Shown: positions 1-64,000 of the stretch, one piece after another
How positions within the stretch are numbered: position 1 is the stretch's first letter
Layout: every line of letters begins with the position of its first letter
DNA from: Bispira polyomma
Lineage: Eukaryota
Reading direction: 5' to 3'
Length of the DNA stretch: 64,000 nt
Assembly: GCA_965649765.1 (NCBI GenBank)
Contig: OZ287758.1
Span: forward strand, 3,348,001-3,412,000
Notes under the pieces: generated by a model
What the model was told of the DNA's origin: nothing
Seen by the model: the letters and a program-made list of their open reading frames with translations, nothing else
Database searches by the model: none
Made by a program: the position numbers and the translations under genes

Positions 1-3000
1 TTTTACTCACTGTGCACTCTTGTGTACACTGCATACCTTAAGATGTTACCTCAATATTTCGGACAGAATGTTGATAAAAAGTGTGCCTATTATAATACAT
101 AAACCTCAAACAATGATCTGGTACATAAAACTCCATTTGTACACATTTCTAAATATTATTTTGAAGATAATTCTTTGCGGTAACTACTATTTCTAAAACA
201 CTATTGCTGTAACGTAATTTGTGTGTGGCATAATTAAGACTACTAGTTTCAAAAGTAGTCAACGTTGGTATGTTCTTTGTGGTTTTAATTTAGTTGTAGC
301 CATTAATTGTTTAAAACTTTTGACACACACGTATACAAAAATATAAGCATAAGCCTGATTGTTATAAGCATAAGCTCGAGTGTTATAAGTTTGCATTTAA
401 AGCTAATTATTTTAGGGGAGACATCAATACCTTTTGTTAATATTGTGTAGTTTGTCATGAGATTTCAATGTTTTTAAAAGTGTTCAAGCACAATAATCAT
501 ATTTTATAAGTGCTGCTGCCCAATAACCTATGGACTCAGATGGTATCATGGGTATTAATTTATCTTCTCTCAAGATAAAATTCAAACATATGAGTCACTC
601 GAGGTAATTTTCCTATTGTATTATCCGGTGCCTGTGAAAATGAATATTAAAATTATAGTACTGACACAAATTTCCTACGTTTTTAGTGTCAATTTAAATT
701 AATATTCCAGATAAAAAATGGACAATTAGTATATCAAATATCAAAATATCAACCTAATGGGCGAGTTACACTTTCACAATCTATGGGTCACACATTGCAG
801 AGGGTGATATGAGTATGATGGGGAATGGAGCGGGGTCTTCTTTTTTATGTTGGCATTAATTACTATGCCATAGCTGAATGGTGAAGAATCACAAGCAATT
901 AGTTGCCAACTAGGAGTAATTGGCTACCAACTTGAAAGAATGTGCTACCAACTATGACAATTCATGACCAAACAACATGGAAAAGATAGACAAGGCATGA
1001 CAACATATAGGCTACCAATGACCCCCCCCCCCCCCCTCCTCGAATTTATGTTAGCACAAAAACAAACATAATATTTTGATAAACTGGAGAGTACCAAATG
1101 AAAAGCTACTCTCCTGTAGGTGCTCTCTACGTTGGCAGATTGTCTAATTTGAATAACATTCCTTCATTATTGCTCACATACACTTGCTTCGCTACCGAGG
1201 TATATATCAGCCACTGACAGGCTAATGTAAATAATTCCCTATAATAGTACATAATATTATACAATTACAAAAGACAAGTTTAATTGCTGATTTTGGGGAG
1301 TTCCGTTAATTGCTTCCTTCTATTGAAGTGAGTTCTTGCTGGCGCTCTCTACGATAGCAGATTGTCTAATTTGAATAAAATTCCTTCATTATTGCTTACA
1401 TACACTTGCTTCACTACCGAAGTATATATCAGCCACGGACTGGCAATTCCTCCTCAGTTCCATCCCCCAAAAATAGTGAATATTGAAAATTTTAATAATG
1501 ACCCTTTAGTAAAAAACACCATTGGTTTGACCCTTATTATGTTTGCGTTATTAGTATTGGATGGAACAAATTCGAAAAAGGAAAGCCTTATTAAATGAAC
1601 CGGTTTATGAAGTCATGTAGGTATTAAATAAAATGAACAAGGCATTTGTTTGGGATATTGTTTCAATAATAAGATGTTTTGTTGTGTAGATGTCGTGGTT
1701 TAAGACGAAATGCTTAAATAATGAAATGGAAAAAGACAACGAAAGATGACATTGGGAAGGGTATTATTAGAATGAGGTGTCTACCTTTGAAAATAATAAA
1801 AAATATTATATTAGTAATACAATAGTAAATATAATATATTAGATATATAATAGGGATTAGGTTGGCTCATCCGACGGGATGACACCACTATATTATGTGA
1901 TGTTTATTGACAAAAAGGGTTCTACGAAACATCACTTGTTTTTGACAAATTCAAATTGAAAGTATGTATACATAAGTATAAACATTTTAAATTTTAAAAT
2001 AGTCAACCTATCGTTTTGTTGCCCGGTCGGTCTGTCAACCTAACATTGAAGAAATCATATTTTATAAATTATATCATCATACACATTAATAAATATGACA
2101 CATCTTTTGTAATGTGTTTTGTTCATTAACTCAATTTAATCATTTTTCTAATGCTGTGGAAGAAAAGCATACAATTAAACCACAATACCATGGTATAAAG
2201 TATAAACTTGAATCCACAATATCGTGACTTAAAACTCTTTGTATTACGCTAGAGAGGGGATGCTATAAAAGTACTTGGTACTTGATGTAATAAACATCCT
2301 TCTCTTATTTCCAAGACAAACAGAAACCAAGGCCATATTTTATGTGTGTTACTGCGTATATGCATATTTACAGTGAGTTCTTCTTTATAGGAAAACCTGT
2401 GTGGTGTACTTAACTGTTGATGTAATTATACCTATATGGCAATGGAGAAAGTGCAAAAACGGACCGCACAATCTATATAATATTGGACTCGGACATTGTT
2501 CAAGTGATGAAATTAGAATCAAACATTACACTTAAAAGATGAGATTGTGCTGCAACACAAAAATATAGTTGGTTTACAAGGCTTGAATTCTCTCTGATAT
2601 ACAGCCAATGTAAAAAATTATAAACATGTTGATATGTAAGAAATACCAAATTGACCCCATTATTCTGAAATATTATTTTTACTATCATATTGTATTTTTA
2701 ATTGTTCTAGGTCTTTTGCGGCTTGAAATATATCCATTTCGATGTTATTCAATAGTTACATAGATGCGATCAGTTTCTAAAAACAACACACTTTTTAACA
2801 GATATATCATATAAACATTAATTGTAATTCACATTGAGTTCTCCATTAAAACAATATTGTTATTTAAATATAATGTTTCTTTACTATTACATATTATGGG
2901 TACATGTTTCCATGCCATTAAGAAAAATTGTTAATGTTTACAGCTTAGAATACATGAAGATTATTGTTATAAAACTATTTATAACGTGTTACAGAATAAC

Positions 3001-4996
3001 TAGAATTCAATAAACGAGTGTGTTCAATATGTAGTTATGAGCACTCAATAAATGGTATTATATCTGTCCAATACAATGTTTACGTAATCGATGTATCTGA
3101 CAGATATAATCCTAGTAATATGGTTCACATACGCAACAAGATTTTGACGAGCTTTTGGATACACATGTTATGGTTAGAAATGTCATACACACAATCAAAA
3201 AGAGCTAAGGAAATATGACTACACACACTGGGTCAGACACAACACTACCACACGACTGCAATTTGATTTTGAGAAATCTCTGAAGAAATGTTTTGACATT
3301 AGGTTGCCTTATATGGATTGTGTAGTAAAAGTATTGAGGGGACATGTCATGTTTGGTGTGTATATGACTGTCGTGCAGTGACGTGTCGTCCCCTGTGGTG
3401 ACGTGTAGTGTTGTGTAGTCAGCGGTTCACAAAGCTCTTAACACTAACAAGGGGAAATGTCCATTCTAGTGGTTCACCGTATTTTCGGCTTGCAGGCTAT
3501 GTTTCCTGATTAAGTTTCAAAATATGTCCATACTATTTCACTTTAATAAGTCGAACGAACATTGGGAAAGCATCTGTTCATGTACAAATACCAATTTAAC
3601 CTCCATTTAATACTGAAAGTGTGAGCTTAAAAACGTGATTTGAAATATAATACACCAAAAAACAAAACATAATTTCTGTCCCTGTGTGTAACAGGAAAGT
3701 TTATGGAAACATTTATCACTTGATACTCACTTAAAAGACAAAACCTTAAACTATAGTGTGGCATTATATATAGTTTACACAAATGCTAAATAATAGACTA
3801 TAACAGAAATACAAATACTCACCAAAATATAGACATAGCAAAAATAACAATCACAATTTACGAGCATGGATCACATTCTAGTTGTATATTTAGTCATGGA
3901 TAAACTGATGTTATTTGTACACAAAAGAAATTAGTCTGTCTTCGAAATATGTTTTTCCGGTTGTTTTTTTTTTTTTTTTTTTTTGGCTTAAAAAAGTACA
4001 TTATTGTGTTTCATATAATATTGGGTACTACAATAGCTCTGTCACACGAATCAAACCGATTACTGGCTCAGTAAGCCTGTTGATTGTATTACTAAATAAC
4101 ATATTGTATAATACAAATAAGATACATCTTAATTGTCATCACAATAAAGGCATTTTGAATATATAAAAAACATGGAACAAGTATTAAATGTTGGTAAAAA
4201 ATACTTGTATTTGTGACAAGGTGTACTTGCCAAAATAAAAGTGAAATAAACATCAAGTAGAAATTTATACTTTTTTTCTAGCAATGTATACATGCTTCTC
4301 ATATGTCTTTACCTTCTTTAAGCTCCCAGAAGTATGACCTGAAACATCACTTGCTGTTGCTCTAGAATTAAGTTCTTCAGTGTAACACAACCATTACAAC
4401 TCTAGTGAATTACAGTATAAGTATATATTATCACTGGGAATTGATGTTAGCTATATACTACCTAATCAGTTGGGTTGCTGAGACAATACTCTCAACACAA
4501 TTAAATATATTGATCATTACGCTTTATAAAAGCCCACATTAGACATTCTTAACTGTAAAAATGTCAGAAATAATAAACTGGGCGAATTTTTTTAACCGCT
4601 AAAGCCTCCACTATATACAGTAGTTATATGTCTCTCTTTGTATATAAGATATCCAGTTTTACACCGGTGTAAATAGCTTTAATTACCCTCATGTTTAAAC
4701 TACCCCTGGTAACTGGAAATTATCTTGGTGTGCCCCCTCATGTTTAAGTCAGTCCCCACAATAAGACCGACCCTGCACTTTTTATATGTCACATGTCCTA
4801 ATACCTGTGAAGGATGTAAAAATTTACATAGTACTGATATCAGTTGTATTTAAGTCTACAGATGTCCAACATTATTTTGATTAAGAGAGCTTGTTCTGTG
4901 TTTTGGGTACCTCTGTACTAACAATCTTGTACTCACTTGGAATTGTAATTATAATTACAAAAATAGGAAGTATCTTGTATGTTAAATTTTATTTTG

Positions 4997-5118
4997 GGAG
5001 ACGGACAAAAGTAACCGTGACAAAAGTAACAAAAGTAACCGGGACAAAAGTAACCCCCAAAAAACAGGCCTAGGACAAAAGTAACCCCCAAAAAACAGGC
5101 CTAGGACAAAAGTAACCA
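4997..5118 (+). repeat. GACAAAAGTAACC subterminal-type repeats (probable DNA transposon end)
   Basis: Six ACAAAAGTAAC units following GGGAGACG. Confidence 0.55.
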
Positions 5119-6695
5119 AGATTTAATTTTTTCAGTGAAGTGTAATGTAAGTACTATTTTTAGAAAAAATATTTTTTATCATGAACAATCCACCTTTAAA
5201 ACACTTGGTTTCTCCAGAGTACATTTGAAAGAGAAAAAAGTTGCAGGAAATATATTTGAGGAGTTTATATATCTACCCCTAAGTACATTTAAAAGGAATT
5301 TCAATTGTAATAGCTTTTTTGAGAAAAAAAAAAAAAACTGCCCCATCCAGAGTACATTTAAAAGAGAACAAAAATGTAGGAAGTTTATTTGAAGTTTTTA
5401 ATGACCTTAAATACAATGGAGGTTGTAGTCTATTTGAAGAGACTACAAATTATCTGGGTATGGCTACGAAAAAAAATCAGACACACTTGTATTTGTCACA
5501 CTGAACACCTCAGTCTTTAATTTGAAACAAGAGTGGTCTTATATATTATGATTTCTTGGATAAACTTGATCTGTATGATTTTCAAGATAGTTTTATAATT
5601 GAGTTTACATTTCTGGGGGAGGGGGTAGTGTAAAAGTGGATAATTGATAAATCCTGCACCGGGATTAAATTGCTACACACTCTTATATAACAAACAGTTC
5701 ACAATGGTATGCCCACAACTCCTGAAGATATATTATTATAAACTGGGTCAATACTTGAGCTTAAATGATCTGTTTGACATGTATCGATATACCATCTTAT
5801 ATGGCCTTTTTAGTATAATGGTATGGAGAAGTATTAAAAAAGTTATGAAAGTATCTTTTTAGTTAAGGGAACCCTGTCTATAACTTTCTATAAGTTTAGC
5901 TCCCTTCCTATCAAATTTGATATCAAACTTGTGTCGAGTAATTTTTTAGTAAGGTAAACATCTGCCTCAATATTCAGTTAGTTATACTGTGCATTATTTT
6001 ATTATCAATAGATCTTCAGAGACAGATTCTGGTCGGATAAAGGGCTTTATAAAACAAACAAAAAACTGTACTAGCATTAGGAATCAACACTAGAAATGGG
6101 TTATAGTACTCACAAAAATCCTGTTTGATGTGAAACTCCATTGAACTATACTTACAATGTTCATGTATTTCAAAAAAATCTTCACTCCATGTCAGTACTC
6201 ATTAATAGTTATATGTCAAACTATCTATATCTGCCATTGTGGCCTCAGTGGAGAACACAATAGCTTGTGAATTCAGAGGACCTGGATTCTATCCCAGGCA
6301 GATATATATAGTGGCTCAGAATTACCACATAATGTCATGGTCCTCTGCCGTTGGGTCCTGCCCCTGGTGGCAGGATAAAGAACCTTGTGGAGCATTGACA
6401 AATGTTCAATCCCTTTCTCTTTATTTAAGGAATGACAAATACTGGTGCTGGTTGGATGTGCTAAGGTAGTCACTCAAATGTTGTTTTGAGTTCCAAATAA
6501 AGAAGGTATATGAATGTGCTTAGTATAAATTTGAATGCAATACAATAAAAAAACAACTGCTAGAAGTAGTAAAGGTTTGGACAAATATTTGTAATGCAAT
6601 GTTAGCTTAAGGTAATCAACCAAAATCCAGGTAGAACAGAAAATAATAATATAAATATAACAGAAACTTAGTGAACAATTTAGCTTTTTACTTTT

Positions 6696-6697
<2 letters not shown>

Positions 6698-6730
<33 letters not shown>
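6698..6730. repeat. (AT)n microsatellite
   Basis: Direct. Confidence 0.95.
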
Positions 6731-6733
<3 letters not shown>

Positions 6734-9700
6734 AGGGTGACGGAGAATTGCCCCATCAGGAAATTATCCTGATGGACAGTTTTCCTGATGGGAAATAATT
6801 GATGGAATAATTTCCTGATGTCCTGACGGGCAGTTTTCCTGATGGGCAATTTTCAGGGATTCTACTAATTCATATAAACAACCAGTGTGAAACATTAATA
6901 TACCTTTTTCAATTTTGTAAAGTGGTCCCTTTTAAAACAGGTATGATTGTAATTATCTGGTTTGTAACCCTGTAAAATTACTAAAATTGCCACTTTTCAA
7001 TGTGTTTCCTATTATGTACGTCGGTAGTTTAATTCTAAAGGGCCAAGCAATAGGGGTGATTGTGATGGATATGTTTTATTTGATTTGGTTTTAACATTAC
7101 CTTTAACAATAAGTCATATTACAACAGCCAGTTTTGGTGCTGGAGTAAACAAGACTATACTACTTGGTCAAGATTCTACACTTTCAAACAGCGACCAAGT
7201 AACTGCCAACTTTCCAACTTTAAGTACCAGCCAAGATTCCAACCAAGAGTTAAGGAAAAATGAAAAATGCATTGTCTGAAAACAATGGACTTTTAGTATA
7301 AAGTTACAAAGCATATCTATTATTATCAAAACATATTTCATCATCACCTGTTTATAAATAACAAGTATATACTTTAAACTTAAACTACTCTGATATCAGT
7401 GAAAAAACTCCAATAATACAATTCCTCAAATAATCTGTTTGTATTCTTATCCCCATAGAGTTTACACCTGATATACACTCAAAAGACTTTAGACCACACA
7501 GAGTAAATGTTGTAATGGCCTTAAAATGTGCCATGGACATACAAATTGGCACAAATCAACAAATTGTTCTGATGAAGACAAGTGACATGTGACAGTTAGT
7601 TGATTACTACAGTTTGTAGCAAAATCAGATCAAATCGCCCTAAAAACTCAAATAAAACTTTATCTATTTGAAGATTTGCCATAAATAAAGTGGCATATAT
7701 ATATATATATATATATCTTATACAAAAATGCCATTCCAAGTTAGGTGAAATAAGTAATGCAGATCCTAATACAAATAAACTTCCTAATAACCAATAAAAT
7801 CCCAATAGTCTTTCATGTTTGATTGGATGACAAAGGAAATCCATTGAATAGACTGAATGATGATTTATTTGCGTGTGCTGGTAGTTATGTGTACAATCCA
7901 CCACAACCCAATATATGAGGTCTGAAGGAAATATTATACAGATTTATATTTACATATATTCTGGATTATTATTTTTACCTGCCACATATTGCAAATACAC
8001 AGGTAAAAATTGCTGAATCATATGCATTTTGTGCAAATCATAATGTGCACTTTATAGAATGCGCTAAATATTATATTCATCTGAAAATAAGTCTATACAA
8101 TGGTAAGAAAAATAGCAAGTCTTCATGTCATCATAATCCAGTACTGTATAGATATCTGTCTATAAAAAGTAGAGATTTATACAAGGCAACTGGCTTGGCA
8201 TACATTCACTGATTTGTCACACCTCTTGAATTTATTCCGGTTGATTTGCACTTTAAATAAACTCCATCTCTTAGAAAATTCTACAATCTTCCTTTGTGTT
8301 AATAGAGGTTATCGTTTAAAACAATTAACTTTCTTGAAATCTGAAAAGGTAATTGTACATATATGAGGACATAACATAACACTTGCTCTTACTCAGGACT
8401 CTAGAGATCCATGAAATTATTAATTTAAGTAAATTTTACTATCAGCCATTTTTCTGTGAAATAAAAGGACTTTTTACAGTAACTGTGAAGAGTGGTTTTA
8501 TGCAGAATGTGGCAATATTCCAGAATGTGTGTTTTTAAGACACATTTATGTGTCCATGATATTCTGTTGTAAGGGAAATGTCAAAACATTGAAATGTGTG
8601 TAGTTTTAAGTAAAATTAAATTACTCTTCATTTGGTAGTCGGCCGTGGTAAGGGAGTTAGTCTGGTGATCCGTAGGTTCTTGGTTTGACTCCGGGTTTAG
8701 GGTTTTTGATCTGGTCATCAGAGGTTCACTGGTTTGAATTCTGTGAATGCCACCAGGTTCTTTGGTAGGATAACATCGTTGGCCAAGATGTGAACATGAC
8801 ATTGCCTACTGATGACAACTCAGACTATGTTGTAGGATACATTCCTTACCAAGGTCTCTTTATCTCAGTTTCGATACTGTAAAATGATATTAAGACTATG
8901 AAAATACAAACATACCAAATACATTGTTATACCTTTCTTCTTTTACTTCAAGTTATATTTGATCACTTACTTCAATTATTATAGTTGTATAGTATATTGT
9001 TGTTGGGCACTTCAAGTTATATATTTGATGATAAATATGCCTTTTGAAGTCAATGTGTTAAAAAAATGAACTTTTACTCATGAGCTGATATGCCAGTGAG
9101 TGAAACAGGTGTTGAGGGCTACGTCAATGCATATTAATATAATAATAATACTGGCCATTTTGTCAGCATGCTAAATCTCTGAACTGTCATTTGTTTATCT
9201 TTGTAGTAGAACATTTCCGGTGTCATCATCTATAACCTCACCTGTATTCATCCTGTCGACATCAGGTAAAACAATCCTTCACAGCTAACCCTTGAAATTG
9301 TGGGGATAGTCAATTTATGTTCCAACATGTAGTTTTCATTATAGAGTCTTGTTACCCTAAGAACGTGTGATAAATATGCTACCATAGTATAACTTCTACG
9401 CCTTACTTGAAAGTAATAGTTGAATAACATGACCCCTTCTTTGTTTTAAATGGTGTGGACGTGAACATTGAAGATGTGGACACTAGCCCTGCAAGGAACT
9501 GAAAGATAAGATAATAGTTTTTTGGGGGAAGGGGGGGGGGCTGCCCACTGCTTGTGGACAGGTTCTGGGGGTAACAGATGCATTTGACTGCAAAAGTTCC
9601 TCATAGTCTGGTAATAATACAGATCTCACTTTGTTAGACTTCAGAGCCTGCCCTACTTCCAATAATTTGTGAAATACAGGTCACATATTCACCTAAGTAC

Positions 9701-12389
9701 TGAGTAGTCACACTGATAGACGCCTACCACTCTGAAACTCGCCTTGTTATGTGGTAAAAAGTATATTAAAACATTGCAGCTTAGGTCATATCACGACAGC
9801 CGCGTACAATGGTGGACCAAAGCATTGCTAAAACAGTGTAAACTACCATCATGTATCTGACAAACTGTCATACAAAAAGGTATAAGTAGCATTCAATTTT
9901 AAATTAGTAAGAGGACAGTGATTTTGAAGCAAATGCTTCTGACCACTAGGATACCACGGCAAACTGGGAAAGAGTAGATGAACATAGATGATGTAAAATT
10001 ATTCCTGAGCTATGATACAACCTAAGCCTTTCCTAATACCCCAGTCAGATAGAGGTTCCAATCTGCAACTGACCACATGTGACCTCACAAATGTAAGATC
10101 ACCAGAGAGTCCATGAGACTTCATAAGCAGATCCCAGTTGCAGTAACATATACACTTTGGTGGGTGATTACCGATTACCACCAGATTTAGGATCAGTTGG
10201 AAACCTCTCTGCAAAAGTGGAACATATACCAGTTTCAGATTAGTGAGGATTGGTCTTGTCAATGTGTGTGACTAGTGTAGGAGCCTATTAAACCAAAAAC
10301 AGGTTGCAGATCATCGTTTGTCCATGTCTAATGTTTTATAGATCAGTAAAGACAAATATGAAAATACAAAAGCTGTGTGTTTAGATGAATACTCATTTGC
10401 AATCAAATCAAGATTGACCTGCGAGCACTGATCCTGGCAGTTTTATACCATTTTGCAGATCATACAACCATCAAATACTAGAAAGACTCTGGCAATCAAA
10501 TAACTCCAGGGGGTAGGTTTAACACTTGTGAATACCACTTTGGTAAAAACCAGGATTTTATGTAAAATGGATAAAGCTGATCCCGACTAAAGTGCTCGTA
10601 CAACTAGTGAAGACTACCAGAAAACAACGAAAACCTGTCACACAAAATACGACAACATCAAAAAGAAACATAAAAAACTACAGTGACTTGTTGTCCGTAA
10701 GAGATCTCGCGGAAGTCGGAAGGTTAAAACTTAGCTTAGACAAACTTAGATTTAAGACTGGACTTAGTTGCACTTTTGAATAAGCCCAGGAACTATTGTG
10801 AATAATGCCTCTGTTGCAAAATAACGACAATCCCTGGTGATGTTTGGCTTTTTGTATTTTAATCCATATTTTCCCAAAATCTGTTATGGAATGTTACTTG
10901 TCTTGGCTCTTTCTTGATATCCGTGAGCATTTTATTGCACTGTCACAAAGTTTTAAAATATTAAAAATGCTCGTTTGTGAAGGTTTTTGTGGGATGGGAT
11001 GGATGGGTATACATCTTTGTCTCTTTTGAATCATTTCTCGCCAGTAGCCTTTTGTGTTTGCTTGTTGTGGCTCGTTCTGTATTGTTTCACGTTCGTTGCA
11101 ATTAGTAGCAGTTGGGGAAATTTTGTTACGATTAGTGATGTATGAGTGGGTGTTTGTTATTGTCTGTTATGTCTTCATTTCTCATTAGTGGGTGTCAGTG
11201 TAGGTATGTGTCTTTTCTGCTGTAGGGCTGAATGATCATTCGTGAGGGCTTTTGTCAGGGTTGGTGGGAGCGGTATATGTCTTGATTAGTTTTGGAAATT
11301 TACTCATTAGTGGCTGGTTCTGTTGGCTCATTTTGTTTTTGTGGTAATGAGTAGCAGTTAGTGAACGTTGTGATTAGTGAGGTATTAGTAGGTATTCTTT
11401 ATTGTTTGTTCTGTCTTCGTTTCTCATTATATGTATCATATGTATTACTATAGAAATGTGTCACTTTTGCAGGTCTGTCACAGTTTCATTAGAATGCTTT
11501 AACATTATGGCAGTAGGACTAGGGTATTTTTTGCAGGGTAAGAGTGCGATGGGGAAATCTATATATGGACTAAAACCTGTGAAACTGCTGCAATAATTAT
11601 GTATACTACTAAACATTGGTCTAAATGAGACCGGGCCATAACATTGAAAGAAAATGTATCAGCTGGCAAGTATAGGTGTGCTTCTATTAGTGAGTGTTGA
11701 GTACAAGGACTTAATGTGTATGCTAGGAGAAATCTAAGATCTAAGCTATGAGGAATCGGAACATAACTGACATACTATGAGGAAGTGGATGTTTTTTTGT
11801 CAAATAGGTTGTGCAGCTTATTTCTTATACGTCACTTGTTTTGTTTCCATTAAAGTACGTTTCAGCCACTTTGTCGTCTTGCTATATGGCCCCCATGGGT
11901 CATTCCATTCTTGTTTGATGATATGTACTTTTATTATCCACTGTGATGTCAGTATGACGTTTTCGTGGCTGATACAGGCCGGGTGAAACTCGATTTTTAC
12001 ACCATTCTAAATATGTGTTTTAAGTTAATTTTTAAGGTACCAACTCTAAGGTACTTCTTGTATTGTGACGTCACAATGGCAGGTTTTGAAACGTAAACAA
12101 AAACTATATAGAGTTTGGGGAGTTGAAGTTCATGTCTAGATTCTTGAGAATTGGTGAATTTGTGAAATGCCAAAGGTTGGGTTTTCAGATTAAAAATAGC
12201 TACCAATGATATAGCTTTTAGTATTACACATTTATAATAAAATACTCCTCAAGTTTATTTAAAAATATTCTAGCTCTACCTGACCGGATAAATATCAGTT
12301 TATACTAAATATAAATAACATATATACATTCTTTTGGACAGAAGTACAGCATGTTTAAAAACAAATTATATAGATTTCCTTTTAAAAAA

Positions 12390-12905
12390 TAATAGAAACA
12401 TTTATATAGCGCAAAATTTATAAAAATCCTCCAATGTGCTAAATTCTAAAAAGGGATTTTCCATTATCGAGCAAAGTTCGTTACCAAGTGAGCGCCAACC
12501 AGGAAGTGACTAAGGTGGGGGATATGCCAGTCTGAACAAGTGAGTCTTGAGCTGACTTCGAAAACCTGATATTGTCTGCTGTGATCTGACATTTTGTGGC
12601 AACCTGTTCCATTCTGCCGGTGCAGTGACAGCAAAGCTGCACCTTCCAATTTACCATTTGGGGCAAAGTGAAACAGATAGTCTATTTCCACGAGTGAGGG
12701 TGCTGGACTTGATTAAAAAGGATAGGTAGGGAGGTTGGGAATAGTTAATAGCCTTAAAAACCAGCAGGTTGTATTTGAAATGGATGCGATGTTCAATGGG
12801 AAGCCAGTGGAGTTTTTGAAGGTAGGGGGGTGACATCACTAAATCTGTCAAGCCTATAAACAATGTGACAGAGAGCATTTTGGACTCTCTGAAGTTTGGC
12901 AATAT
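12390..12905 (-). mobile_element. L2-group LINE 3' fragment
   Basis: YLQKLHWLPIEHRIHFKY; 3' region closely similar to the copy at 52230-53360. Confidence 0.85.
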
Positions 12906-13510
12906 TTTTACATGTAAAATTAATATTTGCAGAAAGAACTACTTATTCAGGAAATATTTGCACAAGTTACAATTTTATTTGGATGAGAATTTGCTGTTCT
13001 GAATGTATATTTTATATATTTGAGTGTATATGCAACTTTGGGTGACTTTACCTCCATTTCTGCTTGGAAGTGTGGGTAATCTTTCTTAAAACTTTCGATT
13101 TATATAAAATATAAGCATTATGCAATGCTATTGTGTACAAAACCCGATTTTTAGAGTGGTAGAAGTTTGAATTCGAAGCTAATTCTTTAAGGTAACAAAT
13201 CCGTACTTTTTGCTTATTTTGCCGTGAATTTTTTATATTTTAGAACCTTTGGAGACTGTTTTTTTTTCATATATTTTGAACTATATCAGTTAATATAATG
13301 ATATTTTATCAGTGGATAATAAAAGGGCTTTTATTGTACTGTTGATCTATCTTCTTTGGTCATATAATTTTTTTAATATATACCACTCGGTCAATTTTCC
13401 TATTGTACATACATTTTGACATATGTATAGAAACGAGGGCATCAGAGTGAATAACGACTAATAATGACTAAAAACATGACCGATGTGTGTGTGTGTGTGC
13501 CTTTACTTAA

Positions 13511-13795
13511 CCCTTTCACCCCTAGGTTGTATGTTAGCATTCAACCGCAATTCTTACTCCCAGAACTGATGTCTGTCATCAAGCAGAGGACACCCAAAAA
13601 TGTATTCTATGTTATTCAACTTCAGTTCCTCACAATAGGATATATTATAAGTACAGCAGACTCCTTTGTTTAAAAACATTATGTGAATCCTTTACTGAAT
13701 GCAGGAAGTGGTCATGTTGTGTGAGCTTTAGTGATTCCAGCTATCTGTAGCCTGTCACCTGACACATTGTCTTCAGTTTGATAAGACTGAAGGGG
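13511..13795. mobile_element. piggyBac-like MITE
   Basis: TTAA|CCCTTTCA ... TGAAGGGG|TTAA. Confidence 0.55.
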
Positions 13796-14380
13796 TTAAA
13801 AGTCTGATCAAAGAGATTTGGTGAAAAGGACCCCTACACTCATTGACTTATATCTGTTTAGAACAATAATCTTTATTTCCTCATAAAATGCAAACATTAT
13901 TAATTCTGCTCACATTCGCAAGATAAAAAAAGAGACAAAAATTCTCTTGCCATCTAACCTCACAGGATCGTAACCTTAGACAAATATAGGGCCAGCCAAA
14001 GGTAGTCGCCAATTAATAAAAAATGTATGACATTAATAATTTCATTGTGTTAATAACATTCTTTAATATTTCAGATACCAACAGTAGGTAAATATCGCTT
14101 AGTTAACAAATATCTATGAGTCACTTTAAACTTGCAACAGCAATACATCAATAATTATACTAAGTAAGTCCAATTCACAGAAAGGCATAGTAAACCATTC
14201 CCCGTGTGTATATCTTATATCTGCCTAATACCTTGGCAGTGTAGCCTAAGACCATGTACATGACAAGGTAGATGCCCACTATGCAAGAAGGAGGAGGTAG
14301 GGGTCTACTGTACTGGGCTTTAAAATTTAAGTCCAGTGCACAGTGGTGGCCCAATGTGCAACAGAGGAGGAGGTGGGGGT

Positions 14381-14930
14381 CCACTGCCCAGCCTCAGTTC
14401 TCTTAAGTAAGGCTAGATCCCACTCTCCAGCTTCAGTTCTCTTAAGTAAGGCTAGAACCCACTCTCCAGCCTCAGTTCTCTTAAGTAAGGCTAGATCCCA
14501 CTCTCCAGCTTCAGTTCTCTTAAGTAAGGCTAGATCCCACTCTCCAGCCTCAGCTCTCTTAAGTAAGGCTAGAACCCACTCTCCAGCCTCAGTTCTCTTA
14601 AGTAAGGCTAGATCCCACTCTCCAGCCTCAGTTCTCTTAAGTAAGGCTAGATCCCATTCTCCAGCCTCAGTTCTCTTAAGTAAGGCTAGATACCACTCTC
14701 CAGCCTCAGTTCTCTTAAGTAAGGCTAGAACCCACTCTCCAGCCTCAGTTCTCTTAAGTAAGGCTAGATCCCACTCTCCAGCCTCAGTTCTCTTAAGTAA
14801 GGCTAGATCCCACTCTCCAGCCTCAGTTCTCTTAAGTAAGGGTAGAACCCACTCTCCAGCCTCAGTTCTCTTAAGTAAGGGTAGAACCCACTCTCCAGCC
14901 TCAGTTCTCTTAAGTAAGGGTAGATCCCCA
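14381..14930. repeat. 39-bp minisatellite, ~14 copies
   Basis: Unit CCCACTCTCCAGCCTCAGTTCTCTTAAGTAAGGCTAGA(T/A). Confidence 0.95.
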
Positions 14931-14991
14931 CTTAATAAGTTGTAATCACCAGATGATCTCATGATCACCACTTAATAAGTCATGATCACCA

Positions 14992-15098
14992 GGTCCCGTA
15001 TTCACGAAAGGACTTAGCCAGGTCTTAGGCTCAAATCTAGCACAAAAGTATAATGATTTAAGCCTAAGACTTGTATAAGTCCCTTCGTGAATACGACC
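14992..15098. mobile_element. Palindromic MITE (PIF/Harbinger-like), family also at 20808-20917 and 31610-31720
   Basis: Inverted repeats GTATTCAC...GTGAATAC and CTTAGGCT...AGCCTAAG. Confidence 0.6.
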
Positions 15099-15277
15099 NN
15101 NNNNNNNNNNNNNNNNNNNNNNNNNNNNNNNNNNNNNNNNNNNNNNNNNNNNNNNNNNNNNNNNNNNNNNNNNNNNNNNNNNNNNNNNNNNNNNNNNNNN
15201 NNNNNNNNNNNNNNNNNNNNNNNNNNNNNNNNNNNNNNNNNNNNNNNNNNNNNNNNNNNNNNNNNNNNNNNNNNNNN
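15099..15277. other. Assembly gap (N run)
   Basis: Run of N. Confidence 1.
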
Positions 15278-15987
15278 TCCGTAGTATGGTAATCACCACT
15301 TAATCAATGAAATATATATATACATTGATGTCCCAATAGGGGCTCCAAACAATTGATACTGTATTTTTTTTAATATATATAACTATTGAATGCATATCTA
15401 AAGTATATCAAATATTTCTTAAGAATCCTTAAACTATGTTTATTAAGACTGTCATTTAGCTTTGTCGTAAGTGATAGGGATTATGGTAACCATGCAGCAA
15501 TATATTAAGATTGACTGAATACTTGAATTTAGCTTTGAAAACTAAAAAAAAATGGATCCTGCGCCATCATAAAGCCAGTACGTAAGGAAGTGTTCAGTTT
15601 TCAGTACACCCAGGTACTTGCCAGTATAAAAAAACAAAAACACACACTTTAAATTGTGTGTTAAGACATGTAATATATTGATCCTCCTCGTTCCTGTTCG
15701 TTACAATATGTCTACTACCTGTGGTAAAATTACCTAAAAAAAAAAAGAAACATTTTAAAATTTAACTATATCATATAAAGTACAGAATACTTGATACTGC
15801 ACGTATATTGACAACCTCAATATAATTGACTTCCATTAAAAGTCATGGCTTGACAGTACACCTTTTTGTGGATACTAGTGTATGGTAATATTTGAATCTA
15901 GATCAGTTAATTAGCATTATCAAATTTAAGTACATGTGGACTGCAATTGCAACAGATTGATGCTTTGTTTGTAATTTAATTTTTGGT

Positions 15988-16026
15988 AAATGAAAGTGAA
16001 AGTAACTATAGGAGGTGTACTTCCCC
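15988..16026 (+). promoter_or_regulatory. ISRE/IRF-binding element plus adjacent NF-kB-like site
   Basis: AAATGAAAGTGAAAGTA (15988-16004) matches GAAANNGAAA with a third partial half-site; GGTGTACTTCCCC (16014-16026) is kB-like on the reverse strand. Confidence 0.55.
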
Positions 16027-16029
16027 GCC

Positions 16030-16183
16030 AGTTGTGTGAATCAGCCATATTGAGAAATATTTAGACGGAAATCTCATTTGGATAAAGATCCCAAAGACAC
16101 CGGAAAACGACTGTATTTAATATTTGTGAGGTTATATAGTACATATAGCTGGTCTCTCTGAATATATAATAACACGTGTCCAG
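16030..16183 (+). other. Probable non-coding first exon (5' UTR) of the CARD-kinase gene
   Basis: Ends in a consensus donor CAG|GTGAGT at 16184 and lies directly downstream of the ISRE/kB-like motifs; the start is approximate. Confidence 0.5.
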
Positions 16184-17542
16184 GTGAGTGACAAGTGCCA
16201 ACTATATCATTTGGACAGTTTTAATAACAGAGTTGTGTAGTATCATTATTTATTCTGTATACACAGACACAGATACACTTGATCAATATTTGGATGGCAT
16301 ATCGGGGTGGGCTTGCACTAGCCGTAATTAAGATACGTTTAGCGGGATCAGAGTGTTATTTTCACTATACAGTCCTATATCTTAAGCCCCAGTCCCACCG
16401 GATTTACGTTCGTCTATGTTAACTACGCAAGGTTGTCACAAATATTTGATGCAAAAGTCCACTCACAAGTCGATTGATATTTTTTTATTATGTCAAAGGT
16501 GTTAACTTACGGAGAGATCCACGTATTTGTACATCTATACCTGTAAAGACATTGACACGTTAAAGGCTGTAATGTTACGTTTAGCCATGTCATGTATTAC
16601 GTTATATGTGCGTTCTACGTAATCAGTCGGAAGGCTACACTTTTTACGTTGATATAGGTAATACTATGCCAATTTCGAACTATTCTTACGCTAACACTCG
16701 TTCAGCTATGTCATAAGGGCTGGGCTCACTACATTTATGTTAGCCAGAATTTAAATGATAGATTTATTATTTCATGTATAAAAATACAACTATAGACATG
16801 TAAATTTGTGATATTTCCGTCCAACTTATAAATCTTTAGTACAATCTGAAGGTAGGTTCTATGACTCGGAATATCAATTAGAGTCGGTCTGGATCCTGTA
16901 AAACGCCCAGTGGCCAAAAAGGCTTTGGCTTTCCCCCAATATTGCAATTGATTAAATAGCAGTATGTACATGAATACTTCACCTAAAATTTTCGTTTTGC
17001 TATCACAAGAAAGCAGTTTTCAAAGTTATAGTACCGACCCAATCTGAAGCCATTCTGGTGGATCATATTTTCAGGGAGTACTCCTTACTGAGAATTGTGG
17101 GCGTGGCTTATGTTAGTTACTACAGTAAGTACCCTCGGATTTTCTTCTATTGATTTTTCTCTTGAAGTCACTGAAATTGAAAAAAAATATTGGTTTAAAA
17201 TAGGTGTATCAAATATTTGTAACGTTTTTAAACATTTCAAATGTTTGCTTGTACCAAACAATGCACACATGTGCATGGATAATTGATAGTTGGATCATTT
17301 GTATGATTTATCAATCCAAATAAGGACAATAGACATGCCAATTATATTAACGGCAAAGCTCACGTAAAGAGTAAAGTTTTAGCATCGTGGAATCAAAAAA
17401 TCAATACTGTATGGCGTCTATCAAGTTCACCTCAGTCTGATGACGTAGTACAGGGTATATACCCTGGAACAGGGTGGCAGGGCGGCAACTTTATTAGGGT
17501 GCAACATGCAAAATTCAATTAAATAAATGGATGTATCTATCT

Positions 17543-17798
17543 GAGGGCCGCGGTGGCCTAGTGGTTAGCAAGCATTGCGCTTCACAATCACTGGTCTCTC
17601 ACCTCTGGGCGGCGTGAGTTCGAATCCTGTCGATGCCTATGTGGGAAAGGTGGTAGTTCCTTACTGTGGACCGCTGGTTTCTCTGCAGAACCTTGACCAA
17701 CTGTATGCAGTGTTTCCTCCAGCGTTTCCAACTACCCGTCCCAATATAACTTACTAAAAGGTACTAGAGTGGACGTTAAATATCCAAAATTCAAATTC
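17543..17798 (+). mobile_element. tRNA-derived SINE, full length
   Basis: A box TGGCCTAGTGG, B box GTTCGAATCC, TTCAAA-type tail, 12-bp TSD ATGTATCTATCT. Confidence 0.88.
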
Positions 17799-17834
17799 AT
17801 GTATCTATCTAAATACTTCCCCTAACTAAGGGAA

Positions 17835-18100
17835 GCCTAGCTCCATTCCAACTTCCATTCCAACCTCCAGTCCAGCTTGCCGCACCAGAGAGAAGTATAG
17901 CTCCATTCCAGCACCCATTTCAACCTCCAGTCCAGAATGCCACCCTGTACAGAAGTCTAGCTCCATTCCAACCTCCAGTCCAGCTTGCCGCCCTGTAGAG
18001 AGTATACCTTCATTCTAGCTTCCATTCCAACCTTCAGTCTAACCTGCTGCCCTAAACCGAAGCCTAGATCCATTCTAACTCCCACTCCAACCTCCAACCT
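17835..18100. repeat. Degenerate C-rich tandem repeat (AGCTCCATTCCAACCTCCAGTCCAG...)
   Basis: About 5 diverged units. Confidence 0.75.
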
Positions 18101-19087
18101 TTTTAAAAACCAGCATACCAACTTCAAATCTTTCTAACTTTAAAAGTATATAAGGACTTTCTTTGCTGGATTTTGCACTCAAAATGGCAATTATTCATAA
18201 ATAACTCAGAAATTGAAGATAAAATTTACATGAAAATAAGATGAGAAAGCGTATTTTATTGTGATTCCTGAGCTTTTTATTGCATTAAATCCGTTAAGAA
18301 GTGGCGAGATATTCAAGCTTAAATACAAGTATCCCTCTTTTGAAAAACAGGGCGGCAGTACAGGGCGGCAGTACAAGGCGGCATTCCATTCCATTATATT
18401 CCAAGGTATAGTATATATCATAGTACACATATTTCTTAGGGTTACTGAATATGGTATCAATTTTGGGCAGGGGGTTATCACAAGACTACAGGTTCATAAA
18501 AAAACCTGTGGTTATATCAATATTATATGAATATTAAATAACCCTATATACATTAAATAACAATATATATATATTGATTAAAATCCTACAATAACCCGAT
18601 GGGTCACATCCAGATTAAAGATACATGTTAAGAAATATATTTGGCCATACTGAAAATGACTTCCTCTGTGTATATTTCTTCCACTTACATTCCAAAGAGG
18701 GCTTATTTTGATGAGATAGTATACATACAATTGAGTGGCTTGGGGTTTTTGCGGGGTATTTTTTAAGAAGGCTAGCACAAAATATGTATGAAGAATGAAG
18801 GTCAAAATGGGGTCAAAAGTACATTGTTCCATTCAAAACTATCTATGTAGTCATCTTTCGTTTTTGGTATCCATACTGATGGAACTCCATACCTCAAGCA
18901 ACTCCATTGGCTTCCAATTCACTATCGAATCCTGCTGAAAAAACGTAACTACATTTAAAACTGTTGTCTCCCAACAGCCTCACTAATTTGCAACAAAACT
19001 CTCCTTCAGCAGCCTTAAAAGAGGAAAGAGACTCTCTGTTTCCTCTAAAAAAAAACCACCAAGAGGTATGGTGTATGTACTTTTCTT

Positions 19088-19254
19088 ATGTTAATGATAT
19101 GAATCTTCCCTTGTTCTGTACAAGGTATATCTGTACTTGTCTGATGTTAATGATATGAATCTTCCCTTGTTTTGTACATGCTATATATGTACTTGTCTGA
19201 TGTTAATGATATGAATCTTCCCTTGTTTTGTACATGCTATATATGTACTTGTCA
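19088..19254. repeat. 56-bp tandem repeat, 3 copies
   Basis: ATGTTAATGATATGAATCTTCCCTTGTT...GTACTTGTC. Confidence 0.9.
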
Positions 19255-19582
19255 GAATACATTCAGAGATATAGTAAAGTCATTTTAGTGAATATCTCAA
19301 GGGACCATGGGAAATACTCCACTCCACTGAAGCTTTTAAGAATTTCACTTAACAGGGTGAGTTTTTAAAAGAGAAGACTTTTTGTGGGGACTATCAAGTT
19401 TTTTTCTTTAGATACAAAGAGATATCGACTTCTCAAACGGTTACTAACATTGTGTTTGACTGAACAAAAATGTATATTTGGGGAGTGAAATTGTTACTAT
19501 AAAGTTAAAGTTGAAAATTTGGATAAAATGAAATTTGGATAATAGAGTTTCTCCACTGTTACTTTGTGTCTTAGATGCGAGA

Positions 19583-19780
19583 ATGGCAGATTACAGAGAA
19601 CCCCCTCATATCATCATCTTCAGGAGATGGTACAAACAGCTGATCCACTCCATCAATGTCCCAGGTGTCACTGCCTCCCTGATGTCTGCCAATTGTATGA
19701 CTGTCAGGGACTTGGAACGAATCAACATTAAGTGTGCGAACACAGGGCAGATTGCGGCGTCAGAGACACTAATGACAGAC
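19583..19780 (+). CDS. CARD-kinase coding exon 1 (N-terminal part of CARD)
   Basis: Acceptor tgtcttag at 19574, ATG in strong context (agaATGG), donor GAC|gtaagc at 19781, phase 0. Confidence 0.8.
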
Positions 19781-22700
19781 GTAAGCTACAATATTTGAGT
19801 TGTCTTCACCAGGGGTTTGAAGTGAGCGGGAAATACAGAATATGGCTAAATACTAGAAATCACTGGGAAACTAGACCGAATAATCTGTCCCTGTTTTGCG
19901 AGATTCCTTGCTGATATTTTGGACGGCTGAATCACGAAAAGGGACAGAACGGCTTGCATAAGGAAAACGTTGTAAATTTAGACAGACGTAACATGGCGTA
20001 CAGTGTTGTTTCAATGATTTTGGTTTAGTTTTTATTTTATATTAATTGATATGCACCATATTGGCATAAACTAATTGAAAATCGGCAACTATATCATATA
20101 TAAGGAATGAGGGGATGTATTTATTTTTACCAGATTCTATATATGCCGATTCTGATTCAACGTTTTGCTTATGGAGGCCACACTGTCCCTCGCCATGCCG
20201 TCAGTATATCAAAGTATCAGCGAGGGCAGAATACTCGGTCAACTGGGAAACATGAGTATATGAATCCACCGGCCAATTTCTTTTAGAATAAACATAGACA
20301 TCCGGCTTATATTTTTTGACTTTCATCAAAGGAAAATCAAAGACAAGACTAAAATATATTATGGAAACATTGTTAGATAAATACATTTTCATATTTTATA
20401 TACTACAAGTATCCTGTTGATTGGGCAAGGTTCATTGCAGGAATAACATCATTGGGCAAGATGTGAATATGCCATTGCATACTGATTATGACTCAGGCTA
20501 TGTCATAGGACACAGGATTCGTTCGGTTTTTGCTCTTTAGTAGATACCTCGTATCAATAATGCACATTAAAAAGATATAAAACAAACAGACTCTATTGGG
20601 TGAGCGTGAGCCATCCCATATTTGACCTGTGTTTTTGGCAAAACTGACAGGCTGCTGTGTTTAGCAGACGTTTGTCTGAACCACATAACAACGACTACAT
20701 AGAACTTGCAGAATCTTCAAACTGGCACAGTAGTTTTGTAGACCTTATTCAGTCATTGAGGAAAGGCATGTTTCATGCACGTTTTAAGAAGAAGGTACAG
20801 GTTGGCAGGTGTGGTATTCACAAAAGGGTCCAAGTCTAGAGCATTGTCCTAAATCAAGCACAAAACGATACCAGATCTATGACAGAGTCTTGGCTTAGCC
20901 CTTTTGTGAATACCACTCCATGCGTCTAACTGAAACAGTGTGTTTAGGCTCAGTCAAAGGTTGTCTAAGCAATATGTCTAATTGCAAATAACAGCAACAT
21001 CATATTTGGAATAATGTCTTAAAGCATTCACCTCGCTATATATCTATTCAAATAACAGTATATGTCTTGCTTTTATAGTTTAGAAGTTTTCGGGAATAGG
21101 TTACAGATACCTGGAGTTACTAAAACACACAACACAGAGGACTACTTGCAGCATTCAATAACAGCCTCATGTATCGTTTTTCATACAGGGCAGTTTGCTG
21201 TACTAACAATTTCCTATTGTGACGAACTAAAGGAGAATTAACTAATATTGTCGATTTCTTGTCTACAGACAGAGGTTCTGCAAGTACTAAATGCTGTTGA
21301 CGACCTGGGTCTTTATAGAGTTAACTTTTAAGTATTAAGCTACAACAGGCTACAAACTACATATGGCCATTGAGAAAAATTTGATATTTGTAATTGAGTT
21401 GGTGTGTATGATTCATTGACCTTGGACTTATTGATTGGTTGGGGTTTCCACACATTGTATAGGCAGTTTCACTGGTTGGGGAAAGCATTGCATACTAGTT
21501 GGTCAATATATTGCACTGCAAACTTTCCCACATAAAGTCGCAACTGATATTCAAACCCACATCATCAGAGGTGGGAGGCAATTGTGCGAATCATCACACC
21601 ACTGAGCCCCCCCCCCCCCCCCCCCCCCCCCCCTAGCGGACCCTGGAGTAGTGATCTGACTTAAAACATTTCACTGACTCATTGAGGCTGGTTCATGGTG
21701 TTTTGGTTGAGAAGTTGTCGACTGATTCAGACACTTTTTGTAAACCAAGTGTACTCTGTGTAAGTGGAGAAATACTGACCCATTGTAGGTGATGCTGAGG
21801 AATCCTGACCCAGACTGCTTTAAGCATTTTACAGAGGCCTTGGAGTCATCAAATCACCAATATGTAGCTGAGCAGATGAGGTCAGAATACCAGCAATATC
21901 TAGGTTAGTACCGAATGCAGTCCACCTCTTCTAAACTTGTAGAGTTCGGATTTTAGAATGTATTCTTCATCCAATTTGTGCTGCCGAGCTGGTAGAAATT
22001 ATCTTTTGTTAGCTTTCTGTACTTTTTCTGTGGTATGGTGTAGACGTTCAAAGTTAACTTTGATGGTTCTAGGTCACAGGACAGGATAATCACATAGTGC
22101 AGGACAGTCGATACCAGGGAGATGAGCTCATGAAAATAACAGAAAATTAAAATTTAAAGTCACAGGACAACCAAGTTATAATTTAAAATAAAGTTATGTC
22201 CACCCAGTATTTCTTGAAATATTATTTTACCGACGATTGCGTCTGTCTTCCGTTATCTGGCATTTTAGCAACATCCCCAAGAATCTTTAGTCTGCCACTG
22301 GGGATAGTACCTCGTGACAGACGACCGCAATTTTAAGTGGTCATCCAAGCAAGTTGGTGAATGCCTGTACACATTTTGCTCAAGGATGTTATCCCACCAA
22401 ATGAAACTAGCGGGACCAAGTTTCCCGAGTGAAACCCGGGACCTTCTGATCATCGAACTAACTCCCTAACCACCAGGCCACGGGGACCACATGTATTCTC
22501 TGGAAAACTGATTTTTGTAACAATACGGTACATTTGAAAATATGGAGCATTTTGTGGGTTTTTAGTTTGTCATTCAGTCAACAGAGTAATCTGTGAGACT
22601 ACTGGTACCAGTGCTGTTATATTCTGTATTCATGGTGTCTCGATACGGAGGACAAATCAAGTGTAGTTTGCTGATTTAATGTTACATCACATAGATAATG

Positions 22701-25700
22701 CATTTCACCAGTCAAGTTCCTTGGTATATAGCCGCTGGTATTTCTTGGTTTCAGTAACAATTTTGGCATGGCTTTCTAAGCAGTGTACTAAACATCAGAC
22801 GGAAACGGTTATTCAGATTTTACTATCACGGAATGTTAGTTTTTTAAAACATTGTTCCCCCGGACTATTTTTCGTCATTAAATGGCTATATCTCAGTCAA
22901 TATTTAACCAATAATTTTCATTTTTATATCACTAAAAATGACATCTTATTTCCTTTCGGACAGTTTTAACTGTTTTGAATTCAAAATAAATTATGTAGAA
23001 GACATCTATTGAAATTGAACTAAAGATCAATATTAAATTTATAACTTGTATTCCTTGTTATTCAACTGGCTATGGTATTTATGTATGACTTAATGATCTT
23101 AGTGGTAACGTTCAAGGTCATTGATGAGAAGGAAGCTGATGTTATGCCTAGGCATTTAGATCTTGCCTGACTGTTTTTACTAAACTAAACTTCAACTGAA
23201 TATGGACTGAGATATTTGAAGAGAAAGTTCACATGCATTCAAAATTATATAAAAAGGCTCAAATGTACAGTGTTTAACTTTTGATCTCTGTGTGATTCTC
23301 GAAGCCTCCAAAGTTATAGTTGTGATCATTCAGGAAGGATCACTTGTACAAGTTGAAAACTACTGAAACTGTTGATTAAATTGAGTTCTAGAGTTTGAGG
23401 AAAGATTTGCTATTGCTGTACATGTATTTACAGACTATGAAACTAAAATGGCTCAAGGGCCTGCTACTGGACTGGTAAGTAACAGCCTAATGTGTAGTAA
23501 CAATGGGTAGTAACTGTTTCCTGTAGTGAGAAACTGAAGGATATTCTGAAAAAAATAAACTAATGTTTTTGAGGCTTCAACTGCTTGCCGTCAAACACAG
23601 GTTTTGGGAGTAACTAATGCTGTCGACTGCTTGTCAAACACATGGGCGCACTATTGGTATTACAAAGGGCCATGGGCACCATTGGTATTATAAAGGGCAA
23701 TAAGTACCATTGGTATTATAAATGGCCATGGGTACCATTGGTATTATAAAGGGTCATAAGTACCACTGGTAATATAAAGGGTCATGAGTACCATTGTTAT
23801 TATAAAAAGCCATGGGTACCATTGGTATTATAAAGGGTCATAAATACCAGACATGGGGCGAATACATGTGAAAAGTATTCGAATACGAATACTTTCTAAT
23901 TTTACGAATATGAATGCAGATATGAATACACAGATTTCGAAAGTATTCAAATACGAATGCGAATACATTTGCAATGTATTCATGAATGCATTCATGAATA
24001 CTTTAACTTCAAAGAAGGTTTAATTTACTCTGTTTTAAATTATAAGTATAGTATTATTAAAGTAAAATTTAGTGTCTTCAAAACATTTACTCAAAATAAC
24101 CTTTGACATTAATTTGCATTTACTTTAACACTAACAACAATTTACAGAACAACAATTTATGTATCTAAATTGAAATTAGTTTAACCTACTAAGGACCTAT
24201 TGATAAAACAAAGGCTTTTGATAAATTTATAACTTATTTGATATCATAATTTAGCTTTTATTTAATATACTTTGAACTGCACTGAAAAATGAAAAAAAAA
24301 AATGATAAAAAGGTTTGCATAATCCTGATAATAAATAATAGCTTCATACACTTGTATTCAATAGTTATGTATTATTTAATACACAAAGTTTTTCCTTTAC
24401 AAAAGGTAAAGTAAGGTGAAGTAAATACCATAGCACAGGTCTATCATTGAATGTTTTTCTCTAAATATAGTAAATATGGTAAATATTACTCTTAACTGCA
24501 TTCATAAACATTAAGCCCTCAAATACAGGAAATAGTGACACTAGCCACACAAATGTTTGAGTAGAGGCCCTTCTATTCAGTGGTCTGCCACCTATTGTTT
24601 ATGTACTCTTTATACTCTTTATTATGCACACTGATTAAACCTTTCATTTACTAGACAAATTTTAAAATCTTTGGGTTTGATAATGATTGTGATGATTTGA
24701 TTTTAACCAAGAAAAAGCATTATTTATTTTCTATTGTATTGATTCTCTCAGTTGTATATGTCCATACACTCCACTTGCTAGGATTTTAATATTTTTAATG
24801 TAAAATTTTAACTGGTTCATGTGATATATACTACATTATTTACCAGACCAGATTACATCTTGCTGGTTTTATTTTATTTATTTTGCCAAAAATAGAAATG
24901 TATTCGAATACGAATGCTTTAAAAAATGTATTCGAATACATATGCAGAATACAAATACCCTATGCCTGATAAGTACCATTGGTATTATAAAGGGCCATGG
25001 GTACCATTGAGTATTACAAAGGGCCATGAGTACCATTGTGTATTACAAAGGGCCATGAGTACCATTGAGTATTACAAAGGGCCACGAGTACCATTGGTAT
25101 TATAAAAGGCCATGGGTACCATTGGTATTATAAAGGGCCATGGGTACCATTGGTATTATAAAGGGTCATAAGTACCATTGGTATTATAAAGGACCATGGG
25201 TACCATTGAGTATTACAAAGGGCCATGAGTACCATTGGTATGATAAAGGGCCATGGTGGCCTAGTGGTTATAAGCATCTCCTTTAAAATTACTGGCTTCT
25301 CACCTCTGGGAATCGAATCCCGCAGATTCCTTCGTCATAGAAGTAAGTTGTCAGACATACATGTTGTGGGTCGATGGTTTACAGTGCACCGATTTCACCC
25401 ACCACTAAACCGGGCCGTCCCAATAAGGCCAAAGCTGTTGAAAAAGTGGCGTAAAACCCTGCAGAACCTCTACTAACTCAACAAATTTGGTTCTTTTTCA
25501 ACCTTTGATCAAATAGAAAAGAGCATTTCTGTATAAAAACGAGATACATATGGGAGAGTGGCAATGAATTCATCCAATCAAATGTTTGCACAAAAAAAGA
25601 TTGGATAATAGTGGTTCTAATGTGTTTAGATTTGCCTTGTATTAATTGCACACCATCTGCTGTCTGAATTTTGTATCCACTGACAATGCTGTTGACCTAG

Positions 25701-27266
25701 GTTTGTGGGTATGCATTTGCTTATCCATAGATGTCAACAGCTTCTTCTCTATAACTATAGTTGCTATTAACTGTTTGATATTTTATTACAGGTACCTCAG
25801 GTTTCTAAATATCAGTGGATCCAAACCTTTTTTTTCTATCTTTCAGAAACAACACAATCTTCCTTCTCCAAAAACAATGCCAGAATCAGTCCCCAAGTTT
25901 GCACACATATACCTTATCGCAGACAATATTTTCTGTTCTAAAGACCCCCCATAAATAATTATAGCCCCAAATCGCCCCCCACCCACCCATCGCCCTCCGC
26001 TTGTCAAGTGCTCAGGATTATTTTACATCACCAAACAACAATATCTTTACTACAATAAAACAGCATGGAAAATTGTTATTAATCTCACTTTCAAGCATTG
26101 TTGGTAATGTGAATAGTGACCTGTATTTAATTAATTTATGATAAGATGAAGAAACAGAATGCCTATACAGTTTATTCACCCTATTTATTCTTTAAAAGCA
26201 TGCAGACAATTCTGTAGATAATTTAATTTTTTCATACCAGGGAGCCGTAGGAACAAGGACAGCATGGACAAACATGGAGCAAGATCAAAGGCAAATACTG
26301 TATCCACCAGATGAACAACTATTTCCTGATGCTGCAATCACTAAATGTATACCGTTTGTTAAAGTAGCCGACCTGAAGATGGACTTCAACGATAGGCTGA
26401 TGAGAGGAAGCTATGGCACGGTTATTCGTGGTACGTTGAATGGCACCAGTGTGGCGGTAAAAGAAGTGAAGGTGAATGCTATTAAACGTACCAAAACGAA
26501 GACGTGGACAGAATTGTACGAGGAACAGGTGAATCGGGAATTCCACGTTAGTGCCTTTGTTCGCCATATGAATGTGGCTTTCCTACTGGCATACGCACTA
26601 CAGAATGATACACTGTTCTTGGTCTATGAGCTCATAGACGGACACACCATGGAGCAGGTAATCCTCGATCCTCAGGTACAACCTATGTACCACTTGGACA
26701 AGAAGGAGAAGCTCTTCTTGACCACACAGATTGCCCAAGCTCTGGCTTTCTTACACCACTGCAATCCGAGGGTCGTCCATGGGGATATCAATCCTGCCAA
26801 CATCATGGTCACCAGAGACAAGAACCTGGCAATGCTATTCGATCTGGGAGTCAACAAACTAAAGGAGAGGAATGCCGTCACAACAACGGGAGGGAACCTG
26901 TCACCCGGCACACCCATGTATATGGCCAGGGAACAGCTGCTTGAGAATATGAAATCAACAACATGCACAGACATCTGGTCCATGGGGGCATCGCTGTACG
27001 AGATCTTCTTTGAAGAGGACGTCTGGGAGGTTGATGGGGGCGACACCATGAAGGGTATCAAGAAACTGCTCCTGGCCAATGAAAGACCTAAACTGATAAA
27101 GGCCCCCAAGGAAGGGTGCCACAATCTAGCCCGGCTTATTGACAAGTGCATGCAGACTTTGGACACAAGTCGCCCACCTGCCTTAGAAGTGCTGAAGGAG
27201 TTATGGTTCATAGAAAAGACGTATGACGATGCTCAGAAACAAAAGAATGCAGACTACAAGCCTTAG
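19583..27266 (+). CDS. Spliced CARD(-like death-fold)-kinase, ~459 aa; coding exons 19583-19780, 21789-21903, 23434-23474, 26241-27266
   Basis: All junctions are GT-AG and phase-compatible (0,1,0). The joined N-terminus MADYREPPHIIIFRRWYKQLIHSINVPGVTASLMSANCMTVRDLERINIKCANTGQIAASETLMTD|VMLRNPDPDCFKHFTEALESSNHQYVAEQM follows the CARD helix pattern. Linker DYETKMAQGPATGL|GAVGTRTAWTN reads in frame into the 330-aa kinase ORF. Confidence 0.8.
21789..21903 (+). CDS. CARD-kinase coding exon 2 (C-terminal helices of CARD)
   Basis: ttgtag|GTG acceptor; VMLRNPDPDCFKHFTEALESSNHQYVAEQMRSEYQQYL resembles the CARD C-terminal motif (RGPxAFxxFxxALxxxxQxxLA); donor G|gttagt. Confidence 0.8.
22265..22490 (-). 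mobile_element. Diverged tRNA-SINE
   Basis: Minus-strand head GGTCCCCGTGGCCTGGTGGTTAG with a degenerate B box. Confidence 0.45.
23434..23474 (+). CDS. CARD-kinase linker mini-exon
   Basis: ttacag acceptor, gtaagt donor; 41 nt converts phase 1 to phase 0, exactly as needed to join the kinase exon. Confidence 0.7.
23641..25254. repeat. 28-29-bp minisatellite (CCATGGGTACCATTGGTATTATAAAGGG) split by the hAT MITE
   Basis: Arrays at 23641-23847 and 24969-25254. Confidence 0.9.
23848..24968. mobile_element. hAT-like MITE inserted into a minisatellite
   Basis: TIR CAG(A/G)CAT(G/A)GGG, 8-bp TSD ATAA(A/G)TAC, subterminal GTATTCGAATAC palindromes; related fragment at ~32080-32221. Confidence 0.75.
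25248..25480 (+). mobile_element. Diverged tRNA-SINE
   Basis: GGCCATGGTGGCCTAGTGGTT head, CTCACCTCTGGG, ATCGAATCCC B-box variant. Confidence 0.6.
26241..27266 (+). CDS. Protein kinase domain exon (TKL-like Ser/Thr kinase, atypical motifs)
   Basis: Motifs MRGSYGTV (G-loop), VAVK, HGDINPAN, DLG, GTPMYMARE, DIWSMG, RP; acceptor ttttttcataccag at 26240. Confidence 0.92.
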   Translation, partial: GAVGTRTAWTNMEQDQRQILYPPDEQLFPDAAITKCIPFVKVADLKMDFNDRLMRGSYGTVIRGTLNGTSVAVKEVKVNAIKRTKTKTWTELYEEQVNREFHVSAFVRHMNVAFLLAYALQNDTLFLVYELIDGHTMEQVILDPQVQPMYHLDKKEKLFLTTQIAQALAFLHHCNPRVVHGDINPANIMVTRDKNLAMLFDLGVNKLKERNAVTTTGGNLSPGTPMYMAREQLLENMKSTTCTDIWSMGASLYEIFFEEDVWEVDGGDTMKGIKKLLLANERPKLIKAPKEGCHNLARLIDKCMQTLDTSRPPALEVLKELWFIEKTYDDAQKQKNADYKP

Positions 27267-27701
27267 AAGGCATGACAGTGGTTTCGTTCAGTGGAATATG
27301 AGATATTTGTAACAAAGGTTTTCTCAGTCTGCAAATATATTAAAAGGTGCATACAGAACAACCTGGCCCCAGTTTTTTTTCATAGAACTGTCTCAAAATT
27401 AGCAGAATTGTCCTACAGAGTAGTCTAACTTTCAGCAGAGCCATAGAAAAGGGGCTGCTACACTTTTTTACAGACAGGCACGCACTAAGGGTGTAAGGAC
27501 CTACTAAACTTCAATAGTAGATGGTAGAATGACAATTTTATGGTAGATTATACAACTTTACATGATAACACCAACTAAAAACTACACTGTAGGTGACTAG
27601 TATATTATTAATATGCCTTTGTGAAACGGGCCTGGCTTTTCAGCAAAAGCTATTTTCTATATTTGTTCTCAAACACCGACATATATATATATATTATAAT
27701 A

Positions 27702-27886
27702 CAGTAGAACCTCTATTATCCAAACATATTTTGAAAGTGAGAATTTGTTTAGATAATAGAAGGTCTGTAAAATAGAAGGGGGATTTTAGTAATAAACATA
27801 GCAAAATATAAGTTTGGGAGAATGAAATTGAGTCCGTAAAATCGAATAGTCGGATAATAGAGGGTCGGATAATAGAGGTTCTACTG
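27702..27886. mobile_element. Tc1/mariner (pogo/Tigger-type) MITE
   Basis: TA|CAGTAGAACCTCTATTATCC ... GGATAATAGAGGTTCTACTG|TA; second copy 32593-32769. Confidence 0.8.
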
Positions 27887-29709
27887 TACATGTAGATATC
27901 AGCACCTGCAGCCATATTGTCGAAAGAACTCATAACTCGGACTTAAATCTGAAATATCTATTATCTCTGGCTAGAGTAAAAATTAGGTAAAATATCCGAT
28001 TGTATCTTTGAATTCAGCACTGAAAATTCTGTAAATGAATCGTCCCAAGTTTAGGGTTATCTCCATATACCATGACTTTATTTGAGTCTGAGTTTGAGTT
28101 TTTTGTGGTACAGAGACTCAAAGAGACAGCAGCAAATCAATCTTCTGATAACTGCAAGTTCTTCAAGAGCCGTGTCTGACATATACTCAGCTCAAACTCA
28201 TACTCAGCTTAAATCTGGATTCTTTATAAATCTATGTATGGTTAATATACCTAAAATCGGACTTGATATTTGAATTCAGGGTCAAAAGCTCTATTAAAAT
28301 AAATGGTCACAAGTATAGGTTAATTCCATGTATAATGATTTCCACATGGTCTATATTTGAGTTGATTATGAGTTTAAGTTCTAGAATACGGGCCCAGACC
28401 TTTATCTTAATTTGGTGCCATAGCTGTATCAATGTGAGTTCTAGAATTATGTTGTTGAGCATGTGAATATCCGATGTATTTTGCGGTTTTATATCTTTAG
28501 CGATTGTATGGTAACATTAATTTTGAGACAGTAGATGGTAGTTGTATGTGGTAGATTAGGGTAATAACTTTCCCCTAATAATGAATGAGGGTAATAAAAC
28601 CATCAAAACAGTGTAAAATAAGTGAAAGACATGTATGCTTTTTTTTTAAAAAAAAGACAGCTTCTGCATCGTGCCAATAAAATATCACAGTTACAGTGAA
28701 AACAAAGAAGTACACAATTGTTACCACAAAAAAATAAACCTTTTAAATTTGACATGTAAATTCAATATAAATTGAACTTCTGTTTTATCCAAACATTGTA
28801 TTTTTAATGAACACATTTCCTATACTCTTTAACATTATCATTTTGTGCCCCATGGTTTGACATTATCAACCCTTTAGTGACCTTATCTGTCGAGCACAGA
28901 CGACTTATATTGTTAGAAACCATGTTTGGGGATGCATGTCGACACCAGTATATATTTGCAGTATTCAGGTCACTCAGTTTGAGTGTGTTGATTAATTTTT
29001 AATTTCTCCGAATTATGGTGAGAATAATGCAGAACAGGAGTGCATTATGAACACTGAGTCTGCATAATATTGATTATTAATCTCACAATTTTTGTGTAAT
29101 AATATAAAGTCAATTATGGAATGTTTCTGAGGTTCAGTGCAAAACTGTCCCATTGGTTGTAAAAGGGTGAACACATCATCCACATCTTCTATCCAATGAA
29201 ACTTCCAGTAATAAAATAGAAAATATATCTGTCCAGACGCATTTAGATAATAAAGGTTCTAATTTACTTCGTCAAATTTTCAGACAAGACTTGCAAATAA
29301 AATGTTCTTTCCTGACACTCTTCTGATATGTATTCCTGATATTACCCTCTTAAATGGAAATGCATTAATACAAAAACTTAGACACAGGAATTATACCCTA
29401 ACCCAAATGTGAAATTGCTCATTTCATAAAATGGGCAATAAACACATTTGTTGAAAGGGGCAATTTTGCCACAAAAACGCAGGTCAGTATTTTACAAGAC
29501 AACACTTATCTATCCCAAAATATACAGTACCTAAGGGTGTAATACTCACTATCCCAATATAATATATATTTTTCTTAATACAATATATACTGTAATACAA
29601 AATTGGAAAAGCGATATGTATTCGGTACAAATGAAGTATGAAAGTGTAAAATAGATTTACAATTATAACTAAAGCAATGGATGCAGTCAACGCTGAATAA
29701 AATTGAATA

Positions 29710-30739
29710 CAGTAGACTCTGTGTAACTCGATTCACCATAACTCGATTTTTACCATAAATCGAACCATATTTAAAGTCCCAACATTTTGTAATGCAAAGA
29801 CAAGGTATTTTTCGAAGTTCGATCTTTGAAATTTGGTATTATTCGAACCTAATAGCAGGCCATAACGTGATTTTCAGTCATTTTTTGACAGCTTGACTCG
29901 AACCAGATACAAGACTGTATATTTGTTTGACAAGGGATTATAGAAGTCCATTGTTGTTTTGTTTGCCAGTGTAAGCCATTTACTTGCATGTGGCTTTTGT
30001 TAGAAGACTGGCTGTAGTGGAGGTGTCAGTCTTTGTATTTAAGGGTAATTGAGGGTCTTAAACACATACACTCATCAAAAAACACATAAAACTTACTTAA
30101 ATTGGCCATTGAATTTCACGTGTTTTACCATACAATACCACAAAGTGGGCGGGCCCTAATTTGCATAAATACCGCTTCCTACAAAAGGCAGAAAAACTCT
30201 CACTTTTATCTATTAAAGTGCAATTAGGGTAGGAGATTTAAGGTTTGTTTGTTACAAATAACCTTCGAAGGTATGAGCTGGGCTGTCTTTATGGATTTCT
30301 GAATGGAGTGTTTTAAAGTAAAAAAAACAAAAAAAACCATTATTTAAGCATTTTATATGTGGGGAACATTGAATCTGAACTTGTCCTTACAAAGCCACGA
30401 GAGAGATTTATTATTTATGGTAAATCTTACGAGTTCTTGTCATAAATATGTCTTTACATTTACCAAGAAATAAAGTGAATTTAGGGACAGATAATAATGG
30501 ATACCAATGTTAAACAACTTTTATTTACACAATAAAAGGTATGACTACAAGTGTTATTGTGTTTTAAGGCTACTTTAAAAAAATCTGGTATTATCGTCCA
30601 TAGGTACCGCAAGACTGTAACAAAAAAAAACAACTTTTAAGGTTTATCATCTCCTCCCTACCCAAATTATGAGTCAAATTTAGCATAATTCGAACCATTA
30701 TTGATGGATATTGCACATTCACTTTTACAGAGTCTACTG
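29710..30739. mobile_element. Tc1/mariner (Tigger-type) non-autonomous element
   Basis: TA|CAGTAGACTCTGT ... ACAGAGTCTACTG|TA. Confidence 0.7.
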
Positions 30740-31221
30740 TATTGATAATTTTCCCCGATTTTTCATTACTTTCTTCTAAGATCACTGCTACCGTTTTTTA
30801 CTAAAGAGTTTGAATCACGGGTAGAATCTCATTTTATTTAGAAAGTTACTATTTTTTCTTTTTAGCAAATCTATTACTGGCATATCATCCAATGTATCAC
30901 TGAAATATAATCCAATATATTGCAATACGTATTGTGAATTGTCTTCTATTTGATATATCATATATTACATTTTTAACACGCCTAATTAACGACAGGCATC
31001 TTCAAAACCACAACATCATTGACAAAGTTGTTAAAATCGTAGTCCGTTTTACAATACAAATTTGTGATCGCTGAGGTTCTGATACGGAAAGAGTATTTAC
31101 AACTTCACTGACATTTTCACATTATCCCAAAACAATATTACCTATGTATTATGTGAAAGACGAAGGAACCACAAACAAACTATTTTCTACATTCCTTAAA
31201 CTGACTCTAACATTAAAAGTA

Positions 31222-31412
31222 TCAGGAATCTGCAAATGTCTTGTTGAACTCATCTTGGTTTTCAAACGCTGCACGAATGAATTGAGCAAACAATCGGTCC
31301 ACATAGCTGGTGTGTCTCGGAAATGTGCCCTCCAGAAATCCAATATGGCCGCCATACTGCGTCACTACAATAGAAGTATACTGGCTGCTCTCGATTTCCT
31401 TCAAGGGTAGAG
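31222..31412 (-). CDS. ABHD3: ABHD exon 10 (catalytic His, stop)
   Basis: LPLKEIESSQYTSIVVTQYGGHIGFLEGTFPRHTSYVDRLFAQFIRAAF...DS*. Confidence 0.92.
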
Positions 31413-34400
31413 CTACAAAAAATAAGACAGAAAGCATTTTTCTTTTAACACAGGCTGGATATATCATTGCTACAGTTAGTCAACAACGCCAAAATGTAGA
31501 GAGAATTAGAATTGTTTTTTTTTAAACAGAATGAATGCTTTGAAGAATTTCTCGTCTCTAATAATAGATTTGACTCGGCAATTCTCAGTATATTTCTTTA
31601 GAGGTTACTGGGTCTGTATTCACTGACGGACTAAGCCAAGCCTTAGGCTTAAATCTAGTATACACTTGTGTGCTAGATTTAAGCCTAAGACTTGGACAAG
31701 TCTCTCAGTAAATACGGGCACTGAGCTCCTCCTATCTTTATGACAAAGTTTACTAAAGGAGGAATTTATTGACAGATAATAGAACCTTAATCAAATCGAA
31801 GTAGATTAACAACAGGAACACAGTAGTACATTTAAAGGACAGTAAATTGAAGAGATAACCAAAGTTGTGAAAACAGAGTTTACATTGTATATCAATGGGA
31901 ACGTCACTGTGTCACCATTCACTCAATGGTGTGATAAATTACTGGTCCATTAGATTTTTAATATGAAATTAGAACTATTTCATTGTGATATTCAATAGAT
32001 TAATTATCACTTGACAAATTGCTGCTTTTATTTTACTTATAACAAGAAATATTGGAAATGTATCCATGAAAGTTCTTTATGAATACGTTTATATTTGCAA
32101 TGTATTCGAATACGAATGTAAGTACTTTGCCTCCAAAACAAAAGTATTTGAATACGAATACTTTAAAAATGTATTTGAATGCATTTGAATACGAATGGAC
32201 AATCTCAATACCTCATGTCTGCACTACACACTAAAGGATTAGAATTTACCTGGAGTTCGATGGTGGAAGAAAAACCCAAGTGCTGAAGACACTGTGTAAA
32301 CCACCCACCAAAAATTAAAATTTTGTGACCTGCATTTTTAGCTCTATTTAGCTCTATTTTCGTTCAATAAGAGGGAATAATAGTCAATAATTAACCCTAA
32401 TTCTATTGATTATAGTCAAATTCCTTTGAAGTAGAACACTGTTTACTAAATGTCACTGTTTTATGTAGAGAAAAATCACTGCCGTCCCACAGTGGCCTTT
32501 TTATTTTAAACATAAGTTCAAATTCCTTTTTTTCTTTTTTGTCCCTTTATGTTAGACTTAAATGGGGGTCTCCCGTATTGAGTAAAAATAAACAGTAGAA
32601 CCTCTATTATCTGAACATGTTGGGAGCACAAGATTTTGGCCTAAATCGGTCATTAAATTTTTCTTTTTTTTCCCTTTTATTAAATTGGTACGCCTGGGCG
32701 TACTGGCTTCTACACTAGCTACGCCCCTGTCAATAAAATCTAACTATTCGGACAATAGAGGTTCTACTGTGTAATCATTAAAGATAAGACTCTTACAATC
32801 ACCGGGAGCAAACGGGTCGTCATAGGCGTTGAGAGCCAGAAGTGGCGTCTGTATCTCGTGTACTTTGACGTGTAGACTCATGTCTTCATAGTACTCCCTC
32901 CAGGATGGGTAGCCAAATTGCTTGGCGATAAAACGGTCATCGAAATCCCTCACGCGCTGGCTCTGTGGGGAAAAACTAATATGGATGTAATTGAGAAATG
33001 TTACTCAATAAAACATGTCAGGTAACAAACTAATCTTGTCTACTAATGTGGCAACATAATTATTCTGTATACTGTATATGTAACTAACAAAACTTTTACC
33101 TATCCGTCAATTTTTATTACCAAAAACAACAGTGGGTTTGAGTGAATTTCTAAAGTTTATAAATTTGATACTTTGACACACCTCAGCTGATGTTAAAAAG
33201 AAGAAGTAGTAGACACCTAAATTCTTTCATGGAGAGTCAAATTAATTTGTACACACACTTTTTTTTGGTATGTATCTATGTAAGACCATGATAGTATTAA
33301 TACGCAATTCTAAAAATGTCAAAGCTTTGATAAGGAAGTACCTAGTTGCCGTGGCAACTTTCAGGCAATAATACGTAAATGGCAGAAATGCAAAAAAATT
33401 TTAAAAAAAGTGAGGGTTTGGGGAGAAAAGAATGTGTGTAAACATCCCTCACAAGAAAAATACAAAAGATTTGACCTTGTTAACTTGAATCAAGGTCAAA
33501 TGTCATTAATGATGGAAGGGATTGATGTTTACTTAATGCATCTGTAGTGTACTTTGTGCCCAGTGAATATAGTTATTTCAATAATGTGATTTTGCACTAA
33601 ATACAGCACAAATCTGGTAATTATTTTAAATTTGTCATGTAACTCGTGTTATAATCAAACTAACACATTTCAAAGCATGGTATACGGTAATTTTTACCAC
33701 TCTTGGAGCTTAGAAACACTCATACTTCACCTTTGTGTTAAATACAACTCTAAAGATGGTAAAATGGTGTTATTCCGAAAATAGACGCGACAACAGTCCT
33801 GCAGTAAAACGGTCATATACTTTTGAACCAATCAAAACAGCTAACACACATTAATTTTAGTTTGGGTTCAACATTGCTTTAAAATATGTCCGGTGTCGTA
33901 TCCTATGATGGACAGTTCACTGGTGGATAAAATTAGAGCATGGGCGAGTTGATTCAAGGTTTTACTGGTCTGCAAACCTCCATCCAGCCTTCAGCAAGTC
34001 AACTGTCAAAGTTACTGTCACATACAGGCCAGGGCCGAGATTCAGACCCAGACCTGGTATTCTTGCATGTATACTCAGCTCTGACTCATACTCAACTTAA
34101 ATCTGATTTTTAGAACTCGTAATACAGAAAATATATCTAAAATCTGACTTCATATTTGAATTCAGGGTTAAAAGCTCTATTACAATGAATGGTCACAAGT
34201 ACAGGTTATTTCTATGTAAAATGATTTCCACACGGCCTGTATTTGAGTTAAGTATGAGTTTAGGCTGAGTATACATTACAGTAGACGTTATAGTATACTG
34301 AGAACTGAGAATACGGGCCCAGAACTACAGAGGTGAGGGGCTAGTGCTACAAAAACAAACCGTTTTAAGGTTTATCGAATATTAAAATGAAACAAACGGA

Positions 34401-37400
34401 TGTATTACAATATGTTGTCTTAATAAAACTAAATTGCGACATACTGATATATCAATGTATTGCTACACCCTTAGTTAAAGTCAAACTCGCACAATAAACA
34501 AACCTCCATTAGGAATTCCCAGTCATAATCGTCTTCAAAGTGACCCCTGTATCTGAAAGTATAGCAAATCAAAAACAATACCTGCTTGTCCAATAAGTAT
34601 ATAACTGAGCAGTCTTATTGTACAAAATTGCGTCCAAATCTGAACACCTTTAAATATTGCCATTTACATCTTGTTATGGGCTCATTTTTGTTTTGTTTCA
34701 TTAATGCATCTGTAGTGTACTTCCTGCCTAGTGGATCTAGTGACTTCAATAATGTGATTTTGCACTAAATACAGCACAAATCTGGTAATTATTTTAAAGT
34801 TGTCCTGTAACTCCCGTTAGAATCAGAATAACACATTCCAAGGTATACTGTAAGTTTTACCACTCTTGGAGTTTTAAAACTCCTGTCGCGCTTTAGAAGA
34901 TGCTAGCATCAATAAAGCGTGTTAAACATTCATAATAACAATAAGAAGAATAAAACGGATGTGACAGGTGTCTTCCTGTTTACAGTTATGGCTGACATAC
35001 AGTTCTGTTGACATTCTATGCATTATCAAATAATTAGGCTGGGAACCAAACAGAACTAAACAAAACCAAAATACACAAAAAATTGCAACGGGAATTTTCT
35101 TTGGAAAATCTGGTTTTAACTAATATAAGGAATTATTGCAACACGACAAGTGGACTGAGTCTGAGTGAGCACTCACTTGGTCACCATAGCCTTGAGGTCA
35201 TTACACAGGTGACTGTTGAACAAGAAGTGGTTGATGGGTTCTTCCAGTGACTTGGACGTCTCAAAAGGGTTCCATGCAGTGGACATGGTAAAAGCAGCCA
35301 GCAGACCACTGTCTCTGCCCCGATGTGTCAGGTAATTGCTCAGAATGATCCTGCAACACAAGTTAAAACAAGAACAATCTCCAAAATCGTGTACAAAATA
35401 TTGGTAAATTTTTCTGGAGATCTTTTTTTTTTTCTTCAAATTTTGTAGATTCTCGCCTGAAAAAAATAAAATATTATGCCATACATGGAAATGAACGGGT
35501 CGCAATATTATTAGATAAAACCCCCCTACCCCTTGGAGCAAATGGTATGTGTACTGCAGTTTGCAGAGACAACGATCTACCATTCATTACAAGCGGCACT
35601 TTTCGATCTGAAACGATGTGACATGATGTTTGCTAGACAAACCGAGAATTGTCTGTTAAACTTTTGCTAAACCAACCCCAACCTAAATTAAATTTGCTAA
35701 ACCTAGTCCAGCCTAAATTATATAGTCAATCGCGCAATCATTACTTTTATCACTAGGATGAAACCTATTTTGTACCTATTTTTATTGCATTGTAATGTAC
35801 CTGCATACGTAAATATAGATATTAAAATTTGTTATTGATTTTTGAAATTTTTTTTAGAGATTTCTGTCTTTGCTTTTAATATTCTATGTAAACATTATAT
35901 TTACCGTGTTAGCTGAAGTTAAGGTCAAAATTTGCCAAATAATATTTTAAGTTAAACATAGGAATCTGTTGGACTACCTTTTGCAAAGGTTGTGGTAGTT
36001 TGTTTCAATTTTTAGTAGTCTCGGACTACTGGACTACTGCATATGTCGAGCCCTGTTAATTGTAAATAAATGCCTACCCTCCGAGTGAGACTCCTAGATT
36101 ACTGTATATGTCAAGCCCTGTTAACTGTAAATAGATGCCTACCCTCCGAGTGAGACTCCTGCCGCTATGACGGGGGCCTTGGGGTACTTCTGTGTGATGT
36201 GGCCAATCACAGCACGCAAGTCTTCAGTCTTGGTGGCGCAGTACGTTTTCGGGGTCTTGGGATAGAGAAAAAAAATAAGGAAAAGAAAGTTCCACACTAG
36301 AGATGAAACAAGAAATCCATTTACTTTTAAATCTAAGGGTTCAAATACTAGCTATAAAACTGACATCATATTTGAATTCAGTGCTAGAAGCATTATATTC
36401 AAATGACTAGTGACTGTTACAAGTAGAGAGAGTGAAAACAATAGTAAAACTGGATATATCAGACCACAATACTTTTAGTAGCAGCTGGACCAGCGGACCC
36501 TCTAGCTTTTTTAGAACTTCTCTGTAACTTACAACTTTGGGACTCGATTATGCATATTTTACTACTTATTGGCAGAATTTTAGGAAATGCACCCAAAGGC
36601 ACATTGTCGCCTAAGAAAAATACAACTAATAAATATATATGAAAACCCAACTTTATGGTATTTTACACCTACTTTTGTAAAGTTATATTGTAGGAAAAAC
36701 AACAGAAGAGTTTAGGTATGTGTCAGCACTTTATTTGGTTGGAATTAGTTTGAAGTGAGTGATTATCGATGCACTTCACACACTAAGACTTAAAGCTTTA
36801 AATGTTACTTCCATAGTCTTTATAAGTTAAGTTTCAGGTGGACTTCAAGTTTTCTTGGAGCATACTGGCCCAGAATACCAGAGTTACACCATTTTAAATA
36901 TGAGTTTGAGCATGTACCTTTAGTTCTGCACCTCCATTTCCTCTGTTGTTGAACACCACTGACCTAAAAATAGAAATAACCGGAAAAACGTAAAATGGAC
37001 GTTTTGAATATATGTGCGTATGTAAATAGCAATATAGGTCAGTACATATGGGTATGAATTCTTAGCCCTGGCAAGACTAGGTACTAGGCTAGTGGTATAT
37101 TTAAATCTATACATGGGTCAATGTTTATTCAGAGTGAAATAGTGAATCAACACCAAACTAGTGAACTGTCTGGTGTATATGCCTTGAGCTAATTACAAGG
37201 TGAACGTTTACACTTTTCCCGCAAAAATTGGCTGTCTATATAAACCCCAACATCTACACAATCTGGGAGTTAGTTTGCTGTGTGGCTTGTTGCGTTGAAT
37301 CTTAGGGAGGAAGACATATTGGAGGTCATATTGAAAACCACGTGGGGAGAAATTTTAAAACTACTGATTTTACACGAGCTCCAAACTGTGCTTTTCCGTC

Positions 37401-40400
37401 TGATTCAATGACAATGACTCGTAGTAAGAATAAAGTAACTGAAGACCAACCAGAAGAAGTAGAAGCGGGTGGTGCTACTGGAGGTCTTGAGACGCAGCTA
37501 GACGCTGTTCTGAATGGGTTGACTGCCGTGACCGCGAGGCTAGATGCACAGGACAAGAGGCTTAACGAACAAGAAGAAAAGCTCGTGTTGAAGGAAGTGT
37601 CGGGAGCCTTGCCGTCGGCCCAGAATTCACCTAAGGATGAAAGAAGTGAGCTACCATCCCTTGGACTACTGAAGACGGACTCCCGAATCCAAGCTGAAGT
37701 CGACAAGAGATTAAGAGCCTATCAACACACCTCTAGACTTGAGAACAAAGGTAATAGTTCAGACAAAGTTATTAAATCAGGACGATTCAGGGCTGGTTCA
37801 CATGTTATAAAATGTACCATCGCATGGCCTCAAGACTTTTGTAGTTTACCTTCTGGTAGCACTAAGCAGCCTACTTATGATGACCTAAGTGCCCCTCAGC
37901 TCTTTCAAGGCTTATTGTTTTCAATATTGGAGGAAACTAACGCTCAACGTAAACAAAACATGCTCGTTTATTACACGAATTTAATGCAGGACGACAGAGC
38001 TGTCTCTTCCAACCGCTAAAAAAGCACATGCTATAGTTTTGACGGAGATAGAGAAGGGAAAGATCAGTTGGGATCAAGTAGAGCTAATTGATAAGGTTAG
38101 GGCTAGAGCCACACAAAGATTGGCTACCCCCCAGACTTATGCCACAAAACAATCTGGTGGTACCAATGATAGTAGTAAAACAGAAATCTGTAGGTTTTTT
38201 AACAAAAACATGTGCAAGTTTCAGGCGGACCATGTTAAAGATGGTGTCATGTATAGTCATGCTTGTTCATTCTGCTTTAAAACAGTAGGAAGAAAGATTG
38301 AGCATAGGGCCATTAATTGCATGCGACAAAAGAAGGTAGTCACAGTGCAGACAAGCCCGCGCAACAGGTTTAATATTGTCACTCGGCCTACTTCTCAAAT
38401 AATGTCAAATAATGCATTTAACAGAACCCAGGCCATTAATGGTGTAACAGTTTATAGTGAAGTACTAAATGTAAATGTTGACGACTATGATAAAGTCATA
38501 TGTAGTGAAATGAACACATGTGATAAAAATCAACTAAGCGTTAATAAAATAGAACAAAATAGTATAAGTAGAAAATGTAGTAAACGACAGTATGTGAAAG
38601 GTAAAGTAACCTATATCAATACTAATGACCATACTATGTACAGTGCTGGCAGTAAATGTCATAATGTATTATGCAGCTGTTATACACAGCCACGTGGGAT
38701 CAATAATATTGCTCAAGTGGGGTGCAAACAGGGCGAATGTGGAATGTGTATGAATGTCGTTTGTAGCTGCTATGTGCAGCCACGTGCGTGGGGCAAATGC
38801 CACGTGGGGCACATGCAGGGCGCATGTAAAAATTGCATGTATGACAAGAGCACAAATAACCATGAAATACTTAGGCCTAATAATAATGTTTTGAGGACTC
38901 AGTGCGTCTGTAGAAATACAGAGGTCTCATACATGCTGTATAGAGACTTAACTGATGAAAAACACGTGTGTAGTCAAGACAATTATGACAGCACAAACAA
39001 AAGCAATAACATAGTTCATACAAGTATTGATATTTGCAAACATGATAACTCCAGCCAAAATGGCAATATTGAAACAGTAGTACATAATCACAATGAACAC
39101 GCCACAGCTTCATTTATCTATGATAATGATCAGGTTCACGTTGTTTCTAACACGGGGGTTTTGGCCATGTGTCGAAATGAATATATAGGTCATACACGTG
39201 TTAATATGGGTAATAATGCTAGCTCCAGCCAAAAGAGTAATATTGAAACAACAGTTGGAAATTACCAGGAACACGCTGGGGCTACATTCACCTATAATAC
39301 TGATCAAGTGCATATTGTTTCATATACTGGGGTTTTGTGTCAAAATAAATGTTCTGAGGAAACACAACAACAAAATTTCCTTATGACCAGTTTTAATGAA
39401 AGTGTTATAATGGGAAGTATACAACTTCCACAAACATGTAATAATACACGTAGCAACTATAATGCACTCGAGTATACTTCACTTACAGCTCAAACTACAA
39501 CGGGAAGTATAAAACTTCCACAGGGATGTAAAAATACACCTAGCGATTACAATGCACTCGTGTATACTTCATTTACAGCTCAAACCACAACGTGCACAAT
39601 GTCAGCACACGTTCACATTCAGGGCCACACGGCCTACAACTCTAGTAGTATAAGTAACAAAGTTTTTAGTCAGGAAACAAGTTTATTGGTGTATACCACT
39701 ACTCATAGTAATGTGGTTTGTACAGGAACAATTTTTAACACAACTGCTTTTAGTGATTGCACAGATCAACTTGATGGCAATGGTTTTAGTGGAATAAATA
39801 TGTGTAATGATACAAGTGCATTATGCACTTTAGGACAGGATTTTACGGGGAACATAAGGGACACATACAGTTATAATAATATATACTCGTACACAACACG
39901 TCCCTCTTCTGCTGAGCTGGAATTGCAAACCAGTGATATTACAAAAAAGTCAATGGAAGTTGCCATTATTAGCAGCAACCTTACAGTAAATCTCAACATG
40001 GAACATGTAAATAATATACAGAAAAAGGACACTGGTATTGGTTCCACTAGCAGTAATAGGGATGTTTCAGTGGTTTATGGTTTTAATTGGTTGCAAAAAC
40101 CTCATCACATAACGTGTTCTGAATATAACGTCCTACAGTATGACAATTTACAAGAGTGGGTTATCAAGGCTCATAATGCTGTTAAAAGTACAAATATACC
40201 AAACTATAAAGGGGCCAGATTGTTAGTCCCCTCACAATTAAAAATTCGGGAGTGGAGGTCGTTATTTAAAAATTATAAATATAACATAATTTGCGACTTT
40301 ATCGCGTATGGCTTTCCACTTGACATGGATTACAGCAGTTTTGTGTATAACACTCATATCACAAACCATAAATCTGCTTCCCTAGCAATAGAAGGGGTTG

Positions 40401-43400
40401 ACACTTATTTTAGCACAGAAATCAAATATGAAGCTATTGTGGGACCTTATAAGGAATATCCTTTTACAAAAACACACGTTTCACCTATTATGGCACGACC
40501 AAAATTAGATGGCTCTACTCGAGTCATTATTGATCTTTCCTGGCCACATGGGGCCTCTGTCAATGATAGTGTCACTAAGGATGTATATATGGGCATTGGT
40601 TACAAGTTAACTTACCCCACAGTTGATAATATTGTAAAACGTATTATCCAGGTGGGCGACAATGCACTAATTTACAAGGTTGATCTAAAGCGCGCGTTCA
40701 GAAATATGCGTATTGACCCTTTAGATTACCCTGTATTAGGTTTACATTGGAAAAATAAGCAGTATGTGGATATTGCCTTGCCCTTTGGATTTCGGACGGG
40801 ATCCGGAATTTGCCAGCCAATTACCAATAGTATTAGACACTTAATGAAAACACAGAATCACTGGCTCGTCAACTACATCAACGATTTCATTGGTGTAGAG
40901 GATCCTGCGTATGCGCAGGGCGCATACAACGCTTTATTAACTTTATTAGAAAAACTTGGTCTTCCCATTAGTGCATCAAAACTTGAAAGTCCAAAGAACG
41001 AAGTTACATGTATGGGCATCAATATTAATGTAACAGAAGGGAAATTAACTATTCCCCAGGAAAAAATTAGGCAAGTAAAACAAATGTGCCAGCAATGGGC
41101 CTATAAAAGTACAGCTACTAAAAATCAGCTGCAGAAATTAACTGGTAAACTTTTATATATACACAGATGTGTGAAACCTGCGAGACTTTTTGTCAACCGT
41201 ATCTTGCAAACCCTTAGGGCTGCTCCCGCAAAAGGCACCATTAATCTTGCAACAGAATTTCATCGTGACATCAACTGGTTCAACAGTTTTCCAGATATAT
41301 TTAATGGTTCAGTCGAAATACACAGGGAAAGTAGCCGTGTAACTGACAATATATTTGTGGATGCATCACTTTTTGCAGTCGGGGCTAAATTTAACCAGGA
41401 AGTTTACACGCTCAATATCCCTCAACATTTTCGTAACTATTTAACCATAGTGCATTTCGAAATGGCAAATATTGTCCTAGCACTAAGAAACTGGGCTTCC
41501 AGCCTTAGTAAGAGATGGGTTACCATCTGGTGCGACAACCTTGCAGTGGTTAACGTGCTTAATTTTCACAGAACTAAAGACCCATTTTTAATGGCATCTG
41601 CTAGAACTGTTTGGTTAATAATGGCCTCATATGATATCAATATAACCTTTAAACATATAAAAGGAGAAGATAATACTTATGCAGACATTCTATCTAGATG
41701 GCCTAATTACAATATGAATACTAACAATTCATATGTTAGAGTCTTATACCAATGTCAATGGTGTAAGCCACAGGAAAAATGGTTGGAGCCAAATTGGCTC
41801 ATATGATTCAAAATTAATTTTAGCCTTGAAGTAAAATAAAATGTCTTGTAAAAATTTAAATAGAATTTAAAAAATTAAATTTAATAAAAAGAAAATTAAT
41901 TTAAAATATTTTCTTTCTTTTCTACTGGTTACTTCAAAGCTCCCATGTAACTGTTCATGTTAAAAATTAGAATGTCAGTGCCTGCATAAGCATAATATTC
42001 ATGTAACCGCCTGTCCTGTTGTCTGAACTATACAGTTCTCTAGACAACAGGCGGCAGTGATACAACATACTGCTCTCGTCTGTTGTCTATTGTAGAGAAC
42101 CACCTCTTGGATGTGCTGGTATCCTCGGCTGACAGAAGGATTGCGTCTGCCCTGCGTCCCAGAACCTCCTCTGCCTATGCTGCTAGGTTTCGACAGTTTG
42201 TTGCCTTCCTGGTGGCGCTGAACATTGACACTCCACACCATGAACTTGCAATACTTTCCTACATGGAATTTTTATGTAGAAATGGTCTTAGAGCCTCTTC
42301 CTTGAACAATGTTTTAGCAGTTTTAAATCATTACTTCAGCTTATATCAGTGGCCTAATGGGGGGCTTAAGACTAAAAAAGTGCAGCTACTTGTGAGATCA
42401 GTCAGAGCTAATGCTCCATTGTTAATGAAAATTAAAGGTGTTATCTCAGTTGAGATGTTAAAAAGAATAGTCAACAAGGTCAAGACTCTTGAAAATGCTC
42501 CTGTATTTCATGCTTTATTTATGGTAGCTTTCTTTGGTTTTTTCCGCCTGGCATCTCTGGTGTCTCCAGTAATGTCGTCATATGATAAGTCAATGTTGCC
42601 AGTGGTAGCTGACGTGATCTTTTGGTTCCCCAGGTTTGCATGTAATTAGTAAGCATGCCAAGAACATGCAGCGATCAGGTCCAACTTCCTGAGCTTCCGG
42701 GCTCTGAACTTTGCCCAGTTATGGCTATAAGAAATATGTTAAGTTTTTAAAAATCACAAAGAGTCAACCTTTGTTTCAAATATTTGTTAACAAGAAACTT
42801 GTGATCCTATCAGCTACAAAAGTCAGAAAGGTTTTCAAAACTTTGATTGTAGATTTAGGCTTACAGCCCACAGAATTCGGCTTTCATGCTTTTAGGCGCA
42901 GTGGCGCCTCCCTTGCTTTTAACAATAATATGCCCCTTGATAAGCTTCAAGTACATGGTAATTGGAGGAGTGATGCCATTTGGGCACACCTCAACTCCAC
43001 TCCCAAGGCAGCAAGTGCTGTCCCACAAGCATTTAAACAAATCCTACTACAACATTAAAACTTTTTTGGGTTTGGCACTTTTAAAAACTAAACAAATATC
43101 TCAAGGCAACCCCACAGAGGGATACAAAATGCATTAATTGAATATTTGTAAGGTTAAATATTTTAAGGTGTAGATAAGTCTAGGTACACTTCATAGTAAG
43201 TTTCCTGAAATAAGATACTCACCTTAATTTAGTTTGGGCTTCTTAAGCTTAGGTTCAGCTTACCTACTAATTAACGGGGTAGAAGTATAGCTCACCTCCA
43301 GGTCAGGTTGCAGATAGCTAACCGTAAGCACAGGTTATGGTAGTCGTAATTAATACAGACTCAAGATAAGGTAACCTTAAGTTGACCTCTACTGTTGTGT

Positions 43401-46400
43401 AAATAGTGTGTTAACTAATTTTGTTATAGTAGTACTAACGTTGATGTAATTGTTAGTGTCTTCCCAAATAGTGTTTTAAATAAAGTTGTTGATTGAAATT
43501 GTGTGTTTTGCATATGTCTTCGCAATCCATACTACTTGATCTTATGGACTGATGATCCTAATACAAACTTAACTGACTGTCATTAAAATTATCAGTGTAG
43601 ATGATTTTGACATTTTATATAATTGTAATCTTAGACTAGCTTTCACTTCCTTACAGAACTGCCTTGTTGATGTACAACACTGGATGGCAGCAAATAAACT
43701 CAAGCTGAACCCTGAGAAGACTGAGTTTATTTTGTTTGGCTCCAAGTCGCAACGGGAAAAATTGTCCAGCTGTTTTCCACTTGACATTCTTGGCAGCAGG
43801 TTTTTTCCAGCTGACTAAGTACGAAACCTGGGTGTGGTGTTCGACTCTGAATTTTCCTTCTCGAACCATGTCGCATCGGTGTGTAGATCATGTTTTGTTG
43901 GCCTCCGTGATTTCAGGCGGATTCGACGCTATCTTTCAAAATCCACTGCAATCACTGTTGCCAATGCTTTGGTCAGCAGCAGGCTTGATTACTGCAACTC
44001 TCTGTTCCGTTCCTTATCTCGTAGTGATCTCAGACGCCTTCAGAATATCCAACACTCATTGGCACATATTGTGACCAAAACATCTAAATTTTCCCACATT
44101 ACTCCTGTACTCAAGTCACTGCACTGGCTCGCAATAAAATATCGTGTTGCTTTCAAAACAGCAACAATGATATATAAATTTCTAAATTCTGGATTACCCA
44201 CTTATTTTAGCCCCCATCTATCCAAATATACATGCTCAGTCAGGACTAGGTGCAGTAATCCTGATAAATTATACCTTAACATTCCCACTTTCGACCCTCG
44301 CATCCACAAATCCAAAGTTCAGTTCAATCACTGCCTAGCTCATGATGGCCCCCTCATTTGGAACAGCCTACCTGATCATGTTCGCCTGGCTCAAACTTTC
44401 TCCTCTTTCAGGAGTAAGCTGAAGACCTATCTTTTTGAACAGGCTTTTCTACCTTAGCTGTCGCAACCATTTACGGTAGTCTTCCTGGTTACGACTTCCA
44501 TCCGCCCACTATTTTTGATTTTCGATTAACGTTTTGGGTTTGTTGCGCCTTAGAATTTGTTGTACAAAGATTAAGCGCTATAAAAGTACGACTAGATTAG
44601 ATTAGATTAGTCCTTTTTAGGCTCTAAATCCTCTCTTTAGAACTTAAAGCAGTTCAGATACTTTTGACCTTGACTTTACGTCCTTGAAATATCATTGAAT
44701 AAGCCTGAGGTTGGGAAGAATTAATTTTAATTCTATGTTAATACTGCAATATTTACAAACTAAGAACAAAAGGCCACCTTAGTGATTGCAATGATAAACT
44801 TGGTGAGTTTAAGATAACCTGAGCTTAAGTCTTGCTTGCTTTACTTTGAGGTTACCTCAACTTGAGTAAAGTTATGAAGTTTAAGGTCACCCGAGCTTAA
44901 GGCTCGCTTGCATTACCTTGATGTTACCTCAAGTTGAGTTTAAGCTTTAAACTGTACCAAAATTTTGCATGCATAATGATTATTTTTATGTTAATTTTTT
45001 AATTGGAATGTATGATATGAAGACATCCACTTATTTTGAAACATTGAAGAACAATTTCTAGTTTATCATGGGAAGTCAATGAGGGTTGTAACTTAAAATT
45101 TTTGAAAAAAATTTATGCTATTATTATTTATACAGTACAAAGTATATGTATAATCCCGCATACACATAAATTAATAAATTTCATTAAAAGAATGTATAAA
45201 CTTTTTTATGTGCATATTTTAACATTAATTTCATGTAAAAATGACTTTGATCCTTAAACATAAATGAGATGTGTAAAACTAAACTGTTATACTTGTATCA
45301 GATATTAATTAATTTCATTAGAAGAATCCATGAACCAATTTATGTGCATATTGTTACTTTAATGTCATGAGAAAATGACTTTTATCCCTTACACATATAC
45401 ACTGAATTTGGTTCAGTGAATATGTGTAACAACTACCTAATAATATCTGAGAATATGCATATTCTCTGGAAATTATAGGGAATACACGTATTCTCTGACC
45501 AAAACAGAGAATACGCATATTCACTGTAACATATATACAGTAGAGTAAGGAATCTAACATTTGCCACTGTATCTGCAAATTGGTCACCAACAAAATGGTG
45601 TGTTTTTTTGTAGAATAGTGGGAAATATTGGCCTAAATTCAGATTTTTTACGACAATTTTGCATGACTGGCCTAAATTGCAGTTAGTTTTCGCCAGTTTA
45701 TATTTATTTGGCTAAAATTTTAGGGGTGGCGAATTTCAGGTAAAGTGGCTAATTTTAGATTTTTTTACTCTAGAATCTCGATTAGCTAAACATCTATTAA
45801 TATATTGTCTGAATATTTCAATTTAGGAACTCAGTTTGACTCTTCTTAAATTCTCTTCGAATCACCTTAATTATCTTTTGACGGTTAAATGGATTTATTA
45901 ACACCTTTGCCACTGGTGGAGAGTAATTTCCAGTAAATTTTGATTTACCTTGTAACTTTTTGCTAAAATGACTATTTTACCATCTAAGTGAGCATGCTAG
46001 TTCACTAGAATTCTGAGTAAGTTTCTTTCTCCAAAGTAAGTCAGTTTTTTTCATGATACTACCACTTAGATCTGAGTAATGCTGTGGTCACACTGAGCAC
46101 GTTTGCGTTACGTTTAAAATTCTGTAAGCATAAGAAAACGGAAAGTAAAGAAGTTTCGGGGAAACGTAGCAAAAAATTAATATATGGGCTGTTTTGTACA
46201 CATTTGTACATGCATTTAACACGTTTTATTAGCCGTTTCAATTATGTTTGTATCGTTAGCCATGTTTTAAGAGATGTTAGCCCCTTTTCTAAACCCCTTT
46301 CGTTCTCCTTGTTTTAAATATTATTTTGATCATCTTACTCAAGCATGCTTACGTTTACTTAAGTACACTACGCTCACTACACAAATGCTTACGTTTCACC

Positions 46401-49400
46401 TTACCTTTAGCCATTTTTTGTACGTAATCGAAACGTAAGCCTAGTGTGACCATGGCATAAGGGGGTAAAAGAAATCAAGAGAATACTTGAAATATAAGTT
46501 ACGAATGTAACTTAACTTGTTTGTGAATATTGCCCTTTATCCTTCCTTCCATAACCGGTTAAAGAATAGTCCAACTTCAGCTGTACCTTTCAGTAGATGT
46601 GGAACGGTACCAGTTTTTGTATGTCGATATCCCGACAATGCAAAACCGTTCCCAAAATTTATTGTTTCTACTATCTCCCCAAATGAATGCAGCCTGTTAC
46701 AGGAAGTGGAGTTTTGACAAACAAAACAAACACGCTTCCACTCAATGAAATCGCAAATAAAAGTTCTAAGTCTACAAAAATGTGGCATGATAGGTTATAT
46801 TTTCTGAATATATGGTATCTGTCTATTTAATTTAAGGTTTTCCTGCCATTTTATGTAGATTGTCTCGAAACACCGGTAGCAATATTTACTTTAAATTCAG
46901 CAAGTGTTTTTGTCTCGATACCGAGATACCGACAGTAATGGCGCATCTCTACCTTCAAGGGAGATTTTGATGGAGAATTCAGGGTCTAGTATTTACAAAA
47001 GGTCTTTGCCTTAAGTGCTAGAATTACGTCTTGGATTTTGGCCGAAATGGTTAACATTTTGGTCCTGTAAGCCCCAGTGACATCAAGAAAAGATCTTTGG
47101 TTTAGTGTTAACATTGCACTTATCACTAATACTAACAATAGACAGTCTTAACTATTTTGGACATACATGTTAAGCCTAACATTAAGTTAAGAGTATGCAA
47201 ATGCAATTAAGGTTGTAAAAGGGGAAAGAAATGGATTCAAAATGTATTTCAAAAGTAAATTTCAAATATATTTACCAAAGTATTTAAATACAAATACAAT
47301 GCCTTTTTCATAAATGTATATAAATACAAATACTTTAAAAAAAAACAAAAAGTATTTTACTAATTCAAATACATAAAGTTTATGTATTTGACTCCAGATT
47401 TGGTTAAGACAAAGACCTTTTGTGAATAACTAACTAAAACACTCACCTGTAGCCCAGACGTGTGGCTTGGTCCACAAAGTGCAGTAGGTAACTCTCTTGA
47501 CTACTTCCTGTTAAGGTACAATAGTAGATTGAATTAGTGCCAATATAGCTTTGTAATTTTGCACAGGGGTTTATAATTTGGCCTAGCTAAAAACAATGCA
47601 TGCTCTCTCTCTATATATATATCTGGATTTCAAGAAAATTTTACTTGTAATTTATAAATTATAATGTCGGGTTTGACTTTAACTTTGGTCAGAAATCTGA
47701 CTTTTAAATAAGGTTTTCTACCTTTTTATATGTCCCTGCTTTGCAATCTCTGGCCTCTCAACAATAAAGGTTCAAATCCTATTTGTTCCTTTATATGGTA
47801 ATATGACCATCGTGATATGACCTTGTGGTAATCATTGCGATATGAAAGCGACATAAAAACTCGACTAAATTGAAATAAAATAAAAATAAAACACGTGCTA
47901 GGCTTAAAAAATTGTAAGTCTCCACGATATCAGAATTTCAAAACTGTAATCACGATACCTCAAATTTGTACCCTTTTCTCGATGATGCTATAATAATATC
48001 ACAATTTACAACAACATCATTACATCAAACATCATTACTATTGTACTATATGTGGGAGAAACAGGGAGGGACTTACCGGTAAGTCCAGGTAATAGTACGA
48101 CGGTGGGGCGGCTCACGCTATCCCTGTACAGGGGACTATCCTCGTTCTCCACCCAATCCAAGGCCACATGACCTCCGTCTTCCATCGGCAGGAATTCCCT
48201 AAGAGAAAATGACATGTCAGACATCTTTTTTTTGAAGTCGAAGGTTCTGTGTCATATCATGACAGCTTTGGATATGACATCTTTTTTCAAAGGAAATGTA
48301 TGTCATTACTGCCCTCTATGTCGATGTGGGGCCGCGGTGGCCTAGTGGTTAGCAAGCATTGCGCTTCACAATCTCTGGTCTCTCACCTCTGGGCGGTGTG
48401 AGTTCGAATCCTGTCGATGCCTATGTGGGAAAGGTGGTAGTTCCTTACTGTGGGCCGCTGGTTTCAGTGCAAAACCTTGATCAACTGTATGCAGTGTTTC
48501 CTCCAGCATTTCCAACTACCCGTCCTAATATAACCTAAACAGGTACTAGAGTGGACGTTAAATATCCCAATTCAAATCAAATCTATGACGATGTTGGCTA
48601 TGACAAGCCACAAAACACCACGGCTGCACACTAATACTAAAATAACTAGAAAACGGTTTTTAATAACAAAAACGAAGCGTCCCTAAAGTTGAAATAATAA
48701 TGAAATTGTTTAGTGTACAAGGTTTGATATTATTTAAAAGTTGACATATAAGCAGAATCAGCACTTTTGGTGAATATAAGCTCGAAAAGGATCACCATTT
48801 CCGAGATAACAGACGTTTTCTAAAAAGACGCAGAAATTGAAGATGGTTGCCCAAATCAAAAATTACTTAAAAAATTTACATAAAAGGAAAATCAGCCCTA
48901 TGAGTCGAAAAGGAGCTTGAAATTGCTCTATCTAGCACTGTTTTTGAGATAAAGGACATTTTCGAAAAAGACGCAAAAATTCAAGATGGCCGCCAAAATG
49001 TAACATTTTTTTAAAAGTTTAAATATAAGCAAAATCAACCCTGTGGATCGAAAATGAGCTCGAAATCAGTCTATCTAGCACCGTTTCCGAGATAAATGAC
49101 ATTTTCGAAAAAGACGCAGAAATTCAAGATGGCCGACAAAATTAAAAATTTTAAAAAAGTTTACATATAATTAAAATCAACCCTGTGGGTCAAAAATGAG
49201 CTCGAAATCGCTCTATCTAGCACCGTTTCCGAGATAATGGACATTTAAAAAAAAAACTTGTTAAAATCGTTTTATATCAGTAACGATCGCATATTTTTGG
49301 ATGGGGTAAAAAATAAGTAAAAATTCAGGCTATTCTTTAAAAGTTACGCGCTGCATGTACTAGTCTAAAATTAAAAATAAAAAAAATCCTCACAAGCTCA

Positions 49401-52400
49401 AAAAAGCACCCATCAACACATTTTTTCCCCCATTTTGTCAATCAGTCAATTATCACCAGATTGATCTAAAAATTTACGGACATCTATGCTTTGGTATTTG
49501 CAATGTGCATGCAAAATTTCATTGAACTATGACAAGTACTTCAAAAAAAAAGTTGATAAAAGTGCAAGATAGAGCAAAATACTCATTTGAAGTACTCAGT
49601 ACTCATGGAGTACTGGACTTTGAACTATGAGATTTTTACATCATTCATAAAATCAAAAAGTAGATGAATAACTTATACCAAGTAAAAGCCGAAATCTCAA
49701 CAGTTTCCGAGATAGCAAAAAAGTACCGATTTTTCGCATTTCAATAAAAATCAATCAGTCAATTATCATCCGATTAATCTCATCAGCGTCTCCCGTCCTG
49801 AAAATTGCCTTACCAAGGTACATACCAAATTTCATTAGCCTATGATGAATACTTTTTGAGAAAACCTAGTGACAAGCATTTTTACGTCCCCAGGGTCACC
49901 TGACATTTAAGTAGGCCAAAGTTCAAAGCCAAGAATATGAAAAAAATTTCCCACTCCTGGTTAAGAGAACTGCCAAAAATAATTTTGATGCAGATAATAT
50001 TGAAGGAGATATTCAAGGAAGACCATGCGGCGGCGGCGGCAGCGAGGAAACCAGGGGTGAAACCAAATAAGCGCCCTTTTCAAGGGACGCTTAATTACTA
50101 TTTAAATAGTAGGTCAAACTATTTGCTGCATATTTGAATATTTGGTTGTAATGATATCTAAAAAGAAGCCTTCAATTTATTATATATTATTTTAATTACT
50201 GAAGACAGTGTACGCAAATCTAATTTTTCCTAAAAATTATTATTTGCGGGTGAAAAAATCCCTGATTGTTCAAAATTAGCCTGGGTTTTGTTTGATATGT
50301 GGCTTTTGTTTTAGAAGGTCCCTAGTTTTTTTTCAACTATCTGAATAGTGCACTGACACAATCAGAATAGCAAATATTTGGTATTGTATTTCAGCCATAA
50401 CACTTTTAACTTTTAAAAGGCAAACTATTGACAGGATCCGAAGGAAATATAGACTTGTGTATAATTTGTTAACAATTTCCTTGTGCGAGTCACTAAAGAA
50501 AATAAAACAATACTTATGGGTGTCAAGTGCTTGCTGAATGACATAAGTCCTGGTTGTAACAAATACTGTCGACACTATAGGGGTTAAAGGGGTTAAAAAT
50601 ACAAAACTCTGAGTTAGAGTCAAAATGGTTAATAATACAAAACACGAGTTAGAGTTAAAGTAAAAAGGGTTAAAACACGAGTTCGAGTTAGAGTCAAAAG
50701 GGTTGATACACGAGTTAGAAGTTAAGAGTTAAAAGGGTTAATACACAAGTTAGAGTTAGAGTCAAAAGGGTTAATACACGAGTTAGAGTTAGAGTAAAAA
50801 GGGTTAATACACGAGTTAGAGTCAAAAGGGTTAATATACGAGTTAGAGTCAAAAGGGTTAATACACAAGTTAGAGTCAAAAGAGTCGATACACGAGTTAG
50901 AGTTAGAGTCAAAAGGGTTAATACACGAGTTAGAGTCAAAAGGGTCAATACACGAGTTAGAGGGTCAATACACAGTTAGAGTCAAAAGGGTTAATACACA
51001 GAGTTAGAGTGAAAAGGGTTAATACATGAGTTAGAGTCAAAAGGATTAATACACGAGTTAGAGTAAGAGTCAAAAGGGTTAATACACGAGTTAGAGTCAA
51101 AAGGGTTGATTCACAAGTTAGAGTTAGAGTCAAAAGGGTTGATTCACGAGTTAGAGTCCTTATTTCAGCCTTACTTTGTGTAGGGTACTTTGGGCTCTGA
51201 CTTGAGGAAGGCTCTGACCAGGGTCTGTGAACGGGCCCCATAACACCAGAATGTGGGCCAGTAGTGCTCACTCAGCAGGGGGCAGTGGGCGAGTAGCAGC
51301 TGTTTGAAGGCACCGTTAGCCACCACTCGAGGCTGCTGTAGTACATAACAAATTGTATAATTTATATACAACTAAAATTTTGTTTCATTTTGATTTCTAG
51401 TAATTACAAGATATATCAAGAAACAGTTATGTTATAATAACAAGAAACACAATTAATTTTTTTTCTTTAATGTATGACCTTGCATAGGCTTTCGTAATTA
51501 AACATATTGGTTTACATGTAAACAGCTCAAAAATGTCCAATTTCTGCCATTTTAGAAAATATATGTCATTAAATGCAGTCAGTGGCGATGAAGTTTTAGT
51601 CATCCTAAACTTTTTCGGAAAATATTTTGTATAGTCTTATATCATTAACTTAATAAACCATTTGAGGGCCTCGGTGTTGCAGTGGTAAGATACTCGCCTC
51701 CCACCTTCAAGGTTCTGGGTTCAAATTTCTGGCCAGACCTTAAGTGCTATAAACTATTGACATAATATGCTCTATACTGTGAGCGTTTTTACAGATCTTA
51801 AAGGAATAGAGTCACACCTAATGATTGCACTACTGGTGCTGTAACAGTTAAGCCCCACCCTTAATATATTTGTTAAGATCTCTGAGAAGCATTGATATCT
51901 TATATTGATATTCCTGACAAATAATGGGTGGCCCTTAACTGTTAGTGGTGACAGACCGATTAATACCTGTGTACCAATCAATGCCCACCTTATAAATAAT
52001 TGCAAAAAAAACTTTCACAATGATCTAAACACAAGCAATTATCATGAGTGTATCATATTGTGTTTGCATTACGAAAATGGGATTTGAAGTAAATATTCAC
52101 TGTTTTAATCTGGGTTGGCATTGTTTGGTACTCGGGCATTAACTGGTCTGCCACAGCTCACTACAGCACCAGTACAATAGACAGCTCGCCCCACATTTTA
52201 AAAAGACAGCCTGGAAGTGATGCACATTTATATAATAGAAGCATTTATATAGCGCAAAATTGATAAAAATCCTCTAAAGTGCTGAATTCCAAAAAAGGAT
52301 TGTCCATTATCAAGCGAAGGTCGTTACCAAGTGAGCGCTAACCAGGAAGCAACTAAAGTGGGGGATATGCCAGTCTAAACAAGTGAGTCTTGAGCTGGCT

Positions 52401-55400
52401 TTGAAAACCTGATAGTGTCTGCTGGGATCTGATATTTTCTGGCAACCTGTTCCATTCTGCCGGTGCCACAACAGCAAAGCTGCGCCTTCCAATTTTTCGT
52501 TCAGGGTGAAGTGAAACAGATAGTCTTTTTCCACGTGTGAGGCTGCTGGACTTGATTAAGGAAGATAGGTAGGGAGGTTGGAAATAGTTAATAGCCTTGA
52601 AGACTAGCAGGTTGTACTTGAAAAGGATACGCTGTTGAATGGGAAGCCAGTGGAGTTTTTGAAGGTAGGGGGTGACATGACTGAATCTGTTAAGCCTGTA
52701 AACAAACCGACAAAGAGCACTTTAGACTCTCTGGAGTTTGCCAATATTAGCCTTACTGACCCTATATAGTAAAGAGTTGCAGTAGTCCAAGCGACTACTG
52801 ACCATAACATTTGCCACCAGAACTGCAGTATCAGCACTAAGGAATCTACGTATTTATCGCAAGTCACGTAGATGATAGTAACAGACACGGCAAACTTTGG
52901 CAATATGGTTGTTAAAGGAGTTGTCCGAGTCGAAGATGACACCCATGTTCTTTACCTCCGCTGACAGAGTGATATTGTCTTGAAGAAATGAAATAGGCAA
53001 TTTTGGTGTAAGTGACTGTGGTGGGTTTGTTACCTATAATAATGAACACTATTTTATCTGGGTTGAGTTTTAATTTTGCACAATCCATCCACTCCTGGAG
53101 TGATTTTAAACGGTCAGTAAGCTTGGTATATCTGTGTGTCATCAGCATACAGGTGATCGGTAACATTAAACTTTGAAATGACTTGACTGAGGGGGGCAGT
53201 GTACAGAGTAAAAAGCAAAGGACCTAAGACAGAACCTTGGGGAACACCGAAGGGGAGCAAAAAGACCCCAGGAAAACTGCTACCAATTTTGATCTTTTGT
53301 TTACGGTCTAGGAGGTAGGATTTGATCCACAGCAATGCAGTCCCATCAATTCTAAACCAGTGGGCAATAATTAAGTAAATTTATGTAAATTAGACTGTTC
53401 TGTCATCGTAGAGAGCACTGAAAGGTACTAACTCCATACAAGGATATATTTCACTGTTCAGACCTTAAATGTGTTTGTATATTTTAACATTTTATCATCT
53501 CTAAATTAAAATATAGCTAAAATTTTCACGAAGAACATAACTTTTTTATGTGAAATCAGTTATTTGCTTTAATAAATATATTGTTATATCCTCCGTGCAC
53601 CGTAAAACAAAGACGTAAGCAAGCTGTAAGAAAGTAACTGATCAAAATTTATACCTTAGAAAAATATATACATTTTAATATTCAAATCAGTTTATATAAT
53701 GCTCTTGATTAATTATACTAACAATATTTCTATTTTCTACCAATAAAAATTGCTGTGTTACATCTTTAAACCAAAGGAAAAGGCCATTCGTTGATCCGGG
53801 AGCCCCTCGATATCACATACACAGACTATATCATATATAGGGTGCCAAAGTTATTATTATTATCGATATTTAACGCGCTTCATTGATGCTAGGCATCTTC
53901 TAAAGCGCAACAGCAGAATCATTGGTCCAATCATTAAGTCCATGGACATTGCAAAGTCGTAAGGAAGAAAGTGGGAGCATGCACGAGGGAAGCTAAGGTG
54001 GGTAGGCAAGGTTAAAAAGATAGGTTTTAAGCGTTTTCCTAAAACCAATAAGTGTGTCAACGGATCTGAGGTCAACTGGGAGACTGTTCCACAACTGTGG
54101 AGCTGCAGTGGCGAGCGCTCTGAATCTCGCCTTTCTGATTGGTCTGACCGAAGAGACAGAGAGTCTGTTGCCTCTCTTGCAGTTACTGAAGGAGAGAAGG
54201 GAGGCAAGGTAGGGGGGGCTGTTGAGTGACTACAGCCTTAAAAATAGTAACGTGAATCTCCGTACAAGAGAGAGTTGCATTAGTCGAGGCGGCTACTCAC
54301 AAGGACATTTGCCACAGTTATCGCTGTGTCCATGGACAGGTGGTTTCTGATTCTTTTGATGTCATGTATATCGTAATAGCATGACCGACAGATGTTGGCA
54401 ATATGAGTGTCGAACGAAAAAGCTGAATTAAAAGTGACACCCAAGTTTTTGGCATTATCGGAAAGTACTATGTCTTTTTCCAGCAAGGAGATGAGAAACA
54501 AAGATTTTAGAGTTTCACTGTTTTTCTTGTTTCCTATGAGGATGAATTCTGTTTCGTCTGGGTTAAGTTTTAGTTTGGAGTAGTTCATCCACGCCTGGAC
54601 ATCAGACAGACAGTCTATGTTTGTATTTGCATTTTGTGAATTGAGAGAGAGATAGACTTGAGTGTCGTCTGCATACATGTGGTGTTTTATATTGTGTTTA
54701 TTGATGACAGTGCTAAGAGGATGTGTATAAAGGGTGAAAAGTAGAGCGCCAAGGACGGATCCCTGGGGTACTCCATATGGTAGCTTTATGGAAGATGATA
54801 GGTGATCATCTAATTTAATTCTTTGTGCCCTGAAAGTAAGGTAGGATCTGATCCATTTAAGGATACTGCCATTTATACCAAATCACTGCTTGAGAGTGTC
54901 ACAGAGCAGGACATGATCAATAGTGTCGAATGCAGCTGAGAGATCCAGAAGGGTGAGGGCCACTGTGTCGTTACGGTCCAGTGCAAGATTGATGTCATTG
55001 CTGATGGAAAAAGGGCACTTTCTGTAGAGTGGAATTTATTTAACTTGGACTTTGAACTGTTAGTCATCCAAGCTGCAAAGTCTATTCTGGGAGAGCATGT
55101 TTCCTGCAAACAGTGTGTTTACCATTTAACTTGGAGGAAAATTCAGGAACACGGATTAACCAATCTTTATAAAGAAGATGAGACAATTAGGCACTTCTGT
55201 GGTATAATTGATGGCCTTGCTTTTTTACTAGAAGCTAAAGTTTGTGAAGAAATGATCTTCTTAAAAGAAAATACCCCAGACAAACTTGAACCTCCAGTAG
55301 ACTACTTCGATACCATGTATGTAGCAGGCTCATTCAGAAGAATTCAGCTTCCTGCCACTACCAGAAACCAAGGACCACCACCCATGAGGATCAGAAGAGT

Positions 55401-58353
55401 CCCTCCACTGGTATACGTCTATTTGCCCCCCGTCCATTTGCCCCCTTTTTTACAGGGACCATCATTTGCCCCCTTTTTTTATAGGGTGTGTGTCGAATAC
55501 CCCCCTTTTCCCCCAAAACATAGTAAAAAAAAAGAAAATTATATTTCAAAAAAATACAAACATCAGAAAAACCATTACCAAAACTTATATGCATATGTGT
55601 CCCTGGTAGGATAATATGTGATACTTTTAGTGTTTCTTCAACTGATTGAAGTTATGACAGGATTACCCCTTTATCTTAATAGTCCTGAGTCCTTAAATTT
55701 GCAGCTCCTAAGCATACATGAAAAGCTCATATACCAGATGAATGAGTAGCTATACCCTTTGAATTAAATTATCCTATGTACACCTAAGAAGGCAAATCTG
55801 TTTCAAGACAAAGTGCAAAGAAGACAATAATCCTACCTGAGTAGCTAAGCGCCCTTTATCTTAATAGTTGTAAGCACACATGAAAGGAACGTTTAGTGAA
55901 TAGTGAGTAACTATAACAGTTAAAAAAGGGCAAAAGAAAGCAAAAATATTTTAGGGAAAAAGGGGGCATTTGACACACCCCCTGTAAAAAAGGGGGCAAA
56001 TGGTAGCCTCTGTAAAAAAAGGGGGGATATGGGTAGGGAGCAAATGATATACAATCCCCTCCACCATTCCCACCCAAGATGTGAAATGTTCATTCTGTTA
56101 TTGTTGAAGATGGCCACAAATAACATCTGTGAAGGATGGAATAACAGCTTCAGACATATGGTTGCATACAATCGCCCTTCAATATAGACCCTTATAGAAT
56201 GCATCAAGAAAGATGCCACCACCACTGAAACAGCTATTGAATTAGAGGGGCGTGGAGACCGAATGCTGAGAGGTGCAAGTTAACTAGACTTGTAAACACA
56301 TATTTAATATTATATCCATTGGGTATTTAGACTGATTAGCTACAGGTATATCAAAAGACATTTTGAATTATTTTTTCTACTCTTATGGGCATTTACAATA
56401 TTTGTACTGATATTTTTATCAATAAGTTTTAATAATGTTAAAATACTGATGTGCTTCTTTACAAATTAATGTGTCACTTTCTATCTCTGCATACACACAA
56501 ATAAAAGCAGAAAATATGTTGACTGTTTTTGCCTTTTTTTACCATCACAAAGTTGTCTAAAACCGGTTTAAACCAAGTTTCTGACACTGTCTTGACAAAA
56601 AAATGGTGATTCATACATATCCTTTTCTCGCCTTAGAAGAATATCGATATTATATTTATTCCTTATATGTTACTTGGCATGGGGGATATTCATATTATTC
56701 ATGCTATTTGTTAAATTCCTAGTATTTCATTCAAACCTTTTTATCAACCTTAGTTGTTTACACATTGTTCCCTGTTATCATCAGTCTGTCATACTACACT
56801 CTAGAGCAAGATTTCTGTCCTCGTCAATGCATTGATTTTTACTGATGGTACACATGGCAAGGGAGAAAGCAGTTACCATTAGCAAAACTTCACAAATCTG
56901 ACATAGTACGTTATTATGTTCTTTTCAAAGGCAATATCTGGAAATATTTTCAAATAATGATACTAAACAAGTAATTTTAGGTTAGCCATAAGTTATAATA
57001 TTGTGTACGGCTATTAGATTAATCTTTGTATGGTTGTGCTATGTTATTTCGACATATTAAACTTACGGCATATCACATTTGCACTCATTATTAAACAATA
57101 ACATCGTCATTACAGCCATTTTAATTAAATATAATATTTTTCATTGAATATCTGTTTGTATATTAAAATAGTAAATTAAAATTGTCAAAACTGCTGGTAC
57201 TCCCATCGATTTTCGCCATATCTTAAAATCCAACTTCATTTCTCCGCTATTTTGTTGTTGACACTGACACTTTATTGATTCAACATAATGAAGAAAACCT
57301 ATAATGTATGAAGTCATAGTCTTATATTACACATGTTTTTTTAAAAAATATTTTATATGAATGCATATATTCTCGTTTATAAATTTCAATGATGAAATAC
57401 TGCCTCATATGAGCACATGTTCCCTAGTTTCCAAAGCACTCACTACATGGCAGCAAATACAAAAATGAGAAAGTAAATAAAAGAATATAAAAACTCTAGC
57501 TGTCCCTAGCCGTGCGTACCATCACGAAAATCAAGAAATCAGCCACGGGACAGAAACTGTCTATCAACATATTTTATTTTTCTCTTAAAATGAACTTGGT
57601 ATGCATAATTTAATATCGAGGATGAGCTGAAATAAGCAAATTCATAGTTCCGAGTGCACACGCGTAGTTCAACGGAAGTGAACATGTTTGGTGCACATAA
57701 ACAAATGAACTTATATGACTTTGCAAAATATATTAAAATGTTAATTCTCAGTCATTATTCCAGATAATGGCCTCAGATTTGGATATATGATGCATAACTA
57801 TTGCATGTTTGTTTGTAAATATATTTACTTTTTCATTAAAGGATAACATTCCCATTGAACTTTTATACAAGTATGATATTTTGCAAAATAAAAATACCGA
57901 TTATTAATTATTTATACTGAAAATACTGCAGGTGAAAATTTCACAAAAATATAATGAGAAAGCTTATTATATTGTGATTAATATGAGATTTTTTGCATCA
58001 AAAGCCCTTGCGAAATGACTGAGATATTAAATTTTAAATACGGGTACCCATGTTAAATTGGCTGTTGGCTGCACATTTGCCGTATGCAGGTGCTTCTTGT
58101 TTATGTGCCGTATATAAGACCGGAAGATTGTAACTACGGCTGCGCAATCGGTTTTACGAACTAGCTTATTTCAGAGGCGTACTAAATCAGGATTTCCCAA
58201 AATCCGAACATGACTGAATAAGCAGAAATTTCAACTCACATGCACGACGTACAGGGCATAGTAGACGCTGTAAGCCGCACAAAGAGATGCACCCAACAGA
58301 GAGATGTTAATCTTATTAAACATAATGTCCTCAACGAACTTTACAATAACCAT
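31222..58353 (-). CDS. ABHD3: ABHD1/ABHD3-like alpha/beta hydrolase (phospholipase), 10 exons, 398 aa; exons 58353-58240, 51335-51175, 48198-48077, 47507-47447, 36963-36918, 36255-36143, 35350-35177, 34552-34504, 32962-32797, 31412-31222
   Basis: Phase-consistent GT-AG exons summing to 1197 nt. N-terminal TM segment, DGGHVALDW, LPGLTGSSQESY, VVFNNRG, nucleophile GVSLGG, acid DDPF and His in GGHIGF. ABHD1 versus ABHD3 orthology cannot be resolved here. Confidence 0.9.
32797..32962 (-). CDS. ABHD3: ABHD exon 9 (catalytic Asp)
   Basis: SQRVRDFDDRFIAKQFGYPSWREYYEDMSLHVKVHEIQTPLLALNAYDDPFAPGD. Confidence 0.92.
34504..34552 (-). CDS. ABHD3: ABHD exon 8
   Basis: KYRGHFEDDYDWEFLME; tttcag acceptor, gtttgt donor; phase 2 to 0 as required. 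Confidence 0.8.
35177..35350 (-). CDS. ABHD3: ABHD exon 7
   Basis: IILSNYLTHRGRDSGLLAAFTMSTAWNPFETSKSLEEPINHFLFNSHLCNDLKAMVT. Confidence 0.9.
36143..36255 (-). CDS. ABHD3: ABHD exon 6 (catalytic Ser)
   Basis: TPKTYCATKTEDLRAVIGHITQKYPKAPVIAAGVSLG. Confidence 0.92.
36918..36963 (-). CDS. ABHD3: ABHD exon 5
   Basis: SVVFNNRGNGGAELK. Confidence 0.88.
37411..38340 (+). pseudogene. gag-like ORF of the YR retrotransposon, frameshifted at ~37993
   Basis: LMQD continues as TELSLPTAKKAHAIVLTEIEKGKISW in the next frame; ends with CRFFNKNMC...H...HACSFC...H...C finger. Confidence 0.75.
38039..41806 (+). CDS. gag C-terminus, long low-complexity region, reverse transcriptase and RNase H of the YR retrotransposon (RT YxDD mutated to YIND)
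   Basis: RVIIDLS, KVDLKRAFR, LPFG, YINDF; RNase H VDAS, HFEMAN, WCDN, HIKGEDNTYADILSR. Confidence 0.88.
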   Translation: MTEIEKGKISWDQVELIDKVRARATQRLATPQTYATKQSGGTNDSSKTEICRFFNKNMCKFQADHVKDGVMYSHACSFCFKTVGRKIEHRAINCMRQKKVVTVQTSPRNRFNIVTRPTSQIMSNNAFNRTQAINGVTVYSEVLNVNVDDYDKVICSEMNTCDKNQLSVNKIEQNSISRKCSKRQYVKGKVTYINTNDHTMYSAGSKCHNVLCSCYTQPRGINNIAQVGCKQGECGMCMNVVCSCYVQPRAWGKCHVGHMQGACKNCMYDKSTNNHEILRPNNNVLRTQCVCRNTEVSYMLYRDLTDEKHVCSQDNYDSTNKSNNIVHTSIDICKHDNSSQNGNIETVVHNHNEHATASFIYDNDQVHVVSNTGVLAMCRNEYIGHTRVNMGNNASSSQKSNIETTVGNYQEHAGATFTYNTDQVHIVSYTGVLCQNKCSEETQQQNFLMTSFNESVIMGSIQLPQTCNNTRSNYNALEYTSLTAQTTTGSIKLPQGCKNTPSDYNALVYTSFTAQTTTCTMSAHVHIQGHTAYNSSSISNKVFSQETSLLVYTTTHSNVVCTGTIFNTTAFSDCTDQLDGNGFSGINMCNDTSALCTLGQDFTGNIRDTYSYNNIYSYTTRPSSAELELQTSDITKKSMEVAIISSNLTVNLNMEHVNNIQKKDTGIGSTSSNRDVSVVYGFNWLQKPHHITCSEYNVLQYDNLQEWVIKAHNAVKSTNIPNYKGARLLVPSQLKIREWRSLFKNYKYNIICDFIAYGFPLDMDYSSFVYNTHITNHKSASLAIEGVDTYFSTEIKYEAIVGPYKEYPFTKTHVSPIMARPKLDGSTRVIIDLSWPHGASVNDSVTKDVYMGIGYKLTYPTVDNIVKRIIQVGDNALIYKVDLKRAFRNMRIDPLDYPVLGLHWKNKQYVDIALPFGFRTGSGICQPITNSIRHLMKTQNHWLVNYINDFIGVEDPAYAQGAYNALLTLLEKLGLPISASKLESPKNEVTCMGININVTEGKLTIPQEKIRQVKQMCQQWAYKSTATKNQLQKLTGKLLYIHRCVKPARLFVNRILQTLRAAPAKGTINLATEFHRDINWFNSFPDIFNGSVEIHRESSRVTDNIFVDASLFAVGAKFNQEVYTLNIPQHFRNYLTIVHFEMANIVLALRNWASSLSKRWVTIWCDNLAVVNVLNFHRTKDPFLMASARTVWLIMASYDINITFKHIKGEDNTYADILSRWPNYNMNTNNSYVRVLYQCQWCKPQEKWLEPNWLI
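42083..43058 (+). pseudogene. Tyrosine recombinase of the retrotransposon, frameshifted (~42620-42710)
   Basis: ALRPRTSSAY, FFGFFRLASL (catalytic Arg), HAFRRSGAS (HxxR), HGNWRSDAIWAH (expected catalytic Tyr replaced by His). Confidence 0.85.
43630..44610 (+). mobile_element. L2/CR1-group LINE 3' fragment
   Basis: WMAANKLKLNPEKTEF, LVSSRLDYCNSL, HITPVLKSLHWL, FRSKLKTYLF; ends in an (ATTAG)n tail. Confidence 0.88.
46080..46457. mobile_element. Harbinger-like MITE
   Basis: Terminal IR GC(T/C)(G/A)TGGTCACACT ... AGTGTGACCATGGC. Confidence 0.55.
47447..47507 (-). CDS. ABHD3: ABHD exon 4
   Basis: GSSQESYLLHFVDQATRLGYR; aacag acceptor, gtgagt donor. Confidence 0.9.
48077..48198 (-). CDS. ABHD3: ABHD exon 3
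   Basis: EFLPMEDGGHVALDWVENEDSPLYRDSVSRPTVVLLPGLT. Confidence 0.92.
48328..48581 (+). mobile_element. tRNA-derived SINE, same family as 17543
   Basis: Near-identical to the 17543 copy; 13-bp TSD TCTATG(T/A)CGATGT. Confidence 0.88.
48644..50096 (+). mobile_element. Helentron-associated (HINE/DINE-like) non-autonomous element with internal ~143-bp tandem repeats
   Basis: Subterminal IR AAGCGTCCC (48675) / GGGACGCTT (50084), 3' hairpin TAAGCGCCCTT..AAGGGACGCTTA, (GCG)n microsatellite ~50027, four ~143-bp repeats 48760-49250. Confidence 0.65.
50575..51157. repeat. ~27-33-bp minisatellite (AGAGTCAAAAGGGTTAATACACGAGTT with variable AGAGTT)
   Basis: Direct tandem repetition. Confidence 0.9.
51175..51335 (-). 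CDS. ABHD3: ABHD exon 2
   Basis: QPRVVANGAFKQLLLAHCPLLSEHYWPTFWCYGARSQTLVRAFLKSEPKVPYT; tacag acceptor, gtaagg donor. Confidence 0.9.
52230..53362 (-). mobile_element. L2-group LINE 3' fragment (frameshifted RT)
   Basis: GVPQGSVLGPLLFTLY, HLYADDTQIY, KLKLNPDK. Confidence 0.88.
53855..55040 (-). mobile_element. L2-group LINE fragment with internal deletion
   Basis: LDLSAAFDTIDH, MYADDTQVY, LVSSRLD; (AAT)n tail at ~53850. Confidence 0.85.
55045..56250 (+). mobile_element. Mutator-like (MULE) transposase remnant interrupted by a MITE
   Basis: DFE...CVYHL..W (DDE region, CxxH); after the insertion FPPKM*NVH...NNICEGWNNSF, matching the TNNxxEGWxN motif of animal MULEs. Confidence 0.75.
55410..56057. 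mobile_element. Non-autonomous TIR element (MULE-like MITE)
   Basis: Subterminal ATTTGCCCCCTTTTTT repeats at left, inverted copies at right; flanked by a CCTCCAC(T/C) duplication of 8-9 bp. Confidence 0.7.
58240..58353 (-). CDS. ABHD3: ABHD exon 1 (start codon and TM anchor)
   Basis: MVIVKFVEDIMFNKINISLLGASLCAAYSVYYALYVVH then gtgagt donor, phase 0 into QPRVVANG. Confidence 0.75.
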
Positions 58354-58379
58354 ATCTTAAAGTGTCCTGTTTTTTAACC

Positions 58380-58604
58380 TCGTACATGAAGTTTCAGGAA
58401 GTAAACAAATCGGCTGTCAAAATATTACCTTGACCTTAGGAACGTAATAAAACTGCGGGTGCACACTAACTTACAATGTTTCGGTTGCATCTAAATAACA
58501 ACAAAAAAATCGGTCTTCAGTGGGTTTTCACGACGTTAGGTTACCCGGAAGTAGCGCCATCTTGGAGGGACTCCACGGTGTTTTAAGGAAGTTTACCCAA
58601 GAAG
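58380..58604. promoter_or_regulatory. Putative bidirectional housekeeping promoter (ETS + YY1 motifs)
   Basis: CCGGAAGTAGCGCCATCTTGG at ~58545-58565 (ETS CCGGAAGT abutting YY1 GCCATCTT), lying between the ABHD ATG (58353, -) and a divergent + strand exon. Confidence 0.55.
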
Positions 58605-58716
58605 GTAGATTTACTGTAATAAATAACATTACGTTATTTAAAACAAACAAAAGTTCGAAGCAGTATATTTGTCTTAGTTTCATCATTTTTTTTAATATTT
58701 TACAGGTTTATTTGTC

Positions 58717-58795
58717 ATGAAGTTGCAAGAAATCTTGTATTATCGTCCATATACGAAGAGAAACAAACCAGATGTCAAAATATGCAAATTCTCAG
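58717..58795 (+). CDS. Probable first coding exon of an unidentified divergent gene (MKLQEILYYRPYTKRNKPDVKICKFS)
   Basis: Upstream donor AAG|gtagat (58605), strong acceptor ttttacag (58705), gtcATG, donor CAG|gtatta (58796); no later exons recognised in the window. Confidence 0.45.
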
Positions 58796-58952
58796 GTATT
58801 ATTCCATATAATGGCTTTAAACTTTGACATACGATGCAAAAGTATAAATTCTTTATAAAAAGATTAGCTTTATTGTTAAAGAATGATGTTCCCATTCAAC
58901 TTTTGTAAAATTACCCTACAGTATTCTCATCCAAGTTTTGTGGTTAATGTTA

Positions 58953-59460
58953 CGGGCCATTTCTACAGCAGGCACTCCCTTGAAGGTTTGCCGTTTTGAC
59001 ACCAAACCCTATTGTTCACTTAGCGTGGCCGTTTTGACACCTAAAGAACTATTCTTAAGAATTATTCAAACAAAATCACTATTTCTTGCTTGATTTTAAC
59101 CAATAAGGTATCATTTTAAAGTGTACAACATAGGGAACTACCGATGGATCAAACAAATACACAGAAAATCAAAATTAAAATTAATTTCATGAAATTTAAT
59201 TTAACATAAGTTTACCAGGAATTTACTTAATAAACCAGCTATAGTTAGGTAATATTAAAATCTCTGTGTTTTAAGCTTACAAATGATATCTTATTTGTTA
59301 AAATCAAGCAAGAAATGATGATTAAATTAAAATAAACCTTAAACATTTATTTTTGGGGTGTCGAAACGGCCACGCTAAGTAAGCACCAATGCAAATATAT
59401 GAGGGTGTCAAAACGGTCGCTCTAGCCGATTCGAAATGGCGAGGGTGTCGAAATGGCCCC
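58953..59460. mobile_element. Foldback MITE with long inverted arms
   Basis: GGGCCATTTC/GAAATGGCCC termini; CTTAGCGTGGCCGTTT/AAACGGCCACGCTAAG; CTTGCTTGATTTTAAC/GTTAAAATCAAGCAAG. Confidence 0.75.
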
Positions 59461-60599
59461 CTACAGATTAGAACAAACAAGTAACGAGGGGGACCCATAT
59501 TTGAACTTAAATATCTCTGCATTTCTCAATGTAAGGTAAAACTTCAATCCATGTTACTGTGACTTAAAGCTCTTCATTAATTTTTTCCAAAATTCAAGGA
59601 ATGCAAAATATTTATATAATTATATAAAATAAATTGGGCCTGTAGGTTGAAATTTTAGGGTGGATAATTTAATAATTGCGTCTAAATTTTGTTGTTATTT
59701 ATAATAGTTTATAAACTGTTTTGGCTAAATAGCAACACTAATTTTGTGTGTAGAATTAGCGGAAAATCATCAATTTTCAAAGATGTATTTGCCGAGATTT
59801 GGATAAATAACGGTTAATTTTTGTGTCATAAAGTATTATAAATGTAATTGTATCACTTTCTAGCAAGGAATTTGCTTAGCCAAGTTGATTTCTAGCAGTT
59901 TTGAAGTAAAATATACAGTGCAACAATATATAGAACTGGTAATCGATAGCAGTTTTTGCCAATTTTTTGGTAAATTTGGTGAAGATTGACAGTCAGTTAC
60001 TATAAATATATATTGTTAGCAGTTCAAAAAAATTTGTCAAGTTTGTCGACGGCAGTAAAAGTTAAATTTATTTATTTACTGTGTGGATAGGACTGATAGT
60101 TGCATAAATCACTGTATTCAGCAGTGGATATTGAAAAGGTAACTGTTGGAAGATCACTGTATTATTAGCAGTAGTGAACATATAAATACTGTATCGAGAA
60201 CAGTTTTATTTGTGTGTCGACAGCCGTAAAAATAATATAAATTGTCTTAAATCATTCTAATAGAACTTTATAGAAGTACAGAATTTGTTATATCACTGTG
60301 TCGATAATATTGGCAGTGAGTTTTCGCTATATTTTATGGTTGTTTGAAATTGGTGGAAATTTTGTAATATATATTACAGTAACTGATAAATTATTTTTCT
60401 CGGAACCAATTAAGTTTATAATTAATACAAATAATACCCAGGGTGTGTGTGTTTTTTTTATTCATGGATATTGACCATCAAGCCACAATCTGACAAATAA
60501 AATAGTATTTCCCAACTGAAGAAAAAGGCAGTTGCATTGTGGTAATACTGAAGATGTGACAGTCAAGCAGGTTTCCAGATGATTGAAAGATGATTTTTT

Positions 60600-60879
60600 T
60601 TTTTATTATTTTTTTTTTTTTTTTCTCCAGTGCACAAGTACATGTTAATATATAGAAACGTTTAACACCACAACACACTAGTATCAAATGATTGAACAAA
60701 TTTACATCAAGATATTCATGTTACTGACTTCAAGAATTTACATCATATAACGTTTAACACCATAACACGCTAGTATCAATAATTGTATAACTTTACATCT
60801 AGATATTGATGTTACTGACTTTGGGAATTGACAATATTCTGTTATTTAATTTTACATACAATATTTCTTACATTTACCG

Positions 60880-60923
<44 letters not shown>

Positions 60924-63620
60924 TTCTATATAATCCCTGTGACAGAAAAAAGAGGACTCCATTTCCCCCATATATTTGAAAAATTCAATGCTTTATCTGT
61001 GAGTTTTGCTAAATACTCTTCATCTATATAAATAGATTCTAATCGTTGCAACAGTGTACTTATATTACGTATATTGTCACTAATGGATGTATCACAAATA
61101 AATTTCTTGGTGACAATAATTATTGCATTTAATGGTTTTTGATTTTGATCAGTGAAAGGATATCCAAATATAATGTCCCAAGTACTAAAAATTACATTAA
61201 CGTTGATCCTGGCTTTAATAACCCTTGAGAGCTGGGCCCATACATTTTTTGTACTTTCACATTCAACAAACATATGCAAAATGGTTTCATCCCGTCCACA
61301 TTTTCGACACAATGGGTCATCTTTTATCTGAAGTTTATATAAATAGCCTTTTGTTCCTAATATTCTGTAAAGTATTTTCATTTGGAACCATATTAAATTG
61401 TTACTCTTAATTGTTCTATGGCAGATGTTGAATATAGTGGACCATGTTTCATTATCAATAATTAATTTCATGTCTCTGTTCCATTTTAATTTCATTGAAT
61501 GTTCATTTACATTATTTTTGTTGAATGTTCTGTAGAAAACCCTAGCCCCTTGGTTTGCCTTAAATAGTATTTTCATAAAGAAGGGTATTGTCGGTCTTTG
61601 CATAATTGCATTTCCTTCTGAGTGTACTTTGCAGAGGAATATAGTAACATTTTGTCTAACAGTTAAGTAATTTAATGGATCAATATGATTTATACTGAAC
61701 TTCTGCTTTAGTCGGCTAAGATCAAGGACTTTTCCAGATGTATCTATTACATCGGCCACCATATCAATGCCATTTTTATACCATGTAGACATAAACATAG
61801 TCTCTCTTGATATTCTTTCATTAAGCCAAAATGGACTTGCTAGTAGGTCAAGCCAATATTTCTCGGTTTGGTTTTGACAAATAATGTCCCAGGCATTAAA
61901 AACATCCACCCAGAATTTATTTGAGATTTTTCTTATCACATATTTCAGGTAAGTAGGTCCTAAAATAAGAAATTGCGTCAAATCTTCAGTTATGGTATTC
62001 TAGAACAGCTGCAGCCACGGTTTATTACAATCTCTTACTATGCGTCGTATCCATGTAGCTTTCGTAGCTTGCATAATATAATCTAAATTACACATCTTAA
62101 GTCCACCCAAGTAATAATCAAGCATTAATGTTTTTCTATTTATTTTATCAGGTTTATTAGACCATATAAAGTTGAAACATAAGTTTCCTATTTCACTCAA
62201 TATTGATTTGTCAGGATTTGGAAGACATATAAATATGTGGTTCAATTTAGAGAGTAAAAGACTCTTAATAACAGTATTTTTTCCTATGGGTGTCAGTGTT
62301 CTTCTGCTCCATCTATTTACTAGTTCTTTTACCTCTTTAAGTTTTTCTATATAATTTAGCTCGATACACCTGTGTAAGTCTACCGAGAAATTAACTCCCA
62401 AAAGGGTAAACTGGCTGGTATCCCATTGAAATTTAATATTTATTAATTTTTCTTTGAAATGCTTCTTCTTGCCAATCCATACAATTTGTGTTTTATCTTT
62501 GTTTACAATTAATCCAGATATATTGCCAAAAACTTCCAAAGTATTAAGTGCTGCTCTTAATGAATCAGCCGAACCATCCAAGATTAAAGTGGTGTCATCA
62601 GCAAATTGTGTTAGCTTAAATGTCATATTGTTACATTTAATGCTCTTTATGTCTGGGTTATTTGAAATTAATATAGCTAATATTTGTGCCGCAAGAATAA
62701 AAAGATAAGGGGAGATAGGATCTCCCTGTCTACACCCACATTGAATGTTTATGAACTCAGAGAGAAAACCACATTGAATCACGCTTGCTTTGATGTCACT
62801 GTTAAATAGTCTGATCCAGTTTATAAAGGTTTCATTAAAATTTAGAAATCTAAGAACATCGTAAATGAAAGGCCATGTAATCGAATCAAAGGCCTTTTCG
62901 AAATCAATCATGACTAACATTCCCGGAATATGATGAACTTCTGTGTAATGCATAATGTCATAGATGAGACGTGTTGATTCATCGATGTACCGACCTGGGA
63001 CAAAACCGCATTGTGTGTTATCAATTAAATGATCCAGAAGAGGCTTAACTCGATTAGCTATTGCTGCAGAGGCCATCTTATACAATACAGTAAGCATAGA
63101 CAACGGACGCCAATTTTTAACAAGCTCACGTGGCTTTCCTTTCTTTGGTAGGCAAGTAATAACACACTGTCGCAGTGTAAGTGGTAATATTCCTTTTTTA
63201 AAGCTGCAATTTAAAGCCTGGGTGATAAAAACTCTTAAATCCTTCCAGAATATCTTAAAAAACTCAGAGGGAAATCCATCAATACCGGGTGTTTTATTAT
63301 TCTTCATTTGTTTTAAGGCCAGACCAATTTCATTTGTAGAAAGCAGGTCACCAAGATGTGATGTTTGTGCTTCAGTCAATTTCTTTACCTCATAATCCTT
63401 TAATAAATTATTCAAATCATAATCCTCCAATTTATCTTTGCATAGTTGAAAAAGTTTTTTATAATATTGTCTCAGTTCAGCCAAAATTTCATCTTGCTTT
63501 GTAATATAGGTATTATCTTTACGTTTTATTCTTTTTGTTGTTTTTTCAATGTAATTATGACGTTCCAAGGCTAGAAAGTACTTGCTAGGTTTTTCTCCTT
63601 CAGCAAGCCATTCAAAACGT
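60600..63620 (-). mobile_element. Tx1/L1-clade LINE, 5'-truncated ORF2 with one in-frame stop (62000-62002)
   Basis: EGEKPSKYF, KTPGIDGFPSEF, IDFEKAFDS, GCRQGDPISPYLF, QFADD, C-terminal CRKCGRDETILHMFVEC; A-rich tail (poly-T on +) at ~60595-60624. Confidence 0.92.
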
Positions 63621-63749
63621 GAAAGATGATTGATCAACTGTGATCAAAACTTTAAAGAACCTCCTATATTTCATAAAATAATAAAAGTTTTGTAAATCTA
63701 TGAATAAAATATCAATCATGTGAAATATATTTTATTTTTACTCCTGCCT

Positions 63750-63947
63750 CTGGCCGCCAGTTGTAAATCGGCCGTCACATTTTAAATGGTAATTATTGAC
63801 AATCTTGGTACAAAATGGACTGTAGGATTCGAGTTCAATGATTAGAATAATATTCAAGGGAGTACAATATTATTACGCTAATACATTAAATTAATTTGAA
63901 GTTATGAAACAATTATTGTATGGTGGCCGATTTATAACAGACGGCCA
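63750..63947. mobile_element. Small MITE-like inverted repeat
   Basis: TGGCCGCCAGTTGTAAATCGGCC ... GGCCGATTTATAACAGACGGCCA. Confidence 0.5.
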
Positions 63948-64000
63948 ATTTATGACCACAAGCAATAAACCCCAGATGAGATAACAACTCTGTGATCCAT

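Follow-up and report, generated by a model that had tools for sequence, protein, structure and literature searches.

The locus considered here raises the question of whether a CARD-kinase gene of Bispira polyomma is controlled by the animal's own IRFs. The window, that is, the whole stretch of 64,000 nucleotides that was analysed (contig OZ287758.1), carries several promoter-like words upstream of this gene. The first-pass annotation had reported tandem GAAA, a kB-like word, TGAATCA and a CAG/GTGAGT donor, and direct reading of the sequence found all of them in place. The stretch is probably the proximal promoter and non-coding first exon of the CARD-kinase gene, with the tandem GAAA bound by an endogenous IRF. 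An ISRE at the likely start, kept in most copies of the gene, suggests that the gene is likely switched on by an interferon-like immune programme. The features under discussion are the following.

15988..16004, plus strand: ISRE/IRF-E-like element made up of two AANNGAAA sites that overlap; the core 12-mer occupies 15992-16003
16005..16013, plus strand: insert of about 9 bases unique to the window copy, between the ISRE and the core promoter; weak TATA-like word; a gap in the alignments of paralogues C12, C10a and C10b
16014..16026, plus strand: kB-like word GGTGTACTTCCCC; two mismatches to GGGRNWYYCC; probably chance
16028..16033, plus strand: initiator-like CCAGTT; CCAGT kept in C12, C10a, C10b and C7b; predicted start region 16030-16043
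16030..16183, plus strand: predicted non-coding exon 1, about 150 nt; 5' end predicted; donor kept in 5 of 7 copies
16037..16043, plus strand: AP-1-like TGAATCA, shared with C12 and C7b; C10a and C10b carry the perfect TGAGTCA
16184..19574, plus strand: predicted intron 1 of 3391 nt (paralogues: roughly 1.0 to 3.9 kb); contains repeats
19575..19780, plus strand: exon 2; main ATG at 19583; first four CARD helices; Pfam CARD_2 positions 10-58, E 2e-4, under the cut-off
21789..21903, plus strand: exon 3; remainder of the CARD; Pfam CARD_2 positions 65-92, E 0.056, under the cut-off; same exon and boundaries in paralogues
23434..23474, plus strand: predicted exon 4, encoding a short linker; the least certain of the exons, based on AG/GT ends and frame fit only
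26241..27266, plus strand: exon 5; entire kinase domain; Pfam Pkinase E 1.6e-35

The CARD-kinase gene and its product

Four coding exons with AG/GT ends are predicted to join into one open frame of 459 residues, with an N-terminal CARD followed by a kinase domain. Exons 2 and 3 match consecutive parts of CARD_2. The structure model of exon 2 has 4 helices only; in a structural search with this model, eight of the top nine VIA rows (Z 5.1-5.5) were CARD-bearing chains, and most Foldseek rows were also CARDs, yet at E values over 1. PDB sequence searches with the CARD exon returned no CARD match, and an Atlas search gave CARD clusters only at 0.83 and 0.79, which are leads only. Judged by profile order and structure model, the N-terminal domain is a CARD, though each exon's profile match lies under the cut-off.

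The kinase exon, whose model has a pLDDT of 77, is followed by ATTAAA at 27339. The VAIK Lys, helix-C Glu, catalytic Asp and DFG Asp are all present in the window copy. In this copy alone, compared with its paralogues, the catalytic-loop Lys is replaced by Asn and the first Gly of the glycine loop by Met, so its kinase activity is uncertain; these two changes may weaken the kinase, and a weakened kinase or a scaffold is a possible reading of the product. Against the paralogues, dS is 0.77-0.82 and dN/dS is 0.29-0.32, and by these ratios the kinase is under purifying selection. An out-of-frame ATG at 19575, the first base of exon 2 and 8 bases before the main ATG, opens an overlapping uORF of 22 codons (19575-19643) that could damp translation. 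Its context is weak, and it is absent in the six paralogues.

IRAK/Pelle kinases consist of an N-terminal death domain and a kinase. The predicted protein resembles them in having a death-fold domain first and the kinase last, but it carries a CARD instead of the death domain and the kinase motif ARE in place of APE. In a PDB sequence search, the kinase matched IRAK4 at E 1e-13, while plant CTR1, a bacterial-type kinase and Nek7 scored higher, at E 1e-16; thus, the search does not establish IRAK orthology. In PDB and sequence comparisons the kinase is equally distant from many kinases, and these comparisons place it in no named family. RIPK2 also combines CARD and kinase in one chain (PMC9573974); its identity with the present protein was rejected because RIPK2, as described there, has the kinase first and the CARD at its C-terminus, an order that is reversed here. 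The same source gives vertebrate RIPK2 as the only RIP kinase with a CARD.

Protein searches limited to 147-697 residues gave no annotated full-length CARD-kinase homologue, and the sole named animal match in them was an uncharacterized partial protein of Crassostrea angulata. In another assembly, a CARD-exon protein and a kinase-exon protein suggest that a second species shares this architecture, although they do not prove it. The literature covered, which lay mostly outside subscription journals and was judged mainly from listings, yielded no account of a CARD-first kinase.

The predicted first exon

Six close paralogues, each with both CARD exons and the kinase exon, occur in the genome (C12, C10a, C10b, C7a, C7b and C1; 70-78% at exon 2). 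They support the earlier prediction that a non-coding first exon ending at 16183 would feed the CARD exon at 19575. By direct reading, the donor is cut after 16183 and an AG acceptor stands before 19575. Only two perfect MAG/GTRAGT sites occur on the plus strand of the window, this donor being one of them. With its flanks it is kept in five of seven copies (window, C12, C10a, C10b and C1), 1.0 to 3.9 kb from the acceptor; alignment to the window copy revealed no such donor in C7a and C7b, both of which have insertions directly past the ISRE. The AG acceptor lies 8-9 bases 5' of the ATG in all seven copies, and its proximity to the ATG throughout implies that a further upstream exon is required. 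The exon 1 region contains no ATG in 154 nt, and its transcript would be spliced to 19575.

A reading in which 16030-16183 represents a decayed exon or an internal exon of the 5' UTR, and the true promoter lies further upstream or in intron 1, is highly improbable. Such a reading draws on C7a and C7b, in which the donor is missing, and on C1, which has neither the ISRE nor the initiator-like word; these losses suggest that some copies manage without this promoter or are silent. The alignments argue the other way: no acceptor is kept 5' of the donor, whereas the donor itself, the initiator-like word and roughly 350 bases of DNA further upstream all are. Just two further near-consensus donors occur in 13000-19600, each with a mismatch.

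Contigs of three public runs (two samples of one study) cover 15317-16409 and the kinase exon with no letter differences, and are possibly the assembly's own source. They include introns and exons alike, so they are silent on expression and splicing; among the 15 of 435 joints listed, none is exon-exon. A very high-copy short repeat lies in intron 1 at 17545-17750, and tandem arrays with units of 39, 56 and 28 bases were found at 14381-14928, at 19074-19253, and at 23653-23849 and 24972-25255, respectively.

Promoter words in the window

The word AAATGAAAGTGAAAGTA was read at 15988-16004. The consensus for IRF binding, by the element definition in PMC7819612, is AANNGAAA, and at 15988-16003 there are at least two GAAA cores with a 2-base spacer, arranged as AANNGAAA repeats in the manner of an ISRE or IRF-E. 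The 12-mer pattern GAAANYGAAASY has one match in the window, which is the core of this element, against an expectation of 0.54 per 64 kb. The shorter pattern GAAANNGAAA occurs 4 times (5.1 expected), a longer ISRE pattern with up to one mismatch occurs once (0.9 expected), TGAVTCA occurs 32 times (32 expected), and the kB consensus with up to two mismatches occurs 660 times (683 expected). None of the ISRE-like, kB-like and AP-1-like words exceeds shuffled sequence, so each alone is at chance level within the 64-kb window. The ISRE and the donor exceed chance because of their position and their retention in paralogues; the probability of an ISRE 12-mer falling within 200 bases of the exon-1 donor by chance is 0.002. 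Inducibility by virus or dsRNA, proposed earlier from these motifs, would have lent independent support to an immune role; without the paralogue comparison the motifs constitute no independent proof of that role.

The kB consensus is GGGRNWYYCC. The site at 16014-16026 needs both mismatches, and not one of the four paralogues in which the stretch is seen retains it, the CCCC run being absent from C12, C10a, C10b and C7b. The kB-like site named earlier was rejected as an NF-kB site on these grounds together with the 660 equal sites in the window; the kB-like word near the ISRE is probably due to chance, and NF-kB input to the CARD-kinase promoter is not supported.

The AP-1-like word is kept in five of the five copies in which the stretch is seen (window, C12, C10a, C10b and C7b), with one mismatch to the AP-1 consensus TGA(C/G)TCA in the window, C12 and C7b and none in C10a and C10b. 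At this promoter it would assist the IRF, or it could alternatively be part of the core promoter. The nearby CCAGT is likened to the initiator consensus. An IRF dimer, IRF1/2-like or IRF4/8-like, would sit on the two GAAA cores 25-40 bases 5' of a start near 16030-16043.

Retention of the ISRE across paralogues

The alignments show the ISRE-like element retained in most copies. It is intact at the homologous place in five of seven copies (window, C12, C10a, C10b and C7b), and the four paralogues among these differ from the window solely at the two spacer bases 15996-15997. C7a has a single core change, and in C1 the element has been removed by a deletion. The only core-changed ISRE thus sits in the copy whose first CARD exon is inverted and whose DLG Asp has become Asn. 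Two paralogues (C7:48.14-48.17 Mb and C7:45.03-45.05 Mb) appear to be decaying: the glycine loop carries a deletion, insertions follow the ISRE, and the exon-1 donor was not found; the former is the copy with the inverted CARD exon and the Asn. In C1, which has no ISRE, the kinase frame is still open.

In the element, 14 of 16 bases are kept across a dS of about 0.8 (fourfold identity 0.59), and both changes fall in the spacer, which would happen in 1 of 120 cases if changes were spread evenly. This retention is higher than the neutral rate (p 0.015) and not higher than the local promoter rate (p 0.15); it does not exceed the background because the whole promoter aligns well, the roughly 350 bases upstream of the donor having 72-75% identity over aligned positions versus 59-60% at fourfold sites. 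Several other promoter 17-mers are as well kept. Since the six paralogues form one clade, the window and its paralogues amount to one deep comparison; three paralogue sub-lineages, separated by dS of 0.25-0.33, share an identical ISRE. A genome DNA search with the promoter as query returned only the self-match, and the paralogous promoters are detectable only by local alignment.

From these figures it could be argued that the promoter and first exon are real and that the ISRE-like word is an A-rich passenger, without IRF use, in a generally conserved promoter. The expectation of 0.54 12-mers per 64 kb, the unremarkable 14 of 16 bases at the local identity, the equally kept 17-mers and the 12-mer matches at proteasome control loci (see below) all agree with a passenger. 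Its closeness to the donor, the restriction of changes to the spacer and the ISREs at two unrelated CARD-kinase promoters do not, and we consider a passenger quite improbable.

Distant CARD-kinases

Two distant CARD-kinases were found among 12 distant kinase loci (C10:22.27 and C10:22.24 Mb), and a third at C10:0.75 Mb. The gene at C10:22.27 Mb has an ISRE about 3.4 kb 5' of its CARD exon and, 82 bases past the ISRE, a donor-like site; that at C10:0.75 Mb has one about 0.43 kb 5' of its CARD exon. Neither promoter has DNA similarity to the window promoter; the joint probability of the two ISREs is about 0.004 in the stretches examined, which were chosen after the fact. Upstream of the gene at C10:22.24 Mb, where the DNA is an inverted duplication, no ISRE match was found. 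Over the 12 distant kinase loci, five ISRE 12-mers occur in 220 kb versus 1.9 expected (p 0.04; 5 of 12 loci), a weak excess for genes whose starts are not located.

The region C10:22.236-22.253 Mb (stretches L008, L017, L020 and L109) is a perfect inverted duplication of more than 3.1 kb with two head-to-head CARD-kinases, either real or an assembly artefact, and in the adjoining stretch (L012) a single exon holds two kinase domains. Related single-exon kinase domains lie 3' of Roc-like, ankyrin-repeat and HSP70-like frames (L101, L103, L112, L114 and L119), an arrangement that would make the kinase domain a shuffled module. A tandem array of about 17 kinase matches occupies C4:97.6-99.1 Mb.

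IRFs and immune-type genes in the genome

The premise that an invertebrate IRF and antiviral programme is available agrees with the gene content: the genome has 11 exon-level matches to the IRF family, five C-terminal domains of RIG-I-like receptors, and one viperin. One IRF has a recognition helix identical to that of IRF1 and IRF2, with the GAAA-contacting Arg, Cys, Asn and Ser that are named in PMC7819612; at the level of sequence, a cognate IRF with the GAAA-contacting residues is thus present. The named homologues of one genome IRF are mostly molluscan, which places the host among the lophotrochozoans. An intronless IRF4/8-like frame of 567 codons (L041:211-1914; C10, 9.32 Mb), with a 69% identical protein in another assembly, likely arose by retrocopying from the C4:65.1 Mb gene. 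Four RIG-I-like receptor genes are clustered at C5:81.3-81.65 Mb. A search of the genome for the interferon family gave no matches and its controls were likewise blank, so it is uninformative on absence.

The pattern GAAANYGAAASY was fixed before the immune regions were read and after the paralogues were seen. Eleven immune-type loci (viperin, four RIG-I-like CARD exons, five IRF loci and one distant CARD-kinase) contributed 190 kb of upstream DNA; C10:0.75 Mb is counted twice, among these loci and as a distant CARD-kinase. The pattern occurs 10 times in the 190 kb versus 1.6 expected from the genome rate, at 6 of 11 loci (p 0.0014), and at four of the five viperin and RIG-I-like loci (p 0.0025). 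The matches cluster at viperin, the starts of the immune-type genes are not located, and a fifth RIG-I-like gene has no located 5' end. In the proteasome-alpha control there are two matches in 120 kb, at 2 of 6 loci, and the immune loci do not differ significantly from this control (by hits, p 0.098; by loci, p 0.37). The enrichment, significant against the genome rate but not against the proteasome control, is suggestive. No match was found upstream of the IRF1/2-like gene (C6, 67.8 Mb), of one of the four RIG-I-like loci, or of four of the five IRF loci in all. Additional stretches held four matches in 70 kb, which were not counted because three of them lie within a stretch chosen for a known match; there were none at the IRF pair on C1 or in three of the stretches from the RIG-I-like cluster.

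Genome-wide, GAAANYGAAASY is not enriched (8732 versus 8774 for the reversed pattern). A looser ISRE 16-mer is rarer than its control (284 versus 620) and a tighter one is commoner (65 versus 35); no genome-wide enrichment is claimed, as the outcome depends on the pattern. Closely paired ISRE-like 16-mers at C1:60079111 and 60079202, C10:48205432 and 48205456, C2:66493224 and 66493377, and in L100 may mark the promoters of further IRF targets.

The presence of an ISRE suggests control by IRFs, and such control extends to basal, LPS-driven and haemocyte expression as well (PMC7819612, PMC13524488). The site could accordingly be a genuine IRF site that serves basal, haemocyte-lineage or bacterial (LPS) expression and not a response to virus or dsRNA. 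Constitutive defence genes are driven by IRF1 (PMC7819612), and oyster IRF1 and IRF8 act in the LPS response and haemocyte proliferation (PMC13524488). Against this stands the clustering of ISRE 12-mers at viperin and RIG-I-like genes, which are induced by dsRNA or virus in oyster (PMC5869526), and we regard the basal or LPS role as unlikely. Within it, the window copy may be a shared IRF/BLIMP1 site: it carries the form GTG-GAAAGT, which matches the overlapping BLIMP1/IRF probes and recalls the core of such sites in SP110 and BTN3A3 (PMC2938208). Where the window copy has GTG, the paralogues read ACG, a better match to IRF than to BLIMP1; thus, the overlap is not conserved.

With induction by dsRNA or infection as the favoured reading, expression of the CARD-kinase gene would increase alongside that of viperin and the RIG-I-like receptors, and the CARD would in turn bring the kinase to a CARD-bearing sensor or adaptor, by analogy with the role of the death domain in IRAK kinases.

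Comparison with known systems

Control through IRF and ISRE without interferon is described in shrimp, where IRF binds the ISRE in Vago4 (PMC4602278), and oyster IRFs activate ISRE reporters (PMC5557890, PMC5869526, PMC8218723, PMC13524488). Because this work has been published, the kind of regulation is already known; here a likely promoter of this kind sits on a CARD-first kinase architecture that the literature covered did not describe. The locus resembles shrimp Vago4 (PMC4602278) and oyster CgIFNLP (cited in PMC13524488): the host has IRFs, and tandem GAAA adjoins the start, here a predicted one, of a gene of immune type. It differs in its target, since Vago4 and CgIFNLP are secreted cytokine-like peptides, whereas the CARD-kinase is intracellular. 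Vertebrate ISG promoters bound by IRF1/IRF2 or ISGF3 (PMC7819612) are similar in having two AANNGAAA sites, with a host IRF of the same recognition helix; unlike in those promoters, induction here would be IRF-direct or through a non-interferon signal.

A broader model is that the lineage-expanded CARD-first kinases form an IRF-inducible arm of an interferon-like response. Three deeply diverged subfamilies would each have kept or independently gained an ISRE promoter, and the CARD would dock on RIG-I-like receptors or MAVS, with no vertebrate counterpart. This model is tentative and, on present evidence, doubtful. If the IRF-target reading of the window promoter holds, the CARD-first kinase becomes a candidate signalling step downstream of RIG-I-like receptors, and a scan for the 12-mer near gene starts would list the interferon-like regulon without RNA data. 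Endogenous IRF-target promoters of invertebrates are few in the literature as represented by the sources cited, most mollusc work there using mammalian ISRE reporters. The natural variants that differ in the spacer only, with the decayed copies as built-in negatives, form a ready reporter series.

Neighbouring features

The exons of an alpha/beta-hydrolase gene, which we take to be ABHD3-like, lie on the minus strand at 31222-48251 (PRK10985 hydrolase match, E 3e-7), convergent with the kinase gene. Inside this gene, reverse transcriptase and tyrosine-recombinase-like frames occur at 37306-43058, presumably belonging to a DIRS-type retrotransposon. A LINE-type element is located at 60926-63643.

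Follow-up and report, generated by a model that had tools for sequence, protein, structure and literature searches.

The 64-kb stretch of DNA analysed here (the window, in which position 1 is the first letter) carries on its plus strand a four-exon frame predicted to encode an N-terminal CARD, a linker and a C-terminal kinase. The predicted coding exons total 1380 nt in the window sequence, or 459 codons and a stop, as a preliminary description of this DNA had proposed (~459 aa). GT donors and AG acceptors lie at exactly the junctions that it gave (19780/21789, 21903/23434 and 23474/26241), all three introns being GT-AG with phases 0, 1 and 0. The features of the locus are as follows.

15992..16003, + strand: IRF-E/ISRE-like motif GAAA-NN-GAAAGT, a predicted binding site in the likely promoter
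16004..16183, + strand: probable non-coding first exon; start approximate, donor GT at 16184, no ATG inside
19575..19780, + strand: whole of exon 1, with an 8-nt leader before the ATG; approximately CARD helices 1-4
19583-19780, + strand: coding part of exon 1; 198 nt, phase 0, 66 codons, ATG at 19583
21789..21903, + strand: exon 2; 115 nt, phase 1, 38 codons and 1 nt; approximately CARD helices 5-6
23434..23474, + strand: exon 3; 41-nt linker exon, phase 1 to 0
26241..27266, + strand: exon 4; 1026 nt, frame open for 341 codons; short linker, entire intronless kinase and stop
26397..27209, + strand: TKL-like Ser/Thr kinase domain (Pfam Pkinase, E 1e-35)

The probable non-coding first exon is alignable in four paralogues (C12, C10a, C10b and C1); its donor, CAG/GTGAGT, is kept in C12, C10b and C1 and reads CAA/GTGAGT in C10a.

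Conservation of the gene in paralogues and a second species

In this genome exon 1, exon 2 and the kinase each occur in exactly seven close copies, and these are always found together. Exons 1-3 and their splice sites lie 5' of the same kinase in the six paralogues and in a second species (ENA ERZ22147071, locus L021), where the exon order is that of the window gene. Across the eight loci compared, namely the seven close copies and the second species, exons 1 and 2 keep their donors and exon 2 its acceptor at 8 of 8, and in the seven loci other than the window exon 3 measures 44 nt and runs from phase 1 to phase 0. Exon 1 is 70-76% identical to the window copy in the six paralogues and 52% identical in the second species. 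Additionally, at least four more distant paralogues carry both CARD-like exons and then the kinase, in order and on one strand; the genome contains at least 11 copies of the gene. This co-occurrence and conservation of exons is beyond chance, and at the level of sequence the CARD-kinase gene model is confirmed as real. Long ORFs in the paralogues were also considered as intronless CARD-kinases and rejected; they consist of linker and kinase.

It is very improbable that the locus consists of two neighbouring genes duplicated as a pair, one CARD-only and the other an intronless kinase. The kinase ORF does have an ATG of its own, at 26274, but this ATG is not conserved; and while the exon 3-4 junction of the window copy is likewise not conserved, the frame of exon 3 runs open, free of stops in every copy, into a phase-0 donor that is conserved, and in all six paralogues the kinase frame opens, in phase 0, exactly at a conserved TTTTAG acceptor. 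Furthermore, the CARD-then-kinase order is kept at no fewer than 12 loci in two species.

The dN/dS of the window kinase against every paralogue is 0.33-0.36, over 320 codons without a stop, and that of the window exon 1 is mostly ~0.3; against the second species the window copy gives 0.22-0.30. Judged by its sequence, the window copy is a dispersed, early-branching duplicate that is still under purifying selection. The N-termini of 54 kinase relatives drawn from other sources contained no CARD, and the sole further CARD hit comes from the same second-species sample. Within the sequences searched, the CARD-kinase gene is lineage-restricted and the host-embedded clade is tied to two related species only. 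At other loci this kinase is preceded by ankyrin exons. The COX1 gene reads in the invertebrate mitochondrial code, and a comparison gave no close match bearing a name.

The N-terminal CARD and the residues of the kinase domain

The Pfam CARD_2 model matches exon 1 in 8 of 8 copies over model positions 10-58 (best E 2e-7) and picks up again in exon 2 at positions 65-92 (best E 0.017 among the copies), the two exons matching consecutive CARD_2 stretches over the length of the domain. Scored exon by exon, the window's exon 1 (E 2e-4, 21.6 bits, model positions 10-58) and exon 2 (E 0.056, 13.9 bits) each fall below the Pfam CARD_2 cut-off of 28.2 bits. Exon 1 is fitted by CARD_2 in all eight copies versus three of eight for the CARD model, and the Death domain gave no Pfam match at E<=10 in the N-terminal exons. 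When exon 1 alone was folded, the predicted model contained four helices (pLDDT 66). A Foldseek search with this model returned 13 weak rows, 12 of them CARDs and all with E>1; the weak fold matches of the model include the CARDs of MDA5, RIG-I, Apaf-1 and caspase-9. The VIA comparison was also weak (Z<=3.6 for CARDs), and five of the ten rows of an Atlas search were CARD-bearing proteins. Comparison of the CARD exon sequences with the PDB yielded chance matches only, none of them significant for a solved CARD. Further CARD loci in the genome number in the dozens.

In four paralogues an in-frame stop lies directly 5' of the ATG, and the CARD is therefore truly N-terminal. Together with the CARD_2 matches in all copies, these stops bear out the N-terminal CARD and the domain order of the preliminary description; of the CARD-like six-helix fold that it claimed, the profile match holds, and the structural model covers the four helices of exon 1. 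These observations support a gene that would encode an N-terminal CARD, then a linker, then a kinase. The window gene resembles MAVS, RIG-I and MDA5 in that CARD_2 fits each of the two CARD exons better than any other family and that MDA5 and RIG-I are among the fold matches, and differs from them in having a single CARD joined to a kinase, without helicase or membrane anchor.

The window kinase keeps the beta3 Lys, the helix-C Glu, the catalytic Asp and the Mg-binding Asp, and has a Tyr gatekeeper and a non-RD loop, HGD. Its AlphaFold model was poor (pLDDT 45) and was left out of the evidence. Among 26 host rows the Tyr gatekeeper occurs in 24 and HGD in 25. Several features are nevertheless private to the window copy or mark it as changed. 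The exon 4 of the paralogues begins ~100 codons further 5', and this stretch has been lost from the window copy, whose exon 4 acceptor is a CAG that lies inside the exon in the paralogues and is not conserved; the acceptor at 26241 is the only in-frame, open and pyrimidine-rich AG between 25700 and 26300. The catalytic-loop Lys is replaced by Asn, in this copy alone among the 26 host rows, the first Gly of the Gly-rich loop by Met, and the Cys before the Mg-binding Asp by Phe. Because of the short linker and the weakened catalytic loop, the window copy is probably a low-activity or scaffolding member of the family.

A stronger version of this idea, which we consider possible but rather doubtful, casts the window copy as a decoy with little or no catalytic activity on the same CARD scaffold, damping or merely scaffolding signalling in the manner of IRAK3 and IRAK2; poor use of the new acceptor, if it occurs, would lead mostly to a CARD-only product. 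The three substitutions are consistent with this, as are the loss of ~80 linker codons and of the ancestral acceptor, and an ATG at 19575, present only in the window copy, that is out of frame and opens an overlapping uORF of 22 codons. Decay is also visible in other copies: C7a and C7b have a deletion in the Gly-loop, and C7b has in addition an Asp to Asn change and an inverted exon 1. Against a decoy, the window copy retains the beta3 Lys, the catalytic Asp and the Mg-binding Asp, the residues whose loss marks a pseudokinase, and the helix-C Glu is intact, and the kinase dN/dS given above holds against every paralogue over its stop-free length. The decoy reading of this one copy does not conflict with the explanation favoured below for the family as a whole.

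Kinship of the kinase with IS3EU transposon cargo

Among 1.84 billion proteins, the closest relatives of the kinase belong to a family carried by IS3EU-type DNA transposons, and in this exhaustive search 42 of the 49 nearest non-host relatives with a long N-terminus have one N-terminal region in common. Three transposon-type kinase genes lie tail-to-tail with an rva_4 integrase gene, and two of these three sit in 6.7-kb elements that are 98.5% identical to each other and carry TAC..GTA terminal inverted repeats and target duplications of 6-7 bp.

L038:8009-14724: IS3EU-type element with kinase; 6-bp target duplication, TA..TA termini, rva_4 gene inside
L043:8087-14766: IS3EU-type element with kinase; 7-bp duplication in an A-run, TA..TA termini, rva_4 gene inside

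IS3EU is defined by TA..TA termini, a target duplication of ~6 bp and an IS3-like transposase (PMC10045372), and the features of the kinase-bearing elements agree with published descriptions (PMC10045372, PMC12730594); by sequence, both elements fit IS3EU. In fungal IS3EU an alpha-kinase lies opposite the transposase (PMC12730594), whereas the animal cargo is a conventional protein kinase; a literature search found no description of animal IS3EU elements with such a kinase. At two of the five loci read, no integrase was found near the transposon-type kinase, and a search with one query did not find the transposon-type N-terminus in this genome.

In the tree, host and transposon-type kinases form one clade (support 100/99), and in the free tree the host clade nests among the transposon-type kinases, joined to one of their rows, P0014 (97/95). 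Sequence comparison thus shows the kinase to be kin to IS3EU cargo kinases. Because an AU test did not reject monophyly of the transposon-type kinases (p=0.33), a transfer from transposon to host is left as a suggestion. The window kinase shares a clade with the cargo kinases of IS3EU/GingerRoot elements; the window gene differs in that spliced host exons replace the cargo N-terminus, and in that it lies outside any such element. rva_4 was found close to none of the CARD-kinase loci, nor do inverted repeats bound the window gene, and the idea that the whole gene moved inside a transposon was rejected for want of bounding repeats or a transposase. The interpretation in the preliminary description is partly borne out; it had missed the kinship of the kinase with transposon cargo, the multiplicity of copies, and the shortened linker and weakened catalytic loop of this one.

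The window gene shares with IRAK1, Pelle and IRAK4 an N-terminal death-fold domain, a linker and a C-terminal TKL-type kinase, and the Tyr gatekeeper and HGD non-RD loop are traits of IRAK1/Pelle (PMC3498205). The kinase could in principle descend from IRAK1/Pelle (or RIPK) as a rapidly evolving branch without introns, in which a CARD took the place of the death domain; the transposon likeness would then reflect capture of this host kinase by transposons or long-branch attraction. Besides the shared traits, IRAK4 is the best animal PDB match, and the AU result is compatible with either direction. We regard this origin as improbable, since the transposon-type kinases score far higher than IRAK4 with the alignment A1 profile (140-210 versus 80 bits) and with the broad host profile, A5 (187-255 versus 145 bits, the best PDB kinase reaching 157), and IRAK1 and RIPK2 are in neither profile's PDB match list. 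In addition, kinases of the transposon type turn up in bivalves and in other samples, and a hemichordate has short members of the family, whereas the host clade could be traced to its two species only. Neither these scores nor the tree, in which plant RLK/Pelle rows stay in the outgroup (100/99) and from which animal IRAK and RIPK were left out, group the kinase with IRAK/RLK-Pelle. The family further departs from the IRAKs in having a CARD rather than a death domain, its kinase in one exon, and at least 11 lineage-specific copies.

RIPK2 has the same two domain types in the opposite order, kinase-CARD, as against CARD-kinase at all loci of this family; it is not among the 60 best PDB matches, and no RIPK is among the best PDB matches. 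Among RIP kinases a CARD is known only from vertebrate RIPK2, and amphioxus has DEATH-kinase forms (PMC9573974). On these sequence comparisons, the kinase is neither RIPK2 nor IRAK, and by analogy CARD-mediated recruitment of the RIPK2 kind is its likely mode of action.

Regulation and the proposed immune role

The IRF-type motif is the only match in the window, with a chance expectation of about 0.75 per 64-kb window. It is kept at the homologous place, with two spacer bases changed, in C12, C10a, C10b and C7a (five of the seven own copies, counting the window), and is absent in C1 and C7b; in the second species it lies 1.4 kb before exon 1. IRF genes are present in this genome. The kB-like sites in the window are not conserved in the paralogues. 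Immune genes typically show birth-and-death turnover of their copies. An immune role receives only indirect support, from the motif, the non-RD loop and rapid duplication.

The gene might instead serve cell death or development, for example on a caspase or Apaf-1 CARD platform, as the Apaf-1 and caspase-9 CARDs among the weak Foldseek rows and the many other CARD loci would allow. We think this unlikely, though less so than an IRAK origin, in view of the better fit of CARD_2, an RLR/MAVS-type model, the conserved IRF-type motif and the turnover of copies.

The explanation that we favour as a whole, by a modest margin of confidence, is a real, spliced and lineage-restricted CARD-linker-kinase gene that acts in immunity and has a transposon-kin kinase. 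IRF, acting at the conserved motif, would induce the gene in infection; its RLR/MAVS-like, CARD_2-class CARD would then join the oligomer that the CARDs of a sensor or adaptor form once it is activated; and the clustered non-RD kinase domains would signal in the manner of IRAK1/Pelle on their death-domain scaffolds or of RIPK2 on NOD CARDs. By this analogy the product is most likely an infection-inducible, CARD-recruited kinase, working like IRAK1/RIPK2 and independently built. In origin, host CARD exons would have been joined to a single-exon kinase of the IS3EU-carried family, which would have lost the transposon-type N-terminus and gained the Tyr gatekeeper and the HGD loop; among 35 transposon-type rows none has the Tyr gatekeeper, and there is no Gly among the loop residues listed. 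More tentatively, and with less than even confidence, we propose that an IS3EU cargo kinase was domesticated once in the lineage, fitted with CARD (elsewhere ankyrin) exons, brought under regulation by IRF and led by convergence to the IRAK1/Pelle layout of death-fold head, Tyr gatekeeper and non-RD loop, yielding a family that reads RLR/MAVS-type CARD filaments directly.

The death-fold-recruited kinases IRAK, RIPK and DAPK are old families, and a literature search found no description of a CARD-kinase family. The present family looks like an independent and recent version of the death-fold kinase design, with the CARD in front, and may represent an immune signalling enzyme newly made from a transposon passenger gene. 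If so, transposon cargo and host exons would constitute an invertebrate route to new immune signalling enzymes, the convergence on IRAK1 features would be testable, and, in an animal that has IRF genes, the family would provide a candidate for a kinase with direct action on CARD scaffolds.

Gene model and conservation of the CARD-kinase family

The window gene consists of four forward-strand exons totalling 459 codons and a stop, with every intron GT-AG and in phases 0, 1 and 0. The coordinates and junctions proposed in the preliminary description proved exact at each GT and AG site.

Exons of the window gene
19583-19780, + strand: exon 1, coding part; 198 nt, GT donor, phase 0
21789-21903, + strand: exon 2; 115 nt, AG acceptor and GT donor, phase 1
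23434-23474, + strand: exon 3; 41 nt, AG acceptor and GT donor, phase 0
26241-27266, + strand: exon 4; 1026 nt, AG acceptor, ends in stop

Searches for the CARD and the kinase were made singly per exon. Six close paralogues of the kinase exon occur in its own genome (59-62% identity; contigs C1, C7 (two), C10 (two) and C12), and the six further genome matches to exon 1, like the six to exon 2, are precisely those adjoining these paralogues. The same exon order is found on a second-species contig (ENA ERZ22147071), with a kinase 54% identical. The exon-1 donor and both exon-2 splice sites are kept in all eight loci, and exon 3, 41 nt in the window copy, is a 44-nt phase 1-to-0 exon elsewhere. 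An in-frame stop immediately 5' of the ATG in four paralogues makes the CARD the true N-terminus. For the window copy, dN/dS is 0.33-0.36 in the kinase and mostly about 0.3 in exon 1; comparison with the second species gives 0.22-0.30. Exon 2 has too few codons for such a reading. Comparison of loci thus identifies a real gene, conserved and under selection, and the CARD-kinase model very probably holds for the family, the proof being comparative.

Profiles of both CARD exons revealed at least four more distant C10 loci with exon-1-like, exon-2-like and kinase sequences in order on one strand; the genome carries at least 11 CARD-kinase copies, which belong to a set of some 45 related single-exon kinases, part of it arrayed on C4 and C14. 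Paralogue C7b, in which exon 1 (G000:C7:48155476-48155673) is inverted relative to the other exons and the kinase is without the Mg-binding Asp, is by its sequence a broken copy. At L012/L016 (G000:C10:22.267-22.270 Mb), CARD-like exons are followed by a 763-codon open frame that encodes two kinase domains in tandem, a candidate CARD-kinase-kinase. Another C10 kinase, far more divergent at 27% identity, has a CARD match 3 kb upstream on its own strand (G000:C10:747902-751740), and the two may form a separate CARD-kinase gene.

The weakest link of the window model, yet a plausible one, is the exon-4 acceptor at 26241. Paralogue exon 4 starts with a conserved TTTTAG acceptor some 100 codons 5' of the kinase; the window copy has AT-rich DNA in place of that stretch, and its acceptor matches a CAG that is coding sequence in the paralogues. 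This acceptor is the sole in-frame, open, pyrimidine-rich AG within the final 600 bases of the intron.

The N-terminal CARD

The N-terminal CARD of the preliminary description is well supported by the agreement of several weak tests. Pfam CARD_2 matches exon 1 in all eight copies (model positions 10-58, best E 2e-7) and, consecutively, exon 2 (positions 65-92). A predicted model of exon 1 alone retrieved CARDs in 12 of 13 Foldseek rows (NOD1, MDA5, Apaf-1/caspase-9, RIG-I), every E being above 1, and CARD-bearing proteins in 5 of 10 Atlas rows; its VIA Z-scores were low. The profile matches agree with the CARD-like domain proposed for residues 1 to about 104, and the exon-1 model (pLDDT 66) has four helices.

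Kinship of the kinase with transposon cargo

The kinase is TKL-like and by score neither RIPK nor IRAK. A clade profile searched exhaustively against 1.84 billion representative proteins gave the orthologue at 582 bits, then about 90 single-domain kinases, some second-species host copies among them, at 140-220 bits, against 96 for CTR1 and 80 for IRAK4. A broader host profile scored transposon-type kinases at 187-255 bits, the top PDB kinase at 157 and IRAK4 at 145, a comparison biased in favour of the transposon-type set, itself chosen by score. Bivalves and a hemichordate supply the named family members. Among relatives with long N-termini, 42 of 49 have an N-terminal region in common, frequently together with an Ig-like domain; these N-termini contain no CARD, and the region of the transposon-type kinases has no match in Pfam or Atlas.

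In three of five loci read, an rva_4 integrase gene lies tail-to-tail with a transposon-type kinase. Two 6.7-kb elements, L038 and L043, are 98.5% identical with intact ORFs, which marks them as recently active; their terminal inverted repeats start with TAC, and their target duplications are 6-7 bp. They fit the definition of IS3EU/GingerRoot, namely TA..TA termini with target duplications that are usually 6 bp long (PMC10045372). In fungi, IS3EU carries an alpha-kinase opposite the transposase (PMC12730594). The animal element-borne protein, of 700-750 aa, has an N-terminal region, in many with an Ig-like domain, and a C-terminal protein kinase.

Animal IS3EU-type DNA transposons (kinase protein tail-to-tail with transposase)
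L038:8009-14724
L043:8087-14766
L042:3825-12833

Reading of the locus excluded that the window gene lies inside a transposon.

Other elements in the window
14327-15277: 36-bp tandem repeat, yields spurious ORFs on both strands
15099-15277: N gap beside this repeat
37342-43058: DIRS-type retrotransposon layout; gag-like ORF, 1255-codon RT ORF, split tyrosine recombinase
43834-44457 and 54280-54678: RT-like fragments
60926-63637, - strand: LINE ORF2 pieces with RT domain

In a tree of 62 rows (LG+G4; 12 outgroup rows of plant, protist and bacterial kinases; partial and duplicate rows excluded), host and transposon-type kinases group in a single clade (100/99), establishing their kinship at the sequence level, and the host clade joins one transposon-type row (97/95). 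Monophyly of the transposon-type rows is not rejected (AU test, p=0.33), so the tree alone fixes neither donor nor direction of transfer. We favour transfer from transposon to host, as suggested by the single-exon structure of the kinase and the limited distribution of the host clade.

Related kinases may carry other heads. In the second species, ankyrin-repeat ORFs lie 5' of two sister kinases on the same strand (L039:1360-11044 and L045:1224-10978), candidate ankyrin-kinase fusions of the host clade. Tandem arrays hold about 15 (G000:C4:97.6-99.15 Mb) and about 4 (G000:C14:26.0-27.9 Mb) single-exon host-clade kinases, with no CARD-like exons found upstream; directly upstream of the C14 copies is a same-strand open frame of 170-200 codons with no Pfam match. 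A bivalve family member, P0058, has N-terminal macro domains.

Host copies resemble IRAK1 and Pelle in a Tyr gatekeeper (24 of 26; none of 35 transposon-type rows) and in having the catalytic Asp preceded by Gly, the non-RD form (25 of 26; mostly Gln or Arg in transposon-type rows). A Tyr gatekeeper is found in IRAK family members, and the Gly form in IRAK1 and Pelle (PMC3498205). In the tree, built without animal IRAK or RIPK, both are derived states of the host clade, which points to convergence; descent of the kinase from IRAK is a minor alternative.

Promoter motif and proposed mode of action

An IRF-E/ISRE-like motif, GAAA-NN-GAAAGT, lies at 15992 (15990-16190 examined), ahead of an ATG-free segment with a donor at 16184; C12, C10a/b and C1 preserve both segment and donor. 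Since chance alone would give one match per 64 kb, the weight lies on conservation of the motif, which is kept in C12, C10a, C10b and C7a with an altered spacer and both cores intact, and is absent from C1 and C7b. In the second species it occurs as a triple repeat 1.4 kb 5' of exon 1, where the introns are no longer alignable. The kB-like sites are not conserved in the paralogues. The genome encodes several IRFs.

The window kinase retains the beta3 Lys, helix-C Glu, catalytic Asp and Mg-binding Asp, and is thus no pseudokinase by the usual definition. Asn replaces the catalytic-loop Lys in this copy only (1 of 26 host rows), and Met the first Gly of the Gly loop; such changes generally lower kinase activity. 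An out-of-frame ATG in weak context (19575) overlaps the gene start. That the window copy is mainly a weak or decoy member of its family seems rather unlikely.

No description of a CARD-first kinase family, nor of an animal IS3EU cargo kinase, was found in the literature (InterPro and Repbase lay outside the search), and other invertebrates may well have unrelated fusions of a CARD with a kinase. Among RIP kinases, one survey finds a CARD in vertebrate RIPK2 only, and DEATH-kinase forms in amphioxus (PMC9573974). The window gene belongs to neither IRAK nor RIPK2.

We propose that infection would activate an IRF, which would induce the window gene; the CARD would join an activated CARD oligomer, the RLR/MAVS type being the likeliest to judge from the CARD_2 match, and clustering, by analogy with IRAK1 and RIPK2, would activate the non-RD kinase or allow scaffolding. 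We lean slightly towards this reading as a whole, that of an IRF-induced, CARD-recruited kinase acting by clustering, whose mode of working would make it a death-fold-recruited immune kinase of a known kind.
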